Source: Candidatus Heimdallarchaeum aukensis
Lineage (GTDB): Archaea; Asgardarchaeota; Heimdallarchaeia; Heimdallarchaeales; Heimdallarchaeaceae
DNA length: 64,000 nt
Assembly (NCBI GenBank): GCA_021513695.1
Contig: CP084166.1
Span: forward strand, 128,001-192,000
Reading direction: 5' to 3'
Part shown: one piece after another, positions 1 through 64,000 of the stretch
Position numbering within the stretch: the stretch's first letter is position 1
Layout: every line of letters starts with the position of its first letter
The notes under the pieces: generated by a model
The model's input: the letters and a program-made list of their open reading frames with translations, nothing else
What the model was told of the DNA's origin: nothing
The model's database searches: none
Program-made: the position numbers and the translations under genes

Positions 1-490
1 TATTGTATTTAATATATGAATGAAAGGATATAACACCATTACTGTATAGAAAATGATGTATGTTGCTAAAGTAGCATGTCCTGTCATCAAAGATATTATT
101 GAGATTGGTAAGTAAACCAATAAAAAAGCTCCTCCAACGCTAAAGGTAATGTATAAACTTTCAAAAATCACAGTTAAGAGTTTTACTTTACCTTTAGTTA
201 GATAGAACCCTACTGCTGTAAAAACTATAGAAACTACTAGAAAAATTCCACCTAACATAATAATTAAGTCAGAGAAACCTGTGTTACATTTTAACATATA
301 AATTGCGAGAGCTCCTATTAGAAAAATGTAGATTGAACTGTCCAAAAACTTTCTGTAAAAAGGTTTTGAACGTAACATAAGACATATTATGCTTTTGGAC
401 ATTTATATATTTGACTAAAAAAGTAGCTGTTTTTGTGAAACTTGTTCAAAGACTTCTAAAAAAGGAAAATAGTGAAAAAAATAAAAATTT

Positions 491-1567
491 CTATGTTGGA
501 ACAGTAACTTTTTGTTCTTTGATTTTTCGTTTTGTTTTGAGTTGTTTGAATGTTTTATCTTTGTTGTAATAAGGAGATTTACTTAATAATACTGCTCTTG
601 CAATAGGTCTAAAGGGTATGATAAGCATCCGCATTAGCATTCTTTTTCTCTTGAACTCTTTTAGGAAATCTTCAAAGTTAAATCTCTGAAACTTTAAGAC
701 CCTTTGTGCTTCTTCTGTATCCATCCAATCGCAGTGGTAGTAATCGTCTTCAGTCTTAATAGGTTTAAAAGCTTCTTCAGGGAGCATGCCAATTCCCATA
801 GCGCCAAGCATTCCTCTGATATATTCGCTTTGTATCATCCTGTTTCCGTCTCCTCCTCCAATAAAGAATATCTTACTTATTGCTTCTTCATTTCCTACAG
901 CGTTGGCGCATGCTAAACCAACATCTCTAGTATCAACAACTTCAATTCTTTGTGTCAAAGGAATCTCAAACATTATTGGGGGGATCTTAAAAGAGATTTC
1001 AAAAGGTGTTACCACTCCAAAACGCAGGATAGTCCAATTTAACTTACTTTCAAGTAGGATGTTTTCAACTGTTATTTTGTGTGAAGCATAATTGTCATAG
1101 TTTAATGGTTCCAAAGGGTCTGTTACTTTTGTAGGCGGTGGATATTTCATCCTGTTTCCATGTACAGCAATAGAAGATGCATAAATAAATTGAATATTTT
1201 TATCATTCTTTTCTTGCTCTTTTTCTGCACACTCAATCAAACTCTTTGATCCTAATACATTTACAGAGAAGGCAAAATCTGGCTTTTCATAAGCTAGTGG
1301 TGGAATAATTGCAGCTAGATGAACTATAGTATCAACATCTTGAACTATTTTTTTTACTGTTTCTTTATCTCTAATATCTCCCCAGACTACTTCAAAACTT
1401 TTATTTTCTTTTTTTAACTGTCTATATAATTTTCTCTTAACTTCAACATTTCGTTGTGTTTTTACATCAAAAGCTCTAACTTCATACCCCTTTTTTATAA
1501 GTTCTAATAGAGCATTTTTTCCAACATTACCGAATGACCCTGTTAGTAATACTTTCATTTTAACCAA
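491..1567 (-). CDS. NAD(P)-dependent epimerase/dehydratase family protein (SDR fold)
   Basis: 358-aa ORF. The N-terminus MKVLLTGSFGNVGKNALLELIKKGYEVRAFD is a Rossmann GxxGxxG dinucleotide-binding motif. Overall it resembles nucleoside-diphosphate-sugar epimerases and reductases. Confidence 0.55.
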   Translation of the reverse strand: MVKMKVLLTGSFGNVGKNALLELIKKGYEVRAFDVKTQRNVEVKRKLYRQLKKENKSFEVVWGDIRDKETVKKIVQDVDTIVHLAAIIPPLAYEKPDFAFSVNVLGSKSLIECAEKEQEKNDKNIQFIYASSIAVHGNRMKYPPPTKVTDPLEPLNYDNYASHKITVENILLESKLNWTILRFGVVTPFEISFKIPPIMFEIPLTQRIEVVDTRDVGLACANAVGNEEAISKIFFIGGGDGNRMIQSEYIRGMLGAMGIGMLPEEAFKPIKTEDDYYHCDWMDTEEAQRVLKFQRFNFEDFLKEFKRKRMLMRMLIIPFRPIARAVLLSKSPYYNKDKTFKQLKTKRKIKEQKVTVPT

Positions 1568-2153
1568 TTTACCATTGTTTTTAGTAGTAATAATCAGTTA
1601 GATTCAACCGTTTTTTTCAGAATATGAGAACTGTTTTTGGGAAAGATTTATATAATAGACTTAAAACAGCAGAATTTTAAAAACACTAAACTTAAGGCTT
1701 GTAACAGCCAAAATATTAAAAAAAAAGAAAATAGGTTAATTCTTATCTTCGTCTAAAGAGTTTTCTCCAAAATAAAATCTTAGTTTTAAGATTAATACTA
1801 CACATTGGCTCTTTTTCTATAATTTTTAATTCAAGGAGATCTTTATCAAAAGATTCGAAAATTCCAAGGTCAGAATATCCCCTTCCAATTTCTCCTTCGT
1901 ATTTTTTAATAAATTGTTCATGGAGCAGTAAAAACTATAATTATTCCTCTTTCTTCATCTGTTTTAAAGTATAATTTTAAATTAGTAAAAACTACTTTTT
2001 CTTTACTCTTGTTAACCAAAACTTTCTTTGGAATATGCATATAGAGCAGCTAAAAAGCTAGTTTGAAGGGTGTGATCGGGTCTCATCTTGCAAGTTTTTC
2101 CACCAAAACACTTGCTGTAATAAGGAATTCCACTTTTATCTAAAATAAAAATA

Positions 2154-2702
2154 TCATCTGGTATAATTTTCCATTTTCTCTTTTCGTGACTGCTTAGTAA
2201 CATTGCCTTTAGACAAAAGTTCACAAACATCAAGAGGACAATTTAAGCATACTTTAGCATTGTAATCAAATCTTTTTGAAGTAAATATTCTTTTTATGAT
2301 AAAAAAAGCGAATGTTACTGCAATTGGGATAACTATTCGATACCATAGTATCTTGTCAACGAAAGAATAAAAAATGCTTGAAAAAATAATATACATAGAA
2401 GAAGCAGAAGAAAAACCTAACAAAAAGCGTGCTATGTCTTTAATTATTCTTTTCATTTCAAAAAAAACTGTAAAAATTGTTGGAATAAAAGTTAAAATTA
2501 TAATTAATAGCAATGCAGGGACATCTAGAACTTTGTAAAAAGAGAAAGATAGGTAAAAAACTACCCCTATTGCTAATCCTGAATAAAAGTTTGTGCACCC
2601 TCTGCAGATTCTATATCCATTAATTATATATACATGATTAGCAAAAAATGAACAATTAGGGTGATGTGACCAAGTATCTTTATCTTTAGGAAGAAGTTTC
2701 AT
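2154..2702 (-). CDS. hypothetical polytopic membrane protein with two Cys clusters (CRGC ... CLNCPLDVC)
   Basis: 182-aa ORF with about 4 hydrophobic helices and two CxxC-like cysteine pairs. No family recognised. The 3' end overlaps ORF 2012..2233 in another frame. Confidence 0.3.
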   Translation of the reverse strand: MKLLPKDKDTWSHHPNCSFFANHVYIINGYRICRGCTNFYSGLAIGVVFYLSFSFYKVLDVPALLLIIILTFIPTIFTVFFEMKRIIKDIARFLLGFSSASSMYIIFSSIFYSFVDKILWYRIVIPIAVTFAFFIIKRIFTSKRFDYNAKVCLNCPLDVCELLSKGNVTKQSRKEKMENYTR

Positions 2703-2740
2703 CTACTATCTTATTTGATGGCAAAATTAAAATTGTTTGT

Positions 2741-3187
2741 TTGTTCGATATATTTTTATTGTTCACTATATTTTCCATTTTAATGAACTCCAACTCAAAG
2801 AAAAGTGATGAAAGCACAATAAAAAAAGAAAACAAACAAAGCAATGACGTTATAAACAAGGCCAAAAAAAGTGCTGGTAAGACTGCGGAGAAAAAATCAT
2901 ATGAAGAAAAAGAAGAACTACTAATTAGTGAACTTAAATCTGTTAACAGATCATGGATAAAAAACCCCTATTTGTTTTGGATTTGTTTAATCGCAGGTCC
3001 TGCGTGGTTTGTTGGAGCATTATTTGTACCACTAGAAAGCACATTGTTAAGTTGGATACAAGCTATTTTCTTTTTCTTAAGTGTTGGTTTCTCAATTCTG
3101 CCATTAAGTTACTTGTTTAATCTTCTATGGATAGAATTACTTAAAAAACAAGAAAAAAAAAGAATTAGTCAAAAATCAGAAGAATAA
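2741..3187 (+). CDS. hypothetical membrane protein (Lys-rich N-terminal half, two C-terminal TM helices)
   Basis: 148-aa ORF; composition and hydrophobicity only. Confidence 0.25.
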   Translation: MFDIFLLFTIFSILMNSNSKKSDESTIKKENKQSNDVINKAKKSAGKTAEKKSYEEKEELLISELKSVNRSWIKNPYLFWICLIAGPAWFVGALFVPLESTLLSWIQAIFFFLSVGFSILPLSYLFNLLWIELLKKQEKKRISQKSEE

Positions 3188-3259
3188 ACATAAAAATCTT
3201 TATTCTTCAATGTCTTACTAATATTCTTAAATTCTTTTATTAAATAAATAATAAATAAT

Positions 3260-6200
3260 TTGCATATATTTATTAATGTCTGTTTAAAATTCACCTTTAT
3301 GAGTATAAAAAGCAAAAAAATTTTTTTGTCTTTTATTATTATTATGTTTATTACTTTAACAATAAATAGTGTAAAAGCTGAAGAGCAAGCAGCTCCTATT
3401 TTATATACGAAGTATTCTTCTTACACCAATATAGTTGAGTCAGTTTTTGACGAGAATAATCAAATGCATATTTTTCTCGGTCGTTCAGATGAATTTAATT
3501 ATAAAATCTTACATATCTTTAATGGAGAAGCGATACTCATTGATGCTGGTGTAAATAACATAGAAAGATTTTTCAAAGCAAAAATCTTCCCTGGAGGAGT
3601 TGCATTATTCTATTTAGATCACGATATTACAAAAGGAGATACATTATACTATTATTATTATTTCATAAATAACGGTTCACATGGCCTCAAGGTAATAACA
3701 AAATCAGGATTAGCATCTAATTATAAAATCAATATATTTCAGGATAACTCCAGATTTACAATTATTACTTCGTATAGTATTTCCTATTATACAAGTGCAA
3801 TAAAAAGCTTTAACTGCAGTTTTAGCGGAGAAATTTTAGACTCTGAAAGTTATGATGTTGAAGTCTCAATTTACAAGATAAAAGGATTCGTCTTTCAGAA
3901 TGAAAAAATATTCTTTTATTTTTACAAAGATGTTTATAACGCTAGTGCTTACCTCTCTTTTCTCTATGTTCAAGGGATAAACGAAAATGGACATATTTTC
4001 AATTCGAGCGTAATTGAATATCCTAATAGTTATTCAGAAACAATTATAACGCAAGGAATCAAAAAAGATTTTTATATCCAAACTATACAAGATGGTCAAA
4101 TTTTTTATTATTCTTTTAATGAAAATGAGACTTTTAGTTTCAGTGACTATAATTCTGCAGATTTTTATATTTACTATTATAACGAATATTCTATCGAGTA
4201 CACAGGTAATTGGATAAACACGACTTTCATAGAGTATGAATACATGTATTATAGTGACTTCTCTTATTCTTCAACTATTAACATTTTAGCTATCGTTACT
4301 TCATATAATTCAGAACAAATGTTGTTTGCAAAATTTGAAAAAACTATAACTTTTCAAGAAAGCTTTTTCCAATACTCAGTAGACATTGCTCTCGATGGTC
4401 CTTATTATTATATGTTTATTGCCACTAAAAGTACTGAAAAAATCCACTTTAATGAAACTGAAGTTTTAGGATTATATGTTCTCACAGATGATCCTAATTT
4501 TGTTCCACCTAAAGAACCAATATACTATGAAATCAAGCATATCTCCAATTTTACCTATTTCATGAAAAATTATTGGTGGACCCTTTTAATCGGTTTCGGT
4601 TTCATTGGTGGAATGTACGGTATTTTCCACAAGAGGATTAATAAGTCAATTCGCAAAATGAAAAAATTCCTGTTAAGACCTGTTGTGGACAATGTTTCTA
4701 CTGCTAAACTAATTTTAATCAACATTTGGCTATTTTTCTTTAATACTTATAGTTTAGTTCTTTCTTTGTGGAGAGTTAATAAAAAAAGACTAATAATAAA
4801 CATTCTTGGTCTTTCAATTCTTGCGTTTGTTCTGATAAACACTTCAGTACTTTATAATTCAGAACAGGCAACTGTTCTTCAGAAATATTTTGACAACCAT
4901 GACTTTGGTTCTAATTATGATACTTCTGTAGATTTTACAAAGACATTTATTGAACAATCAAAAACCGCTGAAAATATTTCCTTAATTAATGAAAATTATA
5001 CTTTATTAGCTGCAGAAGATATAATGAAATCTTTGAAACAAAAAGCTCCTACTTTAGCTTCCTTAATAGTTGATTATCAACTAACCAGTTTAATTACTAT
5101 CACAGGTTCAAACGTTACTTACGGAAATGAAGATATTCAATATTATTCAATAAACTCAAGCTATAATTTTGTTTTACAATCACTACTAGTTAATGGTACT
5201 TTGCCTAATAAAAAAGGAGAAGTAATTGTTTCTAGTAGTGTTGCTGAATATTATGACTTTCAAGTGGGTGAAGTAATACAATTTCAAGCAGTAAGCTATA
5301 AAGGTGCTTTCCTAAATTATGATGTAGTCAACCTAACTGTTTCTGGAATTTTTTCTAGTATTGGTTACAATACTTTGCGACAACTATGCGCAGATAATGA
5401 TCTACCATTTGATCCTGTTAGATATCTTACCTCTAACATGTTTTCAGCTATCGCTTTTAACAAATACTTCTTAAAAAATCTAGAAAATATCTCTTTAGGA
5501 CAACTAACCTTGTACGGAGATTTAGAGTTTATTTATGACTTTTCTTCGCTTGATCTAGAATCCTTTGAAAAACTAGTTGAAGAATATGAGTATTTAACTG
5601 AAAATCCTACTCAATACTTTAAATTTGATCCCAATGGTACCTGGTCATTAAGTTACGAGTTACGATATGTTATAATATATTTCCAATATGACCTAATAAT
5701 CATGCGGTTTTTAATCTATTTACTAACAATACCTATAGTCTTCTTAGCTTTATTTTTATTAAGTGAAGTTAACTCTATCTTTGCTTCAAGTTTTAAACAA
5801 GAGATAGAAATATTACAATCCCAAGGATTATCTGTTGGAAGAATAACTTTCATTTATTCTTCAATGAAATTCGGAGAGTCAGTTGTTGGAACAGTATTTG
5901 GACTTCTTGGAACATTTATATTTACACCAATTCTTTTAAAAGTTGATAAATTTCTACAATTTACGAACCCAATTTATCATTTTACTTTAAAGGGTAGCTT
6001 ATCTACAATTTTCATAACCTTTTTTGCTTTAATCATAGCTTCTCTCCCTCGAATTATTAGATTGGCAAAACAATCTGAAAAGAAACAAAAAGAACCAAGA
6101 AGATTTGTAACTCTAATAAAACGATTAAGAATACATTACTTTTTAGTCGTTATTTTTGGCGGAATTATTGCTTTCGGGGGATATTATTTAGCTGCTATTT

Positions 6201-7579
6201 TCACTTGGGTTTTTGAAGATTCATTTACTTCTCTCCTTGCTGTTTTTGTCAGCTTAATGGGAATAGGAGCTATGATTTCTATTTTCGGTATCGGATTAAT
6301 AATCAGAGAATTACATAATCTTCTCCTCATAATAGTCAGTAAATTGTCTTGGAAAGTTAAGAAATCTATAGGTTCCTTTTCATTAATTGAAGTTCGTTCT
6401 GATGCTAAGTTATTTACAAATACCTTTTTCTCATTTCTACTAATAATAGCTTTTGTAGTCCCTTCAATTATTGTTCCTTTGGCAATACAGGACCATTTCG
6501 TAAATATATCTTATTTCTCTTCTGGATCAGATGTTTATATTTCTAGCTGGTCTCTGTATAATGCTTCTAAGTCAAATATTACTTCTTACGATGAAGTAGT
6601 AAGTGTTGCTAATATTAGTGTTATAGAAACTACATATGGAGAACTCAACTTCCGTTTTCTAGTAATAGATAATTTAACAGAGTTCCGTTCTACAATATAC
6701 GATGTTCCAAAATACATAATGCCTGATTTTGATGAACTTCTATCCAAATTAGAACAAAATGATACTATGCTAGTAAGTAAGTTGTTTAACAAAGTTTTTC
6801 TTTCTCCTGAAACTTTTACCTTCACATCAGCTAATGAATCACTCAATAAAGAAATTCGAGTTGGAGGAGAGTTTACATACTTCCCTATCTTTTTCTTTGG
6901 CGATCGGTGGTTAAACGATAATTTTGAAATTTATTATTACGATTACATATGGTTTACTTTTCATATTGTCTTGACAAATCAAACTTTTACAGAAATCAAA
7001 GAAACTTTGAAAACACCTACTGTAGTTGTTGATAGACTCTTAATCAAACTTAAACCTAATTCTAATCCCATTAAATTTACTGAAAAAATTAAAAGAGATC
7101 TAAATATTGATTCAAGAAGTACGAAAGAACTAGCTGACTCAACTCTGTTTCAAGCCTATCCTTTCTATAGTGTTTTAACTTCGATGTTTGTTTATACAAT
7201 ACTAATGAGTATATTTGCAGTTGCTTTTATCAGTCTGAGTAATCCTTTGAAACTCTTGATACAGAAATCATCAAAGAATGACATTTTAAGAAAACTGGGT
7301 GTAAGGGTGAATAGAATTATTAACATATCTGCTTTTGAAATCTTTGTTTCAAGTTTTATACCTGGGATGATTCTTGGAGGACTTAGTGCCTACGGATTGT
7401 ATGTATTTTTCAAATACATTTTTATTGACTTTGGTTGGCGCGGTCTACCATACAAGAGTTACATGTTCTTCCCTGTTACTGGCGTTGTTATAGGCATATT
7501 TGGAGCATTATATTATGTCATCTTCTACTTCTCTATGAAGATGAATTTCTATAAATATAGACCTAGAAATTTGGAGTGA
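3260..7579 (+). CDS. single-chain FtsX/MacB-type ABC transporter permease with an N-terminal secreted domain of about 430 aa and two FtsX permease modules
   Basis: A probable true start at 3299 (MSIKSKKIFLSFIIIMFITLTINSVKAEE) gives a signal peptide. After the TM helix WWTLLIGFGFIGGMYGIF comes LWRVNKKRLIINILGLSILAFVLI, the typical start of a MacB/FtsX permease. Two 4-TM bundles follow, each preceded by a large extracytoplasmic domain. The stop overlaps the start of the downstream ATPase (7576), which suggests translational coupling. Confidence 0.6.
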   Translation: MHIFINVCLKFTFMSIKSKKIFLSFIIIMFITLTINSVKAEEQAAPILYTKYSSYTNIVESVFDENNQMHIFLGRSDEFNYKILHIFNGEAILIDAGVNNIERFFKAKIFPGGVALFYLDHDITKGDTLYYYYYFINNGSHGLKVITKSGLASNYKINIFQDNSRFTIITSYSISYYTSAIKSFNCSFSGEILDSESYDVEVSIYKIKGFVFQNEKIFFYFYKDVYNASAYLSFLYVQGINENGHIFNSSVIEYPNSYSETIITQGIKKDFYIQTIQDGQIFYYSFNENETFSFSDYNSADFYIYYYNEYSIEYTGNWINTTFIEYEYMYYSDFSYSSTINILAIVTSYNSEQMLFAKFEKTITFQESFFQYSVDIALDGPYYYMFIATKSTEKIHFNETEVLGLYVLTDDPNFVPPKEPIYYEIKHISNFTYFMKNYWWTLLIGFGFIGGMYGIFHKRINKSIRKMKKFLLRPVVDNVSTAKLILINIWLFFFNTYSLVLSLWRVNKKRLIINILGLSILAFVLINTSVLYNSEQATVLQKYFDNHDFGSNYDTSVDFTKTFIEQSKTAENISLINENYTLLAAEDIMKSLKQKAPTLASLIVDYQLTSLITITGSNVTYGNEDIQYYSINSSYNFVLQSLLVNGTLPNKKGEVIVSSSVAEYYDFQVGEVIQFQAVSYKGAFLNYDVVNLTVSGIFSSIGYNTLRQLCADNDLPFDPVRYLTSNMFSAIAFNKYFLKNLENISLGQLTLYGDLEFIYDFSSLDLESFEKLVEEYEYLTENPTQYFKFDPNGTWSLSYELRYVIIYFQYDLIIMRFLIYLLTIPIVFLALFLLSEVNSIFASSFKQEIEILQSQGLSVGRITFIYSSMKFGESVVGTVFGLLGTFIFTPILLKVDKFLQFTNPIYHFTLKGSLSTIFITFFALIIASLPRIIRLAKQSEKKQKEPRRFVTLIKRLRIHYFLVVIFGGIIAFGGYYLAAIFTWVFEDSFTSLLAVFVSLMGIGAMISIFGIGLIIRELHNLLLIIVSKLSWKVKKSIGSFSLIEVRSDAKLFTNTFFSFLLIIAFVVPSIIVPLAIQDHFVNISYFSSGSDVYISSWSLYNASKSNITSYDEVVSVANISVIETTYGELNFRFLVIDNLTEFRSTIYDVPKYIMPDFDELLSKLEQNDTMLVSKLFNKVFLSPETFTFTSANESLNKEIRVGGEFTYFPIFFFGDRWLNDNFEIYYYDYIWFTFHIVLTNQTFTEIKETLKTPTVVVDRLLIKLKPNSNPIKFTEKIKRDLNIDSRSTKELADSTLFQAYPFYSVLTSMFVYTILMSIFAVAFISLSNPLKLLIQKSSKNDILRKLGVRVNRIINISAFEIFVSSFIPGMILGGLSAYGLYVFFKYIFIDFGWRGLPYKSYMFFPVTGVVIGIFGALYYVIFYFSMKMNFYKYRPRNLE

Positions 7580-9333
7580 TAAAAGTGATACAAGCTGATG
7601 ATTTATTAAAAGTATATTATGACCCTATTACTGAATACAAAGTTGCTGCTTTAAGAGGGTTATCTCTTGATATTAAAGAAGGTCAGTTAGTTAGTATAAT
7701 AGGCCCTTCTGGTTCAGGTAAAACAACCTTAATTAACATTTTAGCCGGACTTGATGTTCCTACAGGTGGAAGAGTAATTGTTAAGGGTCAACAATTAGAT
7801 AAAATGACAGAAAGAGAAAGAAGAGAGTTTAGGTATTATAATATTGGTTTAATTAATCAGTTTATAAGCCAGAACTTGTTTCCAAGACTCACTGTAATAG
7901 AAAATCTGATGATACCTAAACGTATGTTTTGTCTTCCTCATGAAACAGCTAAAAAAGAAGTAGAAGAGTTACTCGAACTTTTGAGATTAAAGCATATAGC
8001 AAAGAATAATGTAGAAAAAATATCTGGAGGAGAAGCAATTCGGTTGTCTCTTGGAGTAGCCTTAGCAAAGAATCCTGATATTTTGTTGTGTGACGAACCT
8101 ACAGGTCAATTAGACAATATGCATACTAAAGAAGTAGTTGAAACTATTAAAGATGTAAATATTACCATGGGTAAAACAATACTTGTAGTTACCCACGATA
8201 TTCGCTTTAGGACTGTTTTTGAACGAAGTTTCATCATTCGTGATGGCCGTCTTGCTGGAATTAGTGTGGATATTAATAGGAATCAACTAGAATTTCTTAT
8301 GGAATCTTCTGAAATGAAGAGATCTTATGTAGACCCTTCTAATTTCGCTAGAATTCCAGATGAAATAAAACGCAGTTTAGGCATTAAAGACACTGTTGAA
8401 TATGATCTTCATCCTTCGAAAAAGATTGGTTTAATTTGGAATCCTGATTTGATAACTAGAGAAGATATTTTCCACATATTAAACAACCCAGAAGAAGAGT
8501 ATGAAGAGACAGTAGATCAAATAAGCTATGAAGATGTAGAACCTATTCTCTCTCGAAGTTTTGTACCTCCTGAAAAAGAAGAACCTATTATTAAAATAAG
8601 TAATTTGAAGAAAGGATATCCTTCTCCAGCTGGATATAATCTTGTACTAAAGGGTATTAACTTATCAATTAATAAAGGAGATTTTGTTTTTATTTCTGGT
8701 CCCAGTGGAGTAGGTAAGACTACGCTCTTTAATTGTATTTCAGGATTAGATAAGATTGATGATGGACATGTAGAAATAATGGGTTTTGATATCAAAAACC
8801 AACCAGAACCTCTTATTTCTGATTTTAGATTAAAGCACATATCTTATATCACTCAGCACAATAACCTTTTTGAACCGCTATTAGTTGAAGATAACCTTTT
8901 CTTACCTTATTTGTTTTTAGGAGAGAAGATAGATATAGATTATGCCAAAAAAATAATGAAAGAATGCTTTATTGATCATAAAATTAAGTCTTACCCTGAT
9001 GAACTTTCTGCAGGAGAAAAACAACGTGCAGCACTAGCTACTAGTTTGGCAAGGAAAACATCTATCCTTATTGCTGATGAACCCACTGCTAATCTTAATT
9101 CTGAACTTGCCCGTTCAATAATTAATCTTTTTATGGATATATCTAAGCTAGAGCAAAAAACAGTTATTATCTGTTCTCATGATTTGAGTTTATTACGTCC
9201 AGGATTTAGACATATTCGTCTATCAGATGGTCAGATAGCGGAAGATTATCGTGTAACAAAAGAGCAATTACAAGAGATTATTACAGAATACCTTAGCATT
9301 CAAAAGAACAAAAAAAATGAATCTATTACGTAA
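7576..9333 (+). CDS. ABC transporter ATP-binding protein with two tandem nucleotide-binding domains (MacB/LolD-like)
   Basis: NBD1: Walker A GPSGSGKTTL, signature ISGGEAIRLSLGVALA, Walker B ILLCDEPT. NBD2: Walker A GPSGVGKTTL, signature LSAGEKQRAALATSLA, Walker B ILIADEPT. Confidence 0.85.
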   Translation: MIKVIQADDLLKVYYDPITEYKVAALRGLSLDIKEGQLVSIIGPSGSGKTTLINILAGLDVPTGGRVIVKGQQLDKMTERERREFRYYNIGLINQFISQNLFPRLTVIENLMIPKRMFCLPHETAKKEVEELLELLRLKHIAKNNVEKISGGEAIRLSLGVALAKNPDILLCDEPTGQLDNMHTKEVVETIKDVNITMGKTILVVTHDIRFRTVFERSFIIRDGRLAGISVDINRNQLEFLMESSEMKRSYVDPSNFARIPDEIKRSLGIKDTVEYDLHPSKKIGLIWNPDLITREDIFHILNNPEEEYEETVDQISYEDVEPILSRSFVPPEKEEPIIKISNLKKGYPSPAGYNLVLKGINLSINKGDFVFISGPSGVGKTTLFNCISGLDKIDDGHVEIMGFDIKNQPEPLISDFRLKHISYITQHNNLFEPLLVEDNLFLPYLFLGEKIDIDYAKKIMKECFIDHKIKSYPDELSAGEKQRAALATSLARKTSILIADEPTANLNSELARSIINLFMDISKLEQKTVIICSHDLSLLRPGFRHIRLSDGQIAEDYRVTKEQLQEIITEYLSIQKNKKNESIT

Positions 9334-9386
9334 AATTGTTTTTTTTTAGAAATTTTTTTATCTTTCTTTATTATTCATAATATACT

Positions 9387-9770
9387 ATGAAAAAAAATGT
9401 AAGAACACAAGCTAGAGATACTTTAGATTTTCTAGGAAGAATGAGAGTTTATTTCTTAAGAGGGCATAATAGTTGGTTTTACCTAGTTTTTTATTTTGTA
9501 AATTTCACATTAATTTTCTACAACCTACTAATAGAAAAACTATATTTTATCCCAGACTGGGTTTCATTCTGGAAATTCGCCTTGCTTTTTATTATTCTTT
9601 ATCCTCCTATTGCAATAATTGTAGGTAGATTCGATTATAGAAAGGGGACATATAAAGGAGAACAAGAAGTTCAATTAGCAGTAAATCCTCTATGGAAAAA
9701 AAATTTCCAGCGTCTAGATGACTTAGAAAGAGAAATTAAAGAGTTAAAGAACTTATTACTTCAAAAATAG
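9387..9770 (+). CDS. small hypothetical membrane protein
   Basis: 127-aa ORF with 2-3 hydrophobic helices and a C-terminal coiled-coil-like tail. Confidence 0.3.
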   Translation: MKKNVRTQARDTLDFLGRMRVYFLRGHNSWFYLVFYFVNFTLIFYNLLIEKLYFIPDWVSFWKFALLFIILYPPIAIIVGRFDYRKGTYKGEQEVQLAVNPLWKKNFQRLDDLEREIKELKNLLLQK

Positions 9771-9818
9771 TTTTTCCTCCCTCAAAAAATATATAATTAA
9801 TGTTCCTTAATATAGGTT

Positions 9819-12758
9819 ATGAAAAAGTCTACACTCTTTTTTCTTCTATCTTTTCTAATTTTAAATATATCAAGTTTAATGTATGGATCATCTAATTCTA
9901 ATGTGAATAAGTATGTTGTTTCTTTAAATAGTAAGAATTTAGATTCTACAGAAGACACAATTTCATACCAAATAGAATCAAGATCTTATTCTCGCTCAAT
10001 TAGGAAAGATACTACAAACTACTATAGTTGGATAGAAAGTAGAAGCCTTTCAAGTGCAAAAGATCTAGCATTCTTCATGCTAGAGCAATTCGATTTTAAC
10101 TCAATACAAGTTACAAATGTTCATGATCTGGCTTTAGTTCACTTTGCAATAGCTTATATTGACCTTTTCTTTGCCACTTACAATCCTGATTATCTTTATA
10201 CAGCTCACTGGATTGTTAATAATAGTCTATTTTTAGATATAAACAAAAATATGATTGCTCTAGATACAAAAACTACCGACTATAAGGTATTTGCCTATGA
10301 TAATCTTTACTTGGTTTTAATGTATGAAAGATTTGCCAAAGCTTATGAAGCAACCTTTGATTTTCTAGTTGCTGATACTTTTTGGACTCTAGCTGATAAT
10401 TTGATGAACAATATTACAACTATTTTTTATGATGAAACTAATCACATTATCAAAGAATATGCTTTTATTTCAAGTACTGATTGGTCTGTTATTAATTCAT
10501 CTAGTTACACAACAGCAGAAATAGCTGGATTATACTCCATGGCTTCTCATGGTCTTAAGGATCCTACAAGCTACCATTCTCAAAGTTATGATGTAATTAA
10601 ATACTATTTCAACAACTATATTCAATATGTGAATCTAGGCGAAGGGTTCGATCGTTGGGCACCACTTAAAGGAACAAATCCGGCGATTAATGATACTCTC
10701 GCATTTACTGGAAGTGTTTTCTTGTCTTCTGCATACTTCTATGAAAGTAAGTACTTAAAGAGTCAAGGAAATACAACTTATGAAGATTTATTCTTTGTAT
10801 ATGGACAATGGTTGTTAGAGGATGCTCTAGCTATATTTTATAATTCAGAATACAATTTGCCGGTGTCAACGTATAACATTACTTCTAGCACTAAAGGAAC
10901 TATTATTTCAGCGTTTGATAGTACATTAGCTGCATTAGCTCTTAGAGAGTTTAATAGATACCATCTAGAGAAATATGGTTTTTCTCCAGGTGAACTTGCT
11001 ATTTCCATAATTACTACAACACAGGGTGTTTTCAAGACAGCTAATTTTTACGATCCTGGATTATCTACAGATCAAGGAATTTTTTCCTATAAAATAGATG
11101 AATATAGGAAAAACCCCTTTGTTATCAATTCAATGGCAATTTCAATGGAATTAAAGAAATATGCGTTAGCAGCTGATTTATCTGTTCCTGAATTTATTTA
11201 TACTAATGAAACTGTTGACATTTTCTGGACTATTTTCTGGAGTGAGAGCACAAATATCTTTAGTTACTCTAATGCCTCTTTTGCTACAAGTTTTGATTTT
11301 ACAATAGACAGTGTTCTTAATTTCACAGCTAACGATACTATAATAATAAATACATTTTCCATTGACGCTGTCCAAGTTACAGAACCCACTAGTTTCTATG
11401 TAAACACTACAGTAAGTGAAGGAGGAGATTACTACCCGAGATTCACCATTTCTATAGGTGAAACAACTGTAATTGATCATGAAAGTAGCATTTACGTTTT
11501 AAGAGAATTAAGGGTATACACTGATCCATCTAGGATTCAAGCGACTCAAGGGGTTGATGAATATTTAGAATTCTCTATCTTATGTGAAGATGAAAAAGGT
11601 ATTTCAGTACCAAAAGTTTCTTTATCTCTAACTTGGCTCGGTAATACTACTAATGTAATTTCAAACAATGCTGGTTCATATGATTTTAAAATGTCAGTGA
11701 AAGATATTTTAGCTCTACCAGAATTTACAAACAATCCTGATGAAAATCCAAGATTTGATTTCGAAATATATGCAACTAAAGATGGGTTCGTTGAATTTTG
11801 GTTAATTAAAACCATAACAATAAGAAGAAATGCTCTTATTCTTGAACTCTCACAAGATTTAGCTGTGAAAAGAGGAAATGATTTGACACTAACTATAGGC
11901 GTACAACCTCAAATACAAACATTAGTTCTTAATCCTAAAGCTTCAATCTATCTGAACGGTGAAGATATTTCAAATGAAGTTTCTCAAAGTATGGACCCAA
12001 GATTTGCTCCGAAGTTAATGCCTATTCCTCTTCCAGCTCAAATAACTTTACCAACAAAAGATTTGAAAGAAAATGCTAATTTAGTTATTGAGATAACAAG
12101 TAATAACTTTCCAACAGAACGTTTTGAGTATGAGATCGAAATAATACCGTTAAACACTTTTGAAGCTATTTATCAATGGTTATCTGACGTGTTCTCATCA
12201 ACTCTAGGGAAAATACTAGGTTCTCTCAGTGTTATTTGGGCAGTTCTGTGGAAACAATTCTCTCTCTATGTTCTACACATTATTAAACGCTGTCCCTATT
12301 GTGGTGAAACAGTGAAAAGAAGATATTCAACTTGTAGATATTGTGGAAACATAATTGATAGGTCAAAGTATGTTCAAACAAAAATGAAATTTTTACCTGA
12401 AGATACAGAGCATGATCATAATCCAAAAAACAATTTTAATCTTGATAAAAATCCAAGTCCAAAAGAAAATCTTAAGTCAAAAGATTCAGGTTTAACTTCA
12501 ATTCCTTTCGATGAGAACACTTATACAGAGCCTAAGTCTCCTTCTGAAGATACTTATACAGAGCCTAAGTCTCCTTCTGAAGATACTTATACAGAGCCTA
12601 AGTCTCCTTCTGAAGATACTTATACAGAGCCTAAGTCTCCTTCTGAAGATACTTATACAGAACCTGAGCCTTCTTCTGAAGATGCTTATACAGAACCTGA
12701 GCCTTCTTCTGAAGATACTTATACAGATTCAGAAAAAGATGAAAGCAATTGGTTTTAG
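9819..12758 (+). CDS. large secreted/surface-anchored protein with a cytoplasmic zinc ribbon and acidic tandem repeats
   Basis: Signal peptide MKKSTLFFLLSFLILNISSLMYG, then an ectodomain of about 800 aa rich in Y/N/S/T. Near the C-terminus there is one TM helix (ILGSLSVIWAVLWKQFSLYVLHII), a zinc ribbon (CPYCGETV...CRYCGN), and 6 repeats of TYTEPKSPSED. The gene ends with TAG. Confidence 0.5.
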   Translation: MKKSTLFFLLSFLILNISSLMYGSSNSNVNKYVVSLNSKNLDSTEDTISYQIESRSYSRSIRKDTTNYYSWIESRSLSSAKDLAFFMLEQFDFNSIQVTNVHDLALVHFAIAYIDLFFATYNPDYLYTAHWIVNNSLFLDINKNMIALDTKTTDYKVFAYDNLYLVLMYERFAKAYEATFDFLVADTFWTLADNLMNNITTIFYDETNHIIKEYAFISSTDWSVINSSSYTTAEIAGLYSMASHGLKDPTSYHSQSYDVIKYYFNNYIQYVNLGEGFDRWAPLKGTNPAINDTLAFTGSVFLSSAYFYESKYLKSQGNTTYEDLFFVYGQWLLEDALAIFYNSEYNLPVSTYNITSSTKGTIISAFDSTLAALALREFNRYHLEKYGFSPGELAISIITTTQGVFKTANFYDPGLSTDQGIFSYKIDEYRKNPFVINSMAISMELKKYALAADLSVPEFIYTNETVDIFWTIFWSESTNIFSYSNASFATSFDFTIDSVLNFTANDTIIINTFSIDAVQVTEPTSFYVNTTVSEGGDYYPRFTISIGETTVIDHESSIYVLRELRVYTDPSRIQATQGVDEYLEFSILCEDEKGISVPKVSLSLTWLGNTTNVISNNAGSYDFKMSVKDILALPEFTNNPDENPRFDFEIYATKDGFVEFWLIKTITIRRNALILELSQDLAVKRGNDLTLTIGVQPQIQTLVLNPKASIYLNGEDISNEVSQSMDPRFAPKLMPIPLPAQITLPTKDLKENANLVIEITSNNFPTERFEYEIEIIPLNTFEAIYQWLSDVFSSTLGKILGSLSVIWAVLWKQFSLYVLHIIKRCPYCGETVKRRYSTCRYCGNIIDRSKYVQTKMKFLPEDTEHDHNPKNNFNLDKNPSPKENLKSKDSGLTSIPFDENTYTEPKSPSEDTYTEPKSPSEDTYTEPKSPSEDTYTEPKSPSEDTYTEPEPSSEDAYTEPEPSSEDTYTDSEKDESNWF
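12519..12716 (+). repeat. 33-bp tandem repeat, 6 units (4 identical, 2 variant)
   Basis: The unit acttatacagagcctaagtctccttctgaagat is directly reiterated and encodes the TYTEPKSPSED repeats at the C-terminus of the 9819..12758 protein. Confidence 0.9.
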
Positions 12759-12772
12759 TTTAAGATTAAAAT

Positions 12773-14098
12773 TTACTCAAAACTTTCAATTATTCCTTTT
12801 TTTATTATTTCATTTTTACATTCTTCAGGACAGATAAGTAGGCTATTATGTTTTGGTTTAGATAGACTTTGAACCACTTCTGATACTTCTGAAAGCTGTT
12901 TAACTGTTCCATCTTTCATTTTAACTAAAATTGCATTTCTATTTTTTTCTTCATATGGAGTATAGTATCTTGAATAAAAACTATCAATTCCCCAAAATTC
13001 TTTAGGATAATTAAATTTTTCAATTATTCTATCTATCTCATCGCTGTTTTTAAGCAATTTATTTGCAGTTTCTTTAGTAATTGGTATACTCTTAAACAAT
13101 TTTCTTCTTAACAATCTTTTTGCAAGATCTTCTAGAACTTTATTTTCTTCCTCTTTCAGTGCTGATAACTGAATTTGCGTATAAATTGTATCATCGGTTA
13201 AAGGTAACATTGTTTTCCAATACGGATTTTTAATGAAATTTTCAAGAAAAGGTAGTAGTACAATCTCAATTCCTTCTTCTTCACTTCTTATTAGTTCATA
13301 AATAAATGTTTTAACCATGAATTCCCAACATCTAACAGTTTTATGAAAATAAACTCTCGCAAATTGCATGTATCTAGCAACAACAATTTGTTCAACAGAT
13401 TGTAATCCTTTCTCTTTAATAATAATATTTCCATCATTAGAGATATTTAGCATAGCAATAAGCCTATCAATGTTGTATAAACCATAAGAAACGCCTGTTT
13501 CTAATGAATCTCGCATCAGATAGTCAATACTATCTCCATCAAGTTGAGATGCAATTATCTGGTTTAGAAAAGGTTTCCCTTCTATTTCTTTTCCAATAAT
13601 CAAGTGGGCAATTTTTCGTTTATTAAATCCTTTTTCTTTTAATATCTTTCCAATCTCAGATTCGTCAGATAGAACTATCTGTTCTGTAATGTTTTCATGT
13701 TTTTGGAATGGTTTAAACTTTTTAACGTTTTTTTCATTTTTGCAGAATTTAGTAAATATATCTTCAAACATGTGACTAAAAGGACCATGACCTATATCAT
13801 GAATCAAGGAAGCTATTCTAACATAATCAACATCTTCCTCTGAAACTATATCAGAGTGTTTATGTTTTAGTGATGTGATCATCCTGTTAGCTATATGAAA
13901 AGCTCCTAAACTATGTGCAAATCTACTGTGAGTGGCAGAAGGATATGAAATTTGTACTCCACCTAGTTGTCCTAATCTTCTTAACCTCTGAAACTCTGAA
14001 GTGTCTATTAAGTTTAAATAAAATTTATCAGGAATAGAGATATATTTATGGACTGAATCAGCGATTTGAACGATTTTACTATTCGTGTTAAAACTCAT
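12773..14098 (-). CDS. HD-domain phosphohydrolase (dGTPase/SAMHD1-like, COG1078-type)
   Basis: Contains RFAHSLGAFHIANRM and LIHDIGHGPFSHMFE, the H...HD metal-binding motifs of HD-superfamily dNTP triphosphohydrolases. 441 aa. Confidence 0.7.
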   Translation of the reverse strand: MSFNTNSKIVQIADSVHKYISIPDKFYLNLIDTSEFQRLRRLGQLGGVQISYPSATHSRFAHSLGAFHIANRMITSLKHKHSDIVSEEDVDYVRIASLIHDIGHGPFSHMFEDIFTKFCKNEKNVKKFKPFQKHENITEQIVLSDESEIGKILKEKGFNKRKIAHLIIGKEIEGKPFLNQIIASQLDGDSIDYLMRDSLETGVSYGLYNIDRLIAMLNISNDGNIIIKEKGLQSVEQIVVARYMQFARVYFHKTVRCWEFMVKTFIYELIRSEEEGIEIVLLPFLENFIKNPYWKTMLPLTDDTIYTQIQLSALKEEENKVLEDLAKRLLRRKLFKSIPITKETANKLLKNSDEIDRIIEKFNYPKEFWGIDSFYSRYYTPYEEKNRNAILVKMKDGTVKQLSEVSEVVQSLSKPKHNSLLICPEECKNEIIKKGIIESFE

Positions 14099-14192
14099 TA
14101 TTTTACAATTTTTAAAGAACTAAAAAACATTTGTTTTTTTACTAATTTCATTTGAAAAATTTAATATATCTTTAGCCAATGTTCTCTTCAAG

Positions 14193-15518
14193 ATGAATAT
14201 TGCAGTAATAGGAACAGGTTATGTAGGACTGGTAACTGGAACTTGTTTTGCATCAAAGGGGCATAAAGTCACTTGTGTAGATGTTATTCCAGAGAAAGTG
14301 GAAAAAATCAATAAAGGGATACCACCTATTTATGAAAAAGATTTAGACAGAATGTTGAAAGAAGTTGTAGAAGAAGGTTACTTAAAAGCTACTCTAGATT
14401 TATCTGAAGCTGTAGCCAACTCTGAGATAATTTACATTTGTGTTGGAACACCTTCTCTTCCTGATGGTTCAATGGACTATACCTATGTGAGAGAAGCTGC
14501 AAAAGGTATAGCCCAAGAACTAAAAAAAAGTGAAGAATTCAAGGTAATTGTAGTTAAAAGTACTTGTGTTCCGGGAACTACTGATGAAATAGGTAAAACA
14601 ATAATTGAAAAAGAGAGTGGAAAAAAACTTAATATAGACTTCGGATTAGGAATGAATCCTGAATTTTTAAGAGAAGGAGTAGCTATAAATGATTTCCTTT
14701 ATCCTGATAGAATAGTTATTGGGGGATCAAATAGAGAAACACAAAATACAATCGCTAAATGTTATGAGGGATTTGATGCTCCTATTCTGTTTACAGATAA
14801 TACAGCAGCAGAAATGATAAAATATGCGTCAAACTCATTTTTAGCAATGAAAATCTCGTTTATTAACGAAATGGCCAATTTAGCAGAGAAATTTGGAGTA
14901 GATATTGTTGATGTAGCTAAAGGAGTTGGAATGGATCATAGAATATCAGACAAATTTTTGCGCGCAGGGGCAGGGTTCGGAGGAAGTTGTTTTCCAAAGG
15001 ATGTTAGTGCACTATATGTTAAATCAAAAGAACTAAAACAACCTTCGATGTTGTTAGAAGCAACTCTAGCGGTAAATAAAAAACAGCCACTTAGACTTGT
15101 AGATTTGCTTAAAAAAGGTCTAGAAACTGAAGAAATCAAAGGTAAAACAATAGGACTTTTAGGTTTAGCTTTTAAACCTGATACTGATGATATGAGAGAA
15201 GCTCCTTCTTTAATTCTAATAAATAAATTATTAGAAGAAGGTGCAACAATAAAAGCAACAGATCCTATAGCCCTAGAGAACGCCAAAAAAGAAATTACAC
15301 ATGAAAAATTAATTTACTGTGAAAATGTAGAGGATGCTGTTAAAGAGACAGATGCAGTTATTTTGATCACAGAATGGAAAGAATTCAGGGATCTGAATGC
15401 AGAATTCTTTATCGAAAATATGGAAAATCCAATAATTATTGATGGAAGAAGAGCATTTGACTATAGACAATTTAGAGAAAAAGGAATAAAGATCCTAGCC
15501 ATAGGTCTGGGTAAATAA
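14193..15518 (+). CDS. nucleotide-sugar 6-dehydrogenase (UDP-glucose/GDP-mannose dehydrogenase family)
   Basis: MNIAVIGTGYVGLVTGTCFA is an N-terminal NAD-binding motif, and there is a catalytic GGSCFPKD-type region (AGFGGSCFPKDV). 441 aa, typical for Ugd/WecC. Confidence 0.8.
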   Translation: MNIAVIGTGYVGLVTGTCFASKGHKVTCVDVIPEKVEKINKGIPPIYEKDLDRMLKEVVEEGYLKATLDLSEAVANSEIIYICVGTPSLPDGSMDYTYVREAAKGIAQELKKSEEFKVIVVKSTCVPGTTDEIGKTIIEKESGKKLNIDFGLGMNPEFLREGVAINDFLYPDRIVIGGSNRETQNTIAKCYEGFDAPILFTDNTAAEMIKYASNSFLAMKISFINEMANLAEKFGVDIVDVAKGVGMDHRISDKFLRAGAGFGGSCFPKDVSALYVKSKELKQPSMLLEATLAVNKKQPLRLVDLLKKGLETEEIKGKTIGLLGLAFKPDTDDMREAPSLILINKLLEEGATIKATDPIALENAKKEITHEKLIYCENVEDAVKETDAVILITEWKEFRDLNAEFFIENMENPIIIDGRRAFDYRQFREKGIKILAIGLGK

Positions 15519-15537
15519 CTTTTATTTTTTTTAGTTT

Positions 15538-16911
15538 TTATGTTTCATCTTCAGCGACTGTATCTTGAACAACTGTAGCATCTAAATCTTCTTCAAATGC
15601 GTGTAAATATTTCTCCTTTTCAAAGAAGAATTTATCTCCGTGTAAAGGTTCAAGTTGATCTATCCAAGTTGCTTTCTCATTGAACTTAGCAAAGAAAGGT
15701 TTGCCTACCCATTCAGGGTTCCGAGCTTGAATGAATCTTAAAACAAAAATATCTTTATCATTATCCAGTTTATTTACGCCCAAGACATGTATTTTACCGT
15801 ATAAAGAACTCATTACAGGTCCTCTAACTGTTCGTGATAGACCAGAAACTGAACTGTAAGCTTTTATGTAAATTTTCCATGCATCAGATAATGAAACTTC
15901 AAAGAAGTGTCTTGCACCTGTGTCTCTAGCTATAAACATATAATAAGGAATCATTCCTAAATTGACCTGTTTAAACCACATTTCAGACCATACTTCTGGA
16001 GAATCGTTGATATGTTTAAGAATTGGTGATTGAGTTCTTATTACAGCACCAGTCTTTAAAATTCTCTTTATTGCTTCTTTAACAGCTTCTGTTTTCAGTT
16101 CGTTTGGATGGTTGAAATGAGCCATAAAAGCTAAATGTTTTTTATTTTCAACTATCTCAGAAAATAGCTCCAGAATGTCTTCATGGTCTTTGTCACTTAA
16201 ATATCTATAAGGCCAGTAACTTAATGTTTTGGAACCTATTCTTATACGTTTAAGATGTTTAATATCAGCTTCTAGAATTGGGTCAATGTACCTACGTAAA
16301 ACACTTGCTTGCATTATCATAGGGTCTCCACCGGTAATAAGGAGATCTTGAACTTCTTGGTGCATTTGTAAATAATCCACAAGCTTATCAGGATTCCTTA
16401 AACTCATCTTCCACTCTTTTTCTTTAATAAATTGAGGCCATCGGAAGCAAAAAGTACAGTAAGCATGACATGTTTGACCTTGAATAGGAAAAACTAAAGC
16501 TGTTTCTCTGTATTTATGTTGAATACCTTCAACAATTTCTCCTTGAAATTTAGGAATATTGTATTCAAGCTGTCCTGCTGGATGAGGATTTAGTTGCAAA
16601 TGTATTTGATGTATATAGTGAAAAAGTTCTTTTTTGTCTCCTTTCTGATAAATTTCCTTTAGGTTATCAAACTCATTATGAGGTAGCATCTTTTTATGAG
16701 GGAAATTTAGCAAGAAAATAGGATCTGATTTATAATATTCCCAGTCGATCAGTTCTTCCATAACATAATTATTGGTTTTAAAAGGAAAAACTAATGAAAG
16801 AAGTTTAATCTCTTCTATAACTTCTTTAGGAAGATTATTCTCTTCTGCTATTTTTTCTATATCTTTTCTCAAATATGCTTTATACCTTTTTTGAAACTCC
16901 ATTAAATTCAC
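15538..16911 (-). CDS. KamA-family radical SAM aminomutase (lysine 2,3-aminomutase-like)
   Basis: CHAYCTFCFRWPQF is the CxxxCxxC cluster, which sits in a KamA-like context. Length and conserved blocks match lysine/glutamate 2,3-aminomutases. Confidence 0.65.
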   Translation of the reverse strand: MNLMEFQKRYKAYLRKDIEKIAEENNLPKEVIEEIKLLSLVFPFKTNNYVMEELIDWEYYKSDPIFLLNFPHKKMLPHNEFDNLKEIYQKGDKKELFHYIHQIHLQLNPHPAGQLEYNIPKFQGEIVEGIQHKYRETALVFPIQGQTCHAYCTFCFRWPQFIKEKEWKMSLRNPDKLVDYLQMHQEVQDLLITGGDPMIMQASVLRRYIDPILEADIKHLKRIRIGSKTLSYWPYRYLSDKDHEDILELFSEIVENKKHLAFMAHFNHPNELKTEAVKEAIKRILKTGAVIRTQSPILKHINDSPEVWSEMWFKQVNLGMIPYYMFIARDTGARHFFEVSLSDAWKIYIKAYSSVSGLSRTVRGPVMSSLYGKIHVLGVNKLDNDKDIFVLRFIQARNPEWVGKPFFAKFNEKATWIDQLEPLHGDKFFFEKEKYLHAFEEDLDATVVQDTVAEDET

Positions 16912-17112
16912 CTACAAACAACAATGTGAGGAATTAACAATTAGAAATTAAACTAAAAGCATTAAATGGCCCTCTCAAGATTGTTTACTTCTCATTACTT
17001 AAATAATTTATCATAGAAATCTTAATAAATAATTAAAGTCCTTTTTATAATTATAAATCCATAAAAAAAAACATTGTTGTCTATTGAAAAATTAGTGGGG
17101 TTAATGGATTAT

Positions 17113-19200
17113 TTAAACACTCATTGTGAGGGTTTCATTAAATTGAGGGACAACTAGATCTTTGTGTTTAATAGTAATATTCTCTGGAGTATGAACCATT
17201 ATTTTCTTCCCATTAAGTTCTGAAATAAACTTATCCAAATTTCTAGGAGTAGTGTGTCCACTTATTTGTAGATTGTAAATTTGCTGAGAGTATTGATTTA
17301 AAGCTACAGGATGATTTGTTTTTAATGAGTAGCCTAAAGTTTCAGGGGCTTGATAACCACAGATTATTACTCCAACATCATCATTATCTCTTGTTTCATC
17401 TAAGAGCAATCTAGAGGTTCCTCCTTGAAGCATTCCATTTCCTGCAATTACAATATCTCCATCTTCAAATTCGTCAGCGTTCATACTTTTTAGTAATGTA
17501 TGATCTCCTGAAATACCCATTAATTTTGTTATTTCACTAGCTAACCCAACAATTTTTACATTGTGTTCTTTTGTTAAACGTAGTTTTTCTAAAAGTGTAT
17601 ACATTTCCTGTGCTCTTCCAACAGAAAAAGCTGGGATAATTACCTTTTTATTCTGTTTAACGGCATTTAAAACAGTTGTTTCATTATCAACCTTTTTTAG
17701 ATTTCTATTATAGTATGTTCCATCAAAAATGGTTACATCGGCATCGGTAGGAAATTCAGCTCCTTTGAAAAGATAACTTTTTTCTACTTTAAAATCTCCA
17801 GTAAACAAAATTCTCTTTCCGAATATTTCAATTAAATATCCATAACTTCCAAATACATGAGAAGAAGGAATAGGAGTAATTAAGAACTCAGGAGAAATCT
17901 CTATAGATTTTTTAGGTTTAAGTGGATTAAATCTATTAAAGAAATGAATTAATGTTGATTCACTTTTTATTGCTTTTAGGTATGGTGATAATAACTTTTC
18001 ATCAGGTATTCCTTTTAACATTGTTGAAGTGTTGAAAAGTAACTTTTCTCCTATTACTTTTGTATTTACACTTCCATACCATCTTTTTTCTTCATCAATA
18101 TTTACTAAATAAGGTAGAGCTCCAATATGATCTAAATGAGCATGGGTCACAAGTATTGCTTTCACAGTTCTCAAAGAAGGATGCCATCGAGGAATAGAAT
18201 AGTTGCTAACACTCATCCCATAATCTAGTAAAATGGCATCGTTATTATGTTGAATAAGTATAGCCATATTTCCAATTCCTCCACCACCTAAAAATGTAAT
18301 TCGTACTTTTTGGGCTAGTTTATGGCAAGAATAAGCTTTTTTCGAAGCAAATTCTTTAATTAACTTTGGAGGAGTATTTGCTAATTCTTCTAATTTTACT
18401 ATTCTAGGTTCTACTTTTTCTCTTATTTTCTCAAAGAATGGTTTGTATGTAATGGGGACAATTGGGTATTTACTTTTATTTAAAAGATTTTCAATCTTTT
18501 TTTGAACTTCTGGAATTGATGTTTTTTTATCCAGAGAAAGTTCTGAAATAATAAATTCACTATATCTTAAATCTAGTTCAGATAGTAGCTTATAATCTAT
18601 AAAAAAATCTAGAAATTCTAGCACTTCTGTAGGAAAATTTGGAATAAATTCTTCTAAATAGTTAGATTTTTCTTGTAATAGCTTAACCATTTTTTCTAAT
18701 TTTTCTGCTAATTCCTGAGTTTTTTGGTTGATGGTAAATGGTACGTTTAGTTTTTCTAAAATAGCGATGAATTCTGAAAAAGATCTAGGTTTTATACCCA
18801 TATCTCTACAAAAGTTTAGATACTGAAAGTAATCAATCTCTCTTTTTTTTACTTTCTTGGTTGAATAAATTAGAAAGAACAATATTATATTTTCATGTTT
18901 CAGACTATCTGTAAGCTGTAAATGTTGAAAAACCTCCTTTACAAGTTTAATATCGATTAAATCCTTTGCATACAAAGTAAATAAAACAGCAAGAAATTGT
19001 TCTCTTTGTTCTATGTCAATAGGTGTATTCCATGAAAGATTGAAGATATCTCCTATTGTTTTTGGGATTTCTTCAATTTCTCCTTTTTCTAGTATTCTAC
19101 TAAAATGTTTAACTTGCGTAATTAACTCTTCTTCTATTTGGGGTTCCTTTTCACCATTTAACAAAAATTCAATAATATTTTTTCCTGCTTGAATACTCAT
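17113..19200 (-). CDS. beta-CASP metallo-beta-lactamase ribonuclease (aCPSF/RNase J-like) with a novel N-terminal helical extension of about 300 aa
   Basis: HAHLDHIGALPYL is the MBL HxHxDH motif. IIPAFSVGRAQE is beta-CASP motif A. ISGHTTPRNL carries the motif C histidine. The N-terminal 300 aa have no KH or other recognisable domain. Confidence 0.6.
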   Translation of the reverse strand: MSIQAGKNIIEFLLNGEKEPQIEEELITQVKHFSRILEKGEIEEIPKTIGDIFNLSWNTPIDIEQREQFLAVLFTLYAKDLIDIKLVKEVFQHLQLTDSLKHENIILFFLIYSTKKVKKREIDYFQYLNFCRDMGIKPRSFSEFIAILEKLNVPFTINQKTQELAEKLEKMVKLLQEKSNYLEEFIPNFPTEVLEFLDFFIDYKLLSELDLRYSEFIISELSLDKKTSIPEVQKKIENLLNKSKYPIVPITYKPFFEKIREKVEPRIVKLEELANTPPKLIKEFASKKAYSCHKLAQKVRITFLGGGGIGNMAILIQHNNDAILLDYGMSVSNYSIPRWHPSLRTVKAILVTHAHLDHIGALPYLVNIDEEKRWYGSVNTKVIGEKLLFNTSTMLKGIPDEKLLSPYLKAIKSESTLIHFFNRFNPLKPKKSIEISPEFLITPIPSSHVFGSYGYLIEIFGKRILFTGDFKVEKSYLFKGAEFPTDADVTIFDGTYYNRNLKKVDNETTVLNAVKQNKKVIIPAFSVGRAQEMYTLLEKLRLTKEHNVKIVGLASEITKLMGISGDHTLLKSMNADEFEDGDIVIAGNGMLQGGTSRLLLDETRDNDDVGVIICGYQAPETLGYSLKTNHPVALNQYSQQIYNLQISGHTTPRNLDKFISELNGKKIMVHTPENITIKHKDLVVPQFNETLTMSV

Positions 19201-19291
19201 TTTTCTATCACATAAGTTGGAAATTAATTAAAGTCAAAGATAATATAGACACATAGCTAATAATAAAAGGAAATGAAGAGTAAGAAAATAA

Positions 19292-20254
19292 TCATTTTTC
19301 TTCTTCATCATCATTTAACAAGCTACTGAAGGCTGCTCTTAATTCATTTTGAAGTGATTCTTTCATTTGCTTTGTAGATTTTTTAGGAGTAGCTGGTGTA
19401 GGCTCTGATACTGGGCTTACTTCATCTGATTCTTCCATTCGTTGAGATCTTCTTTGTTGAGCAGCTTTAACTTCTGAAAGTAAAGCTTGTTGTGGAGAAA
19501 GAGGTCTTGATGCTTGTGCAGCTTGTTCTCTCTCTTTTTTATGAGCATCAGGATCAACTTTCTTTAATTTTGCTTTTGCTTCCAGAATTGCTGAAGCTGT
19601 TGGTCCACCTAATGGTCCCACACCTCCCCCACCCATAGGTCCTGGGCCAGGAGCTGGTGATTGTTGCACTGGAGCTTTTTGTAATTTTGCTTTTGCTTCC
19701 AGAATTGCTGAAGCTGTTGGTCCACCTAATGGTCCCACACCTCCCCCACCCATAGGTCCTGGGCTAGGTGCTGGTGATTGTTGCACTGGAGCTTTTTGTA
19801 AAGATTTGGCAGCATTAGCTATCTCGCTAGCAAATCCTGGAGAACCTGGCCCTGCTCCTAGATTAGGAGCTGGTGCAGGAGCTCCACTTAAATTTGGTGT
19901 TGGAGCTGGTCCCCCTAGATTAGGCGCAGAAGTCGCTCCACCCCCTATATTTGGCGCTGGAGCTGGTCCAGAACTCAATTTAGGTGCAGAAGGTATCGAG
20001 GGACTTGGAGTACTTCCACCTATACTTGGAGCACTAGGCATTCCCATTCCTCCTCCAGGTGCTCCACCTAATTTATTCTCCAAAGCTGTTATTCGCGCAT
20101 CTAATTCGTTAATAGCATCTTCAATTCTTTCTGTAGATTTGATCATAATACTTCCAAAGTTTTCAAGAAGTCTAGTTAATTTTGCAATCGCAGTTTTCGT
20201 AGGGGAAGAACCTTCAGATAATAAATTGTCTAGGTACTCATCAATTGACATCAA
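19292..20254 (-). CDS. low-complexity Pro/Gly/Ala-rich protein with an N-terminal coiled coil and two 39-aa repeats
   Basis: After an N-terminal helix there is a long PAPAP/GGP tract. Two repeats follow: AKAKLQKAPVQQSPAP..GPMGGGGVGPLGGPTASAILE. The C-terminal tail is acidic. Confidence 0.45.
   Translation of the reverse strand: MMSIDEYLDNLLSEGSSPTKTAIAKLTRLLENFGSIMIKSTERIEDAINELDARITALENKLGGAPGGGMGMPSAPSIGGSTPSPSIPSAPKLSSGPAPAPNIGGGATSAPNLGGPAPTPNLSGAPAPAPNLGAGPGSPGFASEIANAAKSLQKAPVQQSPAPSPGPMGGGGVGPLGGPTASAILEAKAKLQKAPVQQSPAPGPGPMGGGGVGPLGGPTASAILEAKAKLKKVDPDAHKKEREQAAQASRPLSPQQALLSEVKAAQQRRSQRMEESDEVSPVSEPTPATPKKSTKQMKESLQNELRAAFSSLLNDDEEEK
19566..19799 (+). repeat. 117-bp direct repeat, 2 units, inside the Pro/Gly-rich gene
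   Basis: aattttgcttttgcttccagaattgctgaagctgttggtccacctaatggtcccacacctcccccacccataggtcctggg... occurs twice in tandem, with 2-3 mismatches near the 3' end of the unit. Confidence 0.85.
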
Positions 20255-20335
20255 ATATCAAAATATACTAGACTGAAAACTATAAAAAGACTTTGTTAAT
20301 GCATAATGAAAAAGAAAAATTAATTGTTCTTGAAA

Positions 20336-21364
20336 TTAGAACGCCTCTGAAAGAACTTTAACTACTTTTTCAATATCTTCTCTGCTTATATTGAAGTGAG
20401 TTACAAAACGAATCAATTGCTCTCCCATTTGTGTTACTAAAACCCCTTGTTTTTCTAGTTTTTTGCTTAAGGTATTTGCATTATATTCTGAGTCTGAAAG
20501 ATCAATAATTACAATGTTTGTATCCACAGGTTTGACAATTATATTTTCCTTTTCTCGAAGAACTTTTTCAATCATTTTAGCGTGATCATGATCTTCTTTT
20601 AATCTATCAATCATATGGTTAAGGGCATATATTCCTGGTGCTGCTATAACTCCTGCCTGTCTCATTCCCCCTCCTACTCTTTTTCTGTTTTTTCTGGCTT
20701 TTTCAATAAACTCTTCTGTTCCCACGATTATAGAACCAATTGGACAAGCAAGTCCTTTACTTAAACAAATCTGTATTGAATCTGCATGTTCTACTAGTTT
20801 TGCTGGAGAAATATCTAACGCTACTGAAGCGTTAAATAATCTAGCTCCATCAATATGTACAGGAACTTCATAATCATGTGCTAGTTTTGCTATTTCGTCC
20901 ATATTCGATTTAGGAATAACTCTTCCTCCCCCTCTGTTGTGAGTATTTTCAATACATACTAATTTAGGATCTGCGTAATGAACATTATATGGTCTAGAAA
21001 GAATTGCTTCAATATCTTTAGGATCCATTAACCCATTGTCTCCTCTTATTAAATAAGGTAAAGCTCCAACTATTGATGCAATTCCACCAGCTTCATACAA
21101 ATATATATGGCTCTCTGCTTCTAAAATTATTCCTTCTCCTTTATTTAGATGAGTCATCTCTGAAACTAGATTTCCTTGTGTACCACTTGTAACTAGTAAG
21201 CCTGCTTCTTTACCTAGTATTTTTGCTGCTAAAACCTCTAATTCTTGTACTGTAGGGTCTTCTCTCCAAACATCATCGCCTAATTTAGCTGTTAAAATTG
21301 TTTCTAACATCTCTTTTGGAGGTAAAGTTAATGTATCAGAACGCAAATCAATTACTTTTTTCAT
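20336..21364 (-). CDS. low-specificity L-threonine aldolase (PLP-dependent)
   Basis: The N-terminus DLRSDTLTLPPKEMLE...GDDVWREDPTV is characteristic of the threonine aldolase (LtaE/GLY1) family. 342 aa. Confidence 0.7.
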   Translation of the reverse strand: MKKVIDLRSDTLTLPPKEMLETILTAKLGDDVWREDPTVQELEVLAAKILGKEAGLLVTSGTQGNLVSEMTHLNKGEGIILEAESHIYLYEAGGIASIVGALPYLIRGDNGLMDPKDIEAILSRPYNVHYADPKLVCIENTHNRGGGRVIPKSNMDEIAKLAHDYEVPVHIDGARLFNASVALDISPAKLVEHADSIQICLSKGLACPIGSIIVGTEEFIEKARKNRKRVGGGMRQAGVIAAPGIYALNHMIDRLKEDHDHAKMIEKVLREKENIIVKPVDTNIVIIDLSDSEYNANTLSKKLEKQGVLVTQMGEQLIRFVTHFNISREDIEKVVKVLSEAF

Positions 21365-21425
21365 TTCAAATATTATTTGAACAAGCTATTTAAATTATTT
21401 TTGATAAAAAAAGAGAAAATAAAAA

Positions 21426-22961
21426 CTAAAGGAATTTAGGTGGTTCAGGGATATTATCTAAATATTTAAGGAAAGGTTCTGGCCATTCGTCAGTTTTTAA
21501 GCCTTTTTGAGAAACAAAGGCAGTAATAAATCGTTCAAAACTTCCTCCTCCACAGCCTGACCAAAGATCTTTTCCTCCTTCAGTTTTTACACTAAATCCT
21601 CTTGGATATTTGTCTCCTATAATAGAAATATTCTGGATTTCTAACCACTCACTTTCTTCTCTAGAACCTCTATAAGGCATATAAGTTTCGAAGTCAATTG
21701 TACCAACAAGCATGTCTTCTTCCTCTTCATCTTTTGCAGATTGTTCAAGCCACCAAGGCATAACTTTTGCTTCTCGGACTTCTAAATCAAAAATTCTGTC
21801 AAAAACTTCTCTTAATTTCTTTCTTGTTTCAGTTGCTACCTCTTTTACTTGTTTTGGAGTGCCAATAAACAATGTTTCAATTCTATGTAATTCATCTACT
21901 CTTTCAAAACCATAAGCAGAGCCAGATTCATATCTATATGTTGGTCCACTCCAATCATAAACTAGTATAGGTAAGCTCTCTTTAGCAATTGTTTTTCCTT
22001 GAAGCCAAGCCCAGAAAGGAGGACATTGAGCATAAGACAATCCTCCTATTGGAGGAGTGATTTTTTCATATAGTTTGTCTTCAGGAATTGTTTTTGTTAT
22101 TGTTATATAATCAGCTATTTCTTCAAAAAATTCAGGGTTTGCACTTTTAGGTTGAACAACAAAGTACGGTTCAAACCCTCCTTGAAACATTCCTTCTGCA
22201 TGACCAGAGCGTAGCCAAATTGACCAGTCCACAAGCTTTGGTATCATCATTTTCTGATAGTTTAGAGGAGTATATACATGTTCAACCATTATCTTCTTTA
22301 TTGCTTCAATAACTGCTGTAATGGAAGGAGTTAAAATCCATTGATTTCTATAATTTGTTCTTTTAATCCATCCTTCTTTTTCAAGAAGTTTTGTTGGATT
22401 TTTGGAAGTAAGAAGTTTCTTTTCACCTGAATACCAAGCAACTGTATGGTGTTCTTTTTTAGCTCCATGATAATCTTTAGATATTTTATCATTGATTCTT
22501 CTTAATATCCGTTCTATTGCTCCTTTTTCAACAAAATCTTCTTCTATTTCAGGGTCTATCTCAATTCTTGCCCAAGGTTCATCCTCTTTTTTGAAAAACT
22601 CAAGCTTTGATGTTAAAGGTAAAGTAAATTCTCTTTTAGGTTCAAGTTTAAGTTTTTTCTCTATCTCATATTTGATAAATTTAAAACCTCTTAGACCAAT
22701 TTTGTATTTTTTGCCAATTTCTTGTGCTAATTGTTTGCGCATGCGTAAAACTATAGTGTGAGGAGCATATGAGTCAACTGAATTAAGAGAAAGTACAATC
22801 TTCTTATCCTTTATTTCAGAAAGTTCAATAGTGAATTTTCCTTTTGGACGTTTAGAATTTAAATCTTGTTCATATTTTGAAATAAACTGTGTTAAATGTT
22901 CTATACTCTCTTTAGGTAATTCTCCGCTTGTGATAAAATATAGTTCTAAAGTTTGTTTCAT
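21426..22961 (-). CDS. atypical class II aminoacyl-tRNA synthetase-like protein (methanogen-type SerRS / amino acid:carrier-protein ligase-like)
   Basis: Motif 2-like YRYESGSAYGFERVDELHRIE and motif 3-like SGCGGGSFERFITAFV are present. The N-terminal domain of about 170 aa is unrelated to bacterial-type SerRS. Specificity is unknown. Confidence 0.4.
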   Translation of the reverse strand: MKQTLELYFITSGELPKESIEHLTQFISKYEQDLNSKRPKGKFTIELSEIKDKKIVLSLNSVDSYAPHTIVLRMRKQLAQEIGKKYKIGLRGFKFIKYEIEKKLKLEPKREFTLPLTSKLEFFKKEDEPWARIEIDPEIEEDFVEKGAIERILRRINDKISKDYHGAKKEHHTVAWYSGEKKLLTSKNPTKLLEKEGWIKRTNYRNQWILTPSITAVIEAIKKIMVEHVYTPLNYQKMMIPKLVDWSIWLRSGHAEGMFQGGFEPYFVVQPKSANPEFFEEIADYITITKTIPEDKLYEKITPPIGGLSYAQCPPFWAWLQGKTIAKESLPILVYDWSGPTYRYESGSAYGFERVDELHRIETLFIGTPKQVKEVATETRKKLREVFDRIFDLEVREAKVMPWWLEQSAKDEEEEDMLVGTIDFETYMPYRGSREESEWLEIQNISIIGDKYPRGFSVKTEGGKDLWSGCGGGSFERFITAFVSQKGLKTDEWPEPFLKYLDNIPEPPKFL

Positions 22962-23031
22962 TTCGTTCGATAGAAAGAATCAGTTATCTATTTTAAACTA
23001 TTTCTTCTATCGATAAAAAAGTAAAAAGAAG

Positions 23032-24774
23032 TTATTTGTCATTGATTTTTACTTGTAAGAAATACTCAATTATTTCTTTCAAATCTTTCTTTGTTATACG
23101 TTTATCTGACTGAATTCCACCTTTTTCTAAGACTATGTGTCTCATTCCTGGTCTTAACAAACTAAGATCATGCGAGCAAATAATTACTGTTGTTTGTAAT
23201 TTTTCTGCAACATCCATTAATACATCAATTATGGCTCTTGCCAAATCACTATCTAAATTAGCTGTTGGTTCATCTCCTATTAGAATAGGCGTTTTTCTTG
23301 TTAATGCAAGTGATAAGGAAGCTCGTTGTTTTTCTCCAGCAGAAAGTTCATCAGGATAAGCTTCTAACTTATGTTTTATTTGACATTCCTCAACCATATT
23401 TAGAGAGTACTCTTCATCATAGTCTAATTTAGAAAACAGATAAGGGACAAGAAGATTATCTTTAACTGTAACAGGTTCAAAGAGGTTATTATGCTGAGTG
23501 ATATAAGCAATGTTCTTTAATCTAAACATTGATGTTTCATATTCATCTTTATCATGAAGTGAAACATTATTGATAATTATTTCTCCTTTATCTGCTTTTA
23601 CAAGTCCTGTAATGCAATTAAAAAGGGTAGTTTTTCCTACTCCACTGGGCCCAGTAATCATTACGAAATCTCCTTTTTTAACTTCTAAGTTAATGTTTTT
23701 TATTACTTGATTATAACCTGCTGGAGAATGATATCCTTTGGAAACTCCTTTTAATTGCAAAATATTTTCTCTACTCTCTATGAAGTTGAATTTTCTGCTA
23801 ATAATTTTTTCAATTTCTTCATAAGAAATTTCTCGAGATTCTTTAATCGCTTCGTCAACTGGTTTATTCAAAATCTTGTATATTTCTTCTCTATTTACTA
23901 TATCAGGATTCCAAAATAAACCAAGAGATCCAGCAGGATGAGCGTCAAATTCTACTACATCATAAAGCTTTGTTTTCATCTTTATTTGATCAGGTATTCT
24001 AAGAAGGCTATTTTTATCTAAGTAAGCCCGATTATTTGTAGAAGAACTTGTCATAAATTCAAGTTTATCTTTTTCCATATCTTGACTTACTCCTACTAAT
24101 CTCCCATCTCTAATGATAAAGCTATGTTTGAATACATTTCTAAAGCGGATATCGTGAGTCACAACAACAATAGTTTTACCCGTGTTCTCGTTAATATCTT
24201 TTATAGTATTAATTACTTCTTTAGTATGCTCAGTATCTAATTGACCTGTAGGCTCGTCAAGAAGTAGAAATTTAGGATTTTTAGCTAAGGCTGCACCTAA
24301 AGATAAACGCATAGCCTCTCCACCAGAAATGCGAGAAACGAGATTATTTCGCACATGATATAAGTTTAACAGTTCTAAAATTTCCTTGACTTCTCTTCTG
24401 GCTTGCTCTCTTGGAATGTAAAATAATTTTTTGTGTATCATAAGATTCTTTTCAACAGAGAGATTTGAGAATAAGTTATCGCTAATATTTTGATTGATCA
24501 ACCCAATGTATCTGAATCTGAACTCTCTTAGTTGTTTTTGAGACATTTTTTCTAAATGATGGTTGTCAATAATGACTGATCCTCCAGTAATATCTTCTAA
24601 GCCAGATAAAATCTTGATTAATGTGGTTTTTCCTGCTCCAGAAGGACCAACTATACTTACAAGATCACCTTTTTCTACATATAAATCTAATCCTCTTAAA
24701 GCAGCAACTTTATAATCAGAATGAGGGTCGAAATAAATTTTAAATAAATCAATACATTGTATCATTTTTATCAC
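23032..24774 (-). CDS. ABC transporter ATP-binding protein with two tandem NBDs (diverged paralog of 7576..9333)
   Basis: Walker A GPSGAGKTTL and GPSGVGKTTL; signatures ISGGEAMRLSLGAALA and LSAGEKQRASLSLALT. The domain order matches the first copy. Confidence 0.85.
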   Translation of the reverse strand: MIKMIQCIDLFKIYFDPHSDYKVAALRGLDLYVEKGDLVSIVGPSGAGKTTLIKILSGLEDITGGSVIIDNHHLEKMSQKQLREFRFRYIGLINQNISDNLFSNLSVEKNLMIHKKLFYIPREQARREVKEILELLNLYHVRNNLVSRISGGEAMRLSLGAALAKNPKFLLLDEPTGQLDTEHTKEVINTIKDINENTGKTIVVVTHDIRFRNVFKHSFIIRDGRLVGVSQDMEKDKLEFMTSSSTNNRAYLDKNSLLRIPDQIKMKTKLYDVVEFDAHPAGSLGLFWNPDIVNREEIYKILNKPVDEAIKESREISYEEIEKIISRKFNFIESRENILQLKGVSKGYHSPAGYNQVIKNINLEVKKGDFVMITGPSGVGKTTLFNCITGLVKADKGEIIINNVSLHDKDEYETSMFRLKNIAYITQHNNLFEPVTVKDNLLVPYLFSKLDYDEEYSLNMVEECQIKHKLEAYPDELSAGEKQRASLSLALTRKTPILIGDEPTANLDSDLARAIIDVLMDVAEKLQTTVIICSHDLSLLRPGMRHIVLEKGGIQSDKRITKKDLKEIIEYFLQVKINDK

Positions 24775-27700
24775 TCCAAATTCATAGGTTGATATCTAGC
24801 AAATTGCATTTTCATTGTCATGTAGAATATAGAGAAAAACATAACAGGAATAACTAGAAAAATTATCACCGCAATAACTGGTGGAAACTGAATAGGATTA
24901 GGCAATATCTCTTGCCTTAGGCTTCTTAACACTCTTCGTATAATTTCAGTTATTGTAAAACCTACTGCTGTACCACTGATTATTCCAGGAAGAATTCCAA
25001 TCATGAATAATTCAAAGGAACTCATTTGAATTATAAGTTTGTTAGGTATACCCATCTTCTTAAGAATGTCATGCTTACCCATTCTTCTTTGCAATATCTT
25101 AAGAGGATTACTCATACTTGTAAATACAATAGAGATTATGCAAATTAATAATGAAAAAACAAATATTGAAACTATCGAAGCATAAAAGGGAAGATTGGTA
25201 CGGTAAATTTCTTGTTCTTCTTCAACTATGTTAATGATTTCTAGATTGTATTTCTCTTCTAAACTTGAAGAAAATTGAACTATATCCGTTTTTTCTTCAA
25301 CATTTATTAATAATCTATAACCAAATACTCCAAAAACGGTTAAACTCTCTTCTATTTTCTCATAATTGCTCTCTGTTAGAACAATCATAGGAGTTCCTCC
25401 CGATTCTCGTGGACCATAAGGATAGATTATGGGGAAATAGTCAAACTCATCTATTATCTTCACTTCTACGTCATCGAATGAGTATTTCATTTCGCTAATA
25501 TCAAAGAAAAACTTGAAGTTGCTAGAAACAATTATCTCTTTATCGTTATCCAGTTGAGGAATAATATCATCCCAATTTTTGTAAAATCTTTCTGAAGGTT
25601 TATACGCTGTATTATAGAAATCCGAAGCTTTTTGAATCACTAAAAGATTTAACTGTCTTCCTCCAAACATTGCGTCAACTTGAGAAACGTTACATATGCC
25701 GATTACTTCGGGAAGAATTTTAATTTCATCACTGATACTGGAATTAACGTTATTGTAATTGCTTATATACATATCAGCTCCTGCCATAAAGTAAGAATCT
25801 TTTATTATCCCATTCTGCATTGTTAGAGGAGCAGCTATTGCAGGAACAGCAATTCCTACCAAAAGTAAATAGGTCAAGAAAATATCATTAAACAATGAAA
25901 GATCTGTTTTTACTTCAACTAATGAGAAAGTGAATATATTCTTCTTAATTTTCCACAAAGTTTTGCTTAAAACTGCCATAATAAAAGAGTGAAGATCTTT
26001 TAAAATTAGTCCTAAACCGAATAAAGATATCATTACTCCAATTCCAATAATATACACGAAAATGTTTATCAATTGGTTATCTGAAGAAGAAAGATTTTCG
26101 CTGAAAGTTAGATATAGTTTTAGTCCTCCGTAAATTATTCCTCCTCCAACAGCAATAATAATGAAGTTGCCGATTTTCACCTTTTTAAGAAAAGAAACAA
26201 ATTTGTTATAATCTCTTATTTGCTCCTTCTTTATTTTTGCCATTCTTATTGTTAAAGGTAAAGTAATAATTATTAAACCAAAGAACGAAATTGTGAAAAT
26301 TAAAGGAAGATTCTTTAACGAAGGCATTGTAGAACTTAGATTGAAAGAGACAAATCTATCTAATTTTAATAAAATGGGAATAATCAGTATTGCTTCTCCT
26401 AAACCTAAAAAGGTTGCAATAAGTGATTCTACAAATTTCATTACTGTGTTCAGATAAACTATTTTTCCAGTTGACAACCCTTTGGAACGGAGAATTTTAA
26501 TTTCTTCATCAAAACTTGTAGCAAATAAGGCATTTGTTTCAAAAATCAAGAATAGTGCAAGGTAAAGGACAGGTATTGATAATAAAACAATTAGAAATTG
26601 AGTAGAGGAATAGGAAGGAACTAAACTTTGCAATACTAGTTTTAATTCAGTTGAAATAACCCAAGAACCACCTAAATCAAATTTTACAGGATGATCGTAA
26701 CTTGGTTGTAAAATGTCAAAATCATTTATTAGTTTTCCAATATTTTTAGAATTAACTAAAGAAAAATCATAGAAAAATTGAACTATACCATCAAATTTCA
26801 GATGTTGAACTGGCATAGTTTTTAAACTTGACAGATAAAAATCATTGAAAGTTATTGCACCGATGTATTGTGAAATCATTTCTATGAGATCATATGATAA
26901 TCCATAATCTCTACTCATCTTAAATAATGAAGGTTCTGTTGGTTTTTCGTAAATCCCTACAATAGTCATGTTCACTCTTTCTTTTAAACCTCCAACAGAG
27001 ACATCTGCACCAACAAAGACAATAGTGTCGTTTATTGTTTTATTGAAAGCTGTCGCTGTAGTTTGATCGATTATAACTTCATTGATTTTATCAGGTAACC
27101 TACCTGAAACTAGAATTCTTCCCAAAATATCCTTATAATTAGTAGATAAGGAATAATATGATTCTACGCTCTGAACTGTACTCTCAGTATCCTTCTTAAA
27201 TAGAATTCGCATTTGCATTGAATAATCAGAATCAATAATTATATCCTTCAAAACTTCAGTTTTAAAAGCGATAGTTGAAAGAATCTCGTTCATAACAGCA
27301 GAAGAAAAATTCTCGTAAAAAGGTGAGTATTCATTTACTCTCCCCCATCTCGCGGAAAGAACATTATGCATTCTCGAAAACGTAGCTGAAGCTTTTTCAT
27401 CTTCTTCTAAATGAGCATCTTCTAAATATTGTTGTATCATCATGTTTTGTTTATATGAAAAGAGTGAAGAAGAAGAGAAAACAATCATTGCCAAAATTGA
27501 TAAGCCTAGTATTGTTATTATAGCTCTCTTTTTGTTTGATCTCCATAAATCGAAAGGAAGACTCAATGAACTTACAATAAAAACCCATAGATTGAGAAAT
27601 ACTAAAACAAATTTACTTTTTCCAGTTTTTATAGGTCTAAATAAAAACCTAAATAGTTTTTTTCCTTGATTTACTATTTTTTTGTAAAATATGGCTATAA

Positions 27701-29195
27701 ATAGTAAGAGAATTGAGATAGCTATTGTAAATTCAATCCAATGTATTCTAAAAACATATTGAAAGAAGTTTACTAAAGTTAGATCGTAAATAACAGGTCT
27801 TATAATACTGTTGAAAGATAAATTACTATTTGAATAAATTAAAACAGAAAAGACATTAGGTTCTACTATAACTTTGTTTTCTAGTTGAGTATCATGAAAT
27901 CTCTGTGTTCTACTAACTAAAAAAGTAGTAGGAGATTGAAAATTGATATGAGTCGAGTCGAAAACCGTAATGTTTGAAGTGAAAGGAATATCAATAAATT
28001 GTTGAGTAATATTTTTTCCATTATATCTTAAAATAGTAAATTCAGTAATTAAATCAGCCTTAGAATTACTTGAATTAAGAGGTAAGTGGGGATTAGGGTT
28101 GATTAAGAATGTTATTGACGAATCAAAAGAGTAGTGATACAAGTCATCATATGAATACATTCCCAATTGAAATTCACTAAAGTTTTCAAAAGAAAGACTT
28201 TCGTTCAATTTAAAATTATGAGTATAGAATGTTGATCCTTTAATTAGAGCCAAGTTTAGTGTAGTTTGATTAAATACCGATAAATAAACATCATAATCAG
28301 TATTGAAAAGAAGATAGTTACTTAAATAAGGGTCATCGTTTATGATATATATTCCAACTAGCCTTGTTGGGAAAAACATATACTTGTACAATGCAACTAA
28401 TTTTCCATCAACAAGTAGCAATGTTTGAATGCCATTATATTCTAAATCTGTAAACCAATTTTCAGTGCTTGAAGTTCCATTTAGAAAAACTGTTAATTTT
28501 TTAAATTTAGTCTTTGGGTGCTCATCCATTGCCGATTCAAACATTGGTTCTGCAAACAGCAAATAGAAAGAGTTTTCTATAAACTGAACATTATAGATAA
28601 AATAATTTCCAAAAAAACTTGAATGGTAAATCAAGAAATTACTTTTGTTTTGTTCTGATTCCCAAACATACATTTCAATATTGAATTGCCCAAAGTTTCC
28701 ATGATATGAATAGAACAATACTATTTTGTTATCAATTCTAAAGGTGTCAAAAATTGTTCCTGGACTTAAATCTGTTTTAATCTTTGATATATTTCCTTCA
28801 AACAAATGAAAGATAGTGAAGGATTGATTTTCTAATTCCATTTTTATGAATAAGTGTAATCTTTCTTGAGTGTCTAACACCGCTCTTGTTTCTAAATCTA
28901 CTATTGTTTCATAAGCTTGAAAATAACCTATAACCTCTTCTTTAACTTCTGGATTTTCAGTTATATCAGCACTTATTAGCAAAGAATTATAATTTAAACT
29001 TAATATAGACGCTATTAAAATAAACACGAAATATTTTTTTTCCATACCAATCTCCCATCGGATATGCCTTTTTTTGAACACTTTAAAATTTTCCTCTGTA
29101 AAAATATTTTTTAAATGAATAAATACTTCAAGAAAAGAATTTATATATTGCAAGTTCTTGTTAAGCAAAATGTCCTCAAAAACCTCTAAAGACAC
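24771..29195 (-). CDS. single-chain FtsX/MacB-type permease (diverged paralog of 3260..7579)
   Basis: Same architecture as the first copy. The probable true start is at 29045 (MEKKYFVFILIASILSLNYNSLLISADI, a signal peptide). The ORF-track start at 29195 overlaps the divergent MFS gene. DLWRSNKKRAIITILGLSILAMIVF is the FtsX N-terminal motif. Confidence 0.6.
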   Translation of the reverse strand: MSLEVFEDILLNKNLQYINSFLEVFIHLKNIFTEENFKVFKKRHIRWEIGMEKKYFVFILIASILSLNYNSLLISADITENPEVKEEVIGYFQAYETIVDLETRAVLDTQERLHLFIKMELENQSFTIFHLFEGNISKIKTDLSPGTIFDTFRIDNKIVLFYSYHGNFGQFNIEMYVWESEQNKSNFLIYHSSFFGNYFIYNVQFIENSFYLLFAEPMFESAMDEHPKTKFKKLTVFLNGTSSTENWFTDLEYNGIQTLLLVDGKLVALYKYMFFPTRLVGIYIINDDPYLSNYLLFNTDYDVYLSVFNQTTLNLALIKGSTFYTHNFKLNESLSFENFSEFQLGMYSYDDLYHYSFDSSITFLINPNPHLPLNSSNSKADLITEFTILRYNGKNITQQFIDIPFTSNITVFDSTHINFQSPTTFLVSRTQRFHDTQLENKVIVEPNVFSVLIYSNSNLSFNSIIRPVIYDLTLVNFFQYVFRIHWIEFTIAISILLLFIAIFYKKIVNQGKKLFRFLFRPIKTGKSKFVLVFLNLWVFIVSSLSLPFDLWRSNKKRAIITILGLSILAMIVFSSSSLFSYKQNMMIQQYLEDAHLEEDEKASATFSRMHNVLSARWGRVNEYSPFYENFSSAVMNEILSTIAFKTEVLKDIIIDSDYSMQMRILFKKDTESTVQSVESYYSLSTNYKDILGRILVSGRLPDKINEVIIDQTTATAFNKTINDTIVFVGADVSVGGLKERVNMTIVGIYEKPTEPSLFKMSRDYGLSYDLIEMISQYIGAITFNDFYLSSLKTMPVQHLKFDGIVQFFYDFSLVNSKNIGKLINDFDILQPSYDHPVKFDLGGSWVISTELKLVLQSLVPSYSSTQFLIVLLSIPVLYLALFLIFETNALFATSFDEEIKILRSKGLSTGKIVYLNTVMKFVESLIATFLGLGEAILIIPILLKLDRFVSFNLSSTMPSLKNLPLIFTISFFGLIIITLPLTIRMAKIKKEQIRDYNKFVSFLKKVKIGNFIIIAVGGGIIYGGLKLYLTFSENLSSSDNQLINIFVYIIGIGVMISLFGLGLILKDLHSFIMAVLSKTLWKIKKNIFTFSLVEVKTDLSLFNDIFLTYLLLVGIAVPAIAAPLTMQNGIIKDSYFMAGADMYISNYNNVNSSISDEIKILPEVIGICNVSQVDAMFGGRQLNLLVIQKASDFYNTAYKPSERFYKNWDDIIPQLDNDKEIIVSSNFKFFFDISEMKYSFDDVEVKIIDEFDYFPIIYPYGPRESGGTPMIVLTESNYEKIEESLTVFGVFGYRLLINVEEKTDIVQFSSSLEEKYNLEIINIVEEEQEIYRTNLPFYASIVSIFVFSLLICIISIVFTSMSNPLKILQRRMGKHDILKKMGIPNKLIIQMSSFELFMIGILPGIISGTAVGFTITEIIRRVLRSLRQEILPNPIQFPPVIAVIIFLVIPVMFFSIFYMTMKMQFARYQPMNLE

Positions 29196-30492
29196 AGAAA
29201 AATTAAGAAGTAAACTGAAAGACTTGTTATCAATACCCAGTTCTCTGTTAATAGTTTTTCTGACAACATTGTTAATGAGAGCCAGTTTTTATTTGGCAAT
29301 TGCAATCTTGAATTATCCTCATTATTTAACTCATCTTTCTTCAGTTCAAAAAACATGGATTTTTATTGTTTATCCATTAAGTGAATTATTAACTGTATTA
29401 TTTTTTGGAGTGCTATCTGATAAGATTGGGCGAAAGATTATTTATTACATTGGTCTAGGCACAACTGCGATAGCGATTTTATTATTTTCCTTTGTTTCAG
29501 AATTTGCATTATTATTGGTTGTTTCTTCAATATTGGGAATTGGTGCAGCTGCTCAAGTCGCCTCTACCTTATCTATTGTAGCAGATGAAGCTCCTGAAGA
29601 CAAAAGAGGGCGATTTATGGGTTTTTACGATGCGATGACACTTATAGGTTTAGGTTTAGGATTTGGAGGAGGTTTCCTCATTATGGAAATCTTGTTTGGG
29701 AATGAAGATGTTACGACGATGACTAGTTCCCAGCAAACTGAGTTTTACAAAAGAGTTGCAACAACGAGCGAAGTTCTTTTTGTAATTGCAGCTGTGTTGC
29801 TTTTTATTTCATTAGTAGTAGCAGTGGTATTGTTAAAAGGAAAACAATTTGTAAAATTCGGTAAAGAACAAACAATAAAAGAGAAGGTCAGTTTTATAAT
29901 TAAAGATAAAAATTTACGTTACTTGATGCCTGTTTGGGTACCAATAATCTGTCTTTATGCAATTGTATTGACTAATGCTGAAGAATTAGCTCACACACTG
30001 AACCTACATGACGTCAAACTACTTATCGTTCTTGCAGTTATTTTCGGTTCTATACTGATAGGCTTTCCTCTTAATGGAATATTAAGTGACAAAATAGGAA
30101 GAAAACCTTTTCTGTATATAGGCATGTTCTCTTTTGCCGGATTTGTTACAGTTCTAATAATTGGTGCAGAACAAGCTAAAGTTAACAATCCAAATCTACT
30201 ATTGTATCTATCTCCATTGATGTTTGTTCTAGGTATCGGTTGTGGAGCTTTTCCTCCAGCAGCACTAGCATTGTTAACTGATCTATCTCCAAAAGAAAAT
30301 TATGGGTCAAGTATGGGTGCTTATTCTGTAGTTTATGGAACTGGAATGATTATTGGTCCTCTCTCTGCAGAATATTCACAATCAGTTGGAGGTTTATTTG
30401 GATTAATCATTTTGATTTGGATTCTTTGTGCAATTAGTGTTGTTGGAACATTATTAGTTCCAAAACATCTTTTGAGCAAAGGATCTCATTAG
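29158..30492 (+). CDS. MFS-family transporter
   Basis: About 12 predicted TM helices. SDKIGRKIIYYIGL and LSDKIGRKPFLYIGM are duplicated MFS loop 2-3 / loop 8-9 motifs. Confidence 0.7.
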   Translation: MLSKMSSKTSKDTEKLRSKLKDLLSIPSSLLIVFLTTLLMRASFYLAIAILNYPHYLTHLSSVQKTWIFIVYPLSELLTVLFFGVLSDKIGRKIIYYIGLGTTAIAILLFSFVSEFALLLVVSSILGIGAAAQVASTLSIVADEAPEDKRGRFMGFYDAMTLIGLGLGFGGGFLIMEILFGNEDVTTMTSSQQTEFYKRVATTSEVLFVIAAVLLFISLVVAVVLLKGKQFVKFGKEQTIKEKVSFIIKDKNLRYLMPVWVPIICLYAIVLTNAEELAHTLNLHDVKLLIVLAVIFGSILIGFPLNGILSDKIGRKPFLYIGMFSFAGFVTVLIIGAEQAKVNNPNLLLYLSPLMFVLGIGCGAFPPAALALLTDLSPKENYGSSMGAYSVVYGTGMIIGPLSAEYSQSVGGLFGLIILIWILCAISVVGTLLVPKHLLSKGSH

Positions 30493-30533
30493 TTTTTCTA
30501 TTTTTTTTCTAATTAATAATTAAGTAACCTTTA

Positions 30534-31379
30534 TTATTTACTAAAATAAGCCGATTCTTCATTATTTATTTCTAATAGAATCTTAGCCATTTTTGGGAAT
30601 TCTGTAGGAGCTATTAAGCTAGCATTCTGACACCCAGTATTTACTAATATATAGACAAACAAATCAGAATAGTGCGCAATAACCTCTATATTCCCATTGG
30701 TAAAAGCTATTTTGTTTAAGTTTTCTTTTATTAAGATGGAAAATTTGATTTCGTTTAAAATTTTTAAAAGGTAGGTATGATCTGAATAAAAAATATTTGA
30801 AGTTGTTTTATGAAATAATAACTCATTTGTATATCTATCTAAAATAAAAAGATTATAGGGAGTATTTTCTACATATTTATCTACTCTATTGAAAAAATCT
30901 AGTTTCTTTGCTGAGTCAATGTTTAGATTGTAAATTCTTTCTTCTTCTCTTATTTCATAATCTTTTAGCACATCAAGAATCTGCATGAAGGGTTCTTTAA
31001 AGAGTTTTAAAAAGAAAGTACCATCTCCAAATTCACGATTAATTATCTCTTCATTTTCATAATCACTAAAAGTACTTGAAACTAGAAATCTAAAATTTTC
31101 CACTTCTTTTAAAAACACTCTTTCTCCTTTTTCGAATTCAATTCTTGCTACAAGAAAGAAACGATTATTAAAAAAAGGAATGTAAATCAGTCTTTCATCT
31201 CCCGCAATATCTAGGTAATTAATGGTTTTTCCAGTTAACTCAACTGAGAAGGATTGTAAAGCACTCATTAGAGCACCTATTAAATCAGGGTCGATAGGAA
31301 CAGATTTTCTTATTATCGCGTGATTTATTAGAATACCATCATTTGAAACTAACCACATTTCTTTAATCATTTTTTTCAC
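30534..31379 (-). CDS. tandem roadblock/LC7 (longin-like) domain protein
   Basis: The N-terminal MWLVSNDGILINHAII...IGALMSALQSFSVEL...LIYIPFFNNRFFLVARI fits the roadblock alpha-beta-beta-alpha-beta pattern. A second similar unit lies in the C-terminal half. The gene starts 1 bp after the GTPase gene's stop. Confidence 0.45.
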   Translation of the reverse strand: MKKMIKEMWLVSNDGILINHAIIRKSVPIDPDLIGALMSALQSFSVELTGKTINYLDIAGDERLIYIPFFNNRFFLVARIEFEKGERVFLKEVENFRFLVSSTFSDYENEEIINREFGDGTFFLKLFKEPFMQILDVLKDYEIREEERIYNLNIDSAKKLDFFNRVDKYVENTPYNLFILDRYTNELLFHKTTSNIFYSDHTYLLKILNEIKFSILIKENLNKIAFTNGNIEVIAHYSDLFVYILVNTGCQNASLIAPTEFPKMAKILLEINNEESAYFSK

Positions 31380-32174
31380 TTATAGTTTTTTTATATATTC
31401 GATTATAGAATTAAAATTATTATTAGTTAGAGAAGAGTATACAATCAGATTTTTCTGTAAGAACGAAATTTCTTCCAGCTTTTTGCTTATTCTTTCAAAG
31501 TTTTTAGTTGTATTTTTAATATCACTTTTTGTTAAAATAAATGACATTCTAAGTTTATTCTCATCTTCAATTTTCTTCAGAATTGCAAAAATTCTTTCAT
31601 ACAAAGATTCTTTGTAGATAAAGCCATAGTCAAGAACAAAAAAGATCGCATCAAAGTTATTTTCGACTTTTTCATTTAGATAATATGAAATCAAATCCAT
31701 ATTTCCGCCAATTTCTGTAATTTTTAATTTTTTTCCAAGGAAATAAAATTGAGATGTGGAAATTCCGATATTATGAAGTTTAGTTCCCAAAAAAGCATTG
31801 TAATTTAATCTGTGAATAATACTCGATTTTCCACATTTACTAAAACCAATTAGTAGAATGTTGAGTTGTTTATTTTCCTTTCTTGAGATTGAATATTGTA
31901 CTTTGAATTGATTTTTTTGTCCAAAAGTAATTTTGGTAGAATATTGACCTAGAATTGAGCCTGTTGATTCAATTATTTTTCCAAAACCATCAAAAATGCT
32001 TATACCAAGAATAAATTCTTCAGGAATTTTTTCTAGGAGTTGAAGGAGAAGTGATTTGATAGATATTTGATTTTGTAAATAAAATGACAATTTGTTATGG
32101 AATTCATTATTTTGAACTATTTGTCTTAGCAACTGTGTGGCAATTGTATCTTCTTTCACGTTTATTAAGTTCAT
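31380..32174 (-). CDS. Ras-superfamily small GTPase with an N-terminal roadblock-like extension of about 100 aa
   Basis: G1 LLIGFSKCGKSSI (GxxxxGKS); G3-like ITEIGGN; G4 ILTKSD (N/TKxD). The N-terminal ILGISIFDGFGKIIESTG region resembles a roadblock core. Confidence 0.55.
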   Translation of the reverse strand: MNLINVKEDTIATQLLRQIVQNNEFHNKLSFYLQNQISIKSLLLQLLEKIPEEFILGISIFDGFGKIIESTGSILGQYSTKITFGQKNQFKVQYSISRKENKQLNILLIGFSKCGKSSIIHRLNYNAFLGTKLHNIGISTSQFYFLGKKLKITEIGGNMDLISYYLNEKVENNFDAIFFVLDYGFIYKESLYERIFAILKKIEDENKLRMSFILTKSDIKNTTKNFERISKKLEEISFLQKNLIVYSSLTNNNFNSIIEYIKKL

Positions 32175-32193
32175 TTAACCTTAATTAACTTTT

Positions 32194-33183
32194 TTAATAA
32201 CCCATGTCCAAATTTACTTTATTAAGTGGTTCTTCTCCTCTCACGAACCTATTGATATTTTCAACTAGTTTAATTACACGATCGTGCCATTTTTTATCAG
32301 TTTGCCAAGCGCGATGAGCAGACATAATTATGTTATCTAATTCCTGAAATGGATACTTAGAAGGGTAACAAGGAACAGGTTCTTGTTTCTCTCCTCTCCT
32401 TTTTGGATAATTATACCAGACATCTATTGCTGCGCCTTTGATTTTTTTATTTTTAAGGCTGAGATATAGTTCTTCTTCATCTATTGTTTTTCCTCTTCCT
32501 ACATTTACAATAATAGCTTCTTTTTTCATAGCGTTAAACTCTTCTTTTCCTAAGAAGTTTCTTGTTTCTTCAGTAAGTGGAAGTGAATTAATGATAAAAT
32601 CAGCTTGTTTGATCGCTTCAATTCTCTTTTCTGGAGTATAAACTGTTACATTTTGCATTTCTGCGTTCTTTCTTCTTTTTATCGCGATAAATTTCATGTC
32701 AAACGGTTTACAATACTCCATTACTTTTTTGCCTATATGTCCAAAGCCTAAAAATAATATTGTTTTATTTGTTAAACTTACAGAAGGATATTGGGTGTAA
32801 TCCCATAGTCCTTTTTCTCTTAATAATTTGTCATTTGCTAACAACTCTTTAGAAGCTGCTAAAAGTAAAGAAAAAGCATATTCTGCAATTGTGTCTGAAT
32901 GTTCATGACTATTACAGAGAATAATATTTTTTTCTTTGTAAATTTTTAAGTTGTGTCTATCTACACCAGTTCCAAATGTTTGATGAAACTTCAATTTATT
33001 TGTACTTTCTAGCTCTTCTTTTGATAATCTTCCACCTAAAACAATATCTACTTCTTGTAAGATTTTTTTTCTTTCATCTTCTGTAAGTTCATCTCTAAAA
33101 AATACTTCTACTCTCTCGTCTATTCTTTCTCTAATTTCTTCTTTTTCTTGTTCATTAGCGTTAATTAAAAAGAGTGCTTTCAT
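32194..33183 (-). CDS. D-isomer-specific 2-hydroxyacid dehydrogenase family protein
   Basis: ILFLGFGHIGKKV is the NAD-binding GxGxxG motif. Catalytic-domain blocks match the PGDH/GyaR-like family. Confidence 0.7.
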   Translation of the reverse strand: MKALFLINANEQEKEEIRERIDERVEVFFRDELTEDERKKILQEVDIVLGGRLSKEELESTNKLKFHQTFGTGVDRHNLKIYKEKNIILCNSHEHSDTIAEYAFSLLLAASKELLANDKLLREKGLWDYTQYPSVSLTNKTILFLGFGHIGKKVMEYCKPFDMKFIAIKRRKNAEMQNVTVYTPEKRIEAIKQADFIINSLPLTEETRNFLGKEEFNAMKKEAIIVNVGRGKTIDEEELYLSLKNKKIKGAAIDVWYNYPKRRGEKQEPVPCYPSKYPFQELDNIIMSAHRAWQTDKKWHDRVIKLVENINRFVRGEEPLNKVNLDMGY

Positions 33184-33292
33184 AAGTTAAAGTAGATTTT
33201 CTCGTTAAAAATATTTTCAAAATACAAATATCAATTTCTAAATTTTTCAATTAAGGTTAACTATAAATAGTTTTATTACACTTTAAAATTAG

Positions 33293-34951
33293 ATGACTGA
33301 AAATTCGTCCAAAGATGAGAAAACTGCACTGATAAAACAACTTCGCTTAAGTTCTCTCCCCGTACAAAGGGAAAAGGCTGCAATATTACTAGCTAACTTT
33401 CCTGATTCTGAAGTGCTAGATGCTCTTCTAAATGCACAAATTCGTGATCCCAACCCAAAAGTTCGTGATGCAGCAGCTGCTTCTTTAGCGAGACTAATTT
33501 CATATTCAGAGGACGATGATTCAGAAATTTTGCCTGAAGATAAAAAAAAGCGATATAATCAAATTTTCAATCTAACAAAAGAAATAGAAATAATAAGACA
33601 AGGTACAACACGATTCAGATTTAACAAAAAAGATACACTTGAGATCACGCAACTTTTTAATCAGATAAAATCTGATAGATACCTCCCCAAACAGACTAAC
33701 GTTAGAAGTTTGATTAATTCTATTTTATTACTTCCAATAGATAATATTGATTTGGGAAGAGATGTAGCAATAACATTAACTGAAATACTAAAACGTAGTT
33801 TCGACGAAGAAGAAAGGTTGATAGCAATAGGTAGTTTAAGTAATATTGTAACAACAATTGAATCGTATAATCCCCTATTTGGAATTGCAGAAGCGTTTTT
33901 AATGATTTATAAGACATCAGACGATTCAGAGATGAGAATGATATCTTTTAGATGTCTCGAATTATTAATCTCAAAAACAAAATCAATGAATAAACTCAAT
34001 TACCATGTAGATAATCTTGCAAAACTTCTAACCTTCTCTTATGATAAGCGAATTCGAGAAATAGCTATATCTGCATATCCAGAGTTAGTATTTCTTTACA
34101 ACGAAAAATCTACTTTTTTAGTTGATCACATAATCAAGATTGTAAGAGCAACTTATGAAGATAGACTAAGAGAATTAGGTCTTAAAGCTCTAGAAGCACT
34201 GATTTTAAGAAAAAGGGTAACAGAAGAGAATTTTGAAAGCATTATTAAGATGCTAAAATCTCATCATTCTAAAAATATTCGAATTAGAGCAATTGAGTTA
34301 TTTCTGTCTATAATTTTACAAGCTCACGAAGATATGATAGATGATGCTTTAGCAAGTTTGTTTATTATTATGCAGAAAACAAAAGATGAAGATATATGTT
34401 ATACTGCAATACAGAATATTGAGCATTATTCATTGATAGATGTTCCTAAAGAAAATGTTCAAAATGTTTTTAGATTAATTGAAATAATTGCCACAACCTC
34501 TCCTCATCCACTAATCGCTCTAAGAGCATACAATCTTGTTTCGAAGATCATTTCAAATAAACCTAATCTCATAACAACAGACTTCATAGTCGAAATAGCT
34601 CATAATATGTTGTCTAGTAAAGATCTAGGTGTAACTGAACAGATTCTAGTATCTTTCTGTGAGTTAATCTACAATAGAGAGCTAAATCCTCTAGATATTA
34701 CACAAAATATTAGTAACATATTATTTTTATCTGATGATTCAGATATTTTAGAGGGATTAGTAACCATATTTCAGGAATTACTTGTTTCTGATAAAAGTAT
34801 TAATCCTAAAGATGTACTTGATAAATTGATAGTTATTATTTCAGAATCTAATGGAAAGCATGATGTGTTTAGAAGATTAGCTAATTTAGATGTAGATATT
34901 TTCAAAAAAAGTTCTAATAAAGAAAAATCAGAGAAGAAAAAGACCGAATAG
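33293..34951 (+). CDS. HEAT/PBS-lyase-like repeat protein
   Basis: Repeated helical pairs such as EKAAILLANFPDSEVLDALLNAQIRDPNPKVRDAAAASL are present. All-alpha; 552 aa. Confidence 0.5.
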   Translation: MTENSSKDEKTALIKQLRLSSLPVQREKAAILLANFPDSEVLDALLNAQIRDPNPKVRDAAAASLARLISYSEDDDSEILPEDKKKRYNQIFNLTKEIEIIRQGTTRFRFNKKDTLEITQLFNQIKSDRYLPKQTNVRSLINSILLLPIDNIDLGRDVAITLTEILKRSFDEEERLIAIGSLSNIVTTIESYNPLFGIAEAFLMIYKTSDDSEMRMISFRCLELLISKTKSMNKLNYHVDNLAKLLTFSYDKRIREIAISAYPELVFLYNEKSTFLVDHIIKIVRATYEDRLRELGLKALEALILRKRVTEENFESIIKMLKSHHSKNIRIRAIELFLSIILQAHEDMIDDALASLFIIMQKTKDEDICYTAIQNIEHYSLIDVPKENVQNVFRLIEIIATTSPHPLIALRAYNLVSKIISNKPNLITTDFIVEIAHNMLSSKDLGVTEQILVSFCELIYNRELNPLDITQNISNILFLSDDSDILEGLVTIFQELLVSDKSINPKDVLDKLIVIISESNGKHDVFRRLANLDVDIFKKSSNKEKSEKKKTE

Positions 34952-35719
34952 TAATTGAGAAAAAATAAACATTGATATTATTATAGCAAGTGTATAATTC
35001 TCAAATTTGAATTCTTTAATTACCTCTTTAAACATCAAGGGAGAAAAAATAGAAAAAAGCAAAAAGAATGTCCCAGGATAATATAGATAGATTAAGAAAT
35101 CATTGTAAGATAAGGGAATGAAGAAAGCTACAAAAATAAAAAATGTAGCAAATAATAAATCTATAACTATATATGCTATAAGGGGTTTTCTGAAATTCTT
35201 ACATTTGTCTTGTTGGAAAGAAATAATTGTTAAAGGAAGAATAAAGAAGAATATATCTGTCATAAAGTCTGTTGTTTGAAGTATTTTTAGGGATAGATCT
35301 GAAAGCTGAAGTTCTGTAACTAAAGGCCAACCAACAAAAGTTAAGCTAAAAGGCCAAAAAACAGCCACTTTTACTAAATAAAACATGTCTAAAATGACAT
35401 GTGTAATCATCCCCACTCCAATTCCAATACTTATACTCCTAAAATCTATTTTACTTATTTTTTTATCAGGAATATACTTTTTTGTAATAAATCCTAGAAG
35501 GTAAATGAGTAAAGAAAGTACAGTAATAAAAAACAAGCTATGAGTAAATGTTCTATGTAAAATTGTAGCTTTTTCTCCAATGAAAAGATAAGCTAAAGCT
35601 GCAATAAATATATCAATATCAGGGAATATAGCTCCAAAAGCAGCTGATACTTTGAAACCTTCTTTTTTTCCAAAACTTGCTAAAACTAAACCTGAAAGAA
35701 GATGAACTCCTCCTTGCAT
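34928..35719 (-). CDS. membrane-bound metal-dependent hydrolase family protein (YdjM/DUF457-like)
   Basis: The N-terminus HLLSGLV...HRTFTHSLFF matches the YdjM-type His motifs. Multiple TM helices. Confidence 0.45.
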   Translation of the reverse strand: MQGGVHLLSGLVLASFGKKEGFKVSAAFGAIFPDIDIFIAALAYLFIGEKATILHRTFTHSLFFITVLSLLIYLLGFITKKYIPDKKISKIDFRSISIGIGVGMITHVILDMFYLVKVAVFWPFSLTFVGWPLVTELQLSDLSLKILQTTDFMTDIFFFILPLTIISFQQDKCKNFRKPLIAYIVIDLLFATFFIFVAFFIPLSYNDFLIYLYYPGTFFLLFSIFSPLMFKEVIKEFKFENYTLAIIISMFIFSQLLFGLFLL

Positions 35720-35764
35720 AAGAGTTGGAATAAATGTTCTATTATAAATTTTCTTAATTTCAAA

Positions 35765-36046
35765 TTAAAGAACTTTATTTATTAGAGAAGATATTTTTTC
35801 AACTACTTCTTGTGCTTCCTCTTCTTCTACTCTATAAATTAGGATCTTTCCAGATGGAAATAAAGAAACTTTTTTTCCTTTTTTTGTTTCTAAAATGTAA
35901 ACAACTTTTGTCTCTCTTAGTATCTTGAAATACTCATCTTCAACAAGAATAGATTTTATTTTTTCTAAATTTATTGTTGTTTGCTCATCTGGTAAAGCTT
36001 CAAATCCTGTTTGTTTTTTGCACTTTTGAATGACAGAGTACTTCAT
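35765..36046 (-). CDS. small hypothetical protein (93 aa)
   Basis: ORF only; mixed alpha/beta pattern. No family recognised. Confidence 0.25.
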   Translation of the reverse strand: MKYSVIQKCKKQTGFEALPDEQTTINLEKIKSILVEDEYFKILRETKVVYILETKKGKKVSLFPSGKILIYRVEEEEAQEVVEKISSLINKVL

Positions 36047-36156
36047 TTAGATGTCGTTTTTTACTATATTTTTATGCTTTTCTTTTTTATTTCTTATCTA
36101 CACTTTTGTTTTTGAAGTTTGGTAAAAGTTATTAATTTATAAAAATAAAGATTGTT

Positions 36157-37968
36157 ATGAAACAAGTTTTACTTCGAATTAATCTTTCTGATGGAACACA
36201 CAAAATTGAAACTATTCCCCAAGAGGTAAGTAGGCAGTTTCTCGGAGGAACAGGTTTTATTACTTACTTCCTTTATAAAGAAATCAAACCAAAGATAGAT
36301 CCTTTATCTGAAGAAAATAAGATAGTCATAGCTTCAGGACCTCTACAAGGAACAATTGTTCCTATTACTGGTAGATATAGCATTGGAACTAAATCTCCAC
36401 TAACAGGACTGTTTTTAGATACAAATGTGGGCGGTTTTGTAGGCCCTGAACTAAGGTTTGCAGGATATGATGTCATAATAATAGAAGGAATGGCAGAGAA
36501 ACCCATTTATATTTCAATAATTGATGATGTAATTTCAATTAAAGATGCATCATCATTGTGGGGTAAAACTACTCATCAAACAGAAGATAAACTTCGAGAA
36601 CTTGAAAATGAAGAAAGTATGCGAGTAATATCCATTGGCCCAGCAGGAGAAAATAAAGTTAAGATTGCTTGTGTTACTTCTGATAGGTTTAGAAACGCTG
36701 GAAGAGGAGGTTTAGGCGCAGTTTTTGGAAGTAAAAATTTGAAAGCCATAGGTATCAAAGGGAGTTCTAGACCCACAAATGGCAATAAAGAAGAATTAGA
36801 TAAAATAAGAAGAGGAATAATCAAAAGAGCTAAAACAGCAAAAGAGCATAAGCACCTACTTTATCAACATGGAACCAGCTGGTTAGTTGATATCGCCAAC
36901 CAATATTCTCAGTTTCCTACAAAGAATTTCCAGAGCGGGGTATTTGATAAACATGAGAAAATAAACCATAAAGCACTTGAAAAATATAAAAGAAAAAGAA
37001 GACCATGCTATAAATGTGTGATTTCTTGCTCTGAGGTTCTTGATGCTTCTTCTTTTGATTGGACAGATGAAGAATTTATTGCCAAACCCGAATATGAAAC
37101 TTTAGGATTAATTGGAGGAAATTGTGCAATTGATGATCCAGAAACAATAATCAAAGCAAATTATAGATGTAATGAATATGGTTTAGATACAATTTCAACA
37201 GGAAGCATAATTGCAATGATTATGGAGGGAGTAGAAAAAGGGAGAATTAAGGAAGAAGAATATCAAGATATTAGATTTGGAAATAAAGAAAAACTAATGG
37301 AACTAATTGACAACATTGCTTATCGCCAAGGTATTGGAGATTTTCTCGCTGAGGGACTGGTAGATGCTGCTAAAAAGTTTAATACTGAAGATTTAGCAGT
37401 ACATACAAAGAAGTTACCATATGCAGCTTGGGATCCAAGAGGAAAATTGGGTCTAGGTCTAAGTTATGCCACTGCAGCTGTCGGTGCAAGTCATTTAAGA
37501 GGTTGGCCATCAACAAGCGACATTCCTGACAAAAGTGCAGTATCAGTCATTGATTCGTTAATAGAGCAACAAGATTTGAAGACTTTAAAAGATAGCTTGA
37601 TCATATGCCATTTCACACATAGTATCAGCCCAGCATTAAATATTGATGATTGCCACAAAATGGTTGAAGCAGCGTTTGATGAAAAATTTGAGAGAGAAGA
37701 GATAATTAACATCGCAAAGAGAGTTTGGATACTTAAAAGAATGTTCAACATTAGAGAATTTAAACCAAACAAAGCTAAAGAATTTGATAAATTACCTCCA
37801 AGATTTTGGGAACCAATGCCTGAGGGAAGAGCAAAGGGAATGAAAGCTTTTATCTCTGAAGAAGATTTCAATAAATCTCTATTGGCACTATATGAAAAAC
37901 GAGGTTTAGATGAGTTGGGAGAACCTTTACCATCTACTATTTCCAAATTGGATCTTGATAAGATATAA
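36157..37968 (+). CDS. aor: tungsten-containing aldehyde:ferredoxin oxidoreductase (AOR family)
   Basis: The N-terminus RINLSDGTHKIETIPQEVSRQFLGGTGFITYFLY...SGPLQGT and the overall 603-aa length match the AOR family. Confidence 0.85.
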   Translation: MKQVLLRINLSDGTHKIETIPQEVSRQFLGGTGFITYFLYKEIKPKIDPLSEENKIVIASGPLQGTIVPITGRYSIGTKSPLTGLFLDTNVGGFVGPELRFAGYDVIIIEGMAEKPIYISIIDDVISIKDASSLWGKTTHQTEDKLRELENEESMRVISIGPAGENKVKIACVTSDRFRNAGRGGLGAVFGSKNLKAIGIKGSSRPTNGNKEELDKIRRGIIKRAKTAKEHKHLLYQHGTSWLVDIANQYSQFPTKNFQSGVFDKHEKINHKALEKYKRKRRPCYKCVISCSEVLDASSFDWTDEEFIAKPEYETLGLIGGNCAIDDPETIIKANYRCNEYGLDTISTGSIIAMIMEGVEKGRIKEEEYQDIRFGNKEKLMELIDNIAYRQGIGDFLAEGLVDAAKKFNTEDLAVHTKKLPYAAWDPRGKLGLGLSYATAAVGASHLRGWPSTSDIPDKSAVSVIDSLIEQQDLKTLKDSLIICHFTHSISPALNIDDCHKMVEAAFDEKFEREEIINIAKRVWILKRMFNIREFKPNKAKEFDKLPPRFWEPMPEGRAKGMKAFISEEDFNKSLLALYEKRGLDELGEPLPSTISKLDLDKI

Positions 37969-37974
37969 TTTGAA

Positions 37975-39738
37975 GTGACAAATATGGAAAGGAAAATAAA
38001 AGAAGAAGTTGAAGAATTTCTGAATTTAGAACCGAAAGAACAAATAAGTATCGTTCAAAATCAATGCGAAGAAGTAATTTCACAAATAAAAGAAAAAAAT
38101 GTTGACTTGGAACATTTCATATACCAAGTAACAAAATTCAAAACTTTTTTTTCTCTTTTAAGTAAAGTAAGAAGGATTTATAGAAAAGAATACTTTGATC
38201 TTGTAGTTAATACATTAGCTAAACTTTGGTATGCTGTCGAAAAGTGCCAATCTCAAAAGTTGCTTTACCCTACTTTATCCGCTTTTACAGAAGTATTTTC
38301 CAAACTCAAAGGGTTAAATCCGTACTTTACTTTAGAAGCTTGTATAAATAAAACAATCTCATACAGTTTACTCCCCTCAATTGTAGAGTTAGAGATTCTT
38401 CTATCAAAAGAAAAGCAACATCTTCAATTTCTTCTTGACTATTTTCAGTTAGAATCAGTTTTAAAGCTAGTAGAAAAAGAAGAAGAAAAAATAACAATAA
38501 TACAATCAGCAACAAATTACATTCAAACACTAATTTTAACCTTATACAATTTCCTTTTTACTATTCCTAATCTGAAAAAAAAGGACTTTATTTCATGGTA
38601 TAAATTATTTGAAGAAGCGTTAAGCAAAGCTATCTCAACACATAAACTACTACTAAAACAAGAACTTTCAGAGATAAATAAATTTAGGACACTTCTATCT
38701 AAATCCTCACTCCATTCTATAAAAGCACAACTATTACTACTTTGGATAAAGTTTCTAAACGAAAAAAATGAAGAGAAGTTAAATCTAGCCTTAATGGAAA
38801 ACACACAGGCCATGCAAACAATCGAACACCTGCTCGATAATTCAATATATAAAGAAAATGTTAAACCCTATTATTTCCAGTATAAAACATTATTTTTGGA
38901 AACACGATTTTATCAGTTACTACATAATTTTGTAAAAAGCCAGTTTAGAAATGATTTACGTGTAGGAGATATAAAAGATGACAAAAAATCTTTATCTCTT
39001 AAAAATCTTAAATTCCAAGTAGATGAAATATTGAATGAAATATGGGAATACATAAGTGAAATACAAACAAAGGGAGACGACAGTATTATTGGAGTTTCCT
39101 CAAATATGATAAACACTTATGCAAAAGTATCTTATGGAGCTTACATTTACGAAATAAGAGAGAATATAGAGCAGATGGAACAAATAATAAAAACAAGAAG
39201 ATTGGATATTAGCGACCCTGAGCTATCTCTCATGTTAGGAAATTATTGGTTGATGAAATGGGGAGAAAATAACGAAAATAATCGAAAATATCTAGAATTA
39301 GCTGAATCTTATTTCACACGAGCAGCAGAAATTTATCAAATATTATTTAACAACAAAAAACTTCCAATATATGCATTTAGCATTTCAGGACTAATTTCGT
39401 TAAGACAAAATAATCCTCCGAAAGCAGAAGTCTTTTTCATGAAAGCAGATGATGTATTTAATGATGCTAAATATGCAGAAATATTAAATGAATCAGAGAT
39501 ACTATACTATACAAAATTTAGAGAGCAAATTGATAGAATATTGAACAATGAAAAAATAAAAAAACCATTAAGATTTAATAAACCTTTTAACCCACTAGAT
39601 TTCAACACATGGACAATAGAAAAAAAAGACTGGAGAAAAAAGTTTTCTTATATTGCAGAACCATTTCCATTTCATTTAACACAATTAAAAATACATGAGT
39701 TTGAATTTATGAGCCCAAGAAAGGAGAACGAAGAATGA
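37975..39738 (+). CDS. hypothetical all-alpha (TPR-like) protein, probably co-transcribed with aor
   Basis: Starts 6 bp after the aor stop. 587 aa of helical, low-similarity sequence. Confidence 0.35.
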   Translation: MTNMERKIKEEVEEFLNLEPKEQISIVQNQCEEVISQIKEKNVDLEHFIYQVTKFKTFFSLLSKVRRIYRKEYFDLVVNTLAKLWYAVEKCQSQKLLYPTLSAFTEVFSKLKGLNPYFTLEACINKTISYSLLPSIVELEILLSKEKQHLQFLLDYFQLESVLKLVEKEEEKITIIQSATNYIQTLILTLYNFLFTIPNLKKKDFISWYKLFEEALSKAISTHKLLLKQELSEINKFRTLLSKSSLHSIKAQLLLLWIKFLNEKNEEKLNLALMENTQAMQTIEHLLDNSIYKENVKPYYFQYKTLFLETRFYQLLHNFVKSQFRNDLRVGDIKDDKKSLSLKNLKFQVDEILNEIWEYISEIQTKGDDSIIGVSSNMINTYAKVSYGAYIYEIRENIEQMEQIIKTRRLDISDPELSLMLGNYWLMKWGENNENNRKYLELAESYFTRAAEIYQILFNNKKLPIYAFSISGLISLRQNNPPKAEVFFMKADDVFNDAKYAEILNESEILYYTKFREQIDRILNNEKIKKPLRFNKPFNPLDFNTWTIEKKDWRKKFSYIAEPFPFHLTQLKIHEFEFMSPRKENEE

Positions 39739-39920
39739 ATAAGCAACAAAAGCAAAAAAAATCTATATGGCTAAAAGAAAATTTTTTGCTTTTACTTGTT
39801 TCTCTAATTACTATTTTTTTAGGAATATTTTTATGGTTTAAGTATGATGAAGTTTATTATCTTATCTTTACCTTTGTTACAGTTTCTCTATTTATCTATT
39901 TCTTATACAAAAACCAATAA
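39735..39920 (+). CDS. small membrane protein (61 aa)
   Basis: Overlaps the stop of the upstream gene. Two hydrophobic helices. Confidence 0.25.
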   Translation: MNKQQKQKKSIWLKENFLLLLVSLITIFLGIFLWFKYDEVYYLIFTFVTVSLFIYFLYKNQ

Positions 39921-40216
39921 ATTTGACAACAATCATTTTGAGACTATTGAGTAATATATAAAATAAAAGAAGAAAATTGTTTATTCTTGTTTCATTCTTT
40001 TAATTCTTCCAAAGATAAGGAGTTCTAGTCTTGGAAAAAACAGCTTAACACTACCAACTTCAAATTATTCAACCATGAACATTTTTTGTTTTGCAAGAAT
40101 TAGCTCAATAGATCAGAATCTACTTGATTTTTTAGTTAACTCAATTTTTGTTCTAATGGTGGTACTTAAATTCAATTTTGTTCTCAAGAATATAGTGAAA
40201 AATAATAAGTAAATCT

Positions 40217-40732
40217 TTATTCTTTTGACTTTCTTACATTAAATGTCCATATTTCATTGAAAACATAATTGTTAATTACGGAAAGAATAAATGCGATACT
40301 TGTTGCGATAAAATCATTAATGCTTAAGACTGTTGCTAATAGATAGACAATACCTAAATTTACTACTGTTCCTGATGCTCCTACTATGCTAAATTTGATA
40401 AATTGTTTAAGTACATTTACTTCAATTCCTTCTTCTTTTTCTTTGAATGTCCATATTTTGTTTAGAATGAAATTATATATTGTAACAATTATTATTGCAA
40501 TAAATGTTGAAATAATTATTTTTTCTATTCTTATTTTTCCTATTGTGAATAATAGATCTTTTTCTATAATTTGATTAAGTATTTTGAGCATGACGAAAAT
40601 AATAAGTTCATTAATAGCTAAACCACCTATGCTGACTATAGCGAATCTTGTGAATCTTCTTTTAATTTGAGGGCTTAAGCTTTTTTTCTCCTTTTCAGGA
40701 TCGTTTTCCATTTCATTCATTTTGTTAATCAT
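40217..40732 (-). CDS. GtrA-family membrane protein
   Basis: FTRFAIVSIGGLAINELIIFVMLKIL is the GtrA N-terminal motif. 4 TM helices; 171 aa. Confidence 0.6.
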   Translation of the reverse strand: MINKMNEMENDPEKEKKSLSPQIKRRFTRFAIVSIGGLAINELIIFVMLKILNQIIEKDLLFTIGKIRIEKIIISTFIAIIIVTIYNFILNKIWTFKEKEEGIEVNVLKQFIKFSIVGASGTVVNLGIVYLLATVLSINDFIATSIAFILSVINNYVFNEIWTFNVRKSKE

Positions 40733-40743
40733 GTTCTAAACAA

Positions 40744-41199
40744 ATGCTTTTTAAATGCTTTTACGGAATTTTTTCTAAACAGTTATTGTTGAGAGGTTTA
40801 CATATGACTATTCACGTACAATATCTATCTCAAGTTATAGTTAGAATGAAGTTTGAAGGCGATTTTGATGACAAATTGATCGATGAATTAGATCGTTGTC
40901 TGGATGAACAGATAGGGAATACCCAAAAACAGTTATTCTACTTAATTGATCTATCAAGTTATGATAAAATTACTGCTAATAATGCTTCAACTGTTATTGC
41001 TGATAAACTAGCAGAGAGGGGAGATATTATAGCTAATGTTGCTTTTCTTGGTCAGAAAAAGATTAAGATCAAGAATAAAGACATTAAAGCTAAGTCTGAA
41101 GTTTTCACTAGTGATTTTAGTGCACAAAACTGGATCAGTGACAAGTCTCGTCATGGTTTCTTGGACCATATTTCTGTGAAATCACTTTTGGATAGGTAA
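40744..41199 (+). CDS. hypothetical protein, possible STAS-like fold
   Basis: 151 aa. The pattern around LFYLIDLSSYDKITANNASTVIADKL resembles anti-sigma-antagonist/STAS proteins. The match is weak. Confidence 0.25.
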   Translation: MLFKCFYGIFSKQLLLRGLHMTIHVQYLSQVIVRMKFEGDFDDKLIDELDRCLDEQIGNTQKQLFYLIDLSSYDKITANNASTVIADKLAERGDIIANVAFLGQKKIKIKNKDIKAKSEVFTSDFSAQNWISDKSRHGFLDHISVKSLLDR

Positions 41200-41208
41200 A
41201 GTAATTAC

Positions 41209-42174
41209 CTATTCTCCCAAATTTTTTCTCCAGTTGTAATCTTCTTTTGCTATCAGTGTAACAGCAGAATCTTCTTTTGAATCGATGATTTTTAATTCTG
41301 TATTTTCTATAATCTTCTTTGAAAATTCTAGTATTTTTGGGTACCTTGGCATTATTTCATAAGGTAACCTTTTTCTTGCGTCTCCAACACTCATAAAACC
41401 TTTTACTTCTAGAAAATGAGCTTCTGATCTTAAAAATAATTCAGCAAAAGCTTCTGGTTCGACTAAATTGTAGTTTTCATCTACTAAAGTTAATCTTATA
41501 ACTTTTCTAGTGTTAAGCGAAGGAAGTAATTCAATTGTTTCCATCACTTTGTTCCATAGATTTGAAAAAGAAGGACGAGCAGTTTTTTTGAAACTTTCTT
41601 CAGTAGGGGCAATTAGAGTAACATAGAGTTGAGTAGGAAGAGGGTCAAGTTTCTTCAACATTTCAGGATTAGTGCCATTAGTTACTAGAAAAGTAGTCAT
41701 ATCACGATTGTGGAACTCTTGAATTAATTCTGGTAACAAAGGATAGAAAGTTGGTTCTCCACTTAAAGAAATTGCAGCATGTTTTGGATTGTAAGCTTCT
41801 TCATATAATCTTGGTTCTACTTTTGGATGATTTTTGAATCCTGCAATTAGTCTTCTTTGATGTTCTATCATTTGATCAATAATATATTCCGGTTTGTCAA
41901 CTTTTCCTCTCATTAATTCTTTGTTGTACCATGATGCACTTCTCCAGCAAAAAACACATTTTAGATTACACCATATTGTTGCAGGAGTACATTGAAGACA
42001 ACGGTGAGAAGCTATTCCGTAAAATTGTTGTTTATAGCAAAAACCTTCTCCTTTTAACGCGTGCTTTAACCAGGTGCAAATTTTTACTGCAGAGTGATTA
42101 CCAGCTATTCTGTACTGTTGTTTTTCTAGTTTGTCTTTCAATTTTGGAGGAATAATGTTTGTATTTAAACTCAT
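41209..42174 (-). CDS. taw1: tRNA 4-demethylwyosine synthase (Taw1/TYW1), radical SAM
   Basis: HSAVKICTWLKHALKGEGFCYKQQFYGIASHRCLQCTPATIWCNLKCVFCWRSASW matches archaeal Taw1, including the CxxxCxxC cluster. Confidence 0.8.
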   Translation of the reverse strand: MSLNTNIIPPKLKDKLEKQQYRIAGNHSAVKICTWLKHALKGEGFCYKQQFYGIASHRCLQCTPATIWCNLKCVFCWRSASWYNKELMRGKVDKPEYIIDQMIEHQRRLIAGFKNHPKVEPRLYEEAYNPKHAAISLSGEPTFYPLLPELIQEFHNRDMTTFLVTNGTNPEMLKKLDPLPTQLYVTLIAPTEESFKKTARPSFSNLWNKVMETIELLPSLNTRKVIRLTLVDENYNLVEPEAFAELFLRSEAHFLEVKGFMSVGDARKRLPYEIMPRYPKILEFSKKIIENTELKIIDSKEDSAVTLIAKEDYNWRKNLGE

Positions 42175-42301
42175 TAGATTTACTTATTTTTCTTTATTTT
42201 TAGACTTTATCTTTATTGAAATTTTTTTTGATTAAATTTACTATAAAATTAACAAAGGAAAACAATAGATTAAAATATTTAAAAAATTAAAATATACTGA
42301 T

Positions 42302-43417
42302 ATGGTTAGTATTAAAAAAGTTCTCAAGCAACTAGAAGATTCTGATCCTATAGTTCGAAGAGATGCAATACTTACTCTTGGAGAACTAAAAGACGAAAAA
42401 GGGGTTGATCCTTTAATTAAGTGTGTTCAACAAGAAATAAAAGAAAATAGAATCACCGCTATTGTTGCACTTTCAGATATTGGAGATCATAGGGCTATTG
42501 AAATATTAATCTACTGTTTAATGGATGATGATGAAGAAATAAGACTTGCTGCTGCTCGAGCTTTAGGACGATTTACTTCTCCTCAAGCTATCACTACTTT
42601 ACTTGTTTCATTAAAAAAAGACCCAAGTGTGAGAGTTAAGAGTCGTGCAGCTCTATCTTTAGGGAGTATTGGTTCAGAACTGCCTGTTGAAGAATTACTT
42701 AAAGAATCTAAATTAGAACACCCAACCACTCTTCTTTATTCTATAAATTCTGCTTTGACAATGATAGCAAAGAAAAATGGTTATAGTTCAGTAGATGAAC
42801 TTGTTCAAAAAATAAGGGCTAAAAAGGCAGAAGTAGATGAGAAAACACCAGAGCATAAACAAATTCAGGAGAAAGAAGAGCTCGAATCTTTTCCTCGTTT
42901 ATATGACTACATTAGAAAATATGTAGCTCGAGAACTAGAAGGGGTACAAACAGTATTAAGTATTAACTCAGATGAAAAGACTGCATCAAAGAAAATAGCT
43001 GATATTTTAGCAGAAAAATTCTGGAAATTTGCTGAATGGATCGGAAAAAGAATGGGACATAAATTAACTGAATATCAATCTGATTTGCTCTGGCAGATGA
43101 TATGGGATACATCAAGGCCAATTAGAAATGAAATTTACCAAATGATAAGAGATCATCGCTCAGAATTAGAGGAATTAAATCGATTCCAGAAATGGCTCAA
43201 CAAAATAGAAGAACAAAAAGAAGAAGAAATCGTTAAAGATATTGAAAGAAGCAGACCTAAACCCATTATTCAAACTTCAAATAATGTGAAAAAAGACGAA
43301 GCAGAGACAATTAGAGCTGCAGATTTGGCAAGAAGTATTTCTTCAAATCTTGAAGAAATAATGGGCAAATATTCTAGTTGGAAAACAAGAGAGTTAAAAG
43401 ATGAAGAAGATTATTAA
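42302..43417 (+). CDS. HEAT (PBS-lyase-type) repeat protein
   Basis: Repeats: DPIVRRDAILTLGELKDEKGVDPLIKCVQQ / NRITAIVALSDIGDHRAIEILIYCL / DEEIRLAAARALGRF / VRVKSRAALSLGSIGS. Confidence 0.55.
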   Translation: MVSIKKVLKQLEDSDPIVRRDAILTLGELKDEKGVDPLIKCVQQEIKENRITAIVALSDIGDHRAIEILIYCLMDDDEEIRLAAARALGRFTSPQAITTLLVSLKKDPSVRVKSRAALSLGSIGSELPVEELLKESKLEHPTTLLYSINSALTMIAKKNGYSSVDELVQKIRAKKAEVDEKTPEHKQIQEKEELESFPRLYDYIRKYVARELEGVQTVLSINSDEKTASKKIADILAEKFWKFAEWIGKRMGHKLTEYQSDLLWQMIWDTSRPIRNEIYQMIRDHRSELEELNRFQKWLNKIEEQKEEEIVKDIERSRPKPIIQTSNNVKKDEAETIRAADLARSISSNLEEIMGKYSSWKTRELKDEEDY

Positions 43418-43569
43418 GCTTCTTTAAAATTCTGAAAATTGCCAAAAAAATTTTTCTAAAACAATTTTTTATTATTTATTAATTTTCGTAATACCTTGCT
43501 AATACTAAATCCTTCACGACAAAAACATATTTATTTCTGTTTACAATTGTGATATAGTAGATATCTAAG

Positions 43570-43779
43570 ATGGAATATGGGGTTAATATGAAAAAAAAGC
43601 TGATTACATTTAAAGTAACAGAAGCTATGATGAAATGGATAGCAGAAATGATGGAAAAGGGGAATTATAAAAATAGAACAGAATTAATTGTAGATGCTCT
43701 TAGAGAGTTTCTCATCCAAGAAAGAATGGTTGAAGATCAGGAAGAACTAGAAGCAATTTTTGAAAGAATTGATGAATAG
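43570..43779 (+). CDS. ribbon-helix-helix (CopG-like) DNA-binding protein
   Basis: 69 aa. KLITFKVTEAMMKWI is a beta-strand followed by two helices (NRTELIVDALREFL), the typical RHH layout. Confidence 0.45.
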   Translation: MEYGVNMKKKLITFKVTEAMMKWIAEMMEKGNYKNRTELIVDALREFLIQERMVEDQEELEAIFERIDE

Positions 43780-43821
43780 TTCTCTTATAACTCCTTCTGT
43801 ATTTCTGTTATTTTAGCCCTA

Positions 43822-44629
43822 TTATTCAAACCAATACATAGATGTTTTTTCGAAACATTCTTTTGTTAAATTTTGTGAAAGCTTAAAATAATTAGTAACT
43901 TTTTTATCTATCCTTTTTCTGAAAATCACTGCTTGATTAAAATCTCTATCTGATTTTATCCAGTTTTTTGTAATTTCTTTCATTGTTACCCAGATATCAG
44001 AGGAAGGAAAAGGGATTGGTATCTCTCTAAAAAGGTTTGAAGTTATGTCTCTTACAATAAAACTTTCTACTATAAATTGAACAAATGAGGAGGAAAGATA
44101 ACCAAACAACCCATAAAGGTCTATTTGTTCATCAGGAATTATGATGTCAAAAATGTCGTTTACGTAATAGCCTTCTAGGTCCAAACCAATAAAATACTTC
44201 TTTCCTCTATTTCTACGGACTATTTTTGGTTTTTCAAATATTTGATGATCTCCTGGTGCTCCTAATACTTTTCTGTCATAAATTATTTTTTCTTTTCCTG
44301 GAAAAACTTCAAAGTTTATGACACCTTCTTTGTAATTATTTGAAAAGATATTGTGTCTTACTATTTCTACAGATTTAATTTCATTTGAATATTTCTTTTT
44401 TTTAATATACTTCTCTTTGTATCTCTTTGTTATCGTTAATCCTCGTCTAATAAAAGAATGTTCTTTTAATTTAGGGTAATTATTCAGGATAGTGCTGATT
44501 TCCTTTTGACTTTCAGAACTAAAATTTGAAAAAAGAAAAAGAGGAGGGAAAATGAAGCTATAGTCTATTTTGTGTTCATGATTATCTTTTCTTTTATGAA
44601 ATTTAATGTAATTACTTTCGTTTTTTAAA
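43822..44629 (-). pseudogene. 3' fragment (about 269 codons) of the N6-adenine DNA methyltransferase gene, truncated at the tandem-duplication junction
   Basis: Nucleotide-identical to 47170..47977. The copy is cut at 44629/44630, where it abuts internal Taw1 sequence. Confidence 0.6.
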
Positions 44630-45524
44630 AATCGATGATTTTTAATTCTGTATTTTCTATAATCTTCTTTGAAAATTCTAGTATTTTTGGGTACCTTGGC
44701 ATTATTTCATAAGGTAACCTTTTTCTTGCGTCTCCAACACTCATAAAACCTTTTACTTCTAGAAAATGAGCTTCTGATCTTAAAAATAATTCAGCAAAAG
44801 CTTCTGGTTCGACTAAATTGTAGTTTTCATCTACTAAAGTTAATCTTATAACTTTTCTAGTGTTAAGCGAAGGAAGTAATTCAATTGTTTCCATCACTTT
44901 GTTCCATAGATTTGAAAAAGAAGGACGAGCAGTTTTTTTGAAACTTTCTTCAGTAGGGGCAATTAGAGTAACATAGAGTTGAGTAGGAAGAGGGTCAAGT
45001 TTCTTCAACATTTCAGGATTAGTGCCATTAGTTACTAGAAAAGTAGTCATATCACGATTGTGGAACTCTTGAATTAATTCTGGTAACAAAGGATAGAAAG
45101 TTGGTTCTCCACTTAAAGAAATTGCAGCATGTTTTGGATTGTAAGCTTCTTCATATAATCTTGGTTCTACTTTTGGATGATTTTTGAATCCTGCAATTAG
45201 TCTTCTTTGATGTTCTATCATTTGATCAATAATATATTCCGGTTTGTCAACTTTTCCTCTCATTAATTCTTTGTTGTACCATGATGCACTTCTCCAGCAA
45301 AAAACACATTTTAGATTACACCATATTGTTGCAGGAGTACATTGAAGACAACGGTGAGAAGCTATTCCGTAAAATTGTTGTTTATAGCAAAAACCTTCTC
45401 CTTTTAACGCGTGCTTTAACCAGGTGCAAATTTTTACTGCAGAGTGATTACCAGCTATTCTGTACTGTTGTTTTTCTAGTTTGTCTTTCAATTTTGGAGG
45501 AATAATGTTTGTATTTAAACTCAT
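44625..45524 (-). CDS. taw1: Taw1/TYW1 second copy; the last ~22 codons are replaced by junction sequence
   Basis: Identical to 41280..42174 up to the duplication junction. The C-terminus reads ...KIIDF* instead of ...KIIDSKEDSAVTLIAKEDYNWRKNLGE*. Confidence 0.6.
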   Translation of the reverse strand: MSLNTNIIPPKLKDKLEKQQYRIAGNHSAVKICTWLKHALKGEGFCYKQQFYGIASHRCLQCTPATIWCNLKCVFCWRSASWYNKELMRGKVDKPEYIIDQMIEHQRRLIAGFKNHPKVEPRLYEEAYNPKHAAISLSGEPTFYPLLPELIQEFHNRDMTTFLVTNGTNPEMLKKLDPLPTQLYVTLIAPTEESFKKTARPSFSNLWNKVMETIELLPSLNTRKVIRLTLVDENYNLVEPEAFAELFLRSEAHFLEVKGFMSVGDARKRLPYEIMPRYPKILEFSKKIIENTELKIIDF

Positions 45525-45649
45525 TAGATTTACTTATTTTCTTTATTTTTAGACTTTATCTTTATTGAAATTTTTTTGATTAAATTTACTATAAAATTAA
45601 CAAAGGAAAACAATAGATTAAAATATTTAAAAAATTAAAATATACTGAT

Positions 45650-46765
45650 ATGGTTAGTATTAAAAAAGTTCTCAAGCAACTAGAAGATTCTGATCCTATA
45701 GTTCGAAGAGATGCAATACTTACTCTTGGAGAACTAAAAGACGAAAAAGGGGTTGATCCTTTAATTAAGTGTGTTCAACAAGAAATAAAAGAAAATAGAA
45801 TCACCGCTATTGTTGCACTTTCAGATATTGGAGATCATAGGGCTATTGAAATATTAATCTACTGTTTAATGGATGATGATGAAGAAATAAGACTTGCTGC
45901 TGCTCGAGCTTTAGGACGATTTACTTCTCCTCAAGCTATCACTACTTTACTTGTTTCATTAAAAAAAGACCCAAGTGTGAGAGTTAAGAGTCGTGCAGCT
46001 CTATCTTTAGGGAGTATTGGTTCAGAACTGCCTGTTGAAGAATTACTTAAAGAATCTAAATTAGAACACCCAACCACTCTTCTTTATTCTATAAATTCTG
46101 CTTTGACAATGATAGCAAAGAAAAATGGTTATAGTTCAGTAGATGAACTTGTTCAAAAAATAAGGGCTAAAAAGGCAGAAGTAGATGAGAAAACACCAGA
46201 GCATAAACAAATTCAGGAGAAAGAAGAGCTCGAATCTTTTCCTCGTTTATATGACTACATTAGAAAATATGTAGCTCGAGAACTAGAAGGGGTACAAACA
46301 GTATTAAGTATTAACTCAGATGAAAAGACTGCATCAAAGAAAATAGCTGATATTTTAGCAGAAAAATTCTGGAAATTTGCTGAATGGATCGGAAAAAGAA
46401 TGGGACATAAATTAACTGAATATCAATCTGATTTGCTCTGGCAGATGATATGGGATACATCAAGGCCAATTAGAAATGAAATTTACCAAATGATAAGAGA
46501 TCATCGCTCAGAATTAGAGGAATTAAATCGATTCCAGAAATGGCTCAACAAAATAGAAGAACAAAAAGAAGAAGAAATCGTTAAAGATATTGAAAGAAGC
46601 AGACCTAAACCCATTATTCAAACTTCAAATAATGTGAAAAAAGACGAAGCAGAGACAATTAGAGCTGCAGATTTGGCAAGAAGTATTTCTTCAAATCTTG
46701 AAGAAATAATGGGCAAATATTCTAGTTGGAAAACAAGAGAGTTAAAAGATGAAGAAGATTATTAA
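45650..46765 (+). CDS. HEAT repeat protein (duplicate of 42302..43417)
   Basis: Identical protein sequence. Confidence 0.55.
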   Translation: MVSIKKVLKQLEDSDPIVRRDAILTLGELKDEKGVDPLIKCVQQEIKENRITAIVALSDIGDHRAIEILIYCLMDDDEEIRLAAARALGRFTSPQAITTLLVSLKKDPSVRVKSRAALSLGSIGSELPVEELLKESKLEHPTTLLYSINSALTMIAKKNGYSSVDELVQKIRAKKAEVDEKTPEHKQIQEKEELESFPRLYDYIRKYVARELEGVQTVLSINSDEKTASKKIADILAEKFWKFAEWIGKRMGHKLTEYQSDLLWQMIWDTSRPIRNEIYQMIRDHRSELEELNRFQKWLNKIEEQKEEEIVKDIERSRPKPIIQTSNNVKKDEAETIRAADLARSISSNLEEIMGKYSSWKTRELKDEEDY

Positions 46766-46917
46766 GCTTCTTTAAAATTCTGAAAATTGCCAAAAAAATT
46801 TTTCTAAAACAATTTTTTATTATTTATTAATTTTCGTAATACCTTGCTAATACTAAATCCTTCACGACAAAAACATATTTATTTCTGTTTACAATTGTGA
46901 TATAGTAGATATCTAAG

Positions 46918-47127
46918 ATGGAATATGGGGTTAATATGAAAAAAAAGCTGATTACATTTAAAGTAACAGAAGCTATGATGAAATGGATAGCAGAAATGAT
47001 GGAAAAGGGGAATTATAAAAATAGAACAGAATTAATTGTAGATGCTCTTAGAGAGTTTCTCATCCAAGAAAGAATGGTTGAAGATCAGGAAGAACTAGAA
47101 GCAATTTTTGAAAGAATTGATGAATAG
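46918..47127 (+). CDS. ribbon-helix-helix protein (duplicate of 43570..43779)
   Basis: Identical protein sequence. Confidence 0.45.
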   Translation: MEYGVNMKKKLITFKVTEAMMKWIAEMMEKGNYKNRTELIVDALREFLIQERMVEDQEELEAIFERIDE

Positions 47128-47169
47128 TTCTCTTATAACTCCTTCTGTATTTCTGTTATTTTAGCCCTA

Positions 47170-49161
47170 TTATTCAAACCAATACATAGATGTTTTTTCG
47201 AAACATTCTTTTGTTAAATTTTGTGAAAGCTTAAAATAATTAGTAACTTTTTTATCTATCCTTTTTCTGAAAATCACTGCTTGATTAAAATCTCTATCTG
47301 ATTTTATCCAGTTTTTTGTAATTTCTTTCATTGTTACCCAGATATCAGAGGAAGGAAAAGGGATTGGTATCTCTCTAAAAAGGTTTGAAGTTATGTCTCT
47401 TACAATAAAACTTTCTACTATAAATTGAACAAATGAGGAGGAAAGATAACCAAACAACCCATAAAGGTCTATTTGTTCATCAGGAATTATGATGTCAAAA
47501 ATGTCGTTTACGTAATAGCCTTCTAGGTCCAAACCAATAAAATACTTCTTTCCTCTATTTCTACGGACTATTTTTGGTTTTTCAAATATTTGATGATCTC
47601 CTGGTGCTCCTAATACTTTTCTGTCATAAATTATTTTTTCTTTTCCTGGAAAAACTTCAAAGTTTATGACACCTTCTTTGTAATTATTTGAAAAGATATT
47701 GTGTCTTACTATTTCTACAGATTTAATTTCATTTGAATATTTCTTTTTTTTAATATACTTCTCTTTGTATCTCTTTGTTATCGTTAATCCTCGTCTAATA
47801 AAAGAATGTTCTTTTAATTTAGGGTAATTATTCAGGATAGTGCTGATTTCCTTTTGACTTTCAGAACTAAAATTTGAAAAAAGAAAAAGAGGAGGGAAAA
47901 TGAAGCTATAGTCTATTTTGTGTTCATGATTATCTTTTCTTTTATGAAATTTAATGTAATTACTTTCGTTTTTTAAATCCATTGATAACAAAAAGAATTC
48001 ATTGGAAACGTCTTTAAAGGAATAATCTAAATCTGTGTAAATTTCTACATCATATCTATTATCTTTGAGGTGTTTTCTCCATTTCTTGCCATAAGTATCA
48101 GTTATGATACCTGAAGGTAATATTAATCCTACTTTCTCTTTGGATAAACTTTCTGCAATGATCAAAAAAGGTAGAGCAAAATTATATTTTCCAAAGATTC
48201 TATTTTTATAAGGTTCTCTCTTTAAGAATTCTTTATATCTATTATTTATTTTTTTATATTCTATCCACGGTGGATTTCCAATAACAAAATCAAAAAATTT
48301 TTTCTGAAGACTTAAACTTTCATCAAAAAATATTTCAGGCAAATCAACAAAAAAGCTAAATTTGGATAGAGAAGGATATTTCTTCGATATTTCATCTCTT
48401 TTTGTTAAACATTCTTTTATATCTTGAAAAGAAATTTCTTTTTTACCAAATATCACTTCTCTTCTTTTTTCACGAAGTATCGCTAAAAGTTTCAAAAAAG
48501 TTGTATTTTTTCTTTCTGACATTTGCTTTATTATTCTTTCATCATAACCAAGAATGCTATCTCCGTATTTTGAGATTAAAGGAAGTAATTTTCTTTTTCT
48601 ATTATCTTGTAACATGAAAAAGAGTTTGAAAACTTGAAATTCATAAATAAATGGATCAACTTCAACTGAATATGGCATAATCTCTTGTTTTTCAAAAGCT
48701 GGGTAGAGAAAATCTCCTATTCCTGAAGAAATATCGATAACTGTTTTAGTTTTTTTAGAATTGTTACTCAAAATATCTAATAAATCATATACCTTTTTAA
48801 CAAGAATCCTATTAGTAAAATATTGACCTGTTAATCTCGTTTTATCTTGAATAAGTGATAAAATATTAACTTCATTTATTGTCTTGATTATATTTTTGAT
48901 TTGTTCAAAAACCCAAACTGGTAACTTTTTTTCTAGAACTCTGAGTTTTTCTAACGATAGAAGTATTTGCTTATCATCTTGATTTAGATTAACCAGATTT
49001 ATTAACGAAGTTTTTTGTTGATTTTGTTCAGATGAAAAGGATGAAGAATTGTAAATAAAGTAAAACTTTACTATCATCGATTTTAATTCATTAACTGAAA
49101 CTTTGTACCTACTAGCCTTTTTCTGAATTCTACTATGTAGATTTTCCTCTTTTATTTCCAT
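47170..49161 (-). CDS. N6-adenine (amino) DNA methyltransferase, gamma-class Eco57I/TaqI-like
   Basis: Motif X-like GQYFTNRILVKKV; motif I VIDISSGIGDFL; motif IV FVIGNPPWIEY; motif downstream of IV, GLILPSGIITDTYGKKWRKHL. The C-terminal ~330 aa are a probable target-recognition region. Confidence 0.7.
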   Translation of the reverse strand: MEIKEENLHSRIQKKASRYKVSVNELKSMIVKFYFIYNSSSFSSEQNQQKTSLINLVNLNQDDKQILLSLEKLRVLEKKLPVWVFEQIKNIIKTINEVNILSLIQDKTRLTGQYFTNRILVKKVYDLLDILSNNSKKTKTVIDISSGIGDFLYPAFEKQEIMPYSVEVDPFIYEFQVFKLFFMLQDNRKRKLLPLISKYGDSILGYDERIIKQMSERKNTTFLKLLAILREKRREVIFGKKEISFQDIKECLTKRDEISKKYPSLSKFSFFVDLPEIFFDESLSLQKKFFDFVIGNPPWIEYKKINNRYKEFLKREPYKNRIFGKYNFALPFLIIAESLSKEKVGLILPSGIITDTYGKKWRKHLKDNRYDVEIYTDLDYSFKDVSNEFFLLSMDLKNESNYIKFHKRKDNHEHKIDYSFIFPPLFLFSNFSSESQKEISTILNNYPKLKEHSFIRRGLTITKRYKEKYIKKKKYSNEIKSVEIVRHNIFSNNYKEGVINFEVFPGKEKIIYDRKVLGAPGDHQIFEKPKIVRRNRGKKYFIGLDLEGYYVNDIFDIIIPDEQIDLYGLFGYLSSSFVQFIVESFIVRDITSNLFREIPIPFPSSDIWVTMKEITKNWIKSDRDFNQAVIFRKRIDKKVTNYFKLSQNLTKECFEKTSMYWFE

Positions 49162-49243
49162 TATTTCCCATTTTAATTTATAAGATAAAAAAATTCTCTT
49201 AAATACTTAAAGCTACAGATATCTTTTTATTTTTTAGCTACGT

Positions 49244-51307
49244 ATGTCTCATATATTGAAGCAAAATGTAAAGATACCCAAAGAAATACTCCCATTCTAT
49301 AAATTATTTAATGATTATGAGAAAGAACAATTTCAAAAATTGTCATCTTTAAACCAAATGTCTAATTTAAATGAAATAGGTACATTATTGTTAGATATCT
49401 TTAATAAAGAAATTGAACACACTTCATATTTTATGCTTGCTCTTGGCAGAATATTATATCATACTTCAGATATGTTAAATCTTGAAAATATCTATAAAGA
49501 AACCGATTCTGCTGAAATAGGGTTATGGTACGCTTTCTTGAGAATTATTAGTTCAGACGATGTACGAAAGGAAGAAATTCTATTAGATCAACTGAAAGAA
49601 AAACTAAATTATTCCTTATTGCACCTTCTTTGGACTATTGTTGAGCTTAATTTTTATGTATATTCAGGAAATCAATTTAATTTTAGAGAAACTAAAGATA
49701 TTATAATTAATCGTTTTTTAGTTGAAGATATCGAAAATAGAGAAAAACATAAAGTGATTTTCAAGCTTTTTTATTCATATATTTTAATTATAGAAATAAA
49801 TTTGAATTTTCTACAGAATCACATTTCATATGCTAAAGACCTACTTATCCATGCTTCTGATATTATAGTTACTTTAGAAGATAGGATTTTAGAGTCGATG
49901 CAACTTAGATTATCTGCATTAATTGAGTTAAGAAAAAACAACTTTTCAACAGCTCAACATCTATTTTTACGTTCTCTTGCTCTCGCAGATATGTTAAAAG
50001 AAATAAGATTTGCAATACAAGTTAATTCAGAAATTGGAGACCTATATCTACAGATGGGCCATGTTAAAGATGCAAAATTGTTTTACGATAAATCACTAGA
50101 GCTTTTAAAAAAGCATGTACCTTATGATTCTTCATTGCAAGGCATTCTACTTTCTAAGATTGCTGATTACTATTTTGTGAATGAAAAGTTTCAAAAGTCT
50201 CTAGATTTGCTTGATGAAGCTCTTTCATTCTTTAAAGTAGATAATAATTTTTCATTTCAGATCAAACTCAAATACATTGAATATCTTTTAAATTTGAAAA
50301 AAGTTAATAAAGCAGAATCTTTGTTGGTTTCAAGTTTTCAAAAGAAAGACAATTATCTTTATTTGCAGAATCAGAGTTTTTGCCTGTATTTAAGAGGATT
50401 TATTGAATTTCTTAAGAAGAATTTTGGTAAAGCCCAGTCTTTCCTCTATGAGGCAATAGGGATTGCAGATAGAACAGGAGATGAATGGACCAGTTCAAAA
50501 TCTTTAGTTCTTCTTTTAATTTTGCTTCTTCTAAAGTATAACTTAGCTTCAAAAGTAGACGATATAGTAGAAGCAGACAAGTGTGTAGATGATATAATTA
50601 CATTTTTAGAAGAAAAAGCGAAGTTTAAAGAACTTGCTCAGATATATCTAATTCGAGCTAAGATAAGAAAAATACTTCTCGACTTTGAGACTTCACTTTT
50701 TTTACTGAAAACAGGAGAAAATATAGCTAGACAGTATTATCCTGAACTTATTACTAAATATGAAGAAAATATTGATGAGATTTCTAGACTCTTAAATTTT
50801 GAAAACATTGCAGAGACAGAAACACCCTCCATAGATTTCAAGGAAGATATTGACACAATTTTTCAAATTCTTATCAGACAGACTAAAAAACTTGGTTCTC
50901 CAATAGAAAGTATTACAATAGCCGTACTTATTTTTCATTCAAGCGGTATACCAGTTCGGACTTATCGTTCTGAAGAGCTCTATATTAGTGATGATATGAT
51001 CTTTGGTGGTTTTGTGTCAGCAATAAGACATCTGCTTGATGAATTGTTCTATTCCCAAGAATCAAAGTCTTTAAGTGTTGATCATGGACAGTACAAGCTT
51101 CTAATTGAGTTTTACAAGAATTTATTTTCTATTGTTATTCTTACTGTTCGAGATAGCTTCTTGTTACGCAGAAAGATGCATCAATTAGTTAGTTTTGTAG
51201 CTTCAAAGGATCTGTTCAAAGAGAAATATTTTGGTAAAATTGATGAACTTGCTTTGAGAGACATTGATTCATTTGTTGAGAAGTTGTTTAAAGTCAAAAA
51301 GAATTAG
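49244..51307 (+). CDS. TPR-repeat protein with a C-terminal roadblock/LC7-like domain
   Basis: Central TPR-like helices. The C-terminus ITIAVLIFHSSGIPVRTYRSEELYISDDMIFGGFVSAIRHLLDEL...YKLLIEFYKNLFSIVILT fits the roadblock pattern. Confidence 0.5.
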   Translation: MSHILKQNVKIPKEILPFYKLFNDYEKEQFQKLSSLNQMSNLNEIGTLLLDIFNKEIEHTSYFMLALGRILYHTSDMLNLENIYKETDSAEIGLWYAFLRIISSDDVRKEEILLDQLKEKLNYSLLHLLWTIVELNFYVYSGNQFNFRETKDIIINRFLVEDIENREKHKVIFKLFYSYILIIEINLNFLQNHISYAKDLLIHASDIIVTLEDRILESMQLRLSALIELRKNNFSTAQHLFLRSLALADMLKEIRFAIQVNSEIGDLYLQMGHVKDAKLFYDKSLELLKKHVPYDSSLQGILLSKIADYYFVNEKFQKSLDLLDEALSFFKVDNNFSFQIKLKYIEYLLNLKKVNKAESLLVSSFQKKDNYLYLQNQSFCLYLRGFIEFLKKNFGKAQSFLYEAIGIADRTGDEWTSSKSLVLLLILLLLKYNLASKVDDIVEADKCVDDIITFLEEKAKFKELAQIYLIRAKIRKILLDFETSLFLLKTGENIARQYYPELITKYEENIDEISRLLNFENIAETETPSIDFKEDIDTIFQILIRQTKKLGSPIESITIAVLIFHSSGIPVRTYRSEELYISDDMIFGGFVSAIRHLLDELFYSQESKSLSVDHGQYKLLIEFYKNLFSIVILTVRDSFLLRRKMHQLVSFVASKDLFKEKYFGKIDELALRDIDSFVEKLFKVKKN

Positions 51308-51389
51308 TTATTTATGCTCATAAAAAGTTTTTTCTTTTAGACGTAACAAGATAATATTTTTAAGAATAGTAAATATAATGTAAATAAGA

Positions 51390-53474
51390 ATGTCAGTAGT
51401 ATACAGTTTCCCTAGGGAATATAGTCATTATATCCCTCTTTTCACTAGAGAAGAACAAGATTTGATTAACAACTTTTCATCAAAAGTTAATAAAGATACT
51501 TCAATGGGAATCTTGAAAGATATCCTTTTAGATATTTTAGATAATCTTTCTTCCCCTTCTCTCTATTTCTTATACTCACTAGGTAAAGTTTTATTCATTT
51601 CTAGTAATTATAATCTACTTGAAGAACTCAATAAGAAATATAAAAGTGAGAGTTTAGAGCTGTGGTGGGGAAATGCTCTAATAAGGCGAACTGAGAATGA
51701 TAAAGTAATTAATCTCGCTTTGAAAATACTCAACAAGAATCCTGAAGAAAAAATAATTAGATTACATTGTTATGCCCTTTTAGCTAATGCATATGCAAAT
51801 ATGGAAAGTGAAAATCAATATAGACATTATATGCAAGAACTCTATCATGAGTCAATTATCTTTCATAGAGATTTAGATAAAGAAAAAATTGTAATAAATG
51901 ATATCCTTCTTTTTGCACATGCTATTGACATTTGGAAAGAGAGAATATCTGCACCTCTTTTAAAACTTGAAAACAAAATTGATGTAGCTTTTCAAATTGC
52001 AAAAGAACTAGGAGATCGTTATCACCTTGGAAGGTTGTACAACATAAGAGGAGTAATTTACAGATATGTAGGAAGAATCTCTGATTCATTTGAATTTATA
52101 AATAAGGCTATAAATTATTATAAAGCAGTTGGAGCTAGGAGAGGAGTAGCAGCAGCAAAAGCAAATCTTGCAACAATTTATACAATTAAAAATGAACTAG
52201 ATAAAGCCGAGAAATTACTAAAAGAGTCTCTCTCAATTTTTTTGGAAGTAGGTGATTACAAAAATCAATCCTTAATTCACTCTTCTTTAGGTGAAATTGC
52301 TATTGCTAAAGGAGATTATCACTCTGCTTTAGAATTGTATGAAGAATCTGTAAGTATATTGGAGCAAATAAACGCACACGAACTACAAGTTTATTGCTCT
52401 TTAGGCGAATTATATTATTTCTTAGGAAATAAAGAAAAAATGAAAATAATAATGAAATTCCTGCAAGAGACAGACAAAAAGAAAGAAGGATTCGTCTATG
52501 GATATTATAATTTGTTTAAAGCTCTTTTAGAAATTGATAACATGAATTATGGTAAAGCAAATGAATACTTGGAAAAAGCTTTGTCTATAAGTGATACAAG
52601 AGGAACAGGATTTTTCTCTGCAAAAATACTTCTTCAACTGTCATTGATCAACATAAAGCAATATGATTCTTTTCAAGAAAAGGAGTATTTAGAAAAAGCA
52701 AAACAGTACATAAATGATTTAGAACCATTTTATGAAGAGTTGAATAAAACAATTGAACATGTAATAATTCTATTGGTTCTTTCAAAAATATATGCAGTAA
52801 TGGAAGAATATACGAAGTCTTTTAACATTTTACAAAAAGCAAAAGATCGTCTTAATTTGTCAAAGAAAGAAAGAAAAAAGGATAAATATTACCACTTAAT
52901 AGAAAATAGAATTAAAGAACTTGAAGAAATCTTTTCAAAAGCCAAAACCGAAACATCATTCCAAAATGAAACTTTTCAATATGAAATTAAAGAAATGGAA
53001 AGTATAAGCATTAGACAAATATCAGAATATGAAAAAGAATTAAGAACTTCAATATTGGCACTTTTAATAGTACATCCTTCAGGAATACCTTTAATGAATT
53101 ATACGCTCAAGAGGTCTAGTCAATTTAGAGATGAACTAATGTTTGGAGGTTTTATTGTAGCTGTAAAAGACATGATAGAAGAGTTATTCTCTAATCCAAT
53201 GCAGAGTAAAGTAATGGTCATTAGCTATGGTAATAATAAGATAATAATGGAGCACAGTCCAAAGAGAAATTTTAGTGTAATTATTTTATCATCAAAGGAT
53301 AGTTTTATTCTACGAAGAAAAATTCATCGATTAACTCAAAATCTACAAGATATAGAGCTCCCGCAACAGTATATTGGAGAATTGACCCCTAAAACAGCTT
53401 CAAGAATAAATGAAGAAGTAAAAAATGTTTTTGGAGAAAACTTAATGCTATATGAAGGTGCTGTTCATATTTAG
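51390..53474 (+). CDS. TPR-repeat protein with a C-terminal roadblock/LC7-like domain (paralog of 49244..51307)
   Basis: Clear TPR units (NLATIYTIKNELDKAEKLLKESLSIFLEVGDYKNQSLIHSSLGEIAIAKGDYHSALELYEES). The C-terminus TSILALLIVHPSGIPLMNY...LMFGGFIVAVKDMIEEL...NKIIMEHSPKRNFSVIIL is roadblock-like. Confidence 0.5.
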   Translation: MSVVYSFPREYSHYIPLFTREEQDLINNFSSKVNKDTSMGILKDILLDILDNLSSPSLYFLYSLGKVLFISSNYNLLEELNKKYKSESLELWWGNALIRRTENDKVINLALKILNKNPEEKIIRLHCYALLANAYANMESENQYRHYMQELYHESIIFHRDLDKEKIVINDILLFAHAIDIWKERISAPLLKLENKIDVAFQIAKELGDRYHLGRLYNIRGVIYRYVGRISDSFEFINKAINYYKAVGARRGVAAAKANLATIYTIKNELDKAEKLLKESLSIFLEVGDYKNQSLIHSSLGEIAIAKGDYHSALELYEESVSILEQINAHELQVYCSLGELYYFLGNKEKMKIIMKFLQETDKKKEGFVYGYYNLFKALLEIDNMNYGKANEYLEKALSISDTRGTGFFSAKILLQLSLINIKQYDSFQEKEYLEKAKQYINDLEPFYEELNKTIEHVIILLVLSKIYAVMEEYTKSFNILQKAKDRLNLSKKERKKDKYYHLIENRIKELEEIFSKAKTETSFQNETFQYEIKEMESISIRQISEYEKELRTSILALLIVHPSGIPLMNYTLKRSSQFRDELMFGGFIVAVKDMIEELFSNPMQSKVMVISYGNNKIIMEHSPKRNFSVIILSSKDSFILRRKIHRLTQNLQDIELPQQYIGELTPKTASRINEEVKNVFGENLMLYEGAVHI

Positions 53475-53613
53475 AAATCAAATTACAATGAATAAATCTT
53501 AATAGTGAAGTTTCTAACAGGGTAAAGAAAATACTTTTTTTGATAAAGTAAATTGAAGTGAAATTTATTTTTTCCTAGAAAAATTAAAAAACAAGCAAAA
53601 ATCAAAGCATTAT

Positions 53614-54720
53614 ATGAGTAAATTATTTACTCCCTTTAAAATAGGAAAAATTGAACTAAAAAATAGATTGATAAGATCAGCAACTACCTCATATTGGTCA
53701 ACGAATGATGGATTACTTACAGAACCTATCTTTGATTATTACGAGAAACTTGCTAAAGGGGGAGTAGGTCTTATTATAAAAGGTCATTCGTATATAAATG
53801 ATAAAGCAAGAGCACATCAAAGACAATCAGGATTATGCAACAAAGAACATGTAAAAAAAATGAAAGAATTAACGGAAATTGTTCATAAATATGAAACTCC
53901 TATTATTGCTCAATTAAACCATGGGGGATATTATTGTAGAGATGACAGAATTAGTGCTTCCAAGTACCGTTCTAAAAAATGGCAATCTAGACAAGCATCT
54001 ATTGAAGAAATAAAAAAAATAATTAATGATTTTGCTAATTCAGCTGAACTTGCTATAGAAGCAGGGTTTGATGGAGTACAGATTCATGCAGCACATGGTT
54101 ATCTTATAAGTCAATTTTTATCTGATATTGTTAATAAGAGAAAAGATGAATATGGAGGGTCTTTAGAAAATAGAGCTCGTCTGCTTTTAGATGTTTATTC
54201 TGCAATCAGAGACAGAATCGGAAAAAGAGAAGTAGTAGGAGTAAAAATCAACTGTGATGATTTCGCTAATGAAGGTGGATTTACAATAGAGCAATCTATA
54301 CAAGTAATGAAATGGTTATCAAAAAATTCCATTGACTTTATTGAAATATCTGGAGGAGGTCCTGAACAAAATAGAGAAATTAGAAAAAAGAGAGCTAGAT
54401 ACATAGATTCAAGTAATGGAAAGTCTCCTTTAGAACAACCAACATTTGGTGGATATGCAATTAAAATAAAAAAAGAGATTAAAAACACTCCTCTCTCTTT
54501 AGTTGATGGAATACGAACAAAAGAAACAATGGATGCTTTGCTCGATAATAATATTGTTGACTTGGTTTCGATGAGTAAGCCATTTATTATTGAACCTGAT
54601 TTTCCAGCAAAAATGAAAAACGGACAAAGTCGTTCAGCTTGTATTGACTGTTTAAGATGCTTACAGCCTAACAATTTTGGTAAAAAAATGTTAAGATGTT
54701 TCTATCTAAACGAGATCTAA
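53614..54720 (+). CDS. Old Yellow Enzyme family NADH:flavin oxidoreductase
   Basis: LFTPFKIGKIELKNRLIRSATTS...HAAHGYLISQFLS are the OYE TIM-barrel hallmarks. Confidence 0.7.
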   Translation: MSKLFTPFKIGKIELKNRLIRSATTSYWSTNDGLLTEPIFDYYEKLAKGGVGLIIKGHSYINDKARAHQRQSGLCNKEHVKKMKELTEIVHKYETPIIAQLNHGGYYCRDDRISASKYRSKKWQSRQASIEEIKKIINDFANSAELAIEAGFDGVQIHAAHGYLISQFLSDIVNKRKDEYGGSLENRARLLLDVYSAIRDRIGKREVVGVKINCDDFANEGGFTIEQSIQVMKWLSKNSIDFIEISGGGPEQNREIRKKRARYIDSSNGKSPLEQPTFGGYAIKIKKEIKNTPLSLVDGIRTKETMDALLDNNIVDLVSMSKPFIIEPDFPAKMKNGQSRSACIDCLRCLQPNNFGKKMLRCFYLNEI

Positions 54721-54797
54721 AAAGAAAATTTTCTTTTTTATCTCTAATCACTAAACTAAAAGATTTAATATTTATTTTTATGTTATTGTTCTGAACA

Positions 54798-55625
54798 ATG
54801 ACATCTAATTTTGAGTATTTTAAAATATTAAAGCCTGTCTTAGTCACTGGAGGAATGATATTAAACCTCATGAGAGGAAAAGTAACTAATCAACCAAAAG
54901 AAAGTGATCTCCCTCCAGAATTGGTTAAAGAAAGCTCTACTGCTCACACAGAAATTGACGACTTTGTACAAGATATAGCCCTCGAAATTCTCCATTCTTC
55001 TTTACCAGATATTGGAATAAATGCAGAAGAAGTTACAGATAGAGTAAAATGGTTTAAACAAGACAAAACAGGACTCTGTTTTCATCTAGATCCCTTAGAT
55101 GGGACGCTGGCATATACAAAAAATAGAGAAGATTTTGCTATTGGTGCAGCTTTATCTGACAAATTAAAATTTATAGCCAGTGGGATATACTTTCCTGCAG
55201 TTGATAGACTTTTTTACGCAGAAAAAGGAAAAGGTGTTCTAGTTATTAATAGTTTAGGAGAAAAGATTTCATTCACTAGACCTTCCTCACCAGAAAAAAA
55301 ATATGCGCAAAAAAGATGTGATGAGTATGTTCCCATTCTAGAAAAATTAGCTTTTACAAAGCTAGATTCAATGAGTGCTCATCATAGTATGATTTCTATC
55401 CTAGAAGGAAAAGCTGCAATTCAGATGTATCATATGGCAAGCCCTCATGATTTTGGAATTCCTCAACTAATTCTTGAAGAAGCAGGAGGAATATGTACTG
55501 ATCTTGAAGGGAAACCAATAAAATATGACCCAGACTTTAATAGAGTGCCCTACTTCCTCGCTTTCTTTGATACTAAAATCAAGGACTTATTTTTCAAAGA
55601 AATAGAGAGAAGTAAAACATTGTAG
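54798..55625 (+). CDS. inositol monophosphatase/fructose-1,6-bisphosphatase family protein
   Basis: FHLDPLDGTLAY is the IMPase DPxDGT motif. An upstream ...EEV.DRVKW region is also present. Confidence 0.65.
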   Translation: MTSNFEYFKILKPVLVTGGMILNLMRGKVTNQPKESDLPPELVKESSTAHTEIDDFVQDIALEILHSSLPDIGINAEEVTDRVKWFKQDKTGLCFHLDPLDGTLAYTKNREDFAIGAALSDKLKFIASGIYFPAVDRLFYAEKGKGVLVINSLGEKISFTRPSSPEKKYAQKRCDEYVPILEKLAFTKLDSMSAHHSMISILEGKAAIQMYHMASPHDFGIPQLILEEAGGICTDLEGKPIKYDPDFNRVPYFLAFFDTKIKDLFFKEIERSKTL

Positions 55626-55809
55626 ATGACTTATTTTTTTACGTAAGTTTGTAAAAATTGAGGGAGAATTGAATGTAAAAAAAGAAAAAGGAAAGGAGGA
55701 AGGGAGTGGAAAGGAAAATGATGGCTTTTTATAGGGAAAAAAAGTATAAGTAAGTAAGAAGAGAAGAAGAAAACCAAAGAAAGAGAAAATAGAAGGAGAA
55801 AAGAAAGAG

Positions 55810-57255
55810 ATGGAGGCCGTCGTCAAAACCTTGAAAGTGAGAATAAAGAATGAGGTATTGACGACAAGGAAGAAGGAAAGGTTAAGGAGAATAACAGGAA
55901 GAGATACGAGAATAATAGAAAAGTATGTGAGAATAATACACCAAAATAGAAAAAAAATATGTATAAGAACTAAAAAAGGGAAAATAAGAGTACATAGAGG
56001 AAAATTAGACGATTTAACATTAACTACTTCAAGAGTAAAAGAAGAAGAGAGGAGAAAGACTTTTCCTCACGACCTTAAGAAAATGTTCCCCTATTGTTCT
56101 CACAATGAGTTTCAAGAGTGTAGAGATATAGCTGTACAACTATATAAACAATGGTATAGACCTAACACCACTCGTCCTCCAATAAAGAGAGCGAGAAGAC
56201 AACTAATTAATGGAAAGAGGTTCATCCTCATCCATCTACCAAAAGAAAAGAATAACACTCTCACTCGTTGGTGGGTAGGAATAAGAGACTCGTTAGACAC
56301 TTGGAAAAGAAATACCCCCTATCATCAGAAGTTGTGGTTACCTTTAGAGATGAGCGATTTCCACCAGAAAGAGTTAAAAAAAGGACAGATAAAAGGTCTA
56401 GAACTGCGATACAAACGTTCTACAAGTGAGTGGTGGGTATATTTTCAACTAAAAGTTCTTCCTCCTTCTTCTTTTCTAAGCGATAATTCCTCTTCTTCTC
56501 TTCCTCCAGCTGTGCTGGGAATAGATCTGGGGATAAACATTCCTGCTGCAGGAGTGTTACTAACCCCTAAAAAGAAGTTAACTATTAAACAGATAAAATT
56601 CTAGTATACCAAACAGTGGAATATAATCAATCATAGATATAAACTCAAACTTTCCCGTCTTCAGAGGAAAGCGGCTTTAAACGACCAGTCGGGTAAAAAA
56701 CACCAAGTTTATCGTTTTCTTGGTCTTCTTCGTCGGAGATATAGAAACGTTAAACTGGCGTATATCCACCAATTTGTAAACGATGTTGTGCGGACAATAG
56801 AGACTTATGCACAAGTGTATGACCTTTTCGTCGTCGTAGGTTATCCTAAACATATCCGTGAAGAGAAAGGAAAAGGGAAAGTTTCTCGTCAATTTCGCAG
56901 AAAACTTCATCAGTGGAACTATGCTCTTGTTCTTGGTCTTCTCCGTCGGGCATTAATATTAAGAGGTTTCGAATCTCACCGTATTCTCACTTTAGACGAA
57001 AGAGGAACATCCTCTCACTGTTCTCGTTGTGGAACGAAAGTCTCTCGCCCTGTCAGAGGGTTAATCTCTTGTTCTTCTTGTAATTACACTTTCCACTCTG
57101 ACCTCACAGGAGCAATGAATATCGCTCGAAGGTTCCTTGGTCATCTTTTCCGTCCTCGTGCAACAACTATTACTGACCACCTTACTGGCTATAAATTCAG
57201 TCTCACCCATTTCACTGTTTGCCAAGGGCTCAGCCATTGGTTGCAGTCCCAGTAG
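55810..57255 (+). pseudogene. tnpB: tnpB (RuvC-like RNA-guided nuclease of the IS605 family) interrupted by a single in-frame TAG at 56602-56604
   Basis: ORF 55810..56604 and ORF 56788..57255 are in the same frame, with an open frame from 56605. Total length 1446 nt = 482 codons. RuvC-I is LGIDLGINIPAAG; the zinc finger is CSRCG...CSSCN; RuvC-III is FHSDLTGAMNIARR. The N-terminus is basic. Confidence 0.75.
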
Positions 57256-57430
57256 ACAAAAAAAGAAACTAATTACTCTTATCTTTGAGGATAGTTATCT
57301 TTTTTTGTCTCTCGTGGAGCGAAGAAAAAGTTCCTTTCTTCTTTATGATTCCCACGATTCGTGTATGATGTCTGTCTCAACCCCTTCTTTCATTGTATGC
57401 TCTGGTTGAGTTCGCAAGAGATCAAACTCT
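57256..57430 (+). ncRNA. candidate TnpB-associated guide RNA (omega/reRNA) scaffold at the IS right end
   Basis: The region immediately 3' of tnpB is GC-richer and carries two short hairpins (57309-57355 and about 57376-57410). This is by analogy with IS605 right-end RNAs and is not verified. Confidence 0.3.
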
Positions 57431-57527
57431 CTTCTAGTTTTTTCTCTTGAAAGACTGAGTGCGAAAAACTTACGTAAAAAAGTAAATCATGAAAAAGAGT
57501 TAAAATCTTCTTTGTTTTTTTTTTGAT

Positions 57528-58550
57528 ATGAAATGGATTTATAAATTTCTAATTAGATTTCTTATTTTTACTCTTCTTTTCGGAATATTTATTGCGATTT
57601 CTGTAAAATTTGCATATGTTGAGCCATCAGAATACATATATTCAGATAATGATTGGGATAATTTCTCTTATACTCCAGAATATAATCATTCTCAGTGGAA
57701 TGTTTTGCTTGATGCTCATTCTCACACTTATTATTCGGATGGTTATCTTTCTCCTAGACAGAATATCCTTTGGCATATCGCTATGGGCTTTAATGCTATG
57801 GTTCTTACTGATCATAATACGTTTGATGGTGTTGAAGAGATATTAAAATTAGCAAGAGAAGAGTTTAATGACTCCATTAAAGTTTTTAGAGGTATGGAAT
57901 GGACTACTGATAGAAGTCATCTAAATATTATTCTTCCTCCTGATGTTACTCCTGAAGATTATGAAAAACTGAAAACACATAAGAGTTATTCTTACACTCC
58001 TACAGATGAAGAATTTAAGAGTATAATTGAAGAAACACATTCTATTGGAGGGTTGGTGATTGTTAACCATATTCCTTGGTCAGAAGAGTTTTGTCACGAT
58101 CAGCCAACAAGAGAGCAATTTCTTGAGTGGGGTGTAGATTATATAGAAATAATTAATGAAGAAACTTATGACAAAGTTTCTGAAGATTTTTGCATAGAAA
58201 ATAATCTGGGAATAATTACAGGAACAGATATGCACAAACCAGAACCAGTTTATGCATGGACAACACTAAATGTTTCTGAATTTTCAGAGGAAACAATCTT
58301 TAATGAACTAAAAGCAAAAAGAACAGGATACATTTTTACTGGAGCAGCTTCTCCTTATCCTATTGAACACAGACATAACCCTGCTTATTCTATTTTTTAT
58401 CCTTTTATCAAAATGGGCGAAGTATTCAGAGATGTTTATTCAAGTCCATATTTTGCAGAATACTTGACTCCCATATTTCTCTATCCTTACTTAATCTTCT
58501 TTTCTGTAGAACTAACCAAATTTGTGATTTATAAAAAGAGAAAGAAATAA
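57528..58550 (+). CDS. PHP-domain (polymerase/histidinol-phosphatase-like) phosphoesterase, membrane-anchored
   Basis: N-terminal TM/signal. LDAHSHTYYSDGYLSP is PHP motif I. Further His/Asp blocks are present (VLTDHNTFDG, GTDMHKPEP). There is a C-terminal TM helix. Confidence 0.6.
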   Translation: MKWIYKFLIRFLIFTLLFGIFIAISVKFAYVEPSEYIYSDNDWDNFSYTPEYNHSQWNVLLDAHSHTYYSDGYLSPRQNILWHIAMGFNAMVLTDHNTFDGVEEILKLAREEFNDSIKVFRGMEWTTDRSHLNIILPPDVTPEDYEKLKTHKSYSYTPTDEEFKSIIEETHSIGGLVIVNHIPWSEEFCHDQPTREQFLEWGVDYIEIINEETYDKVSEDFCIENNLGIITGTDMHKPEPVYAWTTLNVSEFSEETIFNELKAKRTGYIFTGAASPYPIEHRHNPAYSIFYPFIKMGEVFRDVYSSPYFAEYLTPIFLYPYLIFFSVELTKFVIYKKRKK

Positions 58551-58583
58551 TTCTCTTTTTTCTTTTTTACAACTTAATAGCTG

Positions 58584-59663
58584 TTAGATTGGTCTGTTAT
58601 ATTTCCATCTTTCGATTGTTTCTTTCCAGTTTTCATAGATTTCTTTTTCAACTTCTGGTTCAATTTTGTAATTATCTGGTTTATATTCACGGAGAGTATC
58701 TAAATATGATTGAATATCGGGTTTAACCTTATTAAAATCTCCTAATTGGAGCTGAGAGTAGATTTTTTCTAGATTTTCTATAGGATTTTGACAAAATTCT
58801 TCATATTTAATTTCAATAATGTTTTCTTTGGGAATGGATTCAAGGTCATTGTAGAATTTCTTATACATCTCTTTATACATCTCGAAAATAAACTCTTTAA
58901 TTTCAAAATTAGGTTTTTGCAAATAGAATAGCTTTGTGTTTGTATTGTATAATTTTACTGTTGAAAAGAATACTTTGTAAGGGTCTCTATAAATGTGAAT
59001 GAATTTTGCGTTAGGATACAAATCAAGAATAAGTTTTACTCTAAACGTATCCAAAGGATTTTTGAGCAATAGTTGTTTTCCCTTTCCTCTAATTGTGAGT
59101 TTGTTAATTAAGTATCTGAAAGATTCTTTCCACTTTCTTAATTCTTTTTCAGTTGCATCATCAAAGGAGCAATATTTCAAATATTTTTCTTTATTTCTAG
59201 GGAAGAAAAGAGCTGTAAGGGGAGAAAGTAAGCAATAATTAGTTAACGCAAACTCGTGCTCTTGAGGAGTTTTTGCATTCATTTTCATATTATCCATTGG
59301 ACGTTTCTTTGGAATAAGAGGTGACATTATTGTTTTTGTAAACCAATAACTTGTAAGAAATTGATGAGGGAAGGTTGCTTCAACCATGTTAAGATAATAA
59401 TATCTCTTATCATGTAACATTAGTTCTTGTAGGTAAGTTGTTCCTCCTCTCCAATGTCCAATAATAAATATAGGGTCTTTCTCTAACTTAAGTTTCTTTA
59501 TTCTTTTATTCCATATTAATTGTTCAAATATTACAAAAGGAGAAAAAAGAATTGTTACCAATGTTATTGCAAATACCTTTGGCCAATATTTGATGTGAAT
59601 CCTGAATTTGTTTTCCCATAGTAGTTTTATCCATTTAATAAAACTTGCACCCATAAGAAACAT
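58584..59663 (-). CDS. sulfotransferase-family protein with an N-terminal TM helix
   Basis: IIGHWRGGTTYLQELM resembles the 5'-PSB PAPS-binding loop (PKSGTTW-like). Confidence 0.5.
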   Translation of the reverse strand: MFLMGASFIKWIKLLWENKFRIHIKYWPKVFAITLVTILFSPFVIFEQLIWNKRIKKLKLEKDPIFIIGHWRGGTTYLQELMLHDKRYYYLNMVEATFPHQFLTSYWFTKTIMSPLIPKKRPMDNMKMNAKTPQEHEFALTNYCLLSPLTALFFPRNKEKYLKYCSFDDATEKELRKWKESFRYLINKLTIRGKGKQLLLKNPLDTFRVKLILDLYPNAKFIHIYRDPYKVFFSTVKLYNTNTKLFYLQKPNFEIKEFIFEMYKEMYKKFYNDLESIPKENIIEIKYEEFCQNPIENLEKIYSQLQLGDFNKVKPDIQSYLDTLREYKPDNYKIEPEVEKEIYENWKETIERWKYNRPI

Positions 59664-59771
59664 TGGTACATCAACAGATTGAACAGAAAGAATAGTAGTT
59701 ATAAAAATTTGCTTGAAACGAGAGAAATATTACAGTACATTTAAAAAAAAACTTCTTTATCTTGAAATAAT

Positions 59772-60707
59772 TTGAAAAATATGCTACATTATCTGAAAGT
59801 TGGAACAATAGTCTTTGGTTGGGCTCTTGCTCCTGTTATTGGAGAGTTTATAATTGATCAAACTAAACAATTTTCTCCTTTTCAACTCTCTTTCCTAAGA
59901 TATTCTTTAGCTGCTATCACTTTAATGATAATTTTTCTCTTTCAAAATCGGGAAAAAAGGCCCTCAAAACAAGAGATGGTAAAAACATTGAAAGATAAAT
60001 GGTTTTTTCTTCTTGTTACTAGTATTTTTGTCTCACTTATGCCAATTTGTCTTTTTTTTGCTGTTAAAAAAACAACTGCTTCTTCTGCATCATTCTTGTT
60101 GAACATAAATGTAGCTTTTATCCCTCTAATTGCATTTTTTCTAGTTAAGGAGAAAATAAAAAAGTTTCAAGCAATAGGTGTTTCTGTTACAATAATAGGC
60201 AGTTTTCTAGTTATTTTTGACAAAAAGATAAAATCACTAGATTTTTCTCTTTCTTCTTTTACTTCTTCTACTGTTGTTGGAAATTTACTCGCACTAGCTT
60301 CAGGTTTAAGCTGGGCGATATATACAGTTTTGCTTAAAAAATTCTATACTGAAGAGGATCCACTATTTATTACTTTTCTAAACTTGTTATTAAGCAGTAT
60401 CTTCTTGTTTCCCATTGCATTCTTTATCTTTCCTTTTTCGATTTCTGTTACCTATTTAGGGATAGTTTTAGTAATATCTCTTGCAATAGTATCAACAGCT
60501 TTAGCTTACACTTTTTGGTTAGATATACTTGCTTATATGAGTACAACAGAAGTAGGAGTTATTCAAGTATTAATTCCTGTGATTTCTGCATTGTTAGCAG
60601 TGTTCTTCCTTGGAGAAACAATTACATTTGTTTTTGCTATTGGTGCTTTTTTAATAATAGTTGGTTTGTTTCTAGTTGAAAAAGAGACTGAGCTAGTTGA
60701 AGAATGA
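59772..60707 (+). CDS. EamA/DMT-superfamily transporter
   Basis: 10 TM helices in two 5-helix repeats; 311 aa. Confidence 0.6.
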   Translation: MKNMLHYLKVGTIVFGWALAPVIGEFIIDQTKQFSPFQLSFLRYSLAAITLMIIFLFQNREKRPSKQEMVKTLKDKWFFLLVTSIFVSLMPICLFFAVKKTTASSASFLLNINVAFIPLIAFFLVKEKIKKFQAIGVSVTIIGSFLVIFDKKIKSLDFSLSSFTSSTVVGNLLALASGLSWAIYTVLLKKFYTEEDPLFITFLNLLLSSIFLFPIAFFIFPFSISVTYLGIVLVISLAIVSTALAYTFWLDILAYMSTTEVGVIQVLIPVISALLAVFFLGETITFVFAIGAFLIIVGLFLVEKETELVEE

Positions 60708-60763
60708 ATAAATAAATTAGGAAATCAGAAAAATTTATCTGTTCAAAGAAAAACTATTATGTA

Positions 60764-61552
60764 GTGATAAAGTTGAAAATGATAAATGAAGATATTTGTA
60801 TAAGCAAAGATGAGTTTTTGATTGTTCAGGAAAAAGACATCGAATTTAAGAACCCCATAGTTTTCCTTACATATCCTACTTCAGGGGTTATAGGACCTAT
60901 TATTTCAAATCAGATGATCTCTTCTTTAAAATTAAAAGAAATAGGTTTTTTCAAATCTAAGTTCCTCTCTCCAGTTGTTATCTTTACTGACAACGTACTT
61001 AAACATCCTTACCTAATTTATTCAAATCATGATGGGTCAATTGTGTTAATTTCGATTAATTATCCAGTTCCTCAGAGTTCTTACCTTGCTGTTGCCGAAG
61101 GATTGATTAATTGGGTTGATAGAGAACTAAATGCTAAATATATTGTATGTTTAGATGCTATTCCTGTTCAAGTACGACCCGAGAAAAAAATAGTTATTAC
61201 GGCTGCAGAAAAAGAAATTGCAGATGAAATGAAGAAATATGCAGTCGAATTATATGAAGATGGGGTTGTTTTGGGCTTATCAGGAGCAGTGATGAGTGAA
61301 GCATTACTAAGACAAATTGTAGGAATAGCTTTGCTAACTCCAGCTACAGTTAACTTTCCTGACCCAGAAGCAGCTCTACATTTAGTTGAGGTGATAAATG
61401 ACTTTTTTAAGCTAGGTATAGACATCCAACCTTTAATACAAGAATCTGAAAATATTAAGAAACAACTATCCTTAATGTCTCAAAAACAACAACAAATTGA
61501 AAAAGAAAAAATTCTTCCTCCCAGATCTTCTTTGAGAGAAAGCTTCGTCTAA
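60764..61552 (+). CDS. PAC2-family proteasome assembly chaperone-like protein
   Basis: NPIVFLTYPTSGVIGPIISNQMISSLKLKEIGFF...SIVLISINYP matches the archaeal PAC2/DUF75 N-terminal pattern. The C-terminal tail is acidic/Gln-rich. Confidence 0.55.
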   Translation: MIKLKMINEDICISKDEFLIVQEKDIEFKNPIVFLTYPTSGVIGPIISNQMISSLKLKEIGFFKSKFLSPVVIFTDNVLKHPYLIYSNHDGSIVLISINYPVPQSSYLAVAEGLINWVDRELNAKYIVCLDAIPVQVRPEKKIVITAAEKEIADEMKKYAVELYEDGVVLGLSGAVMSEALLRQIVGIALLTPATVNFPDPEAALHLVEVINDFFKLGIDIQPLIQESENIKKQLSLMSQKQQQIEKEKILPPRSSLRESFV

Positions 61553-61592
61553 ACACTACTTTTTTATTATTTTTCATTTTTTCTAATCTGAA

Positions 61593-62561
61593 ATGAAAAT
61601 TTTTGTTACTCGTAAAATACCAAGAGAAGGAATAGAACTATTGATAAAAAATGGTTTTGAAGTTGAGGTTTTTGAAAAAAAAGAACCCATTTCGAGAGAA
61701 GAACTTCTAAATGGAGCAAAAGGAGCAGATGGATTAATCTGTTTGTTAACTGATAAAATTGATAAAGAGATCATGGAAAAAACTGGAATTAAAGCTATAG
61801 CAAACTATGCTGTAGGATATGATAATATAGATATTCAAGCAGCTACTGAACTAAAAATTCCTGTAACAAACACTCCTGGAGTTCTTACTGATGCAACAGC
61901 AGATTTGACATGGGCTTTAATTCTTGCAGTAAGCAGAAGAATTGTAGAAGCTGATAAGTTTGTAAGAGAACAAAGATTCAAAGGGTGGGAACCAATGCTT
62001 TTTCTTGGTGGAGATTTCAAAAATAAGACTATTGGTATCATAGGAATGGGAAGAATAGGAGAAGCTGTGGCAAGAAGAGCAGTAGGTTTTGGAATGAATA
62101 TCATTTACTTTAATAGAACAAGAAAAAAGAACTTAGAGGAAGAATTAAATGCTAAATTTGTTCCACTAGACACTTTGTTAAAAGAAAGTGACTACATAAG
62201 CATTCATTGCCCCTATACACCAGAGACGCACCATTTAATTGATTGGGAAGAGTTTGAGTTAATGAAACATTCATGTTACTTGATAAATACAGCTAGGGGA
62301 AAAGTAGTTAATGAAAAAGCATTGATAAAAGTTTTACAAGAAAAAAGAATAATGGGCGCAGGATTAGATGTGTTTTACAATGAACCAGAAGTTCCAAAAG
62401 AATTTTATTCACTTCCTAATGTGGTTCTTCTCCCACACATTGGTTCAGCAAGTATAGAAACAAGAAACAAGATGGCTGTAATGGCTGCAGAGAATATTAT
62501 CGAATGCCTAAAAGGAAATATACCTCCAAATATTATAAATAAAGAGATATATGAAAAATAA
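61593..62561 (+). CDS. glyoxylate/hydroxypyruvate reductase (D-2-hydroxyacid dehydrogenase family)
   Basis: IGIIGMGRIGEAVARRA is the NAD-binding motif. The overall sequence resembles the archaeal glyoxylate reductase family. Confidence 0.75.
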   Translation: MKIFVTRKIPREGIELLIKNGFEVEVFEKKEPISREELLNGAKGADGLICLLTDKIDKEIMEKTGIKAIANYAVGYDNIDIQAATELKIPVTNTPGVLTDATADLTWALILAVSRRIVEADKFVREQRFKGWEPMLFLGGDFKNKTIGIIGMGRIGEAVARRAVGFGMNIIYFNRTRKKNLEEELNAKFVPLDTLLKESDYISIHCPYTPETHHLIDWEEFELMKHSCYLINTARGKVVNEKALIKVLQEKRIMGAGLDVFYNEPEVPKEFYSLPNVVLLPHIGSASIETRNKMAVMAAENIIECLKGNIPPNIINKEIYEK

Positions 62562-62566
62562 AAAAA

Positions 62567-63874
62567 TTAAGGATAAACTCGATTTCGAGTTCTAGGGAAG
62601 GGTAAAGTTTCTTGAATAGAGTCTAAACCACATAACCACCAAGTAATTCTTTCTGCACCAAGACCAAATCCCGAATGTGGAACAGAACCATATTTTCTCA
62701 AATCGATGTACCATTTATAATCCTCTGTACTCCACCCTTCTTCCTTGATTCGTCTGATAAGAGTTTTTAGATCATCTTCTCTTTGTCCACCAGTGATGAT
62801 CTCTCCAAAACCTTCAGGCGCTATTAAATCTGCAGAATAACACCATTTAGGGTCATCTTGATAAATCTTAACGTAAAATGGTTTGTGGTGGGCAGGATAC
62901 ATTGTAATAAAGAATGGTTCTCCAATGATCTTAGATAAAGTTCTTTCTTCTTCAGTTTTTATATCGTCATCCCATTTTAGGTTAAATCCGTTATCATTCA
63001 AAATATCTATTGCTTCTTTGTAAGTTATTCTTTTGAATGGAGTTTTGATTTTTTCTAGTTCTGTTGTATCTCTGTTAAGGGCTTTCAACTCTTTTTTATT
63101 GTTTTCAAGAATATAATGAACTATATATGTTACAAGTTCCTCTTGTATTTTCATATTTCCTTCGAAGTCTACAAAAGCTTCTTCTCCTTCTATATGCCAG
63201 AACTCGTTTACATGTCTTTTTGTTCGCATTTTTTCTGCTCTAAAGCTTGGGGTAACAGAATAAACTTTTTCTAAACCGTATATTAGCGCTTCTAAATATA
63301 ATTGAGCACTTTGACTTAGATAAGCGGTTTTATCAAAGTATTTAAGGCTGAAAAGTGTTGCTCCCCCTTCACAAGCAGAACCAGTTAGTATGGGAGGAGT
63401 CGTTTCATAAAAGCCATTGTTGTAAAACCATTCTCTTGCTGCTCTAAGAACAGAAGCTTTTACTTTCATCACATTAACTGATTTTTGGCTTCTTAAGAAT
63501 AAATGAGCATTATCACGGATGAATTCTTGACTTTGATCCTTCGAGATAGGAAAGACTTCACCTTTATGAATGAATTTAAAGTCAGTTATATGAACCTCAA
63601 CATTATTTATTGCCCGATTATCTTCTACAGGTTTACCTTCTATGATTATTGAATTCTCTATTGCTGCATTTTCTAAATTCTTCCATACTTCTTCTGGTAA
63701 TTCTTCTCTATTTGCAACACATTGAATAAGTCCAGAAGCATCTCTTAAAACAATGAAAATTTTCTTTTTCATTATTCTTATTCTATAAATCCAACCTCTT
63801 AACCTAACAATTGAATCTGTAGGTTCAACTTCATCTGCAAATTTGTAATTTTCGGGCATGATATGGTCTAACAA
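62567..63874 (-). CDS. asparaginyl/aspartyl-tRNA synthetase (class IIb; features lean towards AsnRS)
   Basis: N-terminal OB-fold. Motif 2 region: SVTPSFRAE. SACEGGATLF block. Motif 3 region: GFGLGAERITWWLCG. C-terminal PFPRTRNRVYP. Confidence 0.8.
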   Translation of the reverse strand: MLDHIMPENYKFADEVEPTDSIVRLRGWIYRIRIMKKKIFIVLRDASGLIQCVANREELPEEVWKNLENAAIENSIIIEGKPVEDNRAINNVEVHITDFKFIHKGEVFPISKDQSQEFIRDNAHLFLRSQKSVNVMKVKASVLRAAREWFYNNGFYETTPPILTGSACEGGATLFSLKYFDKTAYLSQSAQLYLEALIYGLEKVYSVTPSFRAEKMRTKRHVNEFWHIEGEEAFVDFEGNMKIQEELVTYIVHYILENNKKELKALNRDTTELEKIKTPFKRITYKEAIDILNDNGFNLKWDDDIKTEEERTLSKIIGEPFFITMYPAHHKPFYVKIYQDDPKWCYSADLIAPEGFGEIITGGQREDDLKTLIRRIKEEGWSTEDYKWYIDLRKYGSVPHSGFGLGAERITWWLCGLDSIQETLPFPRTRNRVYP

Positions 63875-64000
63875 TAGACCAATAAAAAATTTTGGGAAGA
63901 ATAGTATTTAAATAAAAAAACATTTTTGGTTTGTTTAGAAAAAGTGGAGAAAAAGTTTTTGCTACTCTTCTTCATTTAACTCAAAAAGATGAGATTTAGG

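Follow-up and report, generated by a model that had tools for sequence, protein, structure and literature searches.

Two adjacent genes in the 64,000-nucleotide stretch of the Candidatus Heimdallarchaeum aukensis genome analysed here (the window) encode paralogous proteins in which a TPR superhelix is followed by a C-terminal longin domain, and the pair belongs to a conserved array of such genes. We hold this structural and genomic description, including the longin rather than Roadblock identity of the fold, with high confidence. The array probably encodes a multi-subunit scaffold resembling eukaryotic GTPase-controlling longin platforms, and we give our best overall explanation, a hetero-oligomeric longin docking platform, a probability of roughly 0.4. 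Heimdallarchaeia are the closest to eukaryotes in some analyses. To our knowledge, Asgard longin and Roadblock domains rank with the most heavily expanded “eukaryotic signature” folds, and partners or assembly states are known for hardly any of them. A conserved, operon-like array of three diverged TPR-longin paralogs is one of the few instances where genomic organization points to the subunits of a putative longin complex. In databases the genes are annotated simply as “tetratricopeptide repeat protein”. The longin identity corrects this annotation, and a Roadblock call would point to the wrong family.

The initial annotation of this locus, made from the sequence, described two adjacent paralogs of about 690 residues, and this is what we observe (Table 1). 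Genes A and B share 26% identity over 422 residues (BLASTP, E=1e-32), with a separate region of similarity at the N-terminus (aa 8–106, 28% identity) and 33% identity over the C-terminal ~145 residues (E~1e-21); the two longin domains are 31–33% identical. The sequence motifs quoted for the pair (LIVHPSGIPL, LMFGGFIVAVKDMIEEL, IIMEH and FSVIIL) are all found in the second protein. Gene B is identical to the database entry P0001 (“Ca. Heimdallarchaeum aukensis”) and has an ortholog, P0002, at 55% identity; the gene A ortholog is P0117 (L001:7833-9875).

Table 1 Features of the TPR-longin gene pair and its divergent neighbour, in window coordinates
Feature	Position	Strand	Basis
Gene A, 687 aa; TPR-longin protein, type A of the A-B-C array	49244..51307	+	ORF
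Gene B, 694 aa; TPR-longin protein, type B	51390..53474	+	ORF
AT-rich spacer between genes A and B, 82 bp	51308..51389	.	Sequence read
Pfam-detectable TPR units, gene A (aa 224-290)	49913..50113	+	TPR_12 and TPR_2 matches
C-terminal longin domain, gene A (aa 545-685)	50876..51298	+	Family HMM match, E=5.5e-42
Continuous TPR-type alpha-solenoid, gene B (aa ~20-515, about 26 helices)	51447..52934	+	
Linker helix, gene B (aa 530-542), followed by a low-confidence loop	52977..53015	+	AF2 model
C-terminal longin domain, gene B (aa 555-687)	53052..53450	+	AF2 model
Eco57I/TaqI_C-type N6-adenine methyltransferase, divergent from gene A	47170..49161	-	Pfam matches

The TPR units proposed for both proteins are recovered above the curated Pfam cutoffs, with TPR_12 at 34 bits (cutoff 30.1) and TPR_2 at 31 bits (cutoff 27) in gene A, and at 65 and 35.5 bits, respectively, in gene B. 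Together with the superhelix of helical hairpins, these matches identify both as TPR repeat proteins. The N-terminal helical region that had been set apart from the repeats is indeed helical, but in the model it is the start of one continuous solenoid rather than a separate unit. This superhelix of roughly 500 residues resembles those that bind peptides (NprR/Rap/LGN/APC-like).

The C-terminal domain had been assigned to the Roadblock fold, and here the structural models lead to a different answer. The full-length AF2 model of gene B (pLDDT 87.2, pTM 0.84) contains five strands (β1 555–561, β2 567–573, β3 608–613, β4 616–623, β5 628–634) and three helices (α1 582–600, α2 639–652, α3 667–684), and the resulting ββ-α-βββ-α-α order with a five-stranded antiparallel sheet was reproduced in two independent AF2 runs. 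The domain thus spans ~135 residues (aa 555–687 in the gene B model) and not the ~100 first estimated. A Roadblock/LC7 domain has the topology α-ββ-α-βββ(-α), in which one helix precedes the first strand and packs against the sheet, and no more than one helix follows the last strand (PMC10933270). Our models instead have two confident C-terminal helices, and the preceding helix is a linker, split from the domain by a loop (aa 546–552) with pLDDT below 50; this helix cannot be assigned to the globular domain with confidence. On these grounds we rejected the Roadblock/LC7 fold (PF03259). The nearest solved structures are longin domains and not Roadblock proteins, and the Robl_LC7 profile returned zero matches to either protein even at E<=10, with sub-threshold matches in 4 of 45 relatives (best E=3e-3). 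V4R, which the initial annotation had listed for exclusion, is ruled out together with TRAPPC3-like folds, as neither a V4R profile match nor V4R/Bet3 structural neighbors were found. The earlier interpretation as a whole is partly supported: its TPR array stands and its roadblock fold does not.

Pfam longin models gave no match to either protein or to other type A and B members. Type C, represented by P0274, provides the connection, as two of the four type C proteins tested match Fuz_longin_1 at 27.2 and 29.1 bits (cutoff 26.1), and both an HMM comparison (E down to 2.5e-17) and hhalign (95.3%) tie types A and B to it. Fuz_longin_1 is also the commonest weak match among the relatives (11 of 45). 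Conservation peaks in the longin domain in every paralog (0.82–0.90 among type-A orthologs).

The tandem A-B arrangement recurs in at least 20 independent Heimdallarchaeota contigs and is therefore far from a chance juxtaposition. Across Heimdallarchaeota, A, B and C, three paralogs that split long ago, follow a fixed order on the same strand, with short spacers in the other genomes, and the array genes show stable vertical conservation under strong purifying selection. Gene A groups with the first array gene in all Heimdall loci, with a mean score of 776 bits within type compared with 167 bits between A and B. In Ca. H. aukensis the A-B pair lies at this locus and C lies elsewhere on the chromosome. 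As several genomes carry A-B without an adjoining C, a strict three-subunit stoichiometry is not guaranteed.

We propose that the A, B and C paralogs would assemble into a hetero-oligomer through longin-longin pairing, a step to which we give slightly less than even odds. It is modeled on the fact that all well-studied longin pairs we know of join via their longin domains (Mon1-Ccz1, Bet5-Trs23 of TRAPP, FLCN-FNIP and NPRL2-NPRL3). The paired longin surface could then offer a platform on which a partner docks, most plausibly one of the small GTPases of the organism, acting by recruitment or exchange rather than as an arginine-finger GAP, and the TPR grooves may bind clients or regulators through extended peptide segments. 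A direct small-GTPase partner is itself doubtful: in the 386.6 kb covered by the window and the related loci, the ~8 kb around the array are free of small-GTPase genes, and one such gene, at 31380–32174, is found 17 kb away in the window. The lack of Pfam longin matches in A and B and the variable β4–β5 loop described below also speak against the proposal. The array opens testable questions, including whether Asgard longins form heterodimers like Mon1-Ccz1 or TRAPP, which GTPase they bind, if any, and what cargo the TPRs carry.

Among known longin systems, the first longin of Mon1/Fuzzy/HPS1 (PF19036) is the only Pfam family reached above cutoff by the domain, through type C (27–29 bits), and MON1A gives a weak profile match (E=0.086). 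The β1-loop-β2 motif of Mon1 is (S/A)GKP, and the TPR-longin family has a similar SG[IL]P at this position. Co-encoded paralogous subunits, seen here at the level of genes, are consistent with a longin heterodimer such as Mon1/Fuzzy/HPS1 with Ccz1/Inturned/HPS4. However, Mon1/Fuzzy/HPS1 proteins contain three longin domains per chain, whereas the TPR-longin proteins have one, at the C-terminus, preceded in A and B by a ~500-residue TPR solenoid for which Mon1 and Ccz1 have no counterpart; heterodimerization through the first longin domain and GEF activity on a Rab are features of the tri-longin proteins and would be hypothetical for the present family. In TRAPP, the longins (TRAPPC2/sedlin, TRAPPC4/synbindin, Bet5/TRAPPC1) and their alpha-solenoid partners are separate chains. 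The proteins described here combine both elements in a single chain, and their solenoid, unlike the TRAPP partners, is built of canonical TPRs as in NprR and LGN. The gene neighborhood contains no TRAPPC3/Bet3-type subunit. An AP/COPI-F half-complex, in which a large solenoid subunit joins a sigma/mu longin, was rejected, as the pair does not combine an adaptin-type HEAT/ARM solenoid with a Clat_adaptor_s-type longin. It is a long shot that A, B and C form a heterotrimer whose fused solenoid-longin subunits provide a docking site for GTPases and arms that bind peptides. Such a complex would be related or analogous to the eukaryotic assemblies of small longin and large alpha-solenoid subunits (TRAPPII/III, AP/COPI-F and Mon1-Ccz1-RMC1); if true, it would give biochemists access to an Asgard precursor of the GTPase regulators used in trafficking. 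The Asgard Roadblock/longin asCOG families come from the same organisms and domain superfamily; they have expanded massively (130 asCOGs), and in particular lineages they have become fused to GTPases, TRAPPC3, DENN and two-component domains (10.1101/2020.10.19.343400, PMC10933270, PMC12290439). Neither a TPR- or solenoid-longin fusion nor a three-paralog operon is described in the papers searched.

The longin-domain GAPs FLCN, NPRL2 and SMCR8 were also considered and rejected. In our own alignment of known sequences, FLCN R164 and NPRL2 R78 presumably lie in the β4–β5 loop. This loop is variable in the TPR-longin family (SPKRN in gene B, SPNKN in its ortholog, YKNL in gene A, and also PKG), with no consensus catalytic arginine across types A, B and C; the conserved arginines (LRRK) sit instead at the start of α2. 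In longin GAPs the loop preceding β2 ends in a “GP” motif (PMC12290439), which FLCN/SMCR8-type Asgard longins combine with the arginine finger. In the TPR-longin family the loop before β2 contains an invariant glycine (G565), but within S-G-[IL]-P, in which one residue separates G and P. FLCN, NPRL2 and SMCR8 continue into a DENN or NPRL2-specific domain after the longin, and gene B ends ~7 residues past α3.

The longin domain shares a ββ-α-βββ core, weak profile similarity and a putative dimerizing GTPase-platform role with Roadblock/LC7 proteins (MglB, LAMTOR2/3, dynein DLRB), but GAP-like or adaptor regulation of small GTPases through an MglB/LAMTOR-like fold is very unlikely, the fold part of that proposal being already largely refuted. 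A GTPase-independent sensor or adaptor deserves more weight, although we consider it unlikely. Here the TPR superhelix would sense peptides or ligands in the manner of the RRNPP regulators (NprR, Rap, AimR, PlcR), and the longin would be an output or oligomerization module, possibly on membrane transporters or signaling proteins. The best matches to the N-terminal 500 residues are peptide-binding TPR superhelices (RRNPP NprR/Rap/AimR, LGN/Pins and APC/C Cdc16/Cdc27), which share TPR_12-type repeats with the A and B solenoids. Unlike A and B, they have no longin domain, and the structural alignments cover at most ~400 of the 694 residues (403 for separase 9hvy_A, 293–297 for the top matches).

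It is highly improbable that the TPR-longin genes and the adjoining methyltransferase form a defense or epigenetic module, even though in 18 of the 26 loci the methyltransferase is the divergent gene immediately upstream of gene A, and a distant TPR-longin gene on a Hermod/Promethearchaeota contig has a related N6_Mtase/MmeI/Eco57I/TaqI_C gene 3.4 kb upstream. In sequence, the TPR segment is closest to the arrays of CHAT- and STAND NTPase-domain proteins, which are often defense-associated. Against this, PADLOC returned generic TPR (E~1e-4) and MTase_II matches but no system model, no nuclease or NTPase partner accompanies the genes, and their mode of inheritance and selection is unlike that of mobile defense islands. 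The conserved block also holds the housekeeping genes TYW1, a HEAT protein, GT87 and an RNA methyltransferase, and so fits inherited gene order. We regard the methyltransferase as a conserved neighbor whose membership in a system is putative and unproven.

Fusions of this longin-like domain to MFS transporters, PAS/HisKA and CARDB occur elsewhere and count against the docking-platform explanation, as the domain may be a general interaction module.

Genes A and B, which encode proteins p1 and p2 and are separated by 82 bp, lie exactly where the initial annotation had placed them, and the motif strings that it quoted are all found in p2. By sequence, p1 and p2 are clear paralogs, aligning at 26% identity over 422 aa (BLASTP, E=1e-32). 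With tblastn, separate blocks of similarity appear at either end: 28% identity over ~100 aa at the N-terminus and 33% over ~145 aa at the C-terminus (E~1e-21). No third copy is present in the window; a similarly sized ORF shows no similarity to either protein, and its translation contains metallo-beta-lactamase-type motifs. The TPR array expected in both proteins was borne out by a profile search, in which TPR_12 and TPR_2 score above their curated Pfam cutoffs.

The C-terminal domain, which had been read as a Roadblock fold, is instead predicted to be a longin domain. Neither full-length p1 and p2 nor their isolated C-terminal domains match Robl_LC7, V4R (an alternative named at the outset) or any other Pfam model at E<=10, and the same queries have no PDB sequence matches. 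AlphaFold2 models of the isolated domain (pLDDT 75, pTM 0.75) and of the whole p2 protein, the latter built from 32 relatives (pLDDT 87, pTM 0.84), share the same order of elements. The domain ends in two helices and lacks a helix packed at its N-terminus, which is what tells longin and Roadblock folds apart (Tran et al. 2024, PMC10933270). In p2, a linker helix (residues 530-542) sits ahead of the domain, and the intervening loop has a pLDDT below 50. In the PDB, a family profile of 45 members has weak matches of two kinds, Bet5/TRAPPC1 at E=2.6e-4 and dynein Roadblock at E=4e-3 to 1e-2, as the bb-a-bbb core is common to both. When the 45 domains were scanned singly, Fuz_longin_1 matched 11, Intu_longin_1 four, Sybindin three, Longin one and Robl_LC7 four, so that the initial annotation had the right structural neighbourhood but not the right fold.

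The sequence of p2 is identical to that of a Candidatus Heimdallarchaeum aukensis protein. Beside this match, a word-indexed search with full-length p2 returned a sole ortholog, P0002 (55% identity), with all other matches limited to the TPR region. When the domain alignment was used in an exhaustive HMMER search, 123 proteins were recovered at E<=1e-3. About 15 of them are close relatives of 680-700 aa, and ~20 others, of 675-720 aa, are more distant and carry the domain at their extreme C-terminus; the set also includes stand-alone domains and giant proteins in which the domain occurs two or three times (three, for example, in P0132, 2171 aa). Because full-length relatives as distant as 21-29% identity (over 400-690 aa) occur in Lokiarchaeia-type (Ca. 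Harpocratesius, Promethearchaeota) and Hermodarchaeota genomes, the TPR-longin architecture is Asgard-wide; the domain by itself is found also in Thermoplasmatota and DPANN archaea. Relatives with other fusions (P0140, P0154, P0164, P0172, P0177, P0196, P0233) were also recovered. The longin-like domain lies at the C-terminus of MFS transporters in 7 of 10 tested, one such fusion (P0140) coming from a Lokiarchaeota MAG, and others bear CARDB, PAS/HisKA/receiver or DUF5915 domains.

A scan of GTDB species genomes identified 25 loci, in Heimdallarchaeota only, where the TPR-longin genes form a fixed-order, same-strand array. Types A (~681 aa), B (~696 aa) and C (~671-676 aa) follow one another in 12 loci and B-C in two, while A-B only is seen in L001, L002, L003 (Ca. 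H. endolithica, 95% identity), L007, L014 and the window; the other loci are interrupted by contig ends. Scores of 737-841 bits within types, compared with 167 bits for A-B and about 20 bits for A/B-C, indicate that the three types are old and each conserved on its own. In Ca. H. aukensis (genome paper, PMC8813620), type C is retained away from A-B on the chromosome as P0274 (666 aa, 43% identical to a type-C query), whose gene stands behind that of an 856-aa TPR protein without a longin domain. With a fourth TPR-longin gene at the end of the same contig, this species has at least four family members.

Profile comparisons indicate that type C supplies a link from the family to a curated longin family. 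Its domain scores 20.6-29.1 bits against Fuz_longin_1, the first longin domain of Mon1/Fuzzy/HPS1, exceeding the 26.1-bit cutoff in two of four tested, and a precomputed match exists for 9 of 31 type-C proteins. An HMM made solely from A and B domains matches 14 of 14 type-C domains, with E from 2.5e-17 to 9.3e-14 for the top five; by hhalign, A/B and type C are related at 95.3% probability from b1 to a2.

The array lies inside a long conserved gene-order block in the Heimdall loci: HEAT protein (+), 173-aa gene (-), Eco57I/N6_Mtase/TaqI_C methyltransferase (-), A B C (+), 626-aa gene (-), MFS-PhoU_div (-), GT87 (+) and RNA methyltransferase (-). The 173-aa gene (orthologs in 12 loci) and the 626-aa gene (16 loci) are missing from the window. 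The former has zero Pfam and zero PDB sequence matches; by eye, it has a longin-like strand/helix pattern, and its 'FDEEIGP' recalls the GP motif of FLCN/SMCR8-type longins. The latter has no Pfam match, and its hydrophobic N-terminus, HExxH motif (MIHELGHSLGLPHPH) and C-terminal hydrophobic segment make it look like a membrane-anchored extracellular zinc metalloprotease.

Features of the window and of loci in other contigs
Feature	Location	Strand	Remarks
Gene A (p1)	window 49244-51307	+	687 aa
Gene B (p2)	window 51390-53474	+	694 aa
p2 domain elements (AlphaFold2)	residues		b1 555-561, b2 567-573, a1 582-600, b3 608-613, b4 616-623, b5 628-634, a2 639-652, a3 667-684
P0274, type C	L028:2868-4868		adjoins MFS-PhoU_div gene, which flanks the array in other genomes
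Fourth TPR-longin gene	L028:14344-14868	-	641 aa; domain E=6.5e-27
Eco57I/N6_Mtase/TaqI_C methyltransferase	window 47170-49161	-	divergent from gene A; 18/26 Heimdall loci
Related methyltransferase	L030:2883-4598		
173-aa gene	L014:1563-2084	-	between HEAT and methyltransferase genes
626-aa gene	L017:7264-9144	-	downstream of array
Arf-like small GTPase	window 31380-32174	-	263 aa; Pfam Arf 29 bits, over cutoff; SRPRB also
GTPase and 281-aa gene	window 30534-32174	-	
Similarly sized ORF	window 17113-19200	-	
Aldehyde:ferredoxin oxidoreductase gene	window 36157-37968		
587-aa ORF	window 37975-39738	+	no Pfam match at E<=0.01
Tandem duplication	window 41280-44629 and 44630-47977		3,350 bp
Methyltransferase fragment	window 43822-44184		ORF left by duplication
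Truncated TYW1 copy	window 44625-45524		299 aa vs 321 aa; left by duplication
ORF pair	window 55810-57255	+	264 aa (no Pfam match) and 155 aa (Cas12f1-like_TNB)

The Asgard Roadblock/longin repertoire is very large and heavily shuffled, with 130 asCOGs and known fusions to GTPases, TRAPPC3, DENN and two-component domains (10.1101/2020.10.19.343400; PMC10933270; PMC12290439). Full-text searches of the literature, as distinct from the asCOG tables, turned up neither a TPR- or solenoid-longin fusion nor a three-paralog array, and in public records the names of these proteins are limited to 'tetratricopeptide repeat protein' and 'hypothetical protein'. The domains are well known; the architecture and gene organisation are new and conserved within the Asgard longin expansion. 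Another Asgard longin fusion would not astonish a specialist; in the conserved A-B-C array, however, there is a candidate Asgard longin complex that is unusually concrete and testable.

The data establish a TPR superhelix with a C-terminal longin domain, present in three ancient paralogs in fixed order, with the strongest purifying selection on the longin domain. To our knowledge, longin domains of known function work pairwise (Mon1-Ccz1, Bet5-Trs23, FLCN-FNIP, NPRL2-NPRL3, C9orf72-SMCR8), and co-encoded paralogs are the typical genomic signature of hetero-oligomers. Given these precedents, the most economical model would be an A-B(-C) complex held by its longin domains, in which the paired longins would offer a composite surface to a partner and the TPR grooves would hold peptide segments. 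By this analogy, we put the probability of A/B(/C) hetero-oligomerisation at about 0.45.

For the partner of such a complex, a small GTPase bound directly would be the best guess from precedent, and even so an unlikely one; the adaptor- or GAP-like GTPase regulation first envisaged for these proteins stays a proposal, now for a longin instead of a Roadblock domain. A jackhmmer search with HRAS, ARF1 and the window GTPase across all 386.6 kb of window and loci returned a sole small GTPase, 17 kb from the A-B pair, and hence no neighbourhood support for a GTPase link; this absence is weak evidence, as Asgard GTPase genes do not, as a rule, share operons with Roadblock/longin genes (Tran et al., PMC10933270). 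The window GTPase has degenerate motifs (G1 GFSKCGKS, EIGG replacing DxxG, G4 TKSD) and an N-terminal extension of ~95 aa. A GAP mechanism of the FLCN/NPRL2 type is unlikely, since variable sequences (SPKRN, SPNKN, YKNL, PKG) make up the b4-b5 loop, where from our own alignment of known sequences we take the FLCN/NPRL2 arginine fingers to lie. The loop before b2 carries G-x-P here, compared with GP in FLCN/NPRL2-type longins, whose motif set is described in PMC12290439.

The strongest competing explanation is a sensor or adaptor function independent of GTPases. The RRNPP-like neighbours of the TPR region point to it, as does the occurrence of this longin-like domain fused to MFS transporters and to PAS/HisKA domains, the latter resembling NPRL2-like longins fused to two-component domains (Liu et al., 10.1101/2020.10.19.343400). 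It is possible, though improbable, that the TPR-longin genes are functionally tied to the neighbouring methyltransferase; alternatively, the two may share inherited synteny. A related methyltransferase does recur on a Hermod/Promethearchaeota contig (L030), where it lies 3.4 kb upstream of a TPR-longin gene that is a distant homolog, but nothing beyond this recurrence supports a tie; no nuclease partner is visible for the window methyltransferase, and PADLOC returned only generic TPR and MTase_II matches.

Elsewhere in the window, a 281-aa gene directly abuts the GTPase gene, and its N-terminus gives weak matches to Robl_LC7 (E=3.6e-3) and, at E=3.6e-6, to the HMM of the TPR-longin family; the two look like a GTPase and Roadblock/longin-like gene pair. 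A 587-aa ORF lies directly downstream of an aldehyde:ferredoxin oxidoreductase gene. An exact tandem duplication (0 mismatches, 2 gap openings), ending 1.27 kb upstream of gene A, has doubled a TYW1-like radical-SAM gene and a HEAT-repeat gene of 371 aa, together with the 3' part of the Eco57I-type methyltransferase; either it arose very recently or it reflects an assembly artefact. Just downstream of the point where synteny with other Heimdall genomes breaks, which is the expected gene C site, two consecutive ORFs resemble a split TnpB/IS605-family gene, which suggests a transposon-associated rearrangement.

Follow-up and report, generated by a model that had tools for sequence, protein, structure and literature searches.

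Between the IMPase and PHP genes of Candidatus Heimdallarchaeum aukensis lies a segment that resembles an IS605/IS1341-type insertion sequence and is nevertheless framed by an inverted repeat, a feature whose absence defines that family. This raises the question of what kind of mobile element occupies the locus, where it begins and ends, and how it moves. The window analysed here is the 64,000-nt stretch covering positions 128,001 to 192,000 of contig CP084166.1 (GCA_021513695.1), and all positions refer to it.

Extent, composition and setting of the element

A search for further copies, proposed together with the original prediction of an element at 55634-57481, recovered a multi-copy family, and the ends were set where the similarity between copies starts and stops. 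Thirteen loci of the family were found in H. endolithica, with further copies in metagenomes and MAGs. Similarity among the 13 H. endolithica copies begins at the left repeat, at CATG, and ends at ..AAATCATG on the right side. At least 19 independent insertions of the family came to light, which fixes the ends exactly: the mobile unit comprises 55625/6-57490/1. The predicted element is real, and its true ends lie 8-10 nt further out on each side. The features of this unit are collected in Table 1. The lineage is restricted to Asgard archaea and small, as a search of 1.84 billion representatives yields only 27 clusters at E<=1e-30; its nearest wider relatives are the aCas1-associated Asgard TnpBs with 30-35% protein identity. 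Wu et al. 2022 (PMC8813620) do not describe the family in the main text or the supplements.

Table 1. Features of the insertion in the window.
Feature	Position	Strand	Remarks
Left junction tetranucleotide GATG	55625..55628	+	CATG in 18/19 other insertions
Left terminal inverted repeat ATGACTTATTTTTTTACGTAAGTTT	55626..55650	+	25 nt, 92% complementary to 57466-57490
Polypurine leader	55651..55809	+	85% purine; length varies between copies
TATA-like archaeal motif CTTTTTATAGGG	55725-55736		TTTATA at 55728-55733; conserved between copies
tnpB reading frame	55810..57255	+	481 codons, in-frame TAG
RuvC-I Asp239 codon	56524-56526	+
Nonsense codon TAG (W265*)	56602..56604	+	TGG (Trp265) in the sister genome's same-locus copy and all intact homologues
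Gly344 at canonical RuvC-II Glu position	56839-56841	+
Alternative invariant Glu397	56998-57000	+
CxxC...CxxC zinc finger	57019-57081	+
RuvC-III Asp431	57100-57102	+
First long hairpin, A-run paired with T-run	57254..57311	+	directly 3' of stop codon; apical part variable
Omega-RNA-like structured 3' region	57256..57491	+	seven helices; about 235 nt
Helix 2, GUGGAG(C) paired with AACUUAC	57314-57320 / 57467-57473		second strand is inner part of right repeat
Right terminal inverted repeat AAACTTACGTAAAAAAGTAAATCAT	57466..57490	+	nearly invariant among copies; inside 3' RNA region
Right junction tetranucleotide CATG	57488..57491	+	last base G 12, A 3, T 1 among copies
Flank between element and PHP start codon	57492..57527	+	36 nt; read directly from sequence

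The segment had been described as DNA of about 42% GC inside DNA of about 28% GC. These values did not hold on computation: the element has 37.7% and the remaining window 30.2% GC (z = 3.5), 42% being reached only by the C-terminal half of the ORF. GC3 amounts to 0.34 for the tnpB element versus 0.20-0.22 for the neighbouring genes. The composition is somewhat atypical, but a housekeeping region at 19401-21268, encoding a beta-eliminating lyase and its neighbours, is with 38.7% GC even richer than the element, and as such composition alone does not prove the foreign origin that had been proposed.

At the left, the polypurine tract originally estimated at about 150 nt is present and spans about 160 nt. 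It holds a GGAG about 10 nt before the tnpB ATG and the TATA-like motif, which likely acts as promoter and is likewise conserved in relatives with a 44% identical TnpB. The right end was correctly placed upstream of the PHP gene, the distance to its start codon (57528) being 36 nt instead of about 50 bp. Within this short flank a TATA-like TTAAAA is found at 57500-57505, about 26 nt before the PHP ATG, and may represent a promoter element for the PHP gene; by analogy to other TnpB elements, the same flank may also be guide-encoding DNA.

Terminal inverted repeats and target site

The flanking strings are reverse complements of each other, as first noticed, and belong to a longer repeat whose arms represent by far the best inverted pair of the region. 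The family comprises two subfamilies in which both arms have changed together, reading TTTTTTACG / CGTAAAAAA in subfamily A and TTTTTGCG / CGCAAAAA in subfamily B. Subfamily A carries the octamer TTACGTAA, whereas subfamily B has TTGCGWAA / TTCGCAA instead and no palindrome in its repeat. As the arms stay complementary although the sequence of subfamily B differs, we regard the repeat as a real, selected terminal inverted repeat. The left arm varies at positions 5-10, the right arm hardly at all. Relatives with a 44% identical TnpB possess their own inverted repeat of about 27 nt with a different sequence. The suggestion that the arrangement reflects a TTAC-type target plus subterminal hairpins found no support, since the arms co-vary, conserved same-strand hairpins were not seen at the two ends, and the junction is CATG. 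Aligned in direct orientation, the two ends have nothing in common.

The octamer TTACGTAA occurs 5 times in the window versus 0.59 expected. Beyond the two occurrences in the element, a duplicated segment of 3.35 kb accounts for two more, and the last forms the end of an ORF. A role as target or regulatory motif was rejected because the octamer is absent from subfamily B and its other copies in the window are coding or duplicated DNA. Additional repeat-like matches at L009:131 and L010:2113 were dismissed on inspection, scanning viral contigs for the repeat returned chance matches only, and a search of the plasmid collection gave no match.

The conserved motif at junction and target is CATG (VCATG), not TTAC. 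On the left, position -1 is a purine in 12/12 sites of subfamily A and C in 7/7 sites of subfamily B, and T occurs in 0/19 sites although it makes up 35% of the window. At the right end the base preceding CAT is always T, while position +1 is unconstrained. The CATG target is hence asymmetric, with a purine or C but no T ahead of CATG on the left versus T-CAT on the right. The same asymmetric pattern recurs in the relatives with a 44% identical TnpB, which show TA-CATG on the left and ..ACTCAT-N on the right. The four junction nucleotides themselves form a palindrome whose central AT is invariant, while its outer bases vary. The outermost left-junction base behaves as flank, as it varies between copies; in the window this base, the G at 55625, also closes the stop codon TAG of the IMPase gene.

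To see the target before insertion we turned to genes interrupted in H. endolithica, from which, and not from the window locus, the empty site was deduced. Long ORFs reappear when the flanks of four gene-interrupting copies are joined, provided that either 1 or 4 nt are retained. With 4 nt kept, copy L009 reads GDIRFHGRKS and aligns without gaps to GDLRLHGHNR of 2az4, and copy L006 aligns without gaps to ABC exporters; one CATG is left in the two reconstructed empty sites. No empty site was obtained for the window locus itself: the insertion is present in the sister MAG (L014) and in the Logan assemblies (L018-L020) wherever these do not break off about 30 nt into the repeat, and the nearest IMPase orthologues (74% identity) show different synteny. 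The predicted empty-site sequence is ACATTGTAGATGAAAAAGAGTT, and a circle would be joined as ..AAAAAGTAAATCATGAC.. or ..AAATCATGACTTATTTT. These junctions would fit equally well with a duplication of AT (2 bp) or of CATG (4 bp) and with an insertion between CAT and G that duplicates nothing.

A tnpB pseudogene and its putative omega RNA

The predicted IS605-OrfB/TnpB homologue is indeed present and is the sole gene of the element, one ORF between the ends being an IS1341-like content. Intact homologues comprise 481-489 aa. The protein scores 37.4 bits against Pfam PF07282 (cut-off 26.3) and 83.4 bits against NCBIfam guided_TnpB, which is below the curated cut-off of 100. Among homologues D239, E397, the cysteines C404/C407/C421/C424 and D431 are invariant, and G344 replaces the canonical Glu. 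Judged by this residue pattern, the split RuvC and the zinc finger of TnpB nucleases are present in the form of a rearranged RuvC-II variant. An AlphaFold2 model (pLDDT 82.5), compared to the PDB by Foldseek, gave Cas12f, ISDra2 TnpB, ISFba1 TnpB and Fanzor2 as top matches with E 1e-14 to 1e-11 over about 460 columns, Fanzor2 being found at rank 17, and according to this model the protein has the TnpB/Cas12f fold.

The copy in the window is decaying, as seen from the in-frame TAG (W265*) and from V85F. The sister genome carries an intact tnpB at the same locus, from which the window copy differs at 8 positions; seven differences are non-synonymous, including the TAG, with V85F among the window changes, and 0/8 fall into the ends, the promoter or the RNA. 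The window copy would thus no longer make TnpB, but as these parts are intact it might still be moved, and supplied with the nuclease, in trans. K9W45_00690 of Ca. H. aukensis matches the N-terminal ORF with 100% identity; this ORF and its neighbour are the halves of one tnpB pseudogene in an insertion sequence. Reading the TAG as pyrrolysine or as otherwise recoded was rejected, because the homologues have Trp (TGG) and the copy has other damaging changes. The original prediction had missed this stop codon.

Downstream of tnpB, the structured right end that had been proposed was confirmed by folding, with an MFE z-score of -3.6 and 0/200 shuffles folding as well, and covariation agrees. The consensus fold comprises 68 pairs, 10 of them compensatory; 97% of its cells are paired versus 44-55% in slid controls, and 0/500 shuffles reach the observed value. 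No family of Rfam matches, neither at the gathering threshold nor with E<=1. These features point to a putative structured omega RNA at the tnpB 3' end that reaches the right end of the element. The 3' strand of the first hairpin is a run of seven T (57300-57306) which, located between the stop codon and most of the scaffold, could stop archaeal transcription ahead of the scaffold. The consensus fold leaves the final 15-18 nt of the element unpaired, so that the boundary between scaffold and guide is not fixed. This tail could form a pseudoknot with AUGAUU at about 57343-57348, both partners being invariant.

Mobilisation and relation to known systems

A partner transposase was found neither beside the element in the window nor at the 13 H. 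endolithica loci, at 79 metagenome loci or on 12 contigs, and none adjoins any of about 95 relatives. A Y1 gene was likewise missing beside these about 95 relatives, no serine recombinase lies beside tnpB in any locus examined, and no DDE transposase or HTH gene beside any relative found. Giant ORFs beside the 33%-identity relatives were searched as possible Cas1 against Pfam, NCBIfam and PDB profiles, all without a match. Because the element encodes no transposase and none adjoins any relative, we infer mobilisation in trans. There is precedent both for solo TnpBs that are moved in trans and for TnpBs framed by inverted terminal repeats (PMC10691335).

With a probability of about 70%, the insertion is a copy of a multi-copy, non-autonomous Heimdallarchaeaceae insertion sequence with terminal inverted repeats of about 25 bp, a TnpB and an omega-RNA-like scaffold, a VCATG target and mobilisation in trans. 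Its order is a leader of polypurine with a probable promoter, the TnpB gene and a putative RNA scaffold of about 235 nt running through the right repeat. The element inserts at VCATG, with CATG found at both junctions and a single CATG in the empty site. Movement would depend on a recombinase acting in trans that recognises the inverted repeats; candidates are a DDE enzyme, an Asgard Cas1-like enzyme and a serine recombinase with its crossover at the central AT. The RNA would extend into the right flank, which would serve as guide. The TnpB of intact copies would then cut the rejoined empty site next to a target-adjacent motif of about VCATG, as suggested by the junction statistics, while the occupied junction TCATG would be spared, favouring retention of the element. 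An asymmetric target is unusual for a transposase binding symmetric repeats and finds its explanation here only through this proposed TnpB motif.

Several other readings share part of this evidence. A serine recombinase of the IS607-like kind would use the repeats as element-side half-sites and cross over at the central AT of CATG, the circle carrying ..AAATC-AT-G.. and integration into C-AT-G yielding CATG at both junctions. Such a crossover suits the palindromic junction, whose AT is invariant and whose outer bases vary, as well as the one CATG of the empty site, and TnpB is often linked with serine recombinases (PMC10691335); yet a palindromic crossover dinucleotide fixes no orientation although the target is asymmetric, TnpB elements with serine transposases are reported to have asymmetric ends (PMC10691335), and no serine recombinase gene adjoins any relative, which renders this reading unlikely. 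It is a special case of the partner-in-trans step described above. We consider it quite unlikely that the element is a classic IS200/IS605 member of the IS1341 group, in which a Y1 HUH TnpA encoded elsewhere would excise and insert a single strand 3' of VCAT (then G), the right end finishing with a look-alike TCAT and the inverted repeat being incidental. Under such a mechanism an incidental repeat of 22-27 nt would hardly be kept by changes in both arms, in two subfamilies as well as with another sequence in the 44%-identity family, nor does it agree with the palindrome-free subfamily B, the lack of conserved same-strand hairpins at both ends, the absence of any direct-repeat likeness between the ends, or the Y1 gene missing beside about 95 relatives. 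It would account for the tnpB-only gene content, for a left-sided asymmetric target like TTAC of IS608, for data that fit duplication-free insertion with one CATG in the empty site, and for the variable first bases past the left junction, which are also seen at IS605-type ends (PMC3119063).

Two further readings dispense with a separate transposase altogether. The Heimdallarchaeial TnpB clade, with its combination of inverted-repeat ends, a CATG junction and an asymmetric target that differs between subfamilies (R/C-CATG, versus T-CATG at the right end of the element), might constitute its own transposon type, in which the constant 3' tail of the RNA, corresponding to the outer right repeat, would direct TnpB excision at both ends and the asymmetric motif would tell empty from occupied sites; we rate this as very improbable. 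Least probable of all is a self-contained RNA-guided element in which the constant last 15-18 nt of the RNA, from the outer part of the right repeat, serve as guide and lead TnpB to both inverted ends for self-excision. The closing helix does stop 15-18 nt before the element end and leaves the tail unpaired, the left repeat of subfamily B matches this tail at 14-15 of 15 positions, and no transposase was found near relatives. The left repeat of subfamily A, however, mismatches the tail at about 6/18 positions, the tail could pair with the invariant AUGAUU instead, and the model comes without an integration step. Moreover, to our knowledge, all studied TnpB systems use the flank beyond the right end as guide.

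The analysis defines a small lineage of Asgard-restricted TnpBs that reside in inverted-repeat-bounded elements with a VCATG target, a defined RNA structure and a rearranged catalytic site. It offers a compact candidate nuclease together with a predicted target-adjacent motif and an RNA scaffold, and the TnpB logic, by which empty and occupied sites would differ in a single base, is readable directly from the junction statistics. For genome annotation the result is ordinary, namely a tnpB pseudogene in an insertion sequence, 36 nt upstream of a PHP gene.

The proposed IS605/IS1341 assignment stands with respect to the tnpB-only content and the omega-RNA-like end, whereas the lack of terminal inverted repeats that defines IS200/IS605 does not apply, as the repeat is real and co-varies in both arms. 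Like the IS1341 group and ISDra2-type elements, this one encodes a single TnpB nuclease (RuvC D/E/D, zinc finger) with a structured RNA to the right end, and it shares with the IS1341 group the multi-copy occurrence, a presumed dependence on a transposase in trans and a short left-side target motif. It differs from that group by terminal inverted repeats of 22-27 bp, the absence of paired subterminal hairpins, CATG at both junctions, and the RuvC-II Glu replaced by Gly, with the alternative Glu just before the zinc finger. Its protein exceeds ISDra2 TnpB by about 70-80 residues and scores below the NCBIfam TnpB cut-off. Unlike in the IS607 family, a serine recombinase TnpA is not adjacent to tnpB.

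Closer in architecture are the DDE (IS630-type) TnpB transposons, which have symmetrical ends, a tnpB 3' end within about 250 bp of the element end, and solo copies for which mobilisation in trans is assumed (Altae-Tran et al. 2023, PMC10691335). The symmetrical inverted terminal repeats are shared; the adjacent DDE/HTH gene is missing, CATG with its central AT takes the place of a TA duplication, and the distribution is Asgard-restricted. The aCas1-associated Asgard TnpBs (Cas1H-Asgard-1/2; PMC10691335) resemble the element in their Asgard hosts and in a tnpB-RNA module within an inverted repeat (GAGTGAAC ... GTTCACTC), which is not the end of the mobile unit in that clade, as conservation continues outside it. 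The element and its close copies differ from them in lacking the downstream motif GTTCACTCA, found only in the 30-35%-identity relatives, and an adjacent giant or Cas1-like gene. By residue pattern, the Gly at RuvC-II and the alternative invariant Glu recall RIIr TnpB clades such as RIIr-5 (Glu to Gly; PMC10691335).

A likeness to Fanzor, the TnpB homologues of eukaryotes and viruses, lies in the combination of a TnpB-like RNA-guided nuclease with an inverted-repeat transposon whose RNA overlaps the right repeat. The element differs in its archaeal host, and its protein is in sequence and fold no closer to Fanzor than to Cas12f or TnpB. TnpB is ancestral to both Cas12 and the eukaryotic Fanzor, and among archaea the Asgard group stands closest to eukaryotes.

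Terminal repeats, copies and base composition

The strongest inverted repeat of the region consists of 25-nt arms at 55626-55650 and 57466-57490 with 92 % complementarity, all other inverted pairs reaching at most 80-88 % on shorter arms. The flanking strings named in the original prediction truly form an inverted repeat, but cover these arms only over their inner 16-17 nt. The search for further copies that it had proposed fixed the exact ends using copies from H. endolithica, metagenomes and MAGs. H. endolithica carries the element at thirteen loci; aligning these together with the metagenome and MAG copies, similarity runs from CATG on the left up to ..AAAAAGTAAATCATG at the right end, outside of which the flanks are unrelated.

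Coordinates of the features at the tnpB locus and terminal sequences of the two subfamilies of copies
Feature	Coordinates	Remark
Inositol-monophosphatase gene (IMPase)	54798-55625	left neighbour of the element
tnpB reading frame	55810-57255	only reading frame between the IMPase and PHP genes
In-frame TAG	56602-56604	single interruption of the tnpB frame
PHP-domain gene	57528-58550	right neighbour of the element
Subfamily A ends (window copy included)		left TTTTTTACGTAA; right TTACGTAAAAAA
Subfamily B ends		left TTTTTGCG(T/A)AA; right TTCGCAAAAA

Subfamilies A and B differ by the same changes in both arms, namely one base substitution and a T/A run that is one base shorter. As both arms changed together, the inverted repeat is under selection as such. 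Comparison of the copies further revealed a practically invariant right arm and a left arm variable at positions 5-10; the invariance of the former is compatible with a second constraint imposed by the 3' RNA. A family with a 44 %-identical TnpB (L021, L025, L220 and L221) has its own repeat of ~27 nt and termini of the same build (left TA-CATGA.T..., right ...AACTCAT-N), and thus inverted-repeat ends and the CATG junction are clade-wide. The palindromic octamer TTACGTAA, around which the repeat had been described, is not conserved between copies. Two of its five matches in the window are explained by a near-100 % identical tandem segmental duplication at 41280-47980 (period ~3349 nt), which copies a Tyw1-like radical-SAM gene and a 371-aa HEAT-repeat gene, extends into or beside an Eco57I-like methylase ORF and could be either real and recent or an assembly artefact.

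One copy in H. endolithica (L003:3837-5697; CP084167, near 3.32 Mb) is chimeric, its left end being of subfamily A and its right end of subfamily B. To the right it is flanked by the middle of a P-type ATPase gene (..CALVLSTPV..GVLIKGG..), and the sequence on its left is not a continuation of this gene, suggesting recombination between two copies together with a chromosomal rearrangement. The degenerate copy L023:1216-2920 encodes an 83 % identical TnpB and lacks the left repeat; its 3' RNA similarity is lost directly after GTCTCTCGTGGAGTG, so this copy is truncated or disrupted. Two samples (L103 and L104, positions 1-985) share the same element and right flank, and their left flanks differ by small indels (~28-77 nt blocks) that represent strain-level variation beside the insertion.

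GC content of the element is 37.7 % versus 30.2 % in the remaining window (z = 3.5), the 42 % reported earlier applying to the C-terminal half of the ORF only. Third-position GC shows the clearer contrast with 0.34 versus 0.20-0.22. About 38 % GC is not restricted to mobile DNA in the Ca. H. aukensis genome, because an ordinary metabolic region at 19401-21268, the window's highest-GC stretch encoding a beta-eliminating lyase and a 320-aa ORF without clear family, reaches 38.7 %. The polypurine tract at 55651-55809 consists of 85 % purines, and on the PHP side the 36-nt flank retains a TATA-like TTAAAA ~26 nt upstream of the PHP ATG.

Empty site and target

For the window locus, a search for an empty copy found none, but the empty site could be reconstructed from genes interrupted elsewhere. 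Joining the flanks of the four gene-interrupting copies in H. endolithica restores frames of 375-565 codons only when the joint retains 1 or 4 of the 8 junction bases. With 4 bases kept, the L009 product (..YTGDIRFHGRKSDQ..) and its PDB homologue 2az4 (..YTGDLRLHGHNREE..) align gap-free, also over the junction-encoded His-Gly, and the L006 product aligns gap-free to ABC exporters across the junction; one CATG therefore stays in the empty site.

Among 19 independent left and 16 right junctions the central AT is invariant, while the outermost base varies (left C 18, G 1; right G 12, A 3, T 1) and was therefore counted as flank. Immediately 5' of the left CATG, 12/12 subfamily-A sites have a purine and all seven subfamily-B sites have C; T stands there in none, though it makes up 35 % of the genome. 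At the other end, the base 5' of the right CAT is always T, and the base 3' of the junction shows no preference. Taken together, left and right junction statistics show an asymmetric target, VCATG. Three junction models would fit the sequence alike: a 2-bp AT duplication, a 4-bp duplication, or duplication-free insertion between CAT and G.

TnpB, its decay and the 3' RNA

The translated reading frame scores 37.4 bits (cut-off 26.3) against PF07282, the Cas12f1-like TNB domain, and its AlphaFold2 model (pLDDT 82.5) gives near full-length matches to Cas12f, ISDra2 TnpB, ISFba1 TnpB and mimivirus Fanzor2. D239 (RuvC-I), the four zinc-finger Cys and D431 (RuvC-III) are invariant in 45 homologues. 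The canonical RuvC-II Glu position, aligned to the AsCas12f MED motif, is occupied by Gly344, and an alternative Glu397, three residues ahead of the TS..C motif, is invariant. This is the RuvC-II rearrangement known from several TnpB clades (PMC10691335); the catalytic set is complete though rearranged. The lineage is small, comprising 27 clusters at E<=1e-30 and 88 at E<=1e-10 among 1.84 billion representatives. In the protein search that gave the homologues described next, all matches with a named source are Asgard MAGs except for a single partial sequence, which is labelled Aenigmatarchaeota.

The N-terminal ORF corresponds to K9W45_00690 of Candidatus Heimdallarchaeum aukensis at 100 % identity, and intact homologues of 481-489 aa with 82-99 % identity occur in the Heimdallarchaeaceae. 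In a sister MAG the element occupies the same locus (IMPase - tnpB - PHP) and its tnpB is intact, the product, P0001, having Trp (TGG) at the position of the window TAG. Between the two copies, 8 of 1867 positions are different; every one falls in the ORF, seven are non-synonymous, and repeats, leader and 3' region show no differences. With such few, mostly non-synonymous changes, which in the window copy include W265* and V85F in a column invariant in the 45 homologues, the window gene is a young pseudogene. A recoded gene was rejected in view of the TGG in the sister copy and the damaging V85F. The element differs from the sister copy (L014) at 0.43 % of positions and the 3-kb flanks on either side at 1.1-1.5 %, a contrast that may be due to gene conversion between copies or to chance.

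The proposed structured right end was borne out both by folding, as the fold of the 235 nt 3' of the stop codon is more stable than those of shuffled sequences (z = -3.6), and by paired changes across copies. RNAalifold on 13-14 copies yields seven helices, with 97 % of cells paired versus 44-55 % with slid partners and double-sided changes in ten pairs versus 1-4 in slid controls, the covariation support deriving mainly from the two subfamilies; 0/500 shuffles reached the observed pairing values. Helix 2, pairing GUGGAGU with ACUU(U/C)(A/G)C of the inner right repeat, closes the multi-helix domain, and the model leaves the last 15-18 nt unpaired. No Rfam family matched the RNA. A run of 6-7 T, invariant in all copies (seven in the window, 57300-57306), separates the first hairpin from the main scaffold. 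Oligo-T acts as a terminator signal in archaea, and the run might end archaeal transcription before the downstream scaffold of the putative RNA.

Proposed working and relation to known systems

The multi-copy unit combines selected inverted ends, a specific asymmetric target, a conserved TATA-like motif upstream of tnpB (CTTTTTATAGGG, kept in the 44 %-identity family too), TnpB and a conserved structured RNA reaching the right end. As no transposase was found in the element or beside any of ~95 relatives, we infer that a recombinase encoded elsewhere recognises the repeats. As in TnpB systems characterised elsewhere, the RNA would read on into the right flank as guide, and TnpB would cut the rejoined empty site. 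R/C-CATG before the guide-matching flank would denote an empty site and T-CATG an occupied junction; the junction bases suggest that the two are told apart by the base 5' of CATG.

The observation behind the original prediction largely holds and its interpretation in part. It had assigned the element to the IS605/IS1341 type, which normally lacks terminal inverted repeats; because such repeats are present, the element falls outside the canonical IS200/IS605 family. It belongs instead to a small Asgard lineage of TnpB-omega-RNA elements that have inverted-repeat ends and target VCATG, and the window copy is decaying. DDE-linked TnpBs with symmetrical ends, solo TnpBs moved in trans and Asgard-specific TnpB groups have been published already (PMC10691335). 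Relatives of 30-35 % identity show the GAGTGAAC/GTTCACTC inverted motif of the published Asgard TnpB groups, often with a giant divergent ORF. Such ORFs of 1400-1845 aa occur at 15 metagenome loci (within L031-L071, e.g. L058:135-5672, L036:803-5725 and L047:1423-5736), just outside the inverted repeat (GAGTGAAC...GTTCACTC) on either side of tnpB. They share invariant residues with one another, have no family match in Pfam, NCBIfam or the PDB and are possibly the proteins termed 'aCas1' in published work. Unlike these relatives, the window element carries neither the GAGTGAAC/GTTCACTC motif nor a giant ORF.

What the first reader, a model, noticed from the sequence alone, without database searches (positions are those of the whole stretch)
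55810..57255. tnpB is intact except for one in-frame amber codon
The two annotated ORFs (55810..56604 and 56788..57255) are in the same frame, and the frame stays open from 56605. The whole 482-codon TnpB therefore reads through if the single TAG at 56602-56604 (...KQIKF*YTKQW...) is translated. Host genes in this window use TAG as a stop (12758, 30492). The options are a very recent nonsense inactivation, a sequencing or assembly error, or regulated or programmed readthrough. The donor lineage reassigning UAG is another possibility, but I do not expect it here. A single-stop tnpB is a marker of recent element activity.
Basis: seen in the sequence. Interest (0 to 1): 0.6.

Follow-up and report, generated by a model that had tools for sequence, protein, structure and literature searches.

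The report
Recently nonsense-mutated tnpB transposon copy
One copy of a TnpB-type mobile element in the archaeon Candidatus Heimdallarchaeum aukensis has been knocked out by a single G-to-A change that turned a conserved tryptophan codon into a stop; this is ordinary gene decay, not recoding or programmed readthrough.

Summary
55810-57255 (+) is one 482-codon frame broken only by TAG at 56602-56604. The window is Ca. Heimdallarchaeum aukensis, and the two fragments are its annotated proteins UJG40991.1 and UJG40992.1.

The codon is TGG (Trp265) in all 11 other DNA copies aligned at that codon. These are the same insertion at the same chromosomal site in a sister-population contig (L001) and 10 paralogs in Ca. 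H. endolithica. Four further orthologous contigs encode intact Trp265 proteins (P0001, P0128). TAG is therefore a private, derived G-to-A nonsense mutation. TAG ends 9 of 39 long host ORFs here, and no homolog conserves it, so nothing supports recoding or readthrough. Sequencing error cannot be excluded without reads, but it is unlikely for an Illumina-based assembly.

The gene is a divergent TnpB with Cas12f/TnpB fold, invariant D239/E397/D431, a Zn ribbon, and Gly at the canonical RuvC-II Glu position. It sits in a 1.87-kb element with 25-nt terminal inverted repeats and a conserved, structured 3' RNA region (a candidate omegaRNA). No transposase is adjacent at any locus checked.

The claim of "recent element activity" is not supported. 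The insertion predates the strain split, and the nearest paralogs are 82-86% identical. The resident copy shows 8 nonsynonymous changes to 1 synonymous, against a long-term family dN/dS of about 0.15. Interest is low.

The parts
55626..55650 (+). Left terminal inverted repeat (ATGACTTATTTTTTTACGTAAGTTT). In the paralogs the end reads CATG..., but here base 55625 is G, and it is also the last base of the upstream host stop codon.
   Evidence: The repeat pairs 23/25 with 57466-57490, and 0 matches are expected by chance. The similarity among 10 paralogs begins exactly at this point.
55725..55739 (+). Conserved CTTTTTATAGGGAAA motif inside the purine-rich 5' leader (55651-55809). It is a candidate archaeal TATA-type promoter for tnpB, about 75 nt upstream of the ATG, and an AAGGAG lies about 12 nt upstream of the ATG.
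   Evidence: The motif is conserved in nearly all paralogs (L008 has a deletion across it) and in the homolog L017, which is only 44% identical. The promoter function is inferred and was not tested. The sigma-70 scan is not relevant to archaea.
55810..56601 (+). tnpB codons 1-264: the N-terminal WED/REC-like part and the first three RuvC strands, including the RuvC-I residue D239.
   Evidence: It is annotated as hypothetical protein UJG40991.1.
56602..56604 (+). In-frame amber codon TAG. It is derived from TGG (Trp265) by a G-to-A change at 56603.
   Evidence: The codon is TGG in the ortholog L001 and in 10 H. endolithica paralogs. Trp is present in P0001 and P0128 and in the homologs that are 40% or more identical.
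56605..57255 (+). Remainder of the tnpB frame (codons 266-481 plus the stop). It contains the G344 position (canonical RuvC-II), the alternative Glu E397, the Zn ribbon C404/C407/C421/C424 and the RuvC-III residue D431. All are intact but untranslated after the stop.
   Evidence: The 56788-57255 sub-ORF is annotated as 'transposase' UJG40992.1.
57216..57491 (+). Conserved, structured 3' region that overlaps the end of the ORF and runs to the element end. It is the candidate omegaRNA scaffold. Its 5' boundary is not defined.
   Evidence: The region is highly conserved among 12 copies. The MFE is -73.8 kcal/mol with z = -3.8. The consensus has 75 pairs, 6 of them with compensatory changes. 98.8% of cells are paired, against about 48% when the partners are slid, and 0 of 500 shuffles reach the covariation score. 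There is no Rfam match. None of the substitutions against the orthologs falls here. Expression and function are inferred.
57466..57491 (+). Right terminal inverted repeat, ending ...AAAAAGTAAATCATG.
   Evidence: The similarity among 12 copies ends exactly after ATCATG.
57492..57511 (+). Flank immediately 3' of the element, in the 36-nt spacer before the PHP-domain gene that starts at 57528. By analogy with characterised TnpB elements, this position would serve as the omegaRNA guide.
   Evidence: This is inference only, based on the published TnpB architecture (PMC10691335: the TnpB 3' end usually lies within 250 bp of the transposon end). Here the stop codon is 236 nt from the element end.

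Best explanation
This is a resident copy of a 1.87-kb non-autonomous TnpB element, and it has just begun to decay. The element has 25-nt terminal inverted repeats, a tnpB gene and a 3' structured RNA, and it carries no transposase. It lies between an inositol-monophosphatase-family gene and a PHP-domain gene of Ca. Heimdallarchaeum aukensis. A single G-to-A transition at 56603 changed the conserved Trp265 codon TGG into TAG. Translation should therefore stop after 264 residues. The product would keep the N-terminal RNA/DNA-binding part and RuvC-I. It would lack the long helix that follows, the alternative RuvC-II glutamate (E397), the zinc ribbon and RuvC-III (D431), so it would be nuclease-dead. 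The rest of the element is untouched: the TIRs, the promoter-like motif and the candidate omegaRNA. In principle the element could still be moved by a transposase supplied in trans, and its RNA could be used by the full-length paralogous TnpBs encoded elsewhere in the same genome. Shown directly: the mutation, its polarity, its privacy to this genome, the shared insertion site, the protein fold and catalytic residues, and the TIRs. Inferred: loss of function, the omegaRNA role, and mobilisation in trans.
For: (1) The codon is TGG in the orthologous copy and in all 10 H. endolithica paralogs. Trp is present in P0001-P0009 and in homologs down to about 40% identity.
(2) The same insertion, intact, lies at the same site with the same neighbours (OYE, IMPase, PHP, sulfotransferase) in six other contigs from five metagenomes. 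The split version is seen only in the H. aukensis record.
(3) No indels or other stops exist: the window differs from L001 by 80 substitutions in 7,446 bp, 8 of them in the element and all 8 in the ORF.
(4) The window haplotype carries four further private missense changes (D68, F85, K113, Q261). At all four, the orthologs and every paralog encode the ancestral residue (at 56013 the paralog base differs but the residue is the same), so this is a real, separately evolving lineage.
(5) Constraint is relaxed at this locus. Nine sites vary among the orthologous copies: 1 synonymous, 7 missense and 1 nonsense. Host genes show 37 synonymous to 28 nonsynonymous changes (Fisher p = 0.024). Long-term dN/dS between intact paralogs is 0.13-0.21. 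My hand calculation gives a binomial P of about 0.001 for 8 or more of 9 being nonsynonymous at omega = 0.15.
(6) Decay is common in this family. Of 10 full-length H. endolithica copies, 5 are intact, 1 has a single stop and 4 are frameshifted.
(7) TAG is an ordinary stop here, ending 9 of 39 long ORFs.
(8) TnpB identity is supported by several results: Pfam PF07282 above its cut-off; a profile match to solved Cas12f/TnpB chains at E = 2e-17; an AF2 model with pLDDT 82.7 that matches AsCas12f, ISDra2 TnpB and Fanzor2 over about 460-475 alignment columns; and D239, E397, D431 and four Cys invariant in 58 sequences.
(9) The assembly was built from Illumina PE150 reads (PMC8813620).
Against: The read pile-up could not be examined, so a consensus error or a minority variant captured by the metagenome assembler cannot be excluded. 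The TAG haplotype is seen in only one assembly. Loss of function is inferred from the predicted structure and was not measured. Whether the genome carries a UAG-suppressing system could not be checked beyond this window. Sifarchaeia show that Asgard archaea can combine Pyl with frequent UAG stops (PMC9723677), so stop usage alone is weak evidence.
Confidence: 0.88

Rival explanations
1. The TAG is a sequencing, assembly or consensus artefact, or a low-frequency population variant fixed in the assembly. On this reading the gene is intact in most cells.
For: The TAG haplotype occurs in one assembly only, and all six other contigs of the same locus have TGG. The genome is a metagenome assembly from an enrichment culture. 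Six of the 7 element differences from the sister population are G-to-N on one strand, against 18 of 71 in the flanks. That is an odd spectrum and could in principle reflect damage or artefact.
Against: The contigs come from Illumina PE150 metaSPAdes assembly, and Nanopore reads were used only for scaffolding. Consensus substitution errors are rare in such assemblies. The surrounding 7.4 kb shows 72 further differences with a normal synonymous/nonsynonymous mix (37:28), so the window is a real, distinct lineage. Single-stop and frameshifted copies are common in the family.
Confidence: 0.07
2. The UAG is decoded, through pyrrolysine, a suppressor tRNA or programmed readthrough, so a full-length TnpB is still made, possibly in a regulated way.
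For: The frame is otherwise perfectly open with all catalytic residues intact. Some Asgard archaea (Sifarchaeia) encode a complete Pyl system although 21% of their genes end in UAG (PMC9723677).
Against: No homolog has TAG at this codon: 11 of 11 DNA copies have TGG, so there is no conservation of a recoding site. TAG ends 9 of 39 long ORFs in the window, including the gene that abuts the element. No tRNA gene lies in the window. In the cited survey a complete Pyl system was reported only for Sifarchaeia. The amber codon arose together with four private missense changes, which fits decay better.
Confidence: 0.02
3. The truncation is functional. The 264-aa N-terminal fragment, with or without the 155-aa C-terminal ORF, would be retained as a nuclease-dead RNA/DNA-binding regulator or as a split protein.
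For: Nuclease-inactive TnpB derivatives with new roles are known as a class (PMC10691335). Recent changes at the locus are almost all nonsynonymous, which could be read as adaptive.
Against: The truncated form is found in one genome only. The next in-frame start is 62 codons after the stop, so the long helix 268-336 predicted by the model would be lost from both pieces. The 8:1 nonsynonymous:synonymous ratio is compatible with plain neutrality, where about 78% of ORF sites are nonsynonymous.
Confidence: 0.03

Closest known systems
TnpB of IS200/IS605 elements (e.g. ISDra2 TnpB, PDB 8H1J/8EXA): omegaRNA-guided RuvC nuclease
   Same: The fold matches over nearly the full length (Foldseek E = 1.6e-11 to 8h1j). 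The RuvC-I Asp, RuvC-III Asp and CxxC...CxxC zinc ribbon are present. A conserved, structured non-coding region runs from the 3' end of the gene to the element end.
   Different: The canonical RuvC-II Glu position holds a near-invariant Gly (G344), with an invariant Glu 53 residues downstream (E397). The element has 25-nt terminal inverted repeats instead of asymmetric hairpin ends. No Y1 tnpA is adjacent at any locus checked. Sequence similarity is low: NCBIfam guided_TnpB scores 83 bits against a cut-off of 100, and Pfam OrfB_IS605 is not detected.
TnpB branches with a rearranged RuvC-II site (the 'RIIr' groups of Altae-Tran et al. 2023, PMC10691335)
   Same: That paper describes Glu-to-Gly replacement at RuvC-II, compensated by an alternative Glu, with several such branches nearly exclusive to archaea. 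The G344/E397 pattern here fits that description.
   Different: Assignment to a named branch could not be made, because the supplementary tables are not held. The spatial position of E397 in the model was not measured.
TnpBs carried in transposons with symmetrical ends (the DDE-transposase-associated and Asgard-Cas1-associated branches, PMC10691335), including solo TnpBs mobilised in trans
   Same: The element has inverted terminal repeats. The 3' end of tnpB lies within 250 bp of the element end (236 nt here). The gene is solo, and the family is restricted to Asgard archaea.
   Different: No partner transposase with matching ends was found. No target-site duplication could be established. The GTTCACTCA motif reported downstream of aCas1-linked TnpBs is not evident here.
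Ordinary IS pseudogenes: nonsense or frameshifted transposase and accessory genes in resident insertion sequences
   Same: There is a single disabling point mutation in one copy, intact siblings exist elsewhere, constraint on the resident copy is relaxed, and about half of the family's copies in a sister genome are decayed.
   Different: Nothing material differs. This is the category the finding belongs to.
Eukaryotic and giant-virus Fanzor proteins
   Same: They are TnpB-fold nucleases carried in TIR-bounded transposons. Fanzor2 (9b0l) and many giant-virus TnpB-likes are structural matches.
   Different: They are no closer than bacterial Cas12f/TnpB by sequence profile or by fold. No specific affinity was detected.

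Membership tests
TnpB / Cas12f-like RNA-guided nuclease superfamily | RuvC-I Asp and RuvC-III Asp | tested here: met
   D239 (GIDLG) and D431 (HSDLTGA) are invariant in 58 homologs. They align to the catalytic motifs of solved Cas12f/TnpB chains.
TnpB / Cas12f-like RNA-guided nuclease superfamily | RuvC-II Glu at the canonical position | tested here: not met
   The canonical position holds a near-invariant G344 (VVVGYP), and an invariant E397 lies downstream. This fits the 'rearranged RuvC-II' variant described in PMC10691335. Compensation by E397 is inferred.
TnpB / Cas12f-like RNA-guided nuclease superfamily | Zinc-ribbon (TNB) domain between RuvC-II and RuvC-III | tested here: met
   Pfam PF07282 scores 37.4 bits against a cut-off of 26.3. 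C404, C407, C421 and C424 are invariant.
TnpB / Cas12f-like RNA-guided nuclease superfamily | Full-length fold (WED/REC N-terminal part plus a split RuvC) | tested here: met
   The AF2 model has pLDDT 82.7. Foldseek gives AsCas12f 8j3r at E = 1e-14 (TM 0.51-0.56), TnpB 8h1j at 1.6e-11 and Fanzor2 9b0l at 5e-11, over about 460-475 columns.
TnpB / Cas12f-like RNA-guided nuclease superfamily | Curated HMM thresholds (NCBIfam guided_TnpB NF040570; Pfam OrfB_IS605 PF01385) | tested here: not met
   NF040570 gives E = 1.9e-23 and 83.4 bits, below the cut-off of 100. PF01385 is not reported at E <= 1. The match is significant but sub-threshold, so this is a divergent member.
TnpB / Cas12f-like RNA-guided nuclease superfamily | Cognate omegaRNA encoded at the 3' end of the gene up to the element end | tested here: inconclusive
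   A conserved, structured region is present, with z = -3.8, 6 compensatory pairs and controls passed. The 12 sequences form only 2-3 subfamilies, so independent covariation events are few. There is no Rfam family and no expression data.
TnpB / Cas12f-like RNA-guided nuclease superfamily | RNA-guided, TAM-dependent DNA cleavage | not testable with these tools
   This needs biochemistry or a cell-based assay.
Classical IS200/IS605 element (Y1 TnpA-mobilised) | Asymmetric ends with subterminal hairpins and no terminal inverted repeats | tested here: not met
   The TIRs are 25 nt and pair 23/25. The ends are conserved as inverted repeats across the paralogs.
Classical IS200/IS605 element (Y1 TnpA-mobilised) | tnpA (Y1 HUH transposase) in at least some copies | tested here: not met
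   No transposase gene is adjacent in the window or in the loci with called genes (L001, L013-L019, L117-L121). The H. endolithica paralogs L002-L012 show flank-specific, non-homologous sequence right outside the element ends. Only some 20 loci were examined.
TIR-bounded TnpB transposon mobilised in trans (DDE- or aCas1-associated type) | Terminal inverted repeats conserved among copies | tested here: met
   A homolog that is 44% identical (L017) has its own 19-nt TIRs.
TIR-bounded TnpB transposon mobilised in trans (DDE- or aCas1-associated type) | Target-site duplication | tested here: inconclusive
   There are no direct repeats beyond the terminal CATG. CATG may be the TIR tip or a duplicated palindromic target. 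No empty site was found.
TIR-bounded TnpB transposon mobilised in trans (DDE- or aCas1-associated type) | An autonomous element with the same ends that encodes the transposase | tested here: not met
   TIR pattern scans of metagenome and viral contigs gave only chance hits and two short fragments of the same family.
UAG recoding (pyrrolysine or programmed readthrough) | In-frame TAG conserved at the same codon in homologs | tested here: not met
   All 11 other DNA copies have TGG, and the homologous proteins have Trp, or an aromatic or hydrophobic residue.
UAG recoding (pyrrolysine or programmed readthrough) | Presence of pylT/pylS/pylBCD or a suppressor tRNA | not testable with these tools
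   Only the 64-kb window could be scanned, and it holds no tRNA gene. The genome-wide search is listed under next steps.

The most novel reading that the evidence does not exclude
This Heimdallarchaeum family has about 1.87-kb elements with CATG-tipped 25-nt TIRs, a solo TnpB with a rearranged RuvC-II site, a conserved 3' RNA, and no transposase at any locus examined. It could be a not-yet-described class of TnpB transposon, either with an unknown partner transposase or with a mobility mechanism that does not use a dedicated transposase. Because the hosts are the closest archaeal relatives of eukaryotes, it might bear on the origin of TIR-transposon-borne Fanzors. The amber codon itself would stay an ordinary mutation under this reading.
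Probability: 0.08. Interest if true: 0.55.

Novelty: new member of a known kind. Interest (0 to 1): 0.15.

Why it matters
The finding matters mainly for annotation. UJG40991.1 ('hypothetical protein') and UJG40992.1 ('transposase') are two halves of one tnpB pseudogene and should be annotated as such. It also gives a clean, dated example of the first step of decay in a resident TnpB element. The same insertion is intact in the sister population. The recent substitutions at the locus are almost all nonsynonymous, whereas the family as a whole shows strong long-term purifying selection (dN/dS about 0.15). This fits the view that TnpB is selected during spread of the element and not while a copy sits in place. 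The element family is a reasonable candidate for anyone cataloguing archaeal RNA-guided nucleases, since it is Asgard-specific, TIR-bounded and has a rearranged catalytic site, but it is of a known kind.

Tried and rejected
(1) 'Element younger than its flanks / homing.' Against the ±3-kb flanks the element looked about 3-fold less diverged (8/1865 vs 72/5581, p = 0.001). It also showed 0 of 317 synonymous and 0 of 420 non-coding differences, against a host pS of 0.038. I considered recent introgression or TnpB-driven homing. A 17.6-kb baseline showed that divergence is a mosaic, from 0 substitutions over 2-kb stretches to 3.2-3.8% per 500 bp. The element's 0.43% is therefore unremarkable and the Poisson test was invalid, so I rejected this as evidence.

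(2) Partner transposase. The neighbourhoods of five homologs (P0021, P0032, P0046, P0055, P0128) and of the paralogs show solo tnpB only. The TIR pattern scans of metagenome contigs and viral contigs returned chance hits plus two short fragments of the same family.

(3) Empty site. The IMPase homolog search found nothing closer than 74% identity, and those hits lie in different synteny. None of the H. endolithica insertion flanks maps into the window.

(4) The look-up of P0009 for H. aukensis paralog DNA failed because the protein is not on record.

(5) Rfam gave no match for the 3' RNA.

(6) The branch assignment in the TnpB census could not be made because the supplements are not held, and the Makarova 2020 paper is not held.

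(7) Fanzor affinity. The AFDB50 library was unavailable. The BFVD and PDB searches show no preference for Fanzor over bacterial TnpB/Cas12f.

(8) The terminal CATG is not a family-wide feature, since it is absent from L017.
Full report
OBSERVATION. The region 55810-57255 (+) translates as a single 482-codon frame with one internal stop, TAG at 56602-56604 (...KQIKF*YTKQW...), and a terminal TAG. The ORF finder gives 55810..56604 (264 aa) and 56788..57255 (155 aa, GTG start), both in the same frame. Among the 39 long ORFs of the window, stops are TAA 23, TAG 9 and TGA 7.

SOURCE. The 264-aa and 155-aa products are identical to UJG40991.1 ('hypothetical protein K9W45_00690') and UJG40992.1 ('transposase') of Candidatus Heimdallarchaeum aukensis, on a 3,081,793-bp chromosome. 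That genome was assembled from Illumina PE150 reads with metaSPAdes and scaffolded with Nanopore reads (PMC8813620).

WHAT THE TAG IS. A database search with the read-through protein found full-length relatives of 481-489 aa, all from Heimdallarchaeaceae. Every close relative has Trp at the stop position (IKFWYTKQW). More distant relatives have Trp or another aromatic or hydrophobic residue. At the DNA level, the codon is TGG in the orthologous copy L001 and in all ten full-length paralogs recovered from Ca. H. endolithica. TAG is thus one G-to-A transition, at 56603, away from the ancestral codon.

THE ORTHOLOGOUS LOCUS. P0001 (99% identical, 481 aa) is encoded on contigs whose neighbours match those in the window: a TPR protein, an Old-Yellow-Enzyme-type oxidoreductase, an inositol-monophosphatase-family protein, then tnpB, a PHP-domain protein, a sulfotransferase and EamA. 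A second intact variant, P0128, lies at the same site in three more metagenomes. The window and L001 align over 7,446 bp with 80 substitutions and no indel. Eight substitutions fall in the element, and all eight are in the ORF.

I polarised these sites using the other orthologous haplotypes and the paralogs. The window carries five private derived changes: four missense (E68D, V85F, E113K, E261Q) and the nonsense W265*. The insertion therefore predates the split between the window strain and the sister population, and the stop arose afterwards on the window branch only.

SELECTION. Nine sites vary in the element among the orthologous copies: 1 synonymous, 7 missense and 1 nonsense. None falls in the 420 nt of non-coding element sequence. 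Host genes in the same stretch show 37 synonymous to 28 nonsynonymous differences (Fisher p = 0.024 against tnpB). Between intact paralogs, dN/dS is 0.13-0.21 at dS 0.26-0.82. At omega = 0.15 about 35% of changes should be nonsynonymous. Seeing 8 or more of 9 then has a binomial probability of about 0.001 (my calculation from the site counts).

The copy at this locus has therefore been evolving without detectable constraint in both lineages, and the stop is the first visibly disabling hit. Decay is common in the family. Of ten H. endolithica copies, five are intact, one has a single stop near the C-terminus, and four are frameshifted.

WHAT THE GENE IS. Pfam detects only the Cas12f1-like TNB zinc-ribbon domain. 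NCBIfam guided_TnpB matches at E = 2e-23 but scores below its curated cut-off. A profile of the family matches solved Cas12f and TnpB chains at E = 2e-17 to 1e-15.

An AlphaFold2 model of the intact ortholog has mean pLDDT 82.7. It superposes on AsCas12f, OsCas12f, ISDra2 TnpB and mimivirus Fanzor2 over about 460-475 columns. In 58 homologs, D239, E397, D431 and four cysteines are invariant. The position of the canonical RuvC-II glutamate holds a near-invariant glycine, G344. This matches the 'rearranged RuvC-II' TnpBs described by Altae-Tran et al. 2023, where Glu is replaced by Gly and an alternative Glu is proposed to compensate (PMC10691335).

In the model, W265 ends the third beta-strand of the RuvC core. 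The stop therefore removes the long helix that follows, E397, the zinc ribbon and D431. The next in-frame start lies 62 codons downstream, so a functional split protein is unlikely.

THE ELEMENT. The gene lies in a 1,866-bp unit bounded by 25-nt inverted repeats at 55626-55650 and 57466-57490. They pair 23/25, and none is expected by chance. Alignment of the paralogs places the ends exactly there. The left ends read CATG(A/C)TTTAC..., and the right ends read ...GTAAATCATG.

G+C is 0.37-0.43 in the element, against roughly 0.30 in the host DNA. A CTTTTTATAGGGAAA motif about 75 nt upstream of the ATG is conserved in nearly all copies, and also in a homolog that is only 44% identical. I read it as a candidate archaeal promoter.

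The 236 nt between the stop codon and the right end are highly conserved and fold well, with z = -3.8. The consensus structure has 75 pairs, 6 of them with compensatory changes. It is 98.8% paired, against about 48% when the partners are slid, and no shuffle reaches the covariation score. Rfam has no match. I interpret this region as the omegaRNA scaffold. That is an inference from position and structure, and the sequences form only two or three subfamilies.

The TIRs mean this is not a classical IS200/IS605 element. The anatomy corresponds to the TnpB transposons with symmetrical ends in PMC10691335 (the DDE- or Asgard-Cas1-associated branches), including solo copies mobilised in trans. I could not find the partner. 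All neighbourhoods examined contain solo tnpB, and pattern scans for the terminus found only chance matches and two short fragments of the same family. No empty site was found, so it is unresolved whether CATG is the TIR tip or a duplicated target.

ALTERNATIVES. Recoding or readthrough is not supported. The TAG is not conserved in any relative, TAG is a frequent stop here, there is no tRNA in the window, and in the survey I read a complete Pyl system in Asgard archaea was reported only for Sifarchaeia (PMC9723677). Stop usage alone would be weak evidence, because Sifarchaeia use UAG stops often.

A sequencing or consensus error cannot be excluded without reads, because the TAG allele is known from one assembly only. 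The Illumina-based assembly and the four accompanying private missense changes make an error unlikely. A domesticated truncated protein is possible in principle, but nothing supports it.

A LEAD I DROPPED. Against its immediate flanks the element looked about three times less diverged and had no synonymous or non-coding differences. This suggested recent introgression or homing. A 17.6-kb comparison showed that divergence along this locus is patchy, from 0 to 3.8% per 500 bp, as expected for a recombining population. The element's 0.43% is ordinary, and the immediate flanks happen to be high-divergence patches. I do not regard this as evidence for anything about the element.

'RECENT ACTIVITY'. 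The same genome encodes at least four full-length paralogs, and H. endolithica has many, so the family has been successful. The window copy, however, is only 82-86% identical in DNA to the nearest known paralogs, with dS about 0.5. It also sits at a site shared with the sister population. The single stop marks recent inactivation of an old resident copy, not recent transposition.

VERDICT. This is an ordinary, recent nonsense pseudogenisation (W265*, TGG to TAG) of one resident copy of a divergent, TIR-bounded, solo TnpB element in Ca. H. aukensis. Confidence is about 0.88, and the rest is mainly the untested possibility of a consensus error. Interest is low. The element family is a new member of a known kind.

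Noticed in passing
window 46381-64000 compared with L120: Divergence from the sister population is a mosaic. There are no substitutions at all in 47000-48999 and 51000-51999, but 3.2-3.8% per 500 bp at 46500-46999, 55000-55499 and 62000-62499. One cluster has 15 substitutions in 152 bp at 55297-55448. This looks like homologous-recombination imports in a recombining Heimdallarchaeum population. The two high-divergence patches nearest the element stop 178 bp and 70 bp from its ends. That would be expected if imports from donors lacking the insertion cannot span it.
   Followed up: partly
window 55810-57255: Six of the 7 differences between the window's element and the sister haplotype L118 are G in L118 and another base in the window on the coding strand (3 G>A, 2 G>T, 1 G>C). 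In the flanks the figure is 18 of 71. The coding strand has only 20% G. The cause of this strand-biased spectrum is unexplained. Possibilities include transcription-associated damage of the very purine-rich non-template strand, chance, or an artefact.
   Followed up: no
window 55623-55625 and 57492-57527: The element sits directly after the TAG stop of the inositol-monophosphatase-family gene (54798-55625) and only 36 nt before the start of the PHP-domain gene (57528). It therefore splits what was probably a very short intergenic spacer between two co-oriented genes. Transcription of the PHP gene may now depend on read-out from the element.
   Followed up: no
window 55650-55810: The 5' leader of the element is extremely purine-rich on the + strand (GC skew up to 0.66 and AT skew up to 0.49). 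This GA-rich character is conserved across the paralogs.
   Followed up: no
window 56712-56736 and 56925-56949: A 25-nt direct repeat (88% identity) lies inside the tnpB ORF and encodes a repeated peptide motif (F)LGLLRRR / (V)LGLLRRA in two predicted helices. Its significance is unknown.
   Followed up: no
L117 894-2816: In one sister-population contig the oxidoreductase and the inositol-monophosphatase genes are called as a single 640-aa fusion product. That contig also differs from the others by an 89-bp length change in the left flank. This could be a real fusion or deletion, or an assembly difference.
   Followed up: no
L017 4932-4950 and 6668-6686: A homolog that is 44% identical, from another Asgard MAG, is also a solo tnpB bounded by its own 19-nt inverted repeats of unrelated sequence (TTTTCCCCACTTTTACCAC). 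It has the same CTTTTTATAGGGAAA motif upstream. TIR-bounded architecture therefore seems to be a property of the wider Asgard family.
   Followed up: partly
(IMPase search): The homolog search with the window's inositol-monophosphatase protein returned neither the protein itself nor a Ca. H. endolithica ortholog. The best hit was 74% identical, although the two genomes share about 90% amino-acid identity overall. Either the gene is missing from H. endolithica or the word-based search missed it.
   Followed up: no
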